Positions 1 through 32,000 of a stretch of 32,000 bases of DNA are shown here, in pieces. This stretch comes from Desulfotalea psychrophila LSv54 (GTDB lineage Bacteria > Desulfobacterota > Desulfobulbia > Desulfobulbales > Desulfocapsaceae), in contig NC_006138.1 in assembly GCF_000025945.1 (NCBI RefSeq), forward strand, positions 1,200,001 to 1,232,000. Reading direction: 5' to 3'. Position 1 is the stretch's first letter; each line of letters begins with the position of its first letter. The translations under genes were made by a program, and so were the position numbers. A model generated the notes under the pieces. The model searched no databases and was not told where the DNA came from. It saw only the letters and a program-made list of their open reading frames with translations.

Positions 1-5
1 TTTTT

Positions 6-398
6 ATGAAGCAGTTAGATGATGTTTATCGTTCTTGTACACTGGAATATTTTGAAAGTGGAAAATATCGCATCATGATGCCAGAATTTCTTGCCCTCAA
101 GAAAGAGGACAAAGCCATGATGTTGGATCTGCGTTCCAAAGAAGAAGCTGAGCTGGTGAGCCTGTCCTTCGCGCATAACATTCCCATTGCAGAGCTACCC
201 GACCGTTTGGCTGAATTACCCCGGGACAAGGTCATCGTTACCTTCTGTGCCAGCAGCGTTCGTGCTGTGATGGCATTTGTCTATTTACAGGCTGCTGGCT
301 TTAAAAATGTAAAAATTTTAACTGATAAATTGCAGGATTTGACCGCAAACTTCATGCCTCCGTTTGTTGCCAAGAATTACGATATCCTGAAGAAGTAA
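6..398 (+). CDS. Rhodanese-domain sulfurtransferase-like protein
   Basis: 130-aa ORF with a rhodanese-type active-site loop CASSVRA (Cys-X4-Arg) in the expected C-terminal half. The ATG at 6 is close to the window edge. Confidence 0.7.
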   Translation: MKQLDDVYRSCTLEYFESGKYRIMMPEFLALKKEDKAMMLDLRSKEEAELVSLSFAHNIPIAELPDRLAELPRDKVIVTFCASSVRAVMAFVYLQAAGFKNVKILTDKLQDLTANFMPPFVAKNYDILKK

Positions 399-414
399 TC
401 TTCCTGCCTTCACA

Positions 415-456
415 AAACCATTGTCCCGGTTTAATTTGGGCCAATGGTTTTCTCTC
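415..456 (+). terminator. Possible intrinsic terminator after the rhodanese gene
   Basis: Stem AAACCATTG (415-423) pairs with CAATGGTTT (442-450), followed by a T-rich tail. The 18-nt loop weakens the call. Confidence 0.35.
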
Positions 457-690
457 TTGCGCTAAACTTCCGCACAGAAAACAAAATAGCCATCTAACAG
501 CATATTGAGGCTGTCCCTGTTAAGCCAGACACGGCTTTTATGCTTTTGATCCTGTCCGGATATTGTGGAGAGGGAACTAAGTCTTTGTAGTCATAGCAGA
601 ATGAAGAGGTTTTTTATCTACGGTGTCCAGGTGCTTGGGCAACTGACCTTGAAAACTACCAGATCCAGCCAAACCCACTTACACTCGGGT

Positions 691-1079
691 GAATCCTCCA
701 GGATCTTCTCTCTACGTCATAGCCTCACTAAGGGGCAACCATCCGTAGATCGTCGCCTTTTAGGTACATTTCTCGACCGCTCCCTTCCCTTGGTTGCGAC
801 ATTCTCTACCCATGTAGATATATTTTACCTATAAAACAGTGTTCTAGGGGCATTTGCCCCGGTGGAGTTTTTAAATCTCCTGGTCTGGTAGCTTAGGCAT
901 TGATTTTAGGTAATTATTGACCGCTTGAAATTCTTCCGTGCTAGGCATACAATGATTCTTATAATAAAAGACATGGGTGGAGGGAGTACCGTCTTGCGAG
1001 ATGTTGTGGGTGGAGGTTTCTGCGATCTATCCATTGCACTATGTTTAAGGTGCTGTTGCACTTATTGTACTCATTCAGC
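691..1079 (+). repeat. Copy A of the ORF-less TIR element family (left terminus lost, internal deletions, right TIR intact)
   Basis: Shares blocks with copies B-F: CCATCCGTAGATC (739-751), GTGTTCTAG, CGGTGGAGTTTTT, TGATTTTAGGTAATTAT, GGTGGAGGTTTC. Right TIR is CTGTTGCACTTATTGTAC (1053-1070), continuing to ..CAGC at 1079. Confidence 0.8.
925..953 (+). promoter_or_regulatory. Sigma70-like promoter motif inside copy A, pointing at the mscS-family gene
   Basis: TTGAAA (925-930), 17-nt spacer, TACAAT (948-953). The same motif sits at the same place in copies B, C, E and G. Confidence 0.4.
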
Positions 1080-1262
1080 CATTGAAGCATTTAACTCCCC
1101 TGAATAAGCTGAAAGAGTTTCATCAACTCAAACCAAATTTATTTAAGAAGCGACCAACCAATCGTCGGGAACCTAACATGTAAGTTTGTTCATTGCCTAT
1201 CTGGTGATGATTTTTGATCGCTACAACATGTTATGAGATGTTTTTATATAGGGGGCGTGTGG

Positions 1263-3923
1263 ATGAAGTGTAAACTGCTTTCGAATCGTTTTTCTAGGAT
1301 CATATGTGTCGTCAGCATCATTATGCTTGGTCTGTGGGGAGGTTCTCTCTATGCTGCGCAGGTATCGCAAAAATCTGATAATATAGTAGAAAAAGTTGTG
1401 GTGGAGGCAGCGAAAGATTCCTCGAAATCCGCTACATCGAGTCCACGTGCCACCCTACAGAATTTTCTTTCTGACGTTGATCGAGCTGTTGCTGATTGGC
1501 AACAAGGTATTCGTACCGAAGAGAGCGCTTGGGCATTTTTTCGTGCAACACAAATGCTTGATTTTGCTGGAGTTCCTGATAACGTCTCAGGAATTACTAA
1601 AATATCACGTATCCTTTTATTAAAAGATATCCTCGATCGGGTCAAGATCCCGGCAAGTGATCTGGTTCCCGGTGAGGCAGAAGTAGCTTCGAAAGATATT
1701 TCTACCTGGACCATTCCCGGAACACAAATAACTATTGCAAAGGTTGAGGATGGTTCCAAGGCAGGTGATTTTTTATTTTCCAAATATACCGTTGAAAATC
1801 TTGGCAGATTCCACCGGCAGATGGAGGATATACCTTACTCCTCTGGTGTCTCTTCCGGTTTATATGAACAGTTTAGAGATACTGCGCGTTCTAGTGACTA
1901 TTTTTCATCAAAAATTAGGATGCGCGATTTGTTACGAGGGGTTGATACATCAAGTCCTCGGTCAACCTTTGAGAGTTTTTTAAGTAATATCAATCAATCA
2001 TATTTATTTGTGCAGCAAGCAGAAAAAGGATTGCAGCAAACACCGCCCACTCTGACAATGGCAGAGGCTGAACAGCTTGAAGTGCGGGCTCATAACTACA
2101 TGAGACGAGCTATCTCCACACTTGATTTAAGCAATGTTCCAGAGGCACTACGGAGTAGTATTGCTATAGAGTCGACCTTACAGCTTAAGGAAGTTTTTGA
2201 TAGAATGATGTTGCCGGCTTTAGACTCAATCCCTGATCTTGAGATGGTTGAAGCAGCAAGGAAATTTGACAGTGAGGCCTTTATAGGCGGGGCAAAATCT
2301 TTACGTTGGAGATATCCGGACACAGAAATTGAGATTGTAGAGATTGGCGAAGGTAAGAGGCAGGGAGAGTTTCTATTTAGCGCTGATACGGTAAAAAACA
2401 TAGATGAAACATATCGTAAAGTAGAAGCTGTTCCGTACCGAACAACTACAACTGGGCCCAGGGAGAGTGAATATCAATTTCCCGGAACGTCTGATAACTT
2501 TTTCATCACCTACAGCTCAACACCTGGTTATCTTGTCACTCATACCAACTTTTTGAGTGGCTTGTATGACAGCTTTCCACCTTGGTTGAATATCATGTAC
2601 GGTGGACAGACGCTTTGGCAATGGTTTGCCCTCGTGTTCATTCTTGTTTTTACTTTTTTTGCAATTTATTTTACCTTTCGCGCTGTGAAAAGAGCTGTTA
2701 TGCCTCTCCATTCACCTAACCGTGATTGGATCAATCTTATTTCTCCGTTTATTGTGGCCCTTTTTCTTCCCTTTGTTGTGCACTTTATAGATAACGATCT
2801 TAAGATCACTGGTGTTATCGTTTCCACTGTGAAAACTGGTGGTGAATTTTTTGTTATCATCATGCTTGGCTGGGGTGCCATGCGCTTTGGTAAGGCGGTG
2901 TCGGAGACGATAGTAGCCTCTCCAAAAATTGATCCAGAAGGGATTCAGGCATCCTATACTCGGGCTGTATCAGGACTCTTTAGTTTTATTTTTGCTGCAG
3001 TTATAGTTTTTAACGGCCTTTCCCGTATTGGTGTCTCTATGATTCCAGTCCTTACTGGTTTGGGTGTCGGTGGTTTAGCATTTGGTTTGGCAGCACGGCC
3101 GACAATTGAGAACCTTATTGGTAGCTTTATGATATTTTTAGATAAACCGTGTCGGGTCGGTCAGCGGGTGAAGATTCTTTCCCACGACGGAACCGTTGAA
3201 TCCATTGGTCTTCGTTCAACTAAGATCAGACTGCTAAACGGTAATTTGACTGCAATTCCAAATGAAAAAATGGCTAATATGGAAATCGAAAATATTGGCC
3301 GCAGGCCGTATATCCGCAGATGTTTTAACATTACTCTGACCTACGATACTCCACCGGATAAAATCAAACAGTCAATTGATATTATTCGAGAAATTTTATC
3401 TGTTCCTGAGGATGGAATAATGGCCGGCGAATATGGTGTCTATTCTAGGGAAAGGAAGGTACATCCCAACGAAGCGATTAATCAACCGGACTATTTACCT
3501 CAGGTCTATTTTAATGATCTGAACGCAGATTCTCTCAATATAATTGTTTTTTATTGGTACCATCCTCCTCAGTATTGGGAGTATTTAGAACATTCTACCT
3601 GGGTCAACTTACAGCTCATGGAGCGATTTAATGCTGAAGGGATTGATTTTGCCTTCCCAACCCAAACACTATATGTGGCGGGCGATGATAAAAGACCACT
3701 TACCATTGGTCAGCGAGTGGTTACAGCTCAAAATCTTCAGCCACAGCAGGTGGGGAAAGTGTCTACGGTGTTGCAGTCCCATATGAAACAGGAGGAAACC
3801 GAGTTGGCGAGTGACGCCCTAAGGCCTGAAGACAGAGAGCCGTATCTTGAGCGGCAAAAAAAGCAGGAAGAGTTGGAGGCGGCTGAGGCCGAAGAAGGCG
3901 ATAAAGCAAAAGATAATAATTGA
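1263..3923 (+). CDS. Mechanosensitive ion channel family protein (MscS superfamily) with a large N-terminal periplasmic region
   Basis: Signal-peptide-like start MKCKLLSNRF.. at ATG 1263 (the ORF is open from 1233). Multiple TM segments, then the MscS core GLGVGGLAFGLAARPTIENLIGSFMIFLDKPCRVGQRV..IPN and an acidic C-terminal tail. Confidence 0.85.
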   Translation: MKCKLLSNRFSRIICVVSIIMLGLWGGSLYAAQVSQKSDNIVEKVVVEAAKDSSKSATSSPRATLQNFLSDVDRAVADWQQGIRTEESAWAFFRATQMLDFAGVPDNVSGITKISRILLLKDILDRVKIPASDLVPGEAEVASKDISTWTIPGTQITIAKVEDGSKAGDFLFSKYTVENLGRFHRQMEDIPYSSGVSSGLYEQFRDTARSSDYFSSKIRMRDLLRGVDTSSPRSTFESFLSNINQSYLFVQQAEKGLQQTPPTLTMAEAEQLEVRAHNYMRRAISTLDLSNVPEALRSSIAIESTLQLKEVFDRMMLPALDSIPDLEMVEAARKFDSEAFIGGAKSLRWRYPDTEIEIVEIGEGKRQGEFLFSADTVKNIDETYRKVEAVPYRTTTTGPRESEYQFPGTSDNFFITYSSTPGYLVTHTNFLSGLYDSFPPWLNIMYGGQTLWQWFALVFILVFTFFAIYFTFRAVKRAVMPLHSPNRDWINLISPFIVALFLPFVVHFIDNDLKITGVIVSTVKTGGEFFVIIMLGWGAMRFGKAVSETIVASPKIDPEGIQASYTRAVSGLFSFIFAAVIVFNGLSRIGVSMIPVLTGLGVGGLAFGLAARPTIENLIGSFMIFLDKPCRVGQRVKILSHDGTVESIGLRSTKIRLLNGNLTAIPNEKMANMEIENIGRRPYIRRCFNITLTYDTPPDKIKQSIDIIREILSVPEDGIMAGEYGVYSRERKVHPNEAINQPDYLPQVYFNDLNADSLNIIVFYWYHPPQYWEYLEHSTWVNLQLMERFNAEGIDFAFPTQTLYVAGDDKRPLTIGQRVVTAQNLQPQQVGKVSTVLQSHMKQEETELASDALRPEDREPYLERQKKQEELEAAEAEEGDKAKDNN

Positions 3924-4117
3924 AAAATCTGATTACCACCGAACTTCAGCCAATTTTAAAAGTTGTCTTGGCATAGTTGCTGTATTAATGGAAACTTTAA
4001 GGAGAGATTTAATCATCCCTTTTAGGTGGAATCTACGGTTAAAGCGTTAACATGTTAGATACCGTGGTAAATGTTTAGGGCGTATCGCATGGTATGCATC
4101 GTCAATGGCAGTTTTAA

Positions 4118-4693
4118 TGTTACGGAGCTGATGTAAAAGAATTCTATCCAAGGCACTCTTTTATTCTGGCAAGATTCTTCTTGTCTGCCCTCTGCGTGAT
4201 AGCTTCACTTAGGGACACCCTCTCCGTAGATCATTGCCTTGTCCTCAAGGTGGGCATATCGTTTGGCGTGGCCCATGTAGTTGTTAGATCAAGTTGCATT
4301 AAGCCGATGTTACAGCCTGTGAAATAGATTCATCCTAGGACCAATCTTTCCCGCAATGCCTTCCCGTGGTTGTCATATTTTCTACTTATGTAGACTGCTT
4401 CCAACCATAAAGCAGTGTTTTATGGATCTCTTGCTGATTTTTCTTTATTGCCTATGATGAGACCTAGGGGTGTTTGATCGGTGGAGTTTCTTGGCCTCCT
4501 GCTCTGGTAATTTGAAGTGTGATTTTAAGTGATTATGGATCGCTTGAGGGTTGTTTGGTGTTAGGGGTATAATGCTTTCTCTTACAAAAAGACATGTGGG
4601 GAGAGGGCGTATCGTCTTGCCAGATGTTGCGGGTGGAGGTTTCTGCCATCTACCCATTGTATTATGCTTAAGACGCTGTTGCACTTTTGCTTG
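4118..4693 (+). repeat. Copy B of the TIR element family (near full length, both termini degenerate)
   Basis: Collinear with copy E from GATGTAAAAGAATTC through CTCCGTAGATCATTGCC, GATCGGTGGAGTTTCTTGG, TTGAAGTGTGATTTTAAG and GGTGGAGGTTTC to a decayed right TIR CTGTTGCACTTTTGCTTG (4676-4693). Confidence 0.8.
4544..4573 (+). promoter_or_regulatory. Sigma70-like promoter motif inside copy B, pointing at ldtD
   Basis: TTGAGG (4544-4549), 18-nt spacer, TATAAT (4568-4573). Confidence 0.35.
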
Positions 4694-5026
4694 TGACTGT
4701 CGCATTAATCTTGATCATTTTTCTATCATCCTTAATATTACGAGGAGCAGGTCCTCCACAATAACGGGGAGAAGCACACTAAGGTTTTTCGTTAAGTGGC
4801 CGTCTTGTTTTTTGTGGTCTGCCAGATTATCATCTTGGGCAGAGTTACGGTCGAAGCCATTGTTTACACCCTTGGCCAGACCAGAAAAACCTTTATTCAT
4901 TCTCTGGCTGGTTTGCTACCTTGTCTATTATTTGAAATGTATTGAAAATTGTTCAAAAAAAACCAATGCAGTAGCCCAATACTTTTATGATTTGTATTCT
5001 GGGTATTAACCCGAGTTGGAATTCTT

Positions 5027-6712
5027 ATGTTCATTGATCGCCATCCCTTAACACTTTTTCTACGATTTCCTGCGGGGAAAATACTCTGTTATAGTCTGTT
5101 TTTTTTCCTGGCATCAATCACCGCCAGCAATAGTCGTCCGCTCGATACCGAACTCTCTCTGGCGCTGGAAGAATATCTGGGGTGTCTGCCGATAGAACTG
5201 ATACAGAATGACGGCCAACTTCCAATTTTGTCGACGGTAGATTTATGCCTAGCAAAAATCTATCATCAAACCGGGGCTCGCCCGCTCTGGGTGACCGTTG
5301 ATGGTCCCTCTGAAAAAGGCAAGATCATTCTCAAATACCTGACCGATTCCGATCAGCACGGCCTTGAACCTAATGCTTACAAACTCGAACGTTTACGGGA
5401 ACTTTGGTCAAGCAAAGGTGTCGATGAGTTGGCCGAGCTTGACATTTTATTGACCTACAACATCGTAAAATATGTGCATGACATTAGTTATGGCCGACTC
5501 AAACCCTTAGAGTCGGACCCTCAACTGTTCGCCGAGGCAGGAGACAAAGAATTTAACCCGCTTCGTGCCATCGAGCACCTTCTTGCCACGAGGGATCTTG
5601 ACAGGTTTCTTGCTGGCTTACCTCCTCAGCATCTTCATTACAAGGCACTTAAAACAGCTCTTGCATACTATCGTAACTTCGCTAAAAATGGTGACTGGCC
5701 TAAGGTGGCAATGGGAGTAAACCTGCACCCCGGCGATAGAGAGAAACGAATTATAAGCATCAGAAAAAGACTCCAGTTTGCAGGTCCTTTCCTGGAAGCC
5801 CCCCGAGACTCGGATTTAAGCCAATATGATCTCATCTTAGAAGAGGCCGTTCTGTCCTTTCAGCAGCTACATGGCCTGCAAACAGATGGGATTATAGGTA
5901 GAAATACCGTCGATGCCCTAAATATTTCGATTGCTGAAAAAATTGAAATTATTCGTCTGAATATGATGCGATGGCGATGGCAGGCACATGATCTGGGAAA
6001 ACGATATCTGCTCGTCAATATCGCCAGTTTTAATTTAAAGGCATTCCGCGACCAGGATGTAGTGCTGGACATGCCGATTATCGTCGGCACTGAGGAGAAC
6101 GAGACTCCGGTTTTCAGTGCCTGGATCAAATATATCGATTTCAACCCATTTTGGAATATTCCCACCAGTATCGCCCGCAATGAGATGTTACCAGCACTGC
6201 GGAAAAACAACTATTATCTCATTGATCAGCGTATTAGTCTGTTCTCTAATTGGCAGCAGAGTGCAGTCGAGCTCGACTCCACAGCTATCGACTGGGAGGC
6301 TATTACCCCGAGCGAAATCTCCGCCTATAAGCTCAGGCAGGATCCGGGTCCCTTGAATGCACTGGGGAGAATTAAATTTATCTTTCCTAATAGCTATTCC
6401 GTCTATATGCACGATACGCCTGGCCGTCATCTTTTTAGCCTAAGCAAAAGAAGCTTCAGTCACGGTTGTATTCGGGTGAGTGACCCCCTAAGCCTGGCCA
6501 TTTTCCTCCTTGAAAATCAGACAGATGGTTGGGATACTGAAAAAATTAAAGAAATATATGAGCAGGAGGAGCGTAAAGTGATTATCTTAACTCTTTCTGT
6601 TGCCGTTCATATAACGTATGGAACCGCCTGGGTTGACAAAGGCGGAGAGATCCATTTTAGTAGGGATATTTATTTGAGAGATGAGAGATTGCGTAACGCT
6701 CTTTTGAAATAA
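5027..6712 (+). CDS. ldtD: L,D-transpeptidase, YcbB/LdtD family
   Basis: 561 aa. Peptidoglycan-binding repeat (LQQLHGLQTDGIIGRNTVDALN) and YkuD catalytic motif SHGCIRV near the C-terminus. Followed by a ycbK-type gene, as in E. coli. Confidence 0.8.
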   Translation: MFIDRHPLTLFLRFPAGKILCYSLFFFLASITASNSRPLDTELSLALEEYLGCLPIELIQNDGQLPILSTVDLCLAKIYHQTGARPLWVTVDGPSEKGKIILKYLTDSDQHGLEPNAYKLERLRELWSSKGVDELAELDILLTYNIVKYVHDISYGRLKPLESDPQLFAEAGDKEFNPLRAIEHLLATRDLDRFLAGLPPQHLHYKALKTALAYYRNFAKNGDWPKVAMGVNLHPGDREKRIISIRKRLQFAGPFLEAPRDSDLSQYDLILEEAVLSFQQLHGLQTDGIIGRNTVDALNISIAEKIEIIRLNMMRWRWQAHDLGKRYLLVNIASFNLKAFRDQDVVLDMPIIVGTEENETPVFSAWIKYIDFNPFWNIPTSIARNEMLPALRKNNYYLIDQRISLFSNWQQSAVELDSTAIDWEAITPSEISAYKLRQDPGPLNALGRIKFIFPNSYSVYMHDTPGRHLFSLSKRSFSHGCIRVSDPLSLAIFLLENQTDGWDTEKIKEIYEQEERKVIILTLSVAVHITYGTAWVDKGGEIHFSRDIYLRDERLRNALLK

Positions 6713-6748
6713 TTTTTTACACCATATTACCTCAGACCTTAACATCAC

Positions 6749-7306
6749 ATGACCCAACCGAAAAAATTGCACTTGATGAATCGACGCCGATTACTGCTTA
6801 CAGCAGCCAAAATCGCGGCCGGATTGGTTATTGCCTCACCACTTGAACTTTTTGCCCGGTCCATTCCCGATAACAAGATTTCATTTTCCCATACACATAC
6901 CGGTGAATGCTTCGACTTGTGTGTTAACGATCGAGCATACAGTCCAGTTGTCAGGGAAAATCTTTTTTTCTTTCTCCGTGACTTTCGCACCAAGGAGGTG
7001 CATTCGATCGATTTTCGACTTATGGATATTCTCCTTAAAATCCGGCAAAAAACGGGTAGCACAGGTATTTACCAGGTTATATCCGGATACAGATCTCCAA
7101 ATACCAATAATTTGTTACGGGGCAAGAGCACTGGAGTCGCAAAAAAGAGTTTGCATCTGCAAGGCCGAGCCATTGACATTCGGCTTACGGATGTGCCTAC
7201 CAAAGAGCTTCGGGATGTTGCCTTATCTCTGAGAGCTGGTGGGGTCGGCTATTATGCCAAATCAGACTTTGTCCATATAGATACCGGTCATGTTCGTTCA
7301 TGGTAA
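6749..7306 (+). CDS. mepK: DUF882/peptidase M15A family protein (YcbK/MepK-like murein endopeptidase) with a Tat-type signal
   Basis: Twin-arginine leader MNRRRLLLTAAKIAAG.. (alternative start 6776). Conserved SGYRSP..N, HLQGRAIDI and VHIDTG motifs typical of YcbK. Confidence 0.8.
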   Translation: MTQPKKLHLMNRRRLLLTAAKIAAGLVIASPLELFARSIPDNKISFSHTHTGECFDLCVNDRAYSPVVRENLFFFLRDFRTKEVHSIDFRLMDILLKIRQKTGSTGIYQVISGYRSPNTNNLLRGKSTGVAKKSLHLQGRAIDIRLTDVPTKELRDVALSLRAGGVGYYAKSDFVHIDTGHVRSW

Positions 7307-7321
7307 CTGCTTAATTGTTTC

Positions 7322-7680
7322 ATATAGGTCGTTGCTTCACTAGGGGGCACACCATCCGTAGATCATCGCCTTATTGTTAAGATGAGCTGGTTATCCTGTT
7401 GGTATAATGACATAAAAGCTTCTGGATTTTGTAGAGGGTGGATTATATGATTTCCTGGCTAATAAACTTGCTGTAGACTCCTTTCAACCGTAAAACAGTG
7501 CTCTAGAGATTTCTTGCTAATTTCCTTTATCACCTATAATGAGATCTAGGGGCGCTTGGCCGGTAAGTTTTTTGGCCTCCTGTGCTGATAGTTTGGAGTG
7601 TGGTTTTGGCTGATTATGGATTGCTTGAAATTCTTTTCTGTTAGGGGCATAATCTTTTTGTAACAGAGGCCTGGGACGCT
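7322..7680 (+). repeat. Copy C of the TIR element family (both termini missing)
   Basis: Starts 15 nt after the mepK stop. Contains CACCATCCGTAGATCATCGCC (7350-7370), GTGCTCTAGAGATTTCTTGC and GGTTTTGGCTGATTATGGATTGCTTGAAATTC. It shares a middle variant (TATCCTGTTGGTATAATG.CATAAAAGCTTCTGG) with copy F. Confidence 0.8.
7625..7653 (+). promoter_or_regulatory. Sigma70-like promoter motif inside copy C, pointing at dgkA
   Basis: TTGAAA (7625-7630), 17-nt spacer, CATAAT (7648-7653). The dgkA start lies 220 nt downstream. Confidence 0.4.
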
Positions 7681-7872
7681 CAAAAAACATTGCGGGTCTT
7701 TTAGCCCCAAAATAAATAAGCTGAAAAAGGTTGGTTGGAATGTTGGCGACCAGGGCGGACGTCTTTTTGCCTAGTAAATCATCTGGGACCCAACAAATAG
7801 GCTTAGGTTTTAATGCTTATCTCGGGCTTTTCTTTGGCGGGTTTTTTTCTTCTACAAAGGAGTATAAATAGA

Positions 7873-8244
7873 ATGAAAGGAAATAGGGGATTCAAGCGGC
7901 TTGTTTTAGCCACATGTTATTCCTATAGAGGACTTTGTCAGGCATTTAGGCATGAAGCTGCCTTTCGCCAGGAACTTTTTCTGGTCGCTATTCTTCTTCC
8001 GCTGACCTACTGGTTTGAGGTTGAGCCTATCGAACGCTTATTGATGGGAGCCTCATTAATTCTTGTACTGATTGTTGAATTGTTAAACTCAGGAATTGAG
8101 GCCGTCGTTGATCGCATAAGTGAGGACTTTCATGAACTTTCTGGCCGGGCGAAAGACATTGGCTCAGCTGCCGTTTTTATGACATTCTTGCTAGCCGGCT
8201 ACGTCTGGGTATCGACTCTTTGGCCCTTGCTACCTTTACTCTGA
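7873..8244 (+). CDS. dgkA: Diacylglycerol kinase
   Basis: 123 aa from ATG 7873 (AAGGAG upstream), a length typical of DgkA. Matches the DgkA pattern GFKRL..A..YS..G..A...E.AFRQE, ..ELLNS.IE..VDR and three TM segments. The ORF is open from 7813. Confidence 0.85.
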   Translation: MKGNRGFKRLVLATCYSYRGLCQAFRHEAAFRQELFLVAILLPLTYWFEVEPIERLLMGASLILVLIVELLNSGIEAVVDRISEDFHELSGRAKDIGSAAVFMTFLLAGYVWVSTLWPLLPLL

Positions 8245-8395
8245 AATAAATGTATCGGCTTTTCTAAAGATAGGTCGCTGCCCATTAATGTCATACTACA
8301 AGACCATATCTAGGTTCGGGCTGATGCGAGGGAGGCAATTCGTGTGGTATGGGGTAAGGTGCGGAGACCCATCAATCACGACCGGCCATTGACCG

Positions 8396-8490
8396 GAAAC
8401 AAAAAAAGACACTCACAGGAAACCCCCATAAGTGCCTTTACCAGCGGTGGAGGTTGGGGCAAACCGTTGGTCTCTTGACTGTCAGGTGAC
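8396..8490 (-). pseudogene. Degenerate copy of the tRNA-Ala 3' two-thirds plus its downstream terminator tail
   Basis: GGTGGAGGT (8445-8453) equals tRNA positions 17735-17743. TGACTGTCAG (8475-8484) matches TGACTGCCAG in the anticodon arm. By hand, about 36 of 48 positions are identical. Downstream on the minus strand there is a 7-bp hairpin (8407-8413/8429-8435) and the GAAAC-A6-G tail, compared with GAAAC-A7-G at 17682-17694. Confidence 0.55.
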
Positions 8491-8492
8491 TG

Positions 8493-8860
8493 GAATTCTT
8501 GTATGAATTTGATTTAAATCGATGTTGTAGCTTGCAAAATAGATTCATCCCTGGACCAATCTTTCCCGTAATACTCTCCCTCGCTTGCCACATTTTCTAC
8601 TCCTGTAGATCTATTTTGCCTATAAAATAGTGTTCTAGAGATCTCTTGCTAGTTTCCTTTATCGCCTGGGTAGACTTTTCGGATGGGGTCGCTTGAGCGG
8701 TGGAGTTTTTTCTGTCTCTCGTTTTGGCATTTTGAAGTGTGATTTTAGGTAATTATGGAATTCTTGCTCTTTCTTTGCCGTTAGGATGTTGATAGTTTCT
8801 ATTGATGGGGTGGTCGCGCAAATAAGGTTTTTTTGTACTGAATGTTGCACTTATTGCTTG
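8493..8860 (+). repeat. Copy D of the TIR element family (right two-thirds; promoter motif disrupted)
   Basis: Collinear with copy E from GGAATTCTTG.. through GTAGCTTGCAAAA, GTGTTCTAGAGATCTCTTGCTAGTTTCCTTTATCGCCTGGGTAGAC, CGGTGGAGTTTTTT and TTGAAGTGTGATTTTAGG to a decayed right TIR TGTTGCACTTATTGCTTG (8843-8860). A short left-arm match ATAGGTCGCTGC lies at 8270-8281. Confidence 0.8.
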
Positions 8861-9013
8861 AGATCAATCTTTGCCTTTCTTTTTTTTGTTAAAACGCCCT
8901 TGCTTTTGCTGGTGATTTGCGACAGGTTTCAATCCTAACATAAGCTCGGTAGGGGGAGGCCTCTACTGTTTGTATTTTTTAAGGTGCTGTCTAACAGCCA
9001 AGAAGGAGTAGGT

Positions 9014-10339
9014 ATGAAAAAGATTATGGTAGGTTTTGTGGCACTTCTCGTTGTTGCAGGAGTCTGCGCCCCATTTATTAACGGACTTGTCATGGAGAAA
9101 ATGGTTACACAGTCTCAAGATGATCTGAATAAAATGTATGTAGATACCGGTTCAGACATGGCTGTTGAGGTTATCAAATATGACAGAAAGTTTTCTTCAT
9201 CAGAGATCGAGTGGAAGATTAAATTGGGAAGTCTTGCCGCAATATATGGTGTTGATGAAATCATATTTGTAGATCGGGCAGATCATGGCTTTACTGGTGT
9301 TGTGTCTAAAACCAGCCTTGAGAAGAATCGATGGTTTGTCGATTTGTTAGATGATAAATTTGATGGAAAAAACCCTTTGACCATAACGACTACATATAGA
9401 TTAGGAAGGAAAATTGAGTCGGTAATTGACATTGGTTCTTTTACCTTGCAACTGGGAAATGAGTCTGTTGCTTCCCTGCCGGGAAGGATTGTCTCTGAAT
9501 ATGATGTGGGTTTGACACATTGGATAAGTGAAGCAACGTGGGCAGGATTTTCTGTGCCGGGTAAGGTCAGTATGGGTGGTTTTTCCCTCGGGTGCGATTT
9601 GGAGAAAATTTCTACTTATATTTGGGATGGTGATCTCTCATATGAAATTAAAGATATCAAGGTTGAGGGCAAGAAGGGAAATTTTGAACTTGTAAATTTT
9701 GCAGTTCAATACACTCTGGGTTATGACAAAAATAAAAACATGTTATCCATGGGTGGAGAGATTGAAATTGCTAGCATTGCTGTAGCAAACCAGAAAGTAA
9801 AAGATGCAGTTATTAAATTAGCTATAAACAATATAGATGCTCAGAGTTACGAAGAATTTATGAAGATATACACCCAGACGATTGCTTCTACTCTGGACGA
9901 TATCTCTCTAAAAAAAGAAAGTTCTGAAGGGATGGATGAAGCTCTGAAGCAAGAGATGGCCACCGCTGGTATTCAGATGATGGCGGCATGCGAGAAATTC
10001 TTAAAAAAGGGATTGGAGCTAAAAATTTCAGACCTGCATGTTCAACTTCCGGAGGGGCGAATTTCTGGTAATGCAGGATTGATATTAAATAAGGACGTTA
10101 CTTTTGCACAATTGGCCCCCATCGTCATCCAACCTAACTTGGCATTTGATATTTTTTCCCTGCAATCCGATTTTAGTATTCCTGCAGAACTTATTAGCGA
10201 TAAGAGCAAGCTTGTCTCACCAGTATTCCCGGGAATGCAGACTGGCCTGTTTGTGATAGACGGAGAAAATTTGGTCCACAGGACACAAACTAAAAATGGA
10301 AAACTGCTCTTAAACGGAAATGAAATGCTCTTCCATTAA
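9014..10339 (+). CDS. YdgA-like (DUF945) family protein, secreted or membrane-anchored
   Basis: AGGAG RBS then ATG 9014. N-terminal signal/anchor MKKIMVGFVALLVVAGVCAP. Size, repeat-like beta-rich composition and the C-terminal ..NGKLLLNGNEM.. resemble E. coli YdgA. Confidence 0.55.
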   Translation: MKKIMVGFVALLVVAGVCAPFINGLVMEKMVTQSQDDLNKMYVDTGSDMAVEVIKYDRKFSSSEIEWKIKLGSLAAIYGVDEIIFVDRADHGFTGVVSKTSLEKNRWFVDLLDDKFDGKNPLTITTTYRLGRKIESVIDIGSFTLQLGNESVASLPGRIVSEYDVGLTHWISEATWAGFSVPGKVSMGGFSLGCDLEKISTYIWDGDLSYEIKDIKVEGKKGNFELVNFAVQYTLGYDKNKNMLSMGGEIEIASIAVANQKVKDAVIKLAINNIDAQSYEEFMKIYTQTIASTLDDISLKKESSEGMDEALKQEMATAGIQMMAACEKFLKKGLELKISDLHVQLPEGRISGNAGLILNKDVTFAQLAPIVIQPNLAFDIFSLQSDFSIPAELISDKSKLVSPVFPGMQTGLFVIDGENLVHRTQTKNGKLLLNGNEMLFH

Positions 10340-10516
10340 GAACCAACAGTGGGGTCGGGATGCCAAAATGTGGAAAAGCTCACTCTTGTAATAATGGGGG
10401 TTATTCCAACAACTCAGATCTATATGATAAATTCAATTCACACTAATCAAGAGGGAAGTTTCCTCAATAATAGATTGGCATCACGATCAGAGAGTTAGCC
10501 ATGGAAAGGAAATAAT

Positions 10517-11161
10517 ATGACACTGAAGAAATCAAATATGGTATGCAATGTAACTTCATTAATACCAAATAATGAAATATTTGGCGTGAGTGGGAGTCCT
10601 AGAAAAAATGGGAATTCAGATATATTACTGAAAAGCATAATTTCAGGAGTAGATTCTGAAAATATAGTATCAACTTGCTGTAATTTAACAGATATTCAAT
10701 TTCAGGGATGTATAGGATGTGAAAAGTGTAGAAAAGATAAAATATGTACAGGGTTGCTTGATGGTATGTCACTTATTTATGATTCAATAATTTCATCAAA
10801 AGGGCTTGTAGTTGTCTCGCCTACCCACAACTATAATATCACCTCATGGATGAAGGCGTTTATTGATCGTCTATATTGCTTCTACAACTTCGAAAATGAT
10901 CGTCCAAGAAGTTGGTCTAGTCAATTGGCAGGACAAGGTAGAAAAGCCGTGATAGTAGCAATATGTGAACAAAAAACTAAAGATGATATGGGCTTTACTC
11001 TTGAAGCAATGAGAAAACCTCTCGAAGCACTTGGCTATGAGATAGTTGGCGAACTTTCTATCTTCAGAATATTTGACAAAGGCAAAGTTAAACAAGATCA
11101 AGAAGCTATAGAAAAAGGACGTGAACTCGGTATAAGGTTAGCGAAATCAATCAGAGAATGA
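10517..11161 (+). CDS. Flavodoxin-fold NAD(P)H-dependent FMN reductase / iron-sulfur flavoprotein-like
   Basis: GVSGSPRKNGNSDILL FMN-reductase N-terminal motif, a Cys cluster CIGCEKCRKDKIC, and SPTHNYNITSWMKAFIDR. A sampled 60-nt line here has about 35% G+C. Confidence 0.65.
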   Translation: MTLKKSNMVCNVTSLIPNNEIFGVSGSPRKNGNSDILLKSIISGVDSENIVSTCCNLTDIQFQGCIGCEKCRKDKICTGLLDGMSLIYDSIISSKGLVVVSPTHNYNITSWMKAFIDRLYCFYNFENDRPRSWSSQLAGQGRKAVIVAICEQKTKDDMGFTLEAMRKPLEALGYEIVGELSIFRIFDKGKVKQDQEAIEKGRELGIRLAKSIRE

Positions 11162-11187
11162 GTTGTATATTCCAGTAGTAAAATTTA

Positions 11188-11221
11188 GCTGGATTAGTGC
11201 CACAAGCTGCTTGAACTCAGC
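11188..11221. repeat. Copy I: 34-nt relic holding only the two termini of the TIR element
   Basis: GCTGGATTAGT + GCCACAAGCTGCTT matches the left end of copy F (GCTGGATTAGTACAATAAGTGCAACAAACTGCTT) with a 9-nt gap. It then runs directly into the right-terminal AACTCAGC. Confidence 0.45.
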
Positions 11222-11379
11222 CTTGGTCGTCAGAAACCATTTAATCTTGTCATTCTGACATATAAAGATATCTCCTATGTACCCGAAAAGACGAGTTTAA
11301 GATAATTTGACTTTGGAAACGCCAGGAAAGCCAACGGGAGATATTCTCTCCCTGTTGAGTGAAGCGTGAGGTTTGGCAC

Positions 11380-11775
11380 ATGATAATACTAAGTATACAA
11401 GAGTATGATGGCTTATCAGAATTTGAACTGTTTTTGAATAAAGTTTCTGGCAAACTCGCAGCTTCTATATGTAAAAAATTTCATGCCTATACTGAACTTA
11501 ATGACATTTATAGTTGCAATAGTTTGAAAATTCTGAAACCTAAGATATGGGGTTATAAAGGTACTATTTATAAGCTTCGGGTAGATTGTGGTAAAGAATC
11601 AGCACGAGTGCTGTTTGTAAAAATGGCAAATGACAACATTGTACTATTGCATGGGTTTGTGAAAAAAACTAGAAAAACACCGAGTAAGGATGCAAAAATT
11701 GCGATGGCTAATCTCGAGCGACTAAAAAATAATGTAGAAGTAACTGAATTACCATTAACAAAGTATTCGTTCTAA
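11380..11775 (+). CDS. Type II toxin, RelE/ParE superfamily, phage Gp49-like (HigB-type)
   Basis: IYKLRVDCGKESARVLFVKMANDNIVLLHGFVKKTRKTPSKD matches the Gp49/DUF891 signature (..YELR....YR.LF....IVLLHGF.KKT.KTP). No HTH antitoxin ORF lies on either side. Confidence 0.65.
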   Translation: MIILSIQEYDGLSEFELFLNKVSGKLAASICKKFHAYTELNDIYSCNSLKILKPKIWGYKGTIYKLRVDCGKESARVLFVKMANDNIVLLHGFVKKTRKTPSKDAKIAMANLERLKNNVEVTELPLTKYSF

Positions 11776-11784
11776 TCGTTCGGA

Positions 11785-11880
11785 TTCTGGCAAGCTCAAT
11801 GATTTTGGCTGATTATGGATTACTTGAAATTTTTTTGTGTTGGGGGCATAATGCTTTTTGTGATAAAAGGCATGGAATGC
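11785..11880 (+). repeat. Copy G: ~95-nt fragment of the TIR element (promoter block only)
   Basis: GATTTTGGCTGATTATGGATTACTTGAAATTTTTTTGTGTTGGGGGCATAATGCTTTTTGTGATAAAAGGCATGG is nearly collinear with copy C 7608-7675. Confidence 0.75.
11824..11852 (+). promoter_or_regulatory. Sigma70-like promoter motif inside copy G, pointing at the HD-domain gene
   Basis: TTGAAA (11824-11829), 17-nt spacer, CATAAT (11847-11852). Confidence 0.4.
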
Positions 11881-11975
11881 ATTCGTATTATTAGAATTTC
11901 GGATGCCAGGTAATCGTCTATAGTCCTGGCAACCAGAGAGGTTTTGCCTCGGTTGTTTTTTATTTATTTGTTAAT

Positions 11976-12859
11976 ATGTACTTTCCTTCAAGTATTCATT
12001 ATATCAGAGAATTCTCTGTTTTTTGGCCAGTGAAGGGTAAAGAAGAGATAAGAGCACAATCAACCGCAATAACTCAGGAGAAAACTGTGCAAGAAAAAGA
12101 ATATGATAATCTCAGAACATGGTTTCTTAAATATACAGATAGTTTTTTAGATTATCCTGAAGCTGATATTGAAAATATTCTTCTTAAAAAAGAGCATACA
12201 TTAAGAGTTTGCCAGGAAATGGAGCTCATTTCAAAAGAGCTTTCTCCTGAAGATAAAATTCTTGCTCTGACTGTGGCTCTCTTACATGATGTAGGCCGGT
12301 TTGATCAGCTTAGAATTTACAGAACTTTTTCTGATTTTAAGTCGGAAGATCATGCTTCATTAGGTGTGAAAATCTTAAAGGAACTGGATTTATTAAAAGA
12401 CCTTGATCCTGTGGACGTTGAATTAATTTTCTTTGCTGTAGAAAATCATAACAAGCCTGAAATTGTTCCTGACTGTTCTTTTCAAACTGAAACAATTACT
12501 AAACTTTTGAGAGATGCAGATAAACTCGATATTTGGCATGTTGTAATCGATTATTACAAGGTCGGTGGAGAATATGATAATCCATCGCTTGTTCACAATC
12601 TTCCTTTCGGTGATGATGTCTGTGCCTCTGTATTTCAGGCTATAGAGAAAAGGGATATCATCTCCTATGATTTATTGGAGACTGTAGTAGATATAAAGAT
12701 TTTTAAATGGGCTGGATTTATCATCTTAACACCAGGAAAGCTCTTGAGCTGGCCTCAGAAAGATCTTATCTTGAAAGTATATTTAATACCTTGCCGCAAA
12801 CTGAACGTATTACCAAAATTTATAATAATATGCAGGCGTATCTTGTGGAGAAATATTAA
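11976..12859 (+). CDS. HD-domain phosphohydrolase, apparently frameshifted near 12707-12722
   Basis: HD motifs H..LRV, LLHDVGR, EDHA, ENHN and DADKLD. The better start is GTG 12087, after AGGAG. After ..DIKIFKWAGF the listed frame turns low-complexity and runs into repeat F. The +2 frame instead reads IYHLNTRKALELASERSYLESIFNTLPQTERITKIYNNMQAYLVEKY and stops at 12857-12859. Confidence 0.65.
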
Positions 12860-12873
12860 GTATAAGCAAAGGC

Positions 12874-13090
12874 GCTGGATTAGTACAATAAGTGCAACAA
12901 ACTGCTTAGGGGGTAAAAGAATTCTACCCAAGTACTTTGCACCTTGGCAAGACTCTTTTTGTGCCCTTACTCTATAGCCTCACTAAGGGCACTTCATCCG
13001 TAGATCATCGTCTTGTCTCCAAGATGAGAGAACGTATCCTGTTGGTATAATGCCATAAAAGCTTCTGGCTCTCGTAGAGACTGGAGCCAT
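12874..13090 (+). repeat. Copy F: left third of the TIR element (left TIR intact)
   Basis: GCTGGATTAGTACAATAAGTGCAACAAAC (12874-12902), a hairpin block (12915-12960) and TTCATCCGTAGATCATCGTC (12993-13012), followed by the C-type middle variant. Homology ends near 13090. Confidence 0.8.
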
Positions 13091-13363
13091 TGTTAGCAAC
13101 GATTGGCAAGTCTGTCGGAGATCGTGAATTCGTAGATGCTCAAGGCCTGCCAGGGAACGAACATTGCGGAAGAACTTTCACCATATTCTTGCTAGATCAT
13201 GAAGGTTTCTTTGAGCAGGAAGCCGATGAGCGAGAGTTGGTTTATTGCAAAAACTCCTTTAACGAAGACGCCACAATATCGGTGGAGGATCAACTGTCGC
13301 CGGACTAACCCAGACACACACTGCTGCAACAACCAGAACTGTGAAGTATGCCTCACAACTGGC

Positions 13364-13609
13364 TTAAACTATCGATGTATTTGTTTCCTCTAAGCACTTA
13401 TCACAGATGACTCGCTCAGGATTGATTTTTAGAATACTAAATGGAATTTCCTGTTTGCAGATAAAGCATTCTCCAAAGTTCTCGGCATTAATTCGAGCTA
13501 AAGCCGTAGTTAGTCGCTGTACTTGCAGATCATTTACAGGCGATTTCATCTGTTCCAAGAGACTTGTCTTGATCACAGTAAGTTGTTGTTTATTCATTTG
13601 ATCAACCAT
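13364..13609 (-). CDS. TraR/DksA-family C4 zinc-finger protein
   Basis: 81 aa with C-X2-C...C-X2-C (CFICKQEIPFSILKINPERVICDKC) at the C-terminus after a helical N-terminal part. This is the typical small phage/plasmid TraR layout. Confidence 0.6.
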   Translation of the reverse strand: MVDQMNKQQLTVIKTSLLEQMKSPVNDLQVQRLTTALARINAENFGECFICKQEIPFSILKINPERVICDKCLEETNTSIV

Positions 13610-13897
13610 TCTATTAAAATTTAAAACATCTTTAATTGCGTATCATGTTGCAGTCTTCGAGCCATGTCACAGACTGACGTGACTTCTTCAAAATCATTCG
13701 AAGAATGTCGTGTTGTCTGCCAAGCGCTGGAGTCTAACATATCATTCTGTATCACTACAGAAAGCGTTAAGAAAGTCGGTAATAAGGGCAGGAGTTGCTA
13801 GGCTATAGTGGTATATGTATTACGTATAATATATATATACGGTCAAAAGCGTTACCGCAAAAGAGATAAGGCGTCCCCAGGATTTTGTTACAGTCAA

Positions 13898-13917
13898 ACA
13901 ATAAGTGCAACAAACTG
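13898..13917 (+). repeat. Copy H: solitary left-TIR fragment
   Basis: ACAATAAGTGCAACAAACTG is identical 20/20 to copy F 12885-12904. It is not followed by the rest of the left arm. Confidence 0.7.
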
Positions 13918-13931
13918 TGTTGGTGTTGATA

Positions 13932-13941
13932 GGGGGGGGGG
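13932..13941. repeat. Poly-G homopolymer (G10)
   Basis: Ten consecutive G residues lie between the solitary TIR (copy H) and the left end of copy E. Confidence 0.9.
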
Positions 13942-14001
13942 ATTGTTTGGGTGATCGCTGGAGTAGTACAGTAAGTGCAACAGGCTACTTAGAGATGATG
14001 T

Positions 14002-14051
14002 AAAAAGAATCCTGCCCAAGCATCTCTGCACCTAGGCAAGATTCTTTTTTT
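14002..14051 (+). terminator. Terminator-like hairpin in the left arm of copy E
   Basis: AAAAAGAATCCTGCC (14002-14016) pairs with GGCAAGATTCTTTTT (14035-14049), with one mismatch. A T7 run follows on the plus strand and a T5 run on the minus strand. Equivalent but weaker hairpins occur in F (12915-12960) and B (4136-4180). Confidence 0.4.
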
Positions 14052-14119
14052 GTTCCCCTACGCCATAGCCTCCACCATGGGGCACACCATCCGTAGCATC
14101 AAGCATCGCCTTCTCTTCA

Positions 14120-14147
14120 AGGTAAGTGGGGTCGAACCGCTGACTCC
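14120..14147 (-). other. tRNA-Ala-like fragment (variable loop, T-arm, start of acceptor) embedded in copy E
   Basis: AGGTAAGTGGGGTCGAACCGCTGACTCC matches tRNA-Ala 17740-17767 (AGGTAAGCGGGATCGAACCGCTGACCTC) at 24/28 positions, on the same strand as the real tRNA. Confidence 0.6.
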
Positions 14148-14430
14148 CCCCCTTGGAATTGTTAGATAAAATTGCTTTAAGCCGTTGCCGTAGCTTGCAA
14201 AAGTGCACCTTTCCCAAGATGAACCTGTTTGTCCCGTAATATCTCCTTCCTGCCATATGCTCCATTCCTGTAGGCTCCTTTCAGCCAGAAAATGGTGTTT
14301 TAGAGATCTCTTGCCAGTTTCCTTTATCACCTGGGTAGACTTTTGGGCTAGGGGTGCTTGACCGGTGGAGTTTTTTGGTCTCTTGTTCTGATGCTTTGGA
14401 GTGTGATTTTGGCTCATTATTGGTTTTCTC

Positions 14431-14459
14431 TTGAAGTCATTTTATGTTAGGGGCATAGT
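14431..14459 (+). promoter_or_regulatory. Sigma70-like promoter motif inside copy E, pointing at the DUF6499-type gene
   Basis: TTGAAG (14431-14436), 17-nt spacer, CATAGT (14454-14459). The downstream ORF starts at 14683 after AAGGAGG. Confidence 0.35.
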
Positions 14460-14682
14460 GCTTCTTGTAACAAAGGACATGGGCGAAGGGCGTACCGTCT
14501 TGCGAGAAGCTGTGGTGGAGGTTTCCGTGACCTACTCACTACACGCAGCATCATGTTTAAACCGCTGTTGCACTTATTGTACTAACTCAGCAGTAATTGA
14601 GCTAGGTTACAGTAGTAGTCTAAAAAACAGTAACTTGAATAGATGCTCCAGTGCTTTTTATTGACTCTAAGGAGGCTCAAAA

Positions 14683-15651
14683 ATGATACAAGAAGTCCCT
14701 GAATGGCTCCCTGATTGGAGAAACAAAGAAGAGTACCCAAACCCAAAAAAAACGCCCCCCCAGCAGTGGGCATGGGAATTTTTGCGAAGGAACGTCGATT
14801 ATAGAAAAGAGTACAAAGAACTAATACAGATATCTCCTGAGGTTTTTGGGCAAAAAAAGCATCTTGAGTCCCTCACTGCTGACAAACAAAATAGCTTGCG
14901 AGAGAGCAGGGCAAACTTCACAAAAAAATATTATGGTAAAGAATTACACTATGTAATCGACCCCAAAGAAAAAATTCCTTGGGATAAGGATTTCTTTTTT
15001 CTCGATATAAACAGAAGAAGGGAAGGGCGTTATGTCTTGCGTGGAGGATGTTTGACTCCGCAAAGACAAGAAGCCAAAGATACTAATGAATTTTGGAACC
15101 AAGACATGAATGATCCTTCCATGCTCTGGGAGCTATGTGAGGGAGCAAGCCATTCCTTTAGTAACATGTTATATTTCCTTGAGGAAAACACTGCAAGTAG
15201 CCAGTATTACTACTTGTCTAGAAAAGTTATAAAGAGTGACATAGCGTACATAGGCGAGCATTCGACTAAAATATCAACACAGCCCCATGAAGCAATTTTC
15301 ACCATTAACCTCGACGGTGAGATCAACCGACAGCTAGAGAAAATTAAAAAAATTGCAAACAAACTCCAACAAAACCTCCCTAAGCCCTCTAGCATAACGA
15401 GAGCGAATCTTGTCTCCGGATTCATAGACTATTTAAGAACTTATGATGCTATATTATCCATGGGTGGCCCTCAGGGCGTGGTGAAATCTGAAGTGGCAAG
15501 AGAACTCTATGGGGAGTTTCGTTACGAAGATCCAAATTACAAAACCAACCTTGAAAGAGTCACGGACAACTTCGATTCTGCTAAGAAACTTATCGAAGGT
15601 AAGTACTTGAGGATAGCCCAAAAGCTCTCGTCAAAACGCCTGCCTTCATGA
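14683..15651 (+). CDS. DUF6499-type (WAWEFLRRN motif) putative mobile-element regulator
   Basis: Strong RBS AAGGAGG 7 nt upstream of the ATG. The N-terminal PQQWAWEFLRRNVDYRKEY is the hallmark of DUF6499 / FseA-N-type transcriptional regulator domain proteins. The rest (about 270 aa) I do not recognise. Confidence 0.6.
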   Translation: MIQEVPEWLPDWRNKEEYPNPKKTPPQQWAWEFLRRNVDYRKEYKELIQISPEVFGQKKHLESLTADKQNSLRESRANFTKKYYGKELHYVIDPKEKIPWDKDFFFLDINRRREGRYVLRGGCLTPQRQEAKDTNEFWNQDMNDPSMLWELCEGASHSFSNMLYFLEENTASSQYYYLSRKVIKSDIAYIGEHSTKISTQPHEAIFTINLDGEINRQLEKIKKIANKLQQNLPKPSSITRANLVSGFIDYLRTYDAILSMGGPQGVVKSEVARELYGEFRYEDPNYKTNLERVTDNFDSAKKLIEGKYLRIAQKLSSKRLPS

Positions 15652-15790
15652 TAAAATGGTCGGAACTTTTCGAAATCGTTTTTTTCCTACTTAAAACAGA
15701 AGTCCAAACAGCATAAAACTTCTTATCAACAGATAATAGCTCTCTTCTATGAAAGCTCAAGCCAACAATTGGCAATGATAAGGAGAACCC

Positions 15791-15919
15791 ATGCCACACA
15801 AAAAACAATTTACCCTAAAACACATCAGTGCCAACGTCACCTTGTTATGCAAGTGTATCAAGAACCTTTGCCTATGCGTTATGATGGTTGCTGACCTGGT
15901 TAAAAAGATAAATTTGTAA
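15791..15919 (+). CDS. Possible 42-aa small ORF
   Basis: AGGAGA, then 5 nt, then ATG. Encodes MPHKKQFTLKHISANVTLLCKCIKNLCLCVMMVADLVKKINL. I see no homology; the call rests only on the RBS. Confidence 0.2.
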   Translation: MPHKKQFTLKHISANVTLLCKCIKNLCLCVMMVADLVKKINL

Positions 15920-16243
15920 GTAAAATTGAATTGATGGGTGGTGTGGCAATCGGTAAAATTCATTCTAAAGTTCACGATATCTGCTTAGCTGAAGCTCTGG
16001 GAATCGCCTGTGTTCAATGTTTATGTGTTGCTTGGCGTGATTGACTCAGGGAACAACTGAAGGCTGATAGGGAAGCGGAGCTTCGGGCAGGACTGGGAAA
16101 GTAAAACTGATAGTAAAGACAGAGCGTTGAAAGATGTGCCAGTTTACTAGTTTTGTTGTGCTTAGAGCAGGAACACCTGCTACAGTATTTTGCTATGAGA
16201 TTTCCAGACACATTTGGTTAGGTTAAAAATATGAGAAAAAACT

Positions 16244-16885
16244 ATGGTCGGCCCTGTTAATAACGAAGAAAGACAGCATGCAGTTGATGACTTGAAAGGT
16301 GTTGAATACTACTCTGCTCTGGTTAACGCATGGATTGCAACAAACCAAGAAGCTTCAAAAACACTTGTTACCCTTTCCGTTGTCGCTATAGGTTTTCTCC
16401 CTACGTTGCTCGCAAAAGCTGAGGAGATATCCTCAGGTGTATTAGTGCTTTACGGAACTGCTATGTTTGCTTTTTCAATATGCTGTATCACTGTCATAGC
16501 GGTTTATAGAAGAAACGCAGTTTACTTAGCAAAAGTTGTAAAAGGCGATGTTGGCAGTGACTCACATTTGGAGATTCTTGACAAAACAACCTATTTTTCT
16601 TTTTCAGTAGGAGTTGTTCTGACCTTTTGCCTAAGTATTGTTATAGGATACCAAAAACTACAACCAATAAATCTGGAGGACGTAATGAGTAAGGACAGCA
16701 GTATACAGCACGGTCAGGTTTCTTTTGGAGACAAAAGCCTGAATGGTATCAGTAGTATGGCTCCAACTCCCCAAGCTCCACAATCTAGTTCCCCCACCGC
16801 CTCATCAAGTACAGGCAGTAGCCAGTCCACTGGTGGTTCTGCCTCGGGATCAGGTAGCACAAGTAGCAGCGCAGGAAAAAAGTAG
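16244..16885 (+). CDS. Predicted 3-TM membrane protein with a Ser/Thr/Gly-rich low-complexity C-terminal tail
   Basis: Hydrophobic segments TLVTLSVVAIGFLPTLL, VLVLYGTAMFAFSICCITVIAV and YFSFSVGVVLTFCLSIVIGY. The tail reads PQAPQSSSPTASSSTGSSQSTGGSASGSGSTSSSAGKK. Confidence 0.55.
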   Translation: MVGPVNNEERQHAVDDLKGVEYYSALVNAWIATNQEASKTLVTLSVVAIGFLPTLLAKAEEISSGVLVLYGTAMFAFSICCITVIAVYRRNAVYLAKVVKGDVGSDSHLEILDKTTYFSFSVGVVLTFCLSIVIGYQKLQPINLEDVMSKDSSIQHGQVSFGDKSLNGISSMAPTPQAPQSSSPTASSSTGSSQSTGGSASGSGSTSSSAGKK

Positions 16886-16899
16886 TGGGGTCGCAATGC

Positions 16900-17104
16900 T
16901 TACAGCGACAGCTTCAGATAAGCACCCTTAATCTCTTCAGGCTGGCCGTAAAGACAGCCTAAGGTATGTAGGTGTGAGCTATACTCTCCGGTGATACCCG
17001 AAAGTCTTCCTCAGAGTATGGCTCCTATAATACCCCTTCAAGCTCAGCATCTTACACCAGCTCTTCACCAATCCATACACTATCTGTGTAACCAGTGGAT
17101 TGCA
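16900..17104 (-). pseudogene. 3' remnant of a tyrosine recombinase/integrase gene (truncated and frameshifted)
   Basis: The minus strand reads ..VYGLVKSWCKMLSLKGYYRSHTLRKTFGYH (box II H-x-L-R-x-T-F). After a frameshift near 16990 it continues GEYSSHLHTLGCLYGQPEEIKGAYLKLSL and stops at 16900-16902. The N-terminal approximately 250 aa are absent. Confidence 0.5.
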
Positions 17105-17168
17105 TTAAGCTTGTGTGATGTCAACAAGGTACAGGTTTGTCTAACTTTTGGATAGGTTCCGACTCGTG

Positions 17169-17457
17169 TTAACCTTGATCATTCGCCGCCTTATAGAAAA
17201 CTAAACCTATTTGAACGATTGTTATTCCAACAACGATAGCCGAATAGAGAGTCAAGTTTCCATCATTGAAGAAATACTCTACCGCTGGATATGCTAGTAA
17301 TGCGAATATTGGATGTGCGCTAGCGCCTGCCAGTAATCACCAGTGCTCCTGCAATTGCCCAGATTATACTAGCGCTAAATGAATAAATTCCTAGTCCAAC
17401 GGTGGCAGTAAGAACAAGATTGGTGATAATGAAGAATGCTCCCATTAATGGTTCCAT
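17169..17457 (-). pseudogene. Small multi-TM membrane protein gene interrupted by a frameshift
   Basis: AAGGAGGA RBS then ATG 17457. MEPLMGAFFIITNLVLTATVGLGIYSFSASIIWAIAGALVITGRR ends at a stop at 17320-17322. The next frame continues AGASAHPIFALLAYPAVEYFFNDGNLTLYSAIVVGITIVQIGLVFYKAANDQG and stops at 17169-17171. Confidence 0.45.
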
Positions 17458-17682
17458 GAATCCTCCTTAGAGCCTAACCAGTTGTTGTTCGGTTTCCTAG
17501 TGTCATTCTGAGTAAGGACAATTGGATACCAAGAAAATTTTATTATCTCTTTTATGACTGTGTTTTTCAAGCTCACAGAGTGTCAAGAAGGTGTAATGTG
17601 AGGTGTGTGTCTAAAATTAAAGCTTAGAGAGGGTGGGTAGTTGGAAAGGCGAGGTTCTGTAGGAAATGTCAAATATGACATG

Positions 17683-17724
17683 AAACAAAAAAAGGGTCTT
17701 AGAGAAAAAATTCTCTAAGACCCT
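17683..17724 (-). terminator. Rho-independent terminator of tRNA-Ala
   Basis: Perfect 14-bp stem (17693-17706 / 17711-17724) with a 4-nt loop, followed on the minus strand by TTTTTTTGTTT. Confidence 0.85.
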
Positions 17725-17733
17725 TTGCAATGG

Positions 17734-17809
17734 TGGTGGAGGTAAGCGGGATCGAACCGCTGACCTCGTGACTGCCAGTCACGCGCTCTCCCAGCTGAGC
17801 TATACCCCC
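17734..17809 (-). tRNA. tRNA-Ala(GGC): tRNA-Ala (anticodon GGC)
   Basis: The hand-folded 76-nt cloverleaf is GGGGGTA-TA-GCTC-AGCTGGGA-GAGC-G-CGTGA-CTGGCAG-TCACG-AGGTC-AGCGG-TTCGATC-CCGCT-TACCTCC-ACCA. It has the G3:U70 alanine identity pair and an encoded CCA. Confidence 0.9.
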
Positions 17810-17826
17810 ACATCTGGTGCGCCGAC

Positions 17827-17855
17827 ATAATAGCGATAATTTCCAGCTATGTCAA
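17827..17855 (-). promoter_or_regulatory. Sigma70 promoter of tRNA-Ala
   Basis: On the minus strand: TTGACA (17855-17850), exactly 17 nt, TATTAT (17832-17827). There is an A/T-rich UP-like tract upstream, and the -10 lies about 17 nt before the mature 5' end. Confidence 0.6.
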
Positions 17856-18132
17856 TAAAAAAAGAGTTCTTTTTTCTCTTCTTTTGCCCGCCTTACCGCT
17901 GTCTCTTTGAACTGTCGTTGTTTTCTGCTTTCTAGGTGAAATTTTTATGGTTATTAGCCCTTGTTTTTTGTTTTACCTGCCCCATTTTGTTTTTCCCTCC
18001 CCTCCTTATATTCGATTGCCAATCAGCGGGGCTTTTGGTATTCTTCAATACTTAACTGGTAGCTTGTCTGCTATCTGTTTTCAATAGATGCTTTTTCATG
18101 CCGTTTGGCAGCTTTTTTAATAGCTTATTTAG

Positions 18133-19209
<1,077 letters not shown>

Positions 19210-19260
19210 GTGAAAAATGTTGGAGACTCTTCCTCATTTCTTAATGACTGGTGGTGACCT

Positions 19261-20139
19261 GTGGCAAAAGAGTCCAAAAATTTTCGGCAAAGTGGGCGGT
19301 GGCGTTTTGTTACTGTTTTAACCCTTACTACCTGTGCTGTTATAGCTGTTGTGCTTGGTCTGGGGACACTTGTGGGTGGTAATTTTGGTGTGCCGCAGAA
19401 GATGACACTGGAAATGGTGGGTTCTCTGCAGCGTAGTGCCACCGTGACTCTTGGCTCTGTTGAGGAAATCTATGAAGATTACCTGAGCTTTGTCTCTGTC
19501 CGGGCAGAAAACAAACGCCTGCAGGCCGATGTCGATAAGTATCTTCTGGAACTTGAGAAATACCGTGAAGGCTATAACAGTTATCTTTCCCTGCAGGAAC
19601 AGCTGAAATTCAAACAATCTCTGTCCTTCAAGTCATTTGCGGCCCGTGTTGTCGGTAAGGGGGGGCTGGGAACCTATCAAACAATAGTGATTGACCTTGG
19701 CCGGTCCTCTGATATTATTGCCGGAATGATTGCCTTTGCCCCGGCGGGAGTTGTGGGCCAGGTTATTCAGGTCAGCGATAGCTATGCCAAGGTACTGCTT
19801 GCCAACGCACCGAGTAGTGCCATTGATGCCATGGTCCAGAAAAGTCGAGTACGCGGAATTCTTAAGGGCAATGGCTCTGCCGGATATACTCTGGAATACG
19901 TGTTGAAAAATGCGGATATTGCTGTTGGCGATGATGTTGTTACTGCTGGAGTGGGTGGGATGTTCCCCACGGGGATGACCCTTGGTAAGGTTAGTGCTGT
20001 GGAAAAAAAACGACTGGGCATGTTTTTGCAAGTAGAGATAGAGCCCAGCGTCGACTTTCAAAGTCTGGAATATGTTTTTGTTGATCCTTCTGATCGTCGA
20101 GAAATTAATGAACTGTTGAACTCTTCAGGAAAAAGGTAA
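19261..20139 (+). CDS. mreC: Rod shape-determining protein MreC
   Basis: N-terminal TM segment, a coiled-coil (ENKRLQADVDKYLLELEKYR) and a C-terminal beta domain (GMFPTGMTLGKV). Positioned between mreB and mreD; GTG start. Confidence 0.85.
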   Translation: MAKESKNFRQSGRWRFVTVLTLTTCAVIAVVLGLGTLVGGNFGVPQKMTLEMVGSLQRSATVTLGSVEEIYEDYLSFVSVRAENKRLQADVDKYLLELEKYREGYNSYLSLQEQLKFKQSLSFKSFAARVVGKGGLGTYQTIVIDLGRSSDIIAGMIAFAPAGVVGQVIQVSDSYAKVLLANAPSSAIDAMVQKSRVRGILKGNGSAGYTLEYVLKNADIAVGDDVVTAGVGGMFPTGMTLGKVSAVEKKRLGMFLQVEIEPSVDFQSLEYVFVDPSDRREINELLNSSGKR

Positions 20140-20144
20140 CCCCT

Positions 20145-20675
20145 ATGTTGACCTTCTTCTTTTGGTGTCTTGGGGTGTTCGTCATTGTCCTGCAAACGAC
20201 GGTACTTCCCTATTTTTTAAGTCCCTGCAATGTGCCCGATCTCTTTTTTATCTTTGTCGCCTTCTGTGCCTATCGTTTTTCTTGGTCGTCAGGTGTTTTT
20301 CTGGTCTTTACCATTGGCTGGATGTTGGATGTCGTCTGTGCTGCCTATATGGGTTTTTTCCCTCTGGAATGTTTATTAGTCTTTGCTGTCTTTAAGGTGC
20401 TTACCATTAATAATCCTGTGCGGATGGTTGTCTATCAACTCCCTTTGGTCGCTCTCGGCTATTTTTTCTGGCTGGTGCTGACCCGTCTTGCCTATTCCCT
20501 TTTGCAGACAAGCTATGTGCCCCACGGAGCAGGAGTGGCTTTGGCTAAAGGCTCTTTTTTGGTATTTGTTGCTGCCCTGCCCTGTTTTGCCCTCTATACC
20601 TTTCTCTATGAGTGGCTGGAAAGAAGAAATATGTGGCTAACTCCTCCCAGGCGTCGGCCGCAAAAACGTTTCTAG
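20145..20675 (+). CDS. mreD: Rod shape-determining protein MreD
   Basis: 176-aa polytopic membrane protein immediately after mreC. Confidence 0.75.
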   Translation: MLTFFFWCLGVFVIVLQTTVLPYFLSPCNVPDLFFIFVAFCAYRFSWSSGVFLVFTIGWMLDVVCAAYMGFFPLECLLVFAVFKVLTINNPVRMVVYQLPLVALGYFFWLVLTRLAYSLLQTSYVPHGAGVALAKGSFLVFVAALPCFALYTFLYEWLERRNMWLTPPRRRPQKRF

Positions 20676-20686
20676 TGAGCGCCCCC

Positions 20687-22561
20687 ATGAAGTCTTCTAA
20701 TAAAAGAATTGAAAATTTGAGCAAGGTAAATCTGACGGCATTGGATTTTCTTCGTAATCGTATATATGTTCCGGCAGGCATTATTGTTGTCTTTTTTGTT
20801 CTTATCATGTTGCGCCTGTGGAACTTGCAGGTGATTAATGGTGATTACTATGCTCAGCGAGCAGAGAGCAATCGAGTGCGTGAACGGCAGATTGCCCCTC
20901 CACGGGGCAGTGTTTTTGATCGTAATGGCACCGAGATTGTCAGTAATCGACCATCCTTTAATGTTGTTTTAATCAGGGAAGGCAAGGGAGATGTGGGCAA
21001 GGTTCTGGAGAGGATAGCGCCTATTCTTGATGAGACCGTTACTGATCTTTGGGGCAGGGTACGGCAGGCAAAGAAGATGGCCCGTTATGAACCGATTGTC
21101 TTGAAAAAAGATGTTGATTGGGAGACCCTTGCCTATCTTGAAAACCACAACTACAATTTTTCCGGGGTGCGTATAGAGGTGCAGCCGGTGCGGGTTTATC
21201 ACTACCAGGATCTGGCAGCCAATGTTATTGGTTATCTTGGATCTATCTCTAAGAAATCTCTGGAGAAGTCAGACCATGCTATCTATCGTGGAGGCGATAT
21301 TGTCGGTAAGAGCGGTATGGAGAAGTTACGCGAGGCAGACCTGCGCGGGCAGAAGGGTCAACGCATTTCAGAGGTCAACGCCAAGGGATTTGAGCAGCGT
21401 CTGCTTAATAAAATAGAACCCTTGCCGGGCAAGGACGTCTATCTCACCATCGACGCGGGGCTACAGCAGACCGCTGAGGCCCTGATGGACGCCTCGCATA
21501 AGGCGGGCGCGGTGGTGGTGATGGAGGTGAAAACGGGGCGTATACTGGTTGCGGCCTCTACGCCCAGTATTCATCTGGAAGATTTTATTGGCGGAATTTC
21601 TCAGAAAAACTGGGCGAAGCTCAGAGATAATACGGAACGAACCCCTCTTATTAATAAGGTGGTGCAGGCCAATTATCCCCCCGGCTCAGTTTATAAAATG
21701 GTAACGGCGATGGCGGCTCTGGCCGAGGGGATCATTGATTCCGAGAGCACAATATACTGTCCGGGGAGCTATCACTTTGGTAATCGTCGTTATGGTTGTT
21801 GGAAGAGATCTGGTCATGGGGATATGAATCTCAAACAGGCCCTTGCCCAGTCCTGTGATGTCTATTTTTATCAGCTGGGAGAACGGCTGGGGGTAGATAA
21901 ACTGGCTGAGTATGCCAAGAAATTTGGTTTGGGTTCAAGGAGCGGTATTGAGATGGAGCATGAGAAGGGCGGTCTTATTCCAACAATGGCCTGGAAAAAA
22001 AGGGTGAAGAAGAGGCGGTGGCAGGATGGTGAAACCCTCTCTGTTGCCATCGGTCAGGGTTTTAATCTGACAACTCCTCTGCAGATATGTTTGATGACCT
22101 CCATGTTAGCAACCCATGGTAAACTCTATAAACCACAGTTGGTGGAGAAGGTGGTTGATTCCAGCGGTCTTCCCGTTGAAACATTTCATCCGATCCTGCT
22201 GCAGGAGCTCAAGGGGCTGGAAAAATATTTTGACATGATTCAGGTTGGAATGGAAGAGGTTGTACAGGGGAAGCGTGGTACGGGGCGGCGGTCAAGGATT
22301 AAGGGTATTGATATAGCGGGTAAGACGGGTAGTGCTCAGGTGGTCCATCTGTCAAAGTCAAAGGGAATGAAGGATAATGAAATTCCCTATAAGGAGCGAG
22401 ATCATGCTTGGTTTACCGGTTTTGCCCCGGCTGATAATCCTGAAATTGCCATTACTGTTTTGGTGGAGCATGGCTTGCATGGAGGTAGTGTGGCGGGTCC
22501 TGTTGCCCGTGGTGTTCTCAAGGAGTACTTTCGTGATCGTCTGCAGGCGGCAAAGAAATAG
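20687..22561 (+). CDS. mrdA: Penicillin-binding protein 2 (elongasome transpeptidase)
   Basis: PBP dimerisation and transpeptidase domains with SVYK (SxxK) and KTGSAQ (KTG) motifs. The ORF is open from 20612, overlapping mreD; ATG 20687 or GTG 20675 is more plausible. Confidence 0.9.
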   Translation: MKSSNKRIENLSKVNLTALDFLRNRIYVPAGIIVVFFVLIMLRLWNLQVINGDYYAQRAESNRVRERQIAPPRGSVFDRNGTEIVSNRPSFNVVLIREGKGDVGKVLERIAPILDETVTDLWGRVRQAKKMARYEPIVLKKDVDWETLAYLENHNYNFSGVRIEVQPVRVYHYQDLAANVIGYLGSISKKSLEKSDHAIYRGGDIVGKSGMEKLREADLRGQKGQRISEVNAKGFEQRLLNKIEPLPGKDVYLTIDAGLQQTAEALMDASHKAGAVVVMEVKTGRILVAASTPSIHLEDFIGGISQKNWAKLRDNTERTPLINKVVQANYPPGSVYKMVTAMAALAEGIIDSESTIYCPGSYHFGNRRYGCWKRSGHGDMNLKQALAQSCDVYFYQLGERLGVDKLAEYAKKFGLGSRSGIEMEHEKGGLIPTMAWKKRVKKRRWQDGETLSVAIGQGFNLTTPLQICLMTSMLATHGKLYKPQLVEKVVDSSGLPVETFHPILLQELKGLEKYFDMIQVGMEEVVQGKRGTGRRSRIKGIDIAGKTGSAQVVHLSKSKGMKDNEIPYKERDHAWFTGFAPADNPEIAITVLVEHGLHGGSVAGPVARGVLKEYFRDRLQAAKK

Positions 22562-22605
22562 GGTCTGTGTGGGCTTTTCTTATTAGAAGTGGGATGGAGG
22601 CGTCG

Positions 22606-23724
22606 ATGTTCAAGGCGGATAGAAGACTTTTTTTACATTTTGATATGATTTTGCTCCTGCTGGTTCTGCTTGTCTCTGGCATAGCCCTGTGTAATCTCTA
22701 CAGTGCCTCTTTTCCCTATGTGGGGTATGGCATGGCTCCATGGTTGAAACAACTCTGTTATTTCGGCGTAATGTTCTTTATGTCTGCCTTTATTTTATGT
22801 GTTGACTATAAGTGGCTGCACCAGATTAACTATATTTTTTATTTTGCTGTTCTGGGGCTCTTGATCTTGGCCGATATAATAGGTAGTAGTGCAGGGGGGT
22901 CTCAGAGATGGATTAATCTCGGTCTCTTTAACCTTCAACCATCTGAAGTCGCTAAGATATCTATGGTTATCTGTCTTGCCAGTTACTATGCCAGAAAAGA
23001 GGTGCTTGACGGTTATACCTTAAAACAGCTGCTTTTCCCCATGGCTATGTTGGGCCTTCCCTTTATCATGATTCTTGCCCAGCCGGATCTTGGCACGGCC
23101 CTTATGCTCGGTATTATTTTTGTTTCGATGACCATGTTTGTTAACCTGCGTTGGTCAACCTATCTGGCCCTCGGAACCTTTGGCATTGGTGCTGCTGTCC
23201 TTGGCTGGTTGTATGTGCTTAAGCCATATCAGCGGCAGAGAATAGAAACATTTTTGCATCCGGACCAGGATCTGATGGGCAGTGGTTATCAGATTTTCCA
23301 ATCGAAAATAGCCATTGGCAGTGGCGGTTACTTTGGTAAGGGTTATGGTGAGGGGCCACAGGGGCAGTTGCATTTCCTGCCGGAGAGGCATACTGATTTT
23401 GCCTTTGCCGTTTTGGGTGAGGAGTGGGGTTTTATAGGGACTTTTGTTTTTTTGGCCCTCTACTTTCTCATGTTACTCTGGGGGCTCTATGTGGCAAGTC
23501 AGGCCAAGGACAGATTTGGTATACTGCTTGCCTACGGGGTTGTGGTTCTTATCTTTTGGCAGGCGGTCATTAATCTCTTTATGGTTCTGGGCTTTTTGCC
23601 CGTGGTAGGTATTCCTCTACCCCTTGTCTCCTATGGTGGTTCTTCTCTGCTTACCACCTGTATCGGCCTGGCCATACTCATGAACGTGCGTATGCGTTCC
23701 TTTGATCCGGTTAATCACTGTTAA
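22606..23724 (+). CDS. rodA: Peptidoglycan glycosyltransferase RodA (SEDS family)
   Basis: FtsW/RodA/SpoVE pattern (QPSEVAKI, PDLGTAL, GSGY, PERHTDFAFAV, PLPLVSYGGSS). GGAGG RBS before ATG 22606; the ORF is open from 22567. Confidence 0.9.
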   Translation: MFKADRRLFLHFDMILLLLVLLVSGIALCNLYSASFPYVGYGMAPWLKQLCYFGVMFFMSAFILCVDYKWLHQINYIFYFAVLGLLILADIIGSSAGGSQRWINLGLFNLQPSEVAKISMVICLASYYARKEVLDGYTLKQLLFPMAMLGLPFIMILAQPDLGTALMLGIIFVSMTMFVNLRWSTYLALGTFGIGAAVLGWLYVLKPYQRQRIETFLHPDQDLMGSGYQIFQSKIAIGSGGYFGKGYGEGPQGQLHFLPERHTDFAFAVLGEEWGFIGTFVFLALYFLMLLWGLYVASQAKDRFGILLAYGVVVLIFWQAVINLFMVLGFLPVVGIPLPLVSYGGSSLLTTCIGLAILMNVRMRSFDPVNHC

Positions 23725-24673
23725 CAGAACTCTCCAGTACCAGCTGGCGTAGGCCTGTGATGAACTGCTCCTGAGTATTAAGGGAGGGGCAGGAGGTCAG
23801 GCGCATGCCCAGCTTTTTTGCCTGTTTCTTATAGAGTATATCTATTTCGTAGAGGGTCTCTACGTGGTCAGAGACAAAGGAGATGGGTACCATAAGGATG
23901 TTTTTTACCCCCTCTTGGGCTAGTTGGATGAGCACATCGGGGGTGGATGGTTCTAACCATTCCACCGGGCCGCTCTTGCTTTGAAAGCAGAGCCTTCCCC
24001 TTTTTCCTGTAATTTCCTCTATTGCCCCGATACTTTGTTTGGTGTGCTCGACGTAAGGGTCACCTGCCTCTATAAAGGAGGTGGGCAGGCTGTGCGCGCT
24101 GTAGACAATTTCTGTTTTTTCTCCGTGGAAGGTAGCCAGGCCTTTTTTGATATTGGCTGCGATGGCTGCGATATAGTCCCTCTGTTTTGGCCAGGATGGG
24201 ATTTCTGTCAGGGGCAGAGAAATATTTTTTTTCTTGAGGGTTTTGTGGAGCTGGGTCAGGGAAGATCCCGTGGTGGCCTTTGAGTAATGTGGATAGAGGC
24301 TGAGGGCAACCAGGCGTTCTACCCCCTTGCTCAGGAGGTAATCAAGGGCCTCGTCGCAGTAGGGTGGCCAGTAGCGCATGGCGTAGGTAACGGTGAAGTT
24401 GCCATGGGCCTGAAGCGATTTTTCCAGGGCCTCTGCCTGCGCCTCCGTTATCTGCTTAAGAGGGGATCCTCCACCTATTCTTTCGTATGTGGCGGCGCTT
24501 TTGGGGGCACGACGTTTGGCGATTAGCCAGGCAAGTGGCTTTTGCATAAGGCGGGGGCCCAGTGGGATGATTTCTCTGTCGGAAAAGAGGTTGTAGAGAA
24601 ATGGCCGAACATCTTTTGTCTGGGTGGGGCCTCCCATATTAAGGAGGATGACACCCGTGGGGATATTTTGCAT
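23711..24673 (-). CDS. hemH: Ferrochelatase
   Basis: 320 aa. VILLNMGGP, FLYNLFSD and SAHSLP..FIE.GDPY motifs. The 3' end overlaps the rodA 3' end by 14 nt (convergent). Confidence 0.9.
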   Translation of the reverse strand: MQNIPTGVILLNMGGPTQTKDVRPFLYNLFSDREIIPLGPRLMQKPLAWLIAKRRAPKSAATYERIGGGSPLKQITEAQAEALEKSLQAHGNFTVTYAMRYWPPYCDEALDYLLSKGVERLVALSLYPHYSKATTGSSLTQLHKTLKKKNISLPLTEIPSWPKQRDYIAAIAANIKKGLATFHGEKTEIVYSAHSLPTSFIEAGDPYVEHTKQSIGAIEEITGKRGRLCFQSKSGPVEWLEPSTPDVLIQLAQEGVKNILMVPISFVSDHVETLYEIDILYKKQAKKLGMRLTSCPSLNTQEQFITGLRQLVLESSVNSD

Positions 24674-25029
24674 ATGTTGGTCTCAAAAGAGGAGAAAATT
24701 CATGGGGAGATCGAGGTACTTATTGCGGATATTTTTAGCTTTTTAACTGCCCTAAAAGCTTGTCTCAGGACTCGCTATACTTAATATACAACAAAAAAAA
24801 ATGAATAGCGAGAAAAGCCGTTGCCGCGGAGTTGATTAGCAATAATCATCTATTTCTTCCTAAGAGTTTGTCCGCTATTTCTTGCGCATCTTCTGGATGG
24901 ACCATATACTGTAAGTAACAGATGGCCAGCAGGGGAGTTGTTGATCCTTGTAGGGGCCTGTGCTCTCAGCAAAGGTGGAGCGCCAACAGCTGTTTGGCGA
25001 ATATTGTCATAGTATAAAGGAGAGACTCT

Positions 25030-25560
25030 ATGGAACTTAAGGTTGAGACTAGGAATGTTGATTTGCGTAAGAGTTGGCAGGAAAAAATTGACACAGAAAG
25101 TGAAAAGCTGATCCGTCACTATGCTAATTTTATTCTTCACTTGCGGGTTGCTATTGAGGCTAACACCCACCATAAGGAAGGTGGTTACGAGGTACGTTTG
25201 GTTGCTTCAGTCCCGCAGGATACAGTGGTAGTAACGCGTAGCGGTGAGGTTGTTCGTGCTGTTTTAACCGAGGCCTTTGATGTGCTTGCCCTGCAGTTAA
25301 AGGAGATTCAGCGTAAAAAGCGTAAGAGTGTCAAGGTTTCAGTAGAAGAAACCGCTGAGAAGGCTGGCATTGTCCGCATGGTATCCCCAGGTGAATCCTA
25401 TGGTTTTATTGTAGAGAGTAATGAGCGTGAGATTTATTTTCATGAAAATGCCCTGAAGGGATTCAGTATTGATGATCTTTCAGAGGGCGACAGCGTATAT
25501 TTTGCAGAGGAGTTTGGGGACAAGGGTCCTCAGGCAACTTGGGTACGTGTAGCCCGTTAA
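25030..25560 (+). CDS. HPF/RaiA (S30AE) ribosome-hibernation domain fused to a C-terminal cold-shock (CSD/S1-like) domain
   Basis: The N-terminal 100 aa follow the HPF/YfiA pattern (MELKVETRNVDL...KLIRHY...EVRLVASVP...AFDVLALQLKEIQRKKR). The C-terminal GIVRMVSPGESYGFIVESNEREIYFHENAL..GDSVYF..GDKGPQATWV is CspA-like. Confidence 0.7.
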   Translation: MELKVETRNVDLRKSWQEKIDTESEKLIRHYANFILHLRVAIEANTHHKEGGYEVRLVASVPQDTVVVTRSGEVVRAVLTEAFDVLALQLKEIQRKKRKSVKVSVEETAEKAGIVRMVSPGESYGFIVESNEREIYFHENALKGFSIDDLSEGDSVYFAEEFGDKGPQATWVRVAR

Positions 25561-25607
25561 ATAGAGGTAGCGTTCCCGGCCATGTGCCTGCGACGATTTA
25601 AAGGAAA

Positions 25608-25643
25608 GAGGCCCTGAATGATTTTGTTCAGGGCCTTTTTTTT
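25608..25643 (+). terminator. Rho-independent terminator after the HPF-CSD gene
   Basis: GAGGCCCTGAA (25608-25618) pairs with TTCAGGGCC (25627-25635), followed by T8. Confidence 0.8.
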
Positions 25644-25752
25644 GCCTTTTTACTATTGCTTTGTTTCCTGTGCAGCTTGCCCATAAATAAGGTATAGCAG
25701 AGATGAAAATAGGGAAGACCTTCTTAATGTTCTTATACGCAGGAGAGATGCG

Positions 25753-28422
25753 GTGAAAAATAATATCTATGTTATTGACGGAAGTGCTTATATTTACAGA
25801 GCATATCATGCAGTTGCCCCCCTGACGACTCGGGAGGGATTGCATACCCATGCAATTCTGGGATTTGTCAATATGATACGTCGGCTTATAAAGGATAAGG
25901 TTCCGGCTCTTATGGTCATTGCCTTTGACAGTCGAGGCCCTGTCTTTCGTCATGAAATGTACCCTAAGTATAAGGCAAATCGTCCGATGATGCCCGAGGA
26001 TCTGCAGGAGCAGATTCCTTATATAAAAGAGTTTGTTAAGGCCTCAGGCCTGTTGCTTTTGGAAGAGGCGGGGGTTGAGGCCGATGACATTATAGCCTCC
26101 ATAGCGAAAAAGTTTGCCAGCGAAGAGTGTGCGGTAACCGTTGTCTCCGGTGACAAGGATCTTCTCCAGCTGGTCGATGCCAATGTTTCAATGTTTGACC
26201 CCATGAAAGACAAGTTGATGGATAGTGTTGCTGTGCATGAAAAGTACAATGTCTATCCTCACCAGCTCCTTGATACCTTTGCCCTGATGGGTGACAGTGC
26301 CGATAATATTCCGGGGGTGCCCGGGGTGGGGCCTAAGACTGCGGAGAAGTTGATCAATGCCCATGGCTCACTTGAGGGGCTCTATGAGAATGTCTCTGGC
26401 ATGAAGCAGTCCAAGATGAAGGAGAAGATTATTGCCAATCGTGATCTGGCCTTTCTCTCCCGTGATCTGATCTCTTTGAAGATGGATGTTGAGATCCCTT
26501 CTGCTCTTCAGGATTATCAGCTTGGTGGGGAGCAGGAGGCGCAGCTCAACGAGCTTTTTACCAAATTAGAATTTAATCGATTCTTAAAGGGTGGCGAGCC
26601 CACAAAAAACAAGAAGGTTGCGGGGACAGGATTCTCCCTGGTCCAGACCTCCGAAGCCCTGGCTCAGATGGCAGCTGTTCTTGGCCATGCTAGTCGTATT
26701 GTGATCGATACCGAGACAACCTCGCTTGATGCCAGAACGGCAGGCCTGGTGGGGATCTCTCTTTGCGCTGAACTTGACAGAGCTTGGTATATCCCTCTTG
26801 CCCATATCGAGGCCACTGGTACACCTGTGCCAGGCCAGTTGCCTATCTCTGAAGTTATGGCAGTTCTGGAGCCTCTTTTGACCTGCGCGGACATCCTTAA
26901 GGTGGGGCATAATCTTAAGTATGACTGGACGGTTTTGAAGATGCAGACTGGGGTGGAGATCTTTCCTCTTGCCGATACCATGGTTGCGGCCCATCTCTTG
27001 GAGAAGGGGCGAACCCTGAAGCTTGATGATCTCTGTGCTGAGATTGGTCTGGAGCTTACCTCCTTCGCAGAGGTGGTGGCAGAGGATAAGCGTGCAGATG
27101 CCTTTGCCTATGTCGCTCTTAAAGAAGCCTGTCACTATAGCTGTGAGGATGTTTATGGGGCTCTGTCTCTGTGGCAGGACTTTGGCGAAAAACTCAGTGA
27201 TAAGGCTCTGGATGGGCTCTTTTATGATGTCGAGATGCCTATTATTCCAGTGCTGGCCAAGATGGAGATAGGGGGGGTCTGTCTGGACAGTACTGTTTTG
27301 GTGGAGCTCGCGGCCCAGTTTGAGGAGCAGATAGGCGAGTTGGCAGCGACCATCTATCAAGAGGTTGGGCATGAGTTTAATATCAGCTCGCCTAAGCAGT
27401 TGGGGGTGATTCTCTTTGAGGAGCTTGGTCTGCCCCATGGGCGTAAGACCAAGACCGGTTTTTCCACCGATGTTAAGGTTATGGAGAAACTGGCCAGCCA
27501 GCATCCTGTTCCGGCCCTTATTCTTAAATACCGGACTATCGCTAAGCTCAAGTCGACCTATGTTGATAAGCTTCTGCTTTTGAAAAATCCTGAAACTGGC
27601 CGTATATATACCTCTTTTAATCAGACTATAACGGCAACGGGCAGGCTCTCCAGCAGTAACCCCAATATGCAGAATATTCCTATTCGTATGGAGGAGGGTA
27701 ATCGCATTCGCAGGGCCTTTGTTCCTGAGGCGGGCAAGGTCTTTCTGGCGGCGGATTATTCGCAGATAGATCTGCGGGTGCTGGCCCATTATTCCGGGGA
27801 TGATGCTCTGACCAGGGCCTTTGCCGCCGGGCAGGATATTCATGCCAGGACAGCAGCAGAGCTCTTTAGTGTCTCAACCATGTTGGTCAATCCTGAGATG
27901 CGTCGGGTGGCCAAGAGTATCAACTTTGGTATTGTTTATGGCATGAGTGCCTTTGGTCTTGCTCAGCAGCTGGGCATTGGCAGAAAGGAGGCCCAGCGCT
28001 TTATTGATCGTTATTTTCACCTCTATGCGGGGGTAAAGCAATTTATGATCGATATCGTAGAGCAGACCCGGGAGAGGGGTTATGCCACAACCCTCTTAGG
28101 TCGTCGGCGGGCAGTGCCTGATATTGATGCGAAAAACAAAGGTATGCGGGAGTTTGCCGAGAGGATGGCAATTAATACTCCCATTCAGGGAACTGCGGCC
28201 GATATTATTAAGTGTGCCATGATTGCCGTGGAAAAAAAATTGGCGGCGGCAGGTCTGGGGGCTAAAATGCTTCTACAGATTCACGATGAACTTGTCTTTG
28301 AAGTGTCCGAGGCGGAGCTTGCGGAGACGAGGGTGGTGGTGCAGGAGGCAATGGAGTCAGCTCTTCAGCTTGATGTGCCTTTGGTTGCCAATATTGAGGT
28401 TGGGCACAGTCTGGCAAAATAG
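25753..28422 (+). CDS. polA: DNA polymerase I
   Basis: 889 aa with 5'-3' exonuclease, 3'-5' exonuclease and Pol A-family polymerase motifs (DYSQIDLRVLAH, QIHDELVFE). GTG start after AGGAGAG. Confidence 0.95.
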   Translation: MKNNIYVIDGSAYIYRAYHAVAPLTTREGLHTHAILGFVNMIRRLIKDKVPALMVIAFDSRGPVFRHEMYPKYKANRPMMPEDLQEQIPYIKEFVKASGLLLLEEAGVEADDIIASIAKKFASEECAVTVVSGDKDLLQLVDANVSMFDPMKDKLMDSVAVHEKYNVYPHQLLDTFALMGDSADNIPGVPGVGPKTAEKLINAHGSLEGLYENVSGMKQSKMKEKIIANRDLAFLSRDLISLKMDVEIPSALQDYQLGGEQEAQLNELFTKLEFNRFLKGGEPTKNKKVAGTGFSLVQTSEALAQMAAVLGHASRIVIDTETTSLDARTAGLVGISLCAELDRAWYIPLAHIEATGTPVPGQLPISEVMAVLEPLLTCADILKVGHNLKYDWTVLKMQTGVEIFPLADTMVAAHLLEKGRTLKLDDLCAEIGLELTSFAEVVAEDKRADAFAYVALKEACHYSCEDVYGALSLWQDFGEKLSDKALDGLFYDVEMPIIPVLAKMEIGGVCLDSTVLVELAAQFEEQIGELAATIYQEVGHEFNISSPKQLGVILFEELGLPHGRKTKTGFSTDVKVMEKLASQHPVPALILKYRTIAKLKSTYVDKLLLLKNPETGRIYTSFNQTITATGRLSSSNPNMQNIPIRMEEGNRIRRAFVPEAGKVFLAADYSQIDLRVLAHYSGDDALTRAFAAGQDIHARTAAELFSVSTMLVNPEMRRVAKSINFGIVYGMSAFGLAQQLGIGRKEAQRFIDRYFHLYAGVKQFMIDIVEQTRERGYATTLLGRRRAVPDIDAKNKGMREFAERMAINTPIQGTAADIIKCAMIAVEKKLAAAGLGAKMLLQIHDELVFEVSEAELAETRVVVQEAMESALQLDVPLVANIEVGHSLAK

Positions 28423-28433
28423 ACCGTTTCTCA

Positions 28434-28460
28434 GGGGAGAAGGGTAGCCTCCTTCTCCCC
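28434..28460. other. 10-bp hairpin in the convergent polA/gltA gap
   Basis: GGGGAGAAGG (28434-28443) pairs with CCTTCTCCCC (28451-28460). There is no clear T-run on either strand, so terminator status is uncertain. Confidence 0.4.
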
Positions 28461-28479
28461 GTTGAGATTATTTCGTAGT

Positions 28480-29772
28480 TTATCTTTCGTACATGGGTAC
28501 AAAAGCACGTTGCTTGTATCCTGTGTATATTTGGCGAGGTCGACCTATCTTGGTATTCGGGTCTGCGTGCATCTCTGTCCATTGGGCAATCCATCCCGGT
28601 AGTCGTCCGAGTGCGAACATGACGGTAAACATATCGGTGGGAATTCCCATTGCCCGGTAGATAATGCCGCTATAAAAATCGACATTGGGATAGAGGTTGC
28701 GGCTGATAAAGTAGTCGTCTCTGAGCACCCTCTCTTCCAATTCAAAGGCTATATCCAACAGAGGGTCATGGACATTCATGCTTGCCAGCATCTCGTGGCA
28801 GGCCTCCTTTATTATCCGGGCGCGAGGGTCAAAGGTCTTGTAGACGCGGTGACCAAAGCCTGCTAGTCGGAAGGGGTCGTTCTTGTCCTTTGCCTTTTCT
28901 ATATAGTAGTTATAGTCATCGCCACTCTCATGAATCTCTTCGAGCATTTCAATGACTGCCTGGTTGGCTCCTCCATGAAGAGGTCCCCAAAGGGCACTTA
29001 CTCCTGCCGAAATTGATGCATAGAGATTTACCTGAGCGCTTCCCACCAGTCGAACGGTGCTGGTTGAGCAGTTCTGCTCATGGTCCGCATGGAGGATGAG
29101 TAGTTTGTTGAGGGCAGCGGTTACCTCTGGTTTGATCTCGTAGGGTATATTGGGACGATCAAACATCATATTGAGGAAATTTTCACAGTAATTTAACTTG
29201 TGACTGGGGTAGACAAGGGGGTAGCCATTACTCTTCTTATAGGAGAAGGCGGCGATGGTTCGAACCTTGGCCAGGAGTCGGGCGGTGGTGACGCTGATGC
29301 CCCCGTAGGGATCAGTTTTGGCGGTCATCTCAGGGTAAAAATTATGCAGGGAGTTGATGGTGGTGGAGAGGATGGACATGGGGGAGGCGTTTGGCGGAAA
29401 GTGATCAAAGAAGTGGATCATATCTTCGTGGAGCAGGGCAAAACGGTTCATGTCGTGGCGAAAGTGTTCAAGCTCCTGGTAATTTGGCAACTCACCGTGG
29501 AGAATGAGATAGGAGACCTCGACAAAGCTGCAGTTGGCGGCGAGGTCTTCAATGGAGTATCCTCGGTAGTTGAGAATGCCCTTGTCTCCATCAAGGTAGG
29601 TAATGCTGCTGAAGCAGGATGCGGTGTTCATAAAGCCCCTATCAAGGGTTATATGCCCCGTATCCTTGAGCAGCGATCGGATATCAATGGCTTTCTCGCC
29701 GGTGGTTGATTCGATGATGGGGAGTGAGTATTGTTTGCCGTCGAGGCTGAGTGTTGCAAATTTTTCGGACAT
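28480..29772 (-). CDS. gltA: Citrate synthase
   Basis: 430 aa with citrate synthase signatures (GPLHGGAN, GFGHRVYK, DPR). Confidence 0.95.
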   Translation of the reverse strand: MSEKFATLSLDGKQYSLPIIESTTGEKAIDIRSLLKDTGHITLDRGFMNTASCFSSITYLDGDKGILNYRGYSIEDLAANCSFVEVSYLILHGELPNYQELEHFRHDMNRFALLHEDMIHFFDHFPPNASPMSILSTTINSLHNFYPEMTAKTDPYGGISVTTARLLAKVRTIAAFSYKKSNGYPLVYPSHKLNYCENFLNMMFDRPNIPYEIKPEVTAALNKLLILHADHEQNCSTSTVRLVGSAQVNLYASISAGVSALWGPLHGGANQAVIEMLEEIHESGDDYNYYIEKAKDKNDPFRLAGFGHRVYKTFDPRARIIKEACHEMLASMNVHDPLLDIAFELEERVLRDDYFISRNLYPNVDFYSGIIYRAMGIPTDMFTVMFALGRLPGWIAQWTEMHADPNTKIGRPRQIYTGYKQRAFVPMYER

Positions 29773-30087
29773 GATACACCTTTAGGTCGAGCGTTTAGAC
29801 ACGCATTTTTGGATATTTCCAACGGTTTGTGGTAGCGCCTGGCAGGGTTGTGTGGAAAATCTCTGAGAGAAGGCGACTGTTGGATGAACAAACTAGGAGT
29901 CTTTGTAGACAGTTAGGTTCTGGGCTTGTGCTTTTTGCAGAAAGCACACATACATTGTATCAAATTTGTAGCTATTATTGGAATATATTTTACAAAAAAA
30001 GCATTATTTTTCAAAAAAGGTATCTTTATGGTTAAGGATGGGAAGTCCCGACAGGCAGATCTGTATGGGTGGCGGAGGAAGGTCTTG

Positions 30088-30750
30088 ATGGACGAGGTGA
30101 CGGTGTACCCTGTCTGTTGCGAACAACTTTCCGCTGGAAGATCGGATAAGGAGTGGTTGGATAATGTTTTGGCGGGCGGAGCAAAGATTGTTCAGCTTCG
30201 GGATAAAAAAAGTGATGATCGTCTTTTGCTTGAGAAGGCAAAATATTTTCGGGAGAAAACCCGGGAGGCGGGGGCGCTTTTTTTGATAAATGACAGATTT
30301 GATATTGGCCTTTTGGCGGATTCCGACGGTATTCATGTGGGTCAGGGAGATCTGCCCCCCGAGGAGATTCGCCGTCTTACCCCAGATTGGATTATTGGTC
30401 AATCCTGTAATGATCTGGCAGAGGTGGAAGCCCTGGGTGCTCAGGTGCAGGCGGGTTCCTCGGCTGTTGATTATTATAATATTGGTCCAATTTATAGAAC
30501 GGATACCAAGGAGGGTTTGCATACCTTTTTGGGCGCCGGAGACATCCAGCAGATATCTGCAGCCTGCCCTCTGCCCTTTACGGTGATGGGTGGTATAAAG
30601 TGGGATCATATTCCAGAGCTGGCGGCTGCCGGGGTACGGCGTATGGCCGTGGTGACGGCAATAAGTATGGCGGCTGATATGCAGGCAGAGACAAGGCGAT
30701 GGATAGATGAGATTAGGCGTGTGACCACCCTGCCTGTTAACTCGTTATAG
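30088..30750 (+). CDS. thiE: Thiamine-phosphate synthase
   Basis: ThiE pattern (VQLRDKK, LINDRFDIGLLADSDGIHVGQGDLP, GGI). ATG 30088 follows GGAGGAAGG and gives about 220 aa. The ORF is open from 29926, but the extension looks non-coding. Confidence 0.85.
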   Translation: MDEVTVYPVCCEQLSAGRSDKEWLDNVLAGGAKIVQLRDKKSDDRLLLEKAKYFREKTREAGALFLINDRFDIGLLADSDGIHVGQGDLPPEEIRRLTPDWIIGQSCNDLAEVEALGAQVQAGSSAVDYYNIGPIYRTDTKEGLHTFLGAGDIQQISAACPLPFTVMGGIKWDHIPELAAAGVRRMAVVTAISMAADMQAETRRWIDEIRRVTTLPVNSL

Positions 30751-30776
30751 AGGAATGGAATTTGGAGAATTTAGCT

Positions 30777-31466
30777 ATGACTGAGAAAAAAGCCCCTGGT
30801 CAGGGTGCGATTTTAGAAGAGATAAAAACCTTTGTCTGTTTTGCCGTGGCACCGGAAAAACAGGCCTTGGCGATGGAGTTGGTCTGCCGCTACCAAGAAG
30901 ATAGTATTGTTCAGCAGCTTCTCTGTGAACACTACTCTTCTCTGCCGGAGGCTGTTGAGGAACCTATCCTGGCTATTCGGGAACTTTCCTCCCAACAGGG
31001 CATTTACTGTCTATTGCTGGTGGCGGAGAGTGTGAGCTTTTTCTATCTTGTCTCGGCTGATCAGGTGGTTTACGCGGGTTGTCGTGCAGAGGAGTTGAGC
31101 GCCGATCTTCTCAGGTTTATTGATCTGGGTGACTGGGCAAATTTGGATAAGCTGGTTGCTAAGCCGGAGCAGTTTCCTCTCTATGGGGGGCTGGAGAAGA
31201 GGAAGGCTGTTTGTTCTGTCTGTGGCGTTGCTGAAGGTGATGCTCACCTGCTTGGCTGTCTTGTTGAGATTTGCCCATGGTGTGATGGGCAGCTGAACAC
31301 CTGTAACTGTCGCTTTGAGAAGCTCGGGGTGGATGAGATTAACTCGGAGGAAGAGTTGGAAAAATTTGAAAAACTTTTAGCAGAGAAGGGGCGGGTTCCT
31401 TTTAGTGCGGAGCAGGGACTTGCTTATCCTGGCTCCAGTAAGGGGCTTGATCCTGCGGACGATTAG
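30777..31466 (+). CDS. Hypothetical protein with a C-terminal Cys/His cluster
   Basis: 229 aa from ATG 30777 (the ORF is open from TTG 30762). CSVCGVAEGDAHLLGCLVEICPWCDGQLNTCNC suggests a zinc-binding module. I recognise no family. Confidence 0.5.
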   Translation: MTEKKAPGQGAILEEIKTFVCFAVAPEKQALAMELVCRYQEDSIVQQLLCEHYSSLPEAVEEPILAIRELSSQQGIYCLLLVAESVSFFYLVSADQVVYAGCRAEELSADLLRFIDLGDWANLDKLVAKPEQFPLYGGLEKRKAVCSVCGVAEGDAHLLGCLVEICPWCDGQLNTCNCRFEKLGVDEINSEEELEKFEKLLAEKGRVPFSAEQGLAYPGSSKGLDPADD

Positions 31467-31500
31467 TCAGGATATTTTTTGAGTCGTTCCTGCTTGAACA

Positions 31501-31541
31501 AAGGAGCTGCAACCAATAATGGTTGCAGCTCCTTTTTTTTG
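31501..31541. terminator. Strong hairpin terminator shared by convergent genes
   Basis: AAGGAGCTGCAACC (31501-31514), loop AATAAT, then GGTTGCAGCTCCTT (31521-31534) followed by T8 on the plus strand. Confidence 0.8.
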
Positions 31542-31554
31542 CTCTGCTGCGGTC

Positions 31555-32000
31555 TTATTTTCCTGTAACTGACTTGAGATATTTGAACATATCAGAGTCT
31601 GAGGAGATAACAAGTTTTGTGTTTCCACCCACAACCTTATGGTAGCTTTCCAGAGTCTTCTGGAAGGCATAGAACTCAGGGTCCTGGGAGTATGCTTTGG
31701 CATAGATTTTGGTAGCCTCAGCATCTGCCTTACCCTTGATGCCGAGGGCTTGACGCTTGGCTTCAGAGGTGATCTCTTGTAGATCCCGATCAACTTTACC
31801 GAGAATTTGGGCCTTTTCACCTTCACCGAGGGAACGTTTCTCTGCGGCAATTCGTTTCCGTTCAGAGATCATTCGTTGGTATACGGTGAGACGTACTGAC
31901 TCGATATAGTTTACCCTTTTGAACATCACGTCAATAAGCTCGATGCCGTACTGTGGGGTTACCTTGCTGGCGACCTTTAAGATCTCGTTTGAGATTTCAT
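31555..32000 (-). CDS. hflC: HflC-type SPFH/band-7 protease modulator (C-terminal part; gene continues beyond the window)
   Basis: ..GIELIDVMFKRVNYIESVRLTVYQRMISERKRIAAEKRSLGEGE..AYSQDPEFYAFQKTLESY.. is a typical HflC C-terminal half. The frame is open to the window edge. Confidence 0.8.
   Translation of the reverse strand, partial: EISNEILKVASKVTPQYGIELIDVMFKRVNYIESVRLTVYQRMISERKRIAAEKRSLGEGEKAQILGKVDRDLQEITSEAKRQALGIKGKADAEATKIYAKAYSQDPEFYAFQKTLESYHKVVGGNTKLVISSDSDMFKYLKSVTGK

Follow-up and report, generated by a model that had tools for sequence, protein, structure and literature searches.

The stretch analysed here in full (the window) comprises 32,000 nucleotides of DNA from Desulfotalea psychrophila LSv54. 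An intact tRNA-Ala(GGC) gene, located on the minus strand at 17734-17809 with its own terminator at 17691-17726, marks the boundary between a low-GC variable region and the mreB-polA core. Nearly all local genes are on the plus (leading) strand, and the GC skew is positive across the whole window.

Copies of the element

Searches of the window by blastn with copy E (13957-14591) and with an nhmmer profile of the family showed that a non-coding element of ~0.6 kb is repeated in the first 14.7 kb, in seven copies that retain internal sequence. Two further relics consist of ends only, and all nine are on the plus strand. Copy E (635 bp) carries terminal repeats at 13957-13983 and 14565-14591 and, as the initial annotation had described, it is the sole copy with both ends intact, its inverted repeat of 27 nt matching at 23 positions. 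Copy B (~4106-4702) is nearly full length (~597 bp), with a degenerate left repeat and a right repeat of the IRR type. Copy A (679-1079) has lost its left repeat and an internal segment equivalent to positions ~152-262 of E, and ends in an IRL-type right terminal repeat (1053-1079). Copy C (7322-7680) is devoid of either end and has a middle segment common only to copy F (88% over 51 nt), while F (12874-13091) consists of the left terminal repeat, the left arm and this C-type middle. Copy D (8491-8866) begins at E position ~198 and ends in a relic of an IRR-type right repeat (8843-8866), and fragment G (11783-11905), which covers E positions ~430-570, is 88% identical to C. Relic I (11188-11222), when read directly alongside F and E, proved to be a left end that has lost 9 nt and is fused to the final 8 nt of a right end, and relic H (13886-13922) is a lone left end that stops 35 nt before E. 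F, H and I retain a left end, as does B in degenerate form, and A, B and D retain a right end; the ends include both IRL and IRR types. The truncated copies span 35-400 bp, and identity among copies is 60-77%.

The nhmmer profile, run on both strands of the window, gave nothing beyond these copies, in agreement with the earlier observation that 17.8-32 kb holds none, and neither of two ORF-based searches of public collections found a copy outside the window. It may thus be a local family, a restriction that would not follow from the transposon model alone. The element had been said to fill almost every intergenic gap, and copies do lie in eight of the ten gaps between adjacent protein genes up to 14683, the gaps at 6712-6749 and 10339-10517 being empty.

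The description of a DNA-level, ORF-less repeat family bounded by terminal inverted repeats was borne out, as no open reading frame is common to the copies, substitutions between them have no three-base periodicity (p = 0.26-0.96) and, for each pair of copies, 7-9 of the 10-16 indels are not multiples of three. The ORFs inside the copies had no match in Pfam, and the two that are present as proteins in public collections had no homologues. A tblastn search with an IS30-family transposase found no similarity to the element and nothing in the rest of the window, which likewise agrees with the reported lack of a transposase there.

Terminal repeats and their IS30-family parent

The pattern GCTG-N4-AGTACA-N-TAAGTGCAACA was found at 33 loci, mostly in Desulforhopalus, Desulfosediminicola, Desulfopila and Desulfotalea, where it forms the left tip of an element encoding an HTH_38+rve transposase of 327 aa, named 'IS30 family transposase' by NCBI. 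The sequence upstream of GCTG varies from locus to locus, so GCTG is the true tip. The right end of this insertion sequence is TGTTGCACTTATTACTTGAAT(C/T)CAGC, its length is 1081-1086 bp, and 2-bp target duplications flank three of the five bounded copies. It occurs in several related Desulfocapsaceae genera, and deletion derivatives of 176, 411 and 664 bp are present in relatives. An autonomous element with the same 27-nt repeat, which the initial annotation had proposed to look for, therefore exists in related genera. None of the 120 best transposase relatives (at least 58% identity) comes from LSv54 itself. Given this normal IS and its transposase in related genera, the claim that the repeats go beyond a MITE is not supported.

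Only the ends, the 26-27-nt terminal inverted repeats, are common to the element and the IS, which makes the element a type II MITE. It is somewhat long for the class, E (635 bp) exceeding the usual MITE limit (<500 bp), a size criterion that is conventional and not mechanistic. Target duplications are absent from the window copies: the flanks are TC and AG for E and TA and CT for I, and none is seen at the one end left in each of A and F. Loss of direct repeats with age is usual in MITEs (PMC10969869), and IR-targeted IS30 events produce no target duplication (PMC9333248). Because the copies are diverged, mostly truncated and devoid of target duplications, they look like immobile fossils.

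Orientation and position relative to the genes

The uniform orientation reported earlier was found for nine of nine copies or relics. Since almost all local genes are on the plus strand, copies that are parallel to one another have a one-in-two chance of also being parallel to the genes. Comparison of the parent IS with its upstream neighbour in the relatives showed 14 co-oriented and 14 opposite cases, so that the bias is not a gene-relative property of the transposase. The proposal that copies hug the upstream stop codon is borne out by C (16 nt), G (~8 nt) and I (27 nt) and not by F, into which the ORF at 11976-12977 extends by 104 nt, or by D, which begins 247 nt past the stop of the upstream gene. 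The closeness of C and G to stop codons is due to deletion rather than to a choice of insertion site, as both have lost their left ends.

IS30 targets hot spots or its own IRs, with 'exclusively IRL-IRR junctions', and forms dimers and cointegrates carrying directly oriented copies (PMC9333248). H and E form two left ends in tandem, and no abutted IRR-IRL junction is left in the window. The uniform orientation fits IS30 head-to-tail insertion beside its own ends, or selection on directional signals.

Promoter-like and terminator-like signals

Each copy that retains the region ~130-165 nt from the right end of the element has there a sigma-70-like promoter facing outward, toward the downstream gene. 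The plus-strand sites of A (925-953: TTGAAA, 17 nt, TACAAT), B (4544-4573: TTGAGG, 18 nt, TATAAT), C (7625-7653: TTGAAA, 17 nt, CATAAT) and G (11824-11852: TTGAAA, 17 nt, CATAAT) are at a homologous position and match the consensus at 10 of 12 bases, and a weaker one is present in E (14432-14460, plus strand: TTGAAG, 17 nt, CATAGT). The site of A is 280 nt upstream of an MscS-type gene (start 1233), that of C 160 nt upstream of a diacylglycerol kinase gene and that of E 223 nt upstream of the gene starting at 14683. The left arm of E holds a terminator-like hairpin on the plus strand (14001-14055) with an A-tract, a 14-pair stem and seven T (-18.9 kcal/mol, z = -2.47), which is weaker in F and B.

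These signals could make the element a portable terminator-promoter module under selection, in which the hairpin would end upstream transcription and the sigma-70 promoter restart it, so that only co-directional insertions would survive and deletions would spare the promoter block. The sites of A, B, C, G and, more weakly, E lie at the same position, 124-454 nt upstream of the next plus-strand gene; the block is retained in six of nine copies, G being barely more than the block, and F, the only sizeable copy that has lost it, has no plus-strand gene close behind. A T-run follows the left-arm hairpin in both E and F, the parent IS itself shows no orientation bias, and promoter-bearing MITEs are known (Correia, MITEAba12 and QMITE1; PMC10969869). 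However, column conservation gave no sign of selection on the promoter (0.82 for the hexamer columns against 0.80 for their neighbours, a value equalled by 35% of random 12-column sets), and the hexamers of D are degenerate despite the gene behind it. A consensus scan of the region gave 51 promoter-like sites against 38 +/- 7 in shuffles, a modest excess, and the implied 5' leaders are long. We regard selection for such a module as unlikely, although it would account for the orientation.

tRNA-Ala pieces

Two further pieces of tRNA-Ala(GGC) are present on the minus strand. The first (8389-8485), which directly adjoins copy D, is a decayed copy of the tRNA-Ala terminator (16 pairs, 8439-8405) together with the 3' two-thirds of the tRNA; its local alignment score is 65, compared with 16.8 +/- 2.6 for shuffles (0/500 as high). 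The second is a patch within E (14120-14144) matching the T-arm and acceptor 3' strand at 23 of 25 nt (0/1000 shuffles as high). Both have the orientation of the tRNA-Ala gene at 17734-17809, and direct repeats of the 3' part of a tRNA are a feature of tRNA-targeted genomic islands. Simple transposition does not account for either piece.

It seems improbable that the units are working parts of a gene-capture array, in which a non-autonomous IS30-type element would form head-to-tail dimers that fuse time and again with circular DNA of foreign origin, the tRNA-Ala-like core possibly being a second recombination site. If this were true, the region would be an integron-like string of unrelated co-oriented genes with one element copy between each, and every copy would also provide a terminator and a promoter.

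Another reading, which we find very doubtful, takes the 0.6-kb units as attP-like junctions whose core is a 3' fragment of tRNA-Ala and which were formed by serial site-specific integration of small gene cassettes at the tRNA-Ala, the IS30 ends being secondary. The match within E, oriented as the intact gene 3.6 kb away, would agree with it, as would the attL-like arrangement of decayed terminator and tRNA-Ala 3' part beside D and the breakpoints of A, C/F and D, all at E positions 150-190. The region is low in GC and encodes a Gp49 toxin and a DUF6499/DUF2285 regulator, both of types that mobile elements often carry, and the DUF945 homologues of relatives have wholly different neighbours, in one case with two tyrosine recombinase genes. 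On the other hand, the window holds no integrase or tyrosine recombinase, the tRNA-like match falls short of significance in B, C and F, and the intact tRNA-Ala has its own terminator, and no element arm, beside it. Each unit has genuine IS30 ends as its limits, where homology ceases, and G and F flank a single gene with no common crossover point.

RNA structure and segmental duplication

The idea of a conserved RNA, raised in the initial annotation, proved weak. We consider it highly improbable that the conserved core functions as a cis-acting RNA domain (a 3'/5' UTR element or an sRNA) co-transcribed with the genes, a reading that would account for the strand. RNAalifold on five copies predicted a structure of only -10.5 kcal/mol over 232 columns, with 10 compensatory pairs, compared with 5.5 +/- 1.4 in shuffles (1/500 as high) and 2-3 in slid controls; this test is partly circular, since the five copies tested are those that yielded the structure. 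Compensatory changes occur in a single long-range helix, which likewise has five sequences as its basis. The minus strand gave -5.6 kcal/mol and 3 compensatory pairs, and in the helix at E 14281-14293 / 14408-14418 the pairing AGCCA:TGGCT of E and C is replaced by TACCTA:TAGGTA in A and D. Yet folding of the core one copy at a time gave no improvement over shuffles (z from -0.42 to +1.59), covariation contributes only -0.35 kcal/mol, one subfamily split may account for the compensatory states, and conservation is flat along the element. In the Rfam scan only tRNA-Ala was over threshold, and less stringent scans covering E, B and 1-18 kb gave matches at chance level.

Local segmental duplication of an intergenic spacer by a route other than transposition is barely credible: it would suit the presence of every copy within 14.6 kb in a single orientation, the absence of target duplications and the lack of any trace of copies elsewhere in ORF-based searches, but it is opposed by the homology between the copies, which ceases precisely at the tips of the repeats. 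In addition, the flanks and intervening genes are unrelated, the ends belong to a known transposable element family, and E lies beside relic H as in a nested insertion.

Interpretation

We consider it fairly probable that the copies are a lineage-specific, non-autonomous family with IS30-family ends, a type II MITE of ~0.6 kb in LSv54 that was moved in trans and is now fossil, with an orientation stemming from IS30 chemistry. An IS30-family DDE transposase recognising the ends would have moved the copies, which now appear to be immobile. Their uniform orientation would most simply be a by-product of IS30-type chemistry, as insertion beside a resident end would give only IRL-IRR, head-to-tail, junctions, and dimer or cointegrate products would leave directly oriented copies around captured DNA. 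Insertions in the opposite orientation may in addition have been selected against because of the terminator-like hairpin and outward promoter. MITEs that carry promoters or are truncated are known, as are their clustering and the disappearance of direct repeats as they age (PMC10969869). The element is of an ordinary kind, and its sole curious feature is the same direction of all nine copies.

Several observations count against this explanation, namely the lack of an IRR-IRL junction, of a target duplication and, among the 120 best transposase relatives, of an LSv54 partner, the 635-bp size, the promoter hexamers with no extra conservation, and a weak terminator-like hairpin (11938-11950) between the G promoter and the next ORF.

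Comparison with known systems

The terminal sequence, GCTGGAGTAGTACAATAAGTGCAACA, is identical to that of the Desulfocapsaceae IS30-family IS (for example the 1084-bp copy of Desulfosediminicola flagellatus at L021 3390-4473, transposase P0122), and a terminal repeat of 26-27 nt, as in the window, is typical of IS30. Unlike this IS, the window element has neither a transposase nor transposase-derived sequence, is 635 rather than ~1085 bp long, is devoid of a 2-bp target duplication, and has an unrelated internal sequence found only in LSv54.

The element resembles type II MITEs (Correia/NEMIS of Neisseria, QMITE1/2 of Coxiella, MITEAba12 of Acinetobacter and Chunjie of Geobacter) in being ORF-less, bounded by terminal inverted repeats and similar to its parent IS only at the ends. 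Like them it is intergenic and clustered, with many copies truncated and without repeats, an internal sigma-70-like promoter and one copy overlapping an ORF end (PMC10969869, PMC3184786). It differs in its length (~0.6 kb instead of 100-400 bp), in a transcript with no strong overall hairpin beyond the paired ends, in its IS30-family parent and in the single orientation of all local copies. A 2024 review of MITEs makes no mention of the IS30 family.

Directly oriented copies around unrelated DNA, copies beside the ends of other copies (H beside E) and the absence of target duplications, which is expected of IR-targeted events, are features that the window has in common with the dimers, IR-targeted insertions and cointegrates of IS30 (PMC9333248). 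The latter are known from intact IS30 on E. coli plasmids and chromosome, whereas the window elements are non-autonomous and ancient and retain no IRL-IRR junction with a 2-bp spacer.

As in integron cassette arrays, unrelated co-oriented genes are each followed by a repeated non-coding site. However, the window has neither intI nor an attC-like imperfect palindrome of 57-141 bp, and its repeats (0.1-0.6 kb) have DDE-transposon ends and are cut at differing points rather than at one crossover. Lastly, although the window element is a single family with IS30 ends from a different phylum, it is comparable to the pneumococcal BOX, RUP and SPRITE, which are non-coding mobile repeats bunched between genes, some of them nested and one type terminator-like (PMC10969869).

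Extent and surroundings of the repeat family

The results of blastn with copy E, of a repeat finder, of a MAFFT alignment and of an nhmmer family profile (run with filters off on both strands of the window's 32 kb) agreed on seven copies with internal sequence: A (679-1079), B (~4106-4702), C (7322-7680), D (8491-8866), G (11783-11905), F (12874-13091) and E (13957-14591). Two end-relics, I (11188-11222) and H (13886-13922), also belong to the family, and neither the profile nor blastn found a further copy elsewhere in the 32 kb on either strand. The repeat family proposed in the initial annotation is thus real, and all nine copies and relics lie on the + strand, as had been claimed. Pairwise identity of the copies was 60-71% over aligned blocks, and the repeat finder gave local peaks of 88% for C with G and for C with F. 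Copy E was confirmed as the only one with both ends intact; it is 635 bp long and its 27-nt terminal inverted repeat (TIR) matches at 23 of 27 positions. A run of ten G (13933-13942) lies between relic H and E. Conservation of the element peaks in the block GTGTTCTAGAGATCTCTTGC.AGTTTCCTTTATC (0.82 identity; 14302-14311 and homologous sites in C and D), which includes a perfect palindrome, AGAGATCTCT, that could be a protein-binding site.

Comparison of the copies with the neighbouring genes showed that the family occupies eight of the ten gaps between adjacent protein genes up to 14683, which refines the claim of an element in almost every gap. Close spacing to an upstream stop codon was seen for C and G; however, both have lost their left ends, and their proximity therefore reflects deletion. 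The claim of such spacing was incorrect for D, which begins 247 nt past the stop codon of the upstream gene, and for F, which begins 104 nt inside the HD-domain ORF at 11976-12977. This ORF runs through the left terminal repeat of F at 12874 and takes its last 34 codons from the element, which indicates that the insertion of F replaced the 3' end of the gene.

The genes between 1 and 17.7 kb are mostly on the + strand, are unrelated in function (rhodanese-domain protein, MscS-type channel, YkuD L,D-transpeptidase, DUF882 peptidase, diacylglycerol kinase, DUF945 protein at 8984-10339, FMN reductase, Gp49/HigB-like toxin, HD-domain protein and DUF6499/DUF2285 regulator) and lie in a stretch of 36-44% G+C; past the tRNA-Ala gene lies a core block (mreBCD-pbp2-rodA ... 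polA) of 44-51% G+C. The GC skew is positive across the window, which makes the + strand the probable leading strand. The low-GC stretch holds the Gp49/HigB-like toxin gene (11359-11775), with no visible antitoxin partner, and the DUF6499+DUF2285 regulator gene (14683-15651); genes like these are often found on mobile elements. Its only clear - strand ORF is a small CxxC...CxxC ORF (13364-13609) with no Pfam match. The closest homologues of the DUF945 protein (83%, 76% and 65% identity) are in other neighbourhoods with no element nearby, and this gene, found in four neighbourhoods in four relatives, behaves as a mobile accessory gene. On a JGI metagenome contig (L035, 1920-3918), two tyrosine recombinase genes come directly after the gene for the 76%-identical homologue.

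Coding status

The element is not coding, in agreement with its initial description as ORF-less. No frame was found open across the copies, mismatches between copies were spread evenly over the three codon phases (p = 0.26-0.96), most indels were not multiples of three, and ORFs inside the copies gave no Pfam match. These results, together with the absence of transposase similarity in the window (tblastn with the transposase of the parent insertion sequence (IS) described below), ruled out a protein-coding relic. The 119-aa ORF P0121 (14058-14417, - strand), which lies wholly inside E and is annotated as 'unknown protein' in LSv54, had no homologue among 5.8 billion proteins, and P0242 (7520-7699, - strand), a MetaClust entry inside C, had none among 1.84 billion. 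Both are probably spurious gene calls within copies of the element, which would account for at least two 'unknown protein' entries of the region. ORF 4551-5009, which starts inside B, was also discounted as a gene, its translation being implausible and without a Pfam match.

RNA structure and promoter- and terminator-like signals

The element had no match in Rfam, and a group II intron or another known RNA is therefore without Rfam support. Full-length E folded somewhat better than its shuffles (z = -2.85), largely through pairing of the terminal repeats, and B gave z = -1.95, while the conserved core folded no better than shuffles in five of five copies; a stable RNA fold was not detectable. 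The RNAalifold consensus was weak (-10.5 kcal/mol), and its 10 compensatory pairs belong to a structure derived from the same five sequences. This number exceeded that of shuffles (1 of 500 as high), slid controls (2-3) and the - strand, and the compensatory changes may be the product of a single subfamily split. The consensus predicts one long-range helix, which pairs 14281-14293 with 14408-14418 of E.

The left arm of E carries a terminator-like hairpin on the + strand (14001-14055) in which an A-tract precedes a ~14-pair stem and seven T (-18.9 kcal/mol, z = -2.47); the hairpin is similar in F, with five T, and weaker in B. A, B, C and G share a sigma-70-like site (TTGAAA, 17 nt, (C/T)A(T/C)AAT) at homologous positions; the site is weaker in E and degenerate in D. 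The sites of A, B, C and G score 10/12 each and are all among the nine best in 18 kb, both strands included. The promoter-like site is oriented toward the downstream gene, 124-454 nt away. The promoter block is the most widely retained part of the element (six of the nine copies), and G consists of little else. The twelve hexamer columns had a conservation of 0.82 versus 0.80 for their neighbours, a value equalled by 35% of random column sets, and conservation was flat along the element, so that selection on the promoter was not detectable and promoter activity is plausible only.

Terminal repeats and a parent IS30-family element

We searched GTDB contigs (one genome per species) with the TIR pattern GCTG-N4-AGTACA-N-TAAGTGCAACA and obtained 33 exact matches; the same pattern occurs four times in the window. 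The 33 matches were nearly all from Desulfocapsaceae, with 12 in Desulforhopalus vacuolatus alone and others in Desulfosediminicola flagellatus, Desulfopila and Desulfotalea sp. NORP6. The sequence to the left of GCTG is locus-specific, which identifies GCTG as the true terminus. To its right, the relatives have a 327-aa ORF whose product has HTH_38 and rve domains and carries the NCBI name 'IS30 family transposase', so that an IS with the same TIR and a transposase, the partner expected of an ordinary MITE, does exist in related Desulfocapsaceae. Relatives of this transposase adjoin the TIR pattern in most loci. The opposite end of the IS, TGTTGCACTTATTACTTGAAT(C/T)CAGC, includes the transposase stop codon, and bounded copies are 1081-1086 bp long, with a 2-bp target duplication in three of five; such a duplication is a hallmark of IS30. 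Internally deleted derivatives of 176 bp (L015, 6717-6892), 411 bp (L009, 241-651) and 664 bp (L012, at a contig end) retain the two ends together with remnants of the transposase gene, which shows that the parent IS readily spawns non-autonomous forms.

Comparison of the window elements with the IS showed that their common sequence is only ~27-34 nt per end, and the interior of E had no match in the 37 fetched loci. Direct reading assigned the right ends of B and D to the right-repeat (IRR) type and those of E and A to the left-repeat (IRL) type. No transposase partner from LSv54 was found among the best 120 relatives (58% identity or more) of the IS transposase; this result, the divergence of the copies and their truncation suggest that the family is no longer mobile.

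In three loci of D. vacuolatus (L001, L014 and L025), the left end of the IS lies ~80 nt from a similar ~805-aa ORF on the opposite strand, an arrangement that suggests either a repeated unit larger than the IS or a target preference in this genome. The IS end or close relatives of the transposase (L009, L011, L017, L033; P0173, P0179, P0230) were also present in records labelled Candidatus Roizmanbacteria, Photobacterium, Draconibacterium, Gammaproteobacteria, Shewanella benthica and Thiolinea, pointing either to broad horizontal transfer between marine bacteria or to contaminated metagenome-assembled genomes.

Two internal patterns, which jointly cover six of the seven sizeable window copies, had no match in JGI metagenomes, and one of them had none in IMG/VR; the TIR pattern was without a match in IMG/VR, as were E and the parent IS in PLSDB plasmids. 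The 119-aa ORF of E, used as a proxy, matched itself only, and a minus-frame translation profile recovered only the ORF of C and one unrelated repeat protein. The JGI, IMG/VR, DUF945-neighbourhood and ORF-proxy searches point to a family that is lineage-specific and possibly low-copy, and that is apparently confined to a single psychrophilic sulfate reducer.

Origin and uniform orientation of the copies

In the alignment, similarity between copies stops exactly at the tips, both on the left (E and F) and on the right (E and A), and neither the flanks nor the intervening genes are related to one another. H is a lone left end that finishes 35 nt short of E, as though E had inserted into, or next to, an older copy. 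This pattern is better explained by transposition than by segmental duplication. None of the window copies has kept a target duplication, which would fit old age or inverted repeat-targeted insertion, since IS30 insertion of the latter kind leaves none (PMC9333248).

The chance of nine independent events sharing one direction is ~0.4%. In the relatives, the parent IS showed no orientation bias of its own: a crude ORF-based count gave 14 copies co-oriented with neighbouring ORFs versus 14 opposite to them. The biology of IS30 suggests a candidate mechanism. IS30 targets hot spots or its own inverted repeats, with IRL-IRR junctions exclusively, and its dimers fuse with target DNA to form cointegrates carrying directly oriented copies (PMC9333248), and local end-targeted events of this type would produce parallel copies with unrelated DNA between them; no IRR-IRL junction survives in the window. 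Since nearly all the local genes are on the + strand, agreement of parallel copies with the genes would be a one-in-two outcome. The main alternative, selection acting on the orientation-dependent terminator and promoter signals, is compatible with the IS30 mechanism; one or both are candidate causes of the uniform orientation.

An att-site or cassette array at tRNA-Ala was given a small probability, owing to an apparent recombination between the element and this gene. A 25-nt patch of E (14120-14144) matches the intact tRNA-Ala(GGC) gene (17734-17809, - strand), 3.6 kb away, at 23 of 25 positions in the T-arm and the 3' strand of the acceptor, in the same orientation (0 of 1000 shuffles as high); just past the patch lies a run of seven C (14145-14153). 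The 3' two-thirds of a decayed tRNA-Ala(GGC) and its downstream terminator abut D on the left (8389-8485, - strand; 0 of 500 shuffles as high), with terminator stems that differ from those of the intact copy yet still pair. In A, C/F and D alike, the rearrangement breakpoints lie within positions 150-190 of E. However, the window has no integrase, and it is the gene's own terminator that lies next to the intact tRNA gene. The patch of E is missing or no longer recognisable in the remaining copies; the corresponding positions of B, C and F were not significantly tRNA-like, so that a tRNA fragment ancestral to every copy is unsupported, and a second tRNA-end-like motif in the right arm ('GGTGGAGGT') was marginal (p ~0.02-0.09). 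The tRNA pieces look like the product of recombination, homologous or integrase-mediated, between copies of the element and the tRNA-Ala locus. Targeting of tRNA genes by the parent IS was ruled out, a tRNA gene being present in one of 33 TIR loci (L021), ~2.6 kb from the IS.

Comparison with known elements

The copies form a new family of IS30-derived, MITE-like elements in D. psychrophila that is old and decaying and belongs to a known class; to our knowledge, MITEs derived from the IS30 family have hardly been described. The proposal that the array goes beyond an ordinary MITE was not upheld, given the known kind of family and the ordinary candidate explanations for its local orientation. 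This orientation offers a small test case for IS30-type head-to-tail targeting as a force shaping local gene order, and for a mobile element serving as a ready-made terminator-promoter spacer. The evidence does not favour a gene-capture array, which, if true, would be a transposase-built analogue of the integron. The window element is classed as a type II MITE in the usage of PMC10969869, above the usual size limit of <500 bp, whereas the short derivatives of the parent IS in the relatives are type I MITE-like.

Follow-up and report, generated by a model that had tools for sequence, protein, structure and literature searches.

Sigma-70-like promoters are established in the Correia elements (CREE/NEMIS) of Neisseria and have been noted in other MITEs, namely MITEAba12, BrickBuilt, QMITE1 and SonMITE_1 (PMC10969869). 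Like the repeats described here, Correia elements and the other promoter-bearing MITEs are non-autonomous elements bounded by terminal inverted repeats (TIRs), lie in intergenic DNA and usually sit just before genes (PMC10969869). Their promoters can drive the neighbouring gene (PMC10969869), whereas our repeats carry a candidate promoter. The two also differ in build. Correia-type MITEs measure about 100–200 nt and carry the promoter in or at the TIR, whereas the element described here measures about 620 nt, has TIRs of the IS30 type, survives in old, truncated copies and has its putative promoter about 125–150 nt inside one end.

Insertion sequences (IS) offer a second comparison. ISEcp1 has a proven outward promoter (Pout), TTGAAA-18-TACAAT; the ends of IS30-family elements can activate neighbouring genes, and ISAba125, a member of that family, donates a −35 hexamer (PMC9330008). 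Both are autonomous elements with measured activity under antibiotic selection, whereas our element is non-autonomous and its promoter a candidate. ISAba125 supplies only a −35 at its very end, in contrast to the complete candidate promoter that our element holds within non-IS interior DNA.

We analyzed a 32,000-nt window of the Desulfotalea psychrophila LSv54 chromosome, in which a preliminary description had reported an outward promoter motif shared by copies of a repeated element. The closest relatives that we found belong to the Desulfocapsaceae. The feature under study, 925–1262, is the right-hand part of one repeat copy, copy A. Our analysis showed a family of elements with IS30-type ends and no coding capacity, carrying the motif at homologous positions. 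The activity of the motif as a promoter, and the role of the family as a portable promoter, are plausible. With about even confidence, we read 925–1262 as the right part of a fossil MITE with IS30-type TIRs whose ancestor carried an inherited outward sigma-70-type promoter.

The repeat family and its IS30-type ends

One non-coding repeat family, with a unit of about 620 nt, occupies nearly all intergenic gaps from 0.6 to 14.6 kb in the window. We distinguished seven copies or fragments, all on the plus strand and thus in one shared orientation, the same as that of the genes. Their pairwise identity is about 67–88%, with many indels, and most are truncated; only copy E2 (13956–14591; TIRs at 13965–13982 and 14566–14583) keeps both element ends. 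Copy A (708–1079) is left-truncated and retains part of segment I (719–759), part of segment III, the promoter-like motif and the right arm, which ends in an exact right TIR at 1054–1071. Copy B (4100–4702) is near full length with degenerate TIRs. Copy C (7322–7678) comprises segment I, a variant segment IIb, segment III and the promoter-like motif, without a right arm. Copy D (8489–8862) retains segments IIa and III together with degenerate versions of the motif and the right TIR, and it has suffered an internal deletion. Copy G (11783–11878) is a remnant of about 95 nt that holds only an upstream box, the promoter-like motif and about 25 nt downstream of it. Copy E1 (12873–13085) is a left part only (segments I and IIb) with an exact left TIR at 12882–12899, and it overlaps the 3′ end of an ORF encoding an HD-domain protein.

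The TIR, AGTACAATAAGTGCAACA, occurs five times in the window against 0.01 expected. In a scan of one genome per species, the same 18-mer was found mainly in Desulforhopalus, Desulfopila, Desulfotalea and Desulfosediminicola, and in Desulforhopalus and Desulfosediminicola it forms the ends of insertion sequences of 1.1–1.4 kb. The C-terminus of the IS transposase (...GKRVALIT*) falls inside the right repeat (IRR). The transposase of one such IS, in Desulfosediminicola flagellatus (L033, 3390–4475), scores 280 bits on NF033563, the NCBIfam model 'IS30 family transposase'. The terminal 26–30 nt of these Desulfocapsaceae IS (IRL, GCTGGAGTAGTACAATAAGTGCAACAG) are nearly identical to those of our element. 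In contrast to the IS, the window element has no transposase and no interior homology to them, and both of its ends resemble IRL.

Similarity between the window elements and the Desulfocapsaceae IS, by blastn and nhmmer, is restricted to the TIRs. When the window was searched by tblastn with two intact IS30 transposases, no match fell below E = 0.6, and no Pfam domain was found in the element ORFs. A likeness noted by eye between GGTGGAGGTTTC in the element arms and the motif P-L-E-V-F would have pointed to a transposase pseudogene; it was unsupported, and we discarded this idea. In type II MITEs, only the TIRs are homologous to the parent element (PMC10969869). Since the homology to the IS stops at the TIRs and no transposase is present, the repeat fits a non-autonomous type II MITE with IS30-family TIRs, although its MITE status is imperfect.

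Its size is on the large side. MITEs are typically under 500 bp, and the element, at about 620 nt from TIR to TIR (13965–14583), lies above that usual range. E622, a 611-bp element of Pseudomonas syringae (PMC10969869), shows that bacterial MITEs can reach about 600 bp; it differs from ours in its unrelated sequence and other parentage and is known for cargo mobilisation rather than for promoter activity.

One imperfection concerns the target site. IS30 insertion duplicates 2 bp of the target. The IS in L033 has such a 2-bp duplication (CG/CG), whereas E2, the only two-ended copy, has none (flanks TC and AG). Target duplications are expected to be lost in old copies (PMC10969869). A close cognate transposase was likewise missing: no protein of the LSv54 chromosome was among the 120 best homologues of the L033 transposase (at least 58% identity), and remoter ones are possible.

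Searches for further copies gave none. A pattern for the element interior had 0 matches in a scan of genome contigs, a pattern scan of metagenomes returned eight matches, all attributable to chance, and a plasmid search found none. A scan with the TIR found only IS30 elements and chance matches, and an element ORF that is annotated, though spurious, matched only itself in a protein search. The orthologous loci of relatives (71–84% identity in the M15 peptidase) carry no element, and they are too distant or too short for a before-and-after comparison. The count stands at seven or eight copies and relics, all inside 15 kb of the one 32,000-nt window examined. Given the truncations, the lack of a target-site duplication, the lack of other copies and the lack of a close cognate transposase, the window copies look like fossils, that is, old and immobile relics.

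Several further features of the cluster were seen. At 11186–11220, GCTGGATTAGTGCCACAAGCTGCTTGAACTCAGCC appears to fuse a left-end tip to a right-end tip, and it looks like an element copy that has been almost wholly deleted. A stretch of 1.1 kb holds three left-end TIRs, all in direct orientation (12882–12899, 13895–13912 and 13965–13982). IS30 inserts beside inverted repeats of its own and does so in a strictly defined orientation (PMC9333248), and insertion of this type may explain the three direct left ends and part of the local clustering. The uniform orientation of the family need not reflect selection: it could come from orientation-specific targeting of inverted repeats of the IS30 type (PMC9333248), or from local duplication. 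Just upstream of E2 lie a run of ten G (13931–13940) and a (TA)n tract (about 13826–13840), which are potentially slippage-prone.

In Desulforhopalus, the same IS30-type TIRs enclose units of 660–760 nt with quite different interiors (L042, 2882–3639; L021, 1–664), one of which apparently encodes a small membrane protein. These differing units suggest that IS30-type ends have formed non-autonomous cassettes repeatedly.

tRNA-Ala fragments and the low-GC region

All element copies lie in the first 17.7 kb of the window, which has a GC content of 36–44% and abuts the 3′ side of a tRNA-Ala gene (17734–17809, minus strand; terminator 17691–17726). From 18000 to 32000 the GC content is 47–51%, and the genes are housekeeping ones: mreB, mreC, PBP2, rodA, hemH (ferrochelatase), polA, gltA (citrate synthase) and thiE. 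The cargo of the low-GC region includes Gp49/HigB-like, DksA/TraR-like and RovC-like genes. The DksA/TraR-like one is an 81-aa ORF on the minus strand, in unique DNA between E1 and E2 (13364–13609), with a C4 zinc finger like that of DksA/TraR; it matched NCBIfam DksA_like at E = 2.4e-7, under the family cut-off.

Pieces of the tRNA-Ala gene recur within this region. A decayed duplicate of its terminator and 3′ part, antisense and reaching as far as the anticodon loop, occupies 8389–8485 on the plus strand and abuts copy D; its alignment score is 39, against 25 for the best of 500 shuffles. Inside E2, 14119–14143 matches the acceptor and T-arm of tRNA-Ala at 23 of 25 positions, also antisense. 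A tRNA-like stretch in copy B was not significant. The antisense pieces resemble att-type remnants left by tRNA-targeted integration, or else flanking DNA that the MITE captured.

These findings raise a different origin for the repeat, in which the repeat or its inner part (IIa, III, promoter, IV) is not primarily a transposon but the conserved end of small islands inserted one after another at the tRNA-Ala 3′ end; the IS30 TIRs would then be secondary, and the promoter would be the island's own cargo or outward promoter. The decayed terminator and 3′ part before copy D, oriented as in the real gene, the match in E2, the confinement of all copies to the lower-GC 17.7 kb next to tRNA-Ala and the nature of the cargo all agree with it. 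As expected of a tRNA-targeted island, the 3′ part of the tRNA is directly repeated, in the two pieces at 8389–8485 and 14119–14143, but no integrase domain or remnant was present among the ORFs of the 17.7-kb region. Against this origin, furthermore, E2 is a clean TIR-to-TIR unit, segment IV is always terminated by the right TIR, and copies A, B and C sit next to conserved native genes, the ldtD–M15 synteny holding in element-free relatives; the non-significance of the stretch in B also counts against it. We consider an island-end origin quite improbable, a minor rival to the MITE, and one that leaves our assessment of the promoter motif unchanged.

The promoter-like motif: ancestry, chance and selection

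All five motif sites listed in the preliminary description were found at their coordinates, on the plus strand: TTGAAA-17-TACAAT in A (925–953), TTGAGG-18-TATAAT in B (4544–4573), TTGAAA-17-CATAAT in both C (7625–7653) and G (11824–11852), and TTGAAG-17-CATAGT in E2 (14431–14459). Four of them match the consensus at 10 of 12 positions and the E2 site at 8 of 12. The repeat family is a true one and the five sites share the same columns of its alignment, and so the claim of positional homology was borne out. Their hexamers are near TTGACA/TATAAT, with A2 and T6 of the −10 present in all five copies, and their spacers (17, 18, 17, 17 and 17 nt) lie within the 16–18 nt of sigma-70 promoters. In A, C, G and E2, no other sigma-70-like site on the way from the element to the next start codon is as good. 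Copy D had been said to have lost the spacing. It instead keeps an 18-nt spacer and has lost the hexamers (TTGCTC-18-GTTGAT, 8764–8793, plus strand), and it no longer qualifies as a sigma-70 site. As a reference, the real tRNA-Ala promoter in the window is TTGACA-17-TATTAT (17827–17855, minus strand; 11 of 12), its −10 ending 18 nt before the mature 5′ end of the tRNA. The position of this site suggests that the host polymerase uses the canonical sigma-70 consensus. The hexamers of copy A are identical to those of the ISEcp1 Pout (PMC9330008).

We then asked how far chance, descent and selection account for the motif. When the columns of the conserved 115-column block were shuffled, a site of at least 9/12 in at least four copies arose in 0.23% of 3000 shuffles (P about 0.002), and shuffles of the whole right-half alignment gave such a shared site in 0 of 1000. 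The motif thus exceeds what base composition yields, which indicates that the ancestral element truly had a good promoter-like sequence. In our model, the ancestor carried a sigma-70-type promoter with the consensus TTGAAA-17-CATAAT, about 125–150 nt inside the right end and facing outward, and every descendant that retained the segment, except D, would have inherited it.

That the hexamers were kept although their surroundings diverged, as the preliminary description held, was not supported. Across the six copies, 26 of 85 equivalent placements in the block score as well; without D, 7 of 85 match the hexamer conservation. The best-conserved stretch is an AT-rich 20-nt box, TGATTTTRGNTNATTATGGA, which lies just upstream of the −35 and ranks above the hexamers. 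Readings of this box as a sigma-54 site, a Fur box or an UP element were tried by eye, and none gave a convincing match. The hexamers carry about 1.4 substitutions per 12 positions (about 12% per site), which equals the neutral decay expected of the block. Motif retention therefore appears to reflect mostly shared descent.

The same figures suit a reading in which the elements are neutral relics: the hexamers are accidental or leftover and kept by ancestry, any initiation at them is weak or of no consequence, and the genes are transcribed from other promoters or by read-through. By our own base-rate estimates, the window has roughly one site of 10/12 for every 9 kb of strand, and about one in eight elements of this size would hold such a site somewhere on either strand by chance. 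Copy D has lost the motif, and the DUF945 gene downstream of it also has no recognisable consensus promoter, which implies that genes here need no site that a scan can detect. The genes between 1 and 16 kb are all co-directional, so that transcription could also reach them by read-through from upstream.

Other observations fit this neutral reading poorly. In the five copies, the five positions most critical for sigma-70 (the −35 TTG and the −10 A2 and T6) never vary, against 44% invariant columns in the block (P about 0.014), and all seven substitutions fall at less critical hexamer positions (P about 0.017); both tests are post hoc and exclude D, and only six copies are informative, all related by descent. 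The 17/18-nt spacing survives indels directly on both sides, in contrast to a minus-strand motif at the left end, whose spacing has drifted (18, 19 and 20). The motif is improbable from the composition of the block, as the shuffles indicate. Copies G and C retain the promoter module despite having lost the remaining right side. Copy G, reduced to 95 nt with only the promoter-like module, parallels the ISEcp1 remnant of about 200 bp upstream of blaOXA-232 and resembles the 'promoter fixation' of IS remnants (PMC9330008). Finally, near-consensus sequences are usually active, and the outward promoter of ISEcp1 has the same hexamers (PMC9330008). Taken together, the pattern at the critical positions hints at selection for promoter function, and we regard the neutral relic as possible though somewhat unlikely, and keep the inherited outward promoter as our preferred reading.

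Two other promoter-like sites were noted in the family. Copies C and E1 have in common a variant inner segment (7392–7442 and 13035–13085; 88% identical) that holds an extended −10, TGGTATAAT, on the plus strand at 7400–7408 and 13043–13051; on its sequence, this is a second promoter-like site peculiar to the C/E1 sub-family. The left-end outward motif on the minus strand reads TTGCCA-18-TAGAAT in E1 (12950–12921) and recurs near 4172–4141 in B (spacing 20) and 14039–14009 in E2 (spacing 19). With spacings of 18, 19 and 20 it is not conserved; if active, it would fire antisense to the upstream gene. An IS30-type junction promoter across joined TIRs was considered by eye and set aside on account of its unfit spacing.

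Downstream genes, terminator-like hairpins and the portable-promoter reading

In the copies that keep the region, D aside, the motif faces out of the element and is co-directional with the next gene, as had been described. The reported distance of 200–450 nt from the −10 to the gene is too narrow, as only 124 nt separate the −10 from the start codon at G. A right arm shared by all transcripts as a 5′ leader had also been proposed. Such an arm follows the motif in A, B and E2, but not in C and G, where homology is lost about 20 nt past the −10; G keeps essentially the promoter module only, and D has an internal deletion.

Under the inherited-promoter model, RNA polymerase would start about 7 nt past each −10, near 960, 4580, 7660, 11859 and 14466, and the transcripts would run out of the element toward the co-directional gene, whose transcription they would supplement or provide. 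We found no transcript-mapping or transcription start site data for D. psychrophila in the searchable literature. Terminator-like hairpins followed by T-runs stand in the path at two copies, both on the plus strand. One, TTTTTGAT (1190–1218, −8.3 kcal/mol), lies between copy A and the start of the MscS gene (ATG at 1263 or 1233). The other, TTTTTATT (11929–11964, −11.7 kcal/mol), ends 12 nt before the ATG at 11976 of the HD gene. A weaker hairpin of this kind precedes the gene after D, and no convincing terminator was found before the gene at E2, B or C. At G, and possibly at A, much of the transcription may therefore end at the hairpin ahead of the gene.

This arrangement invites the view that the promoter yields short element RNAs, such as sRNAs or attenuated leaders, rather than mRNAs: an RNA of about 105 nt at G (start near 11859, end near 11964) and a long leader to 1218 at A. 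The two hairpins with T-runs accord with it, MITE-encoded sRNAs are known (PMC10969869), and the right arm folds somewhat better than its shuffles, if modestly (z of −2.5, −2.2 and −1.2). However, the three right-arm sequences show no compensatory pairs in the main hairpin, and Rfam yielded nothing for the right arm, whether at gathering thresholds or with E relaxed to 5. Convincing terminators are lacking ahead of the genes at E2, B and C, and the sequence past the promoter differs among copies. We give short RNAs as the main product only a slim chance. A conserved structured RNA, whether leader or sRNA, was rejected on the lack of covariation and of an Rfam match; the left arm showed no convincing covariation either.

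A coding role for the region after the promoter was rejected as well. A frame for a small Cys-rich protein is open in A, B and E2, but it has no Shine-Dalgarno sequence and no Pfam match. Its amino-acid identity of about 57% is the neutral expectation at 82% DNA identity, and this neutral evolution, together with a partial frame-shift in E2, argues that the frame is non-coding.

The elements have left marks on the annotated proteins of the locus. ORFs 565–834, 4551–5009, 14032–14265 and 14058–14417 lie wholly or largely within elements and yet stand in databases as LSv54 proteins, probably through spurious gene calling. In the HD-domain ORF (11976–12977), the final ~35 codons come from the left end of E1 (12873–12977), so the insertion appears to have remodelled the C-terminus of the protein. 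The ATG at 11976 has no Shine-Dalgarno sequence and lies 12 nt past the hairpin, and the true start of the HD gene may therefore be elsewhere.

A more far-reaching possibility is that the burst of the now fossil MITE, possibly in combination with serial integration at tRNA-Ala, placed a promoter and the TGATTTTRGNTNATTATGGA box before unrelated genes and thereby created a co-regulated mini-regulon, with the remnants G and C kept by selection. Its targets would be mostly envelope-related: the MscS channel, LdtD with the M15/YcbK-type peptidase, DgkA and the HD protein. We consider such an exaptation improbable.

Overall, the reported observation is largely right, and its interpretation as a portable promoter is plausible, precedented and partly supported. 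The concept itself is unchanged, because Correia elements and the outward promoters of insertion sequences have already established it. For the deposited genome, the repeats explain several spurious 'hypothetical protein' calls and mark likely transcription start regions. If the motif fires, one burst of a mobile element would have rewired several neighbouring genes in a psychrophilic sulfate reducer, and an IS30-derived example from the Desulfobacterota would join the short list of portable-promoter MITEs.
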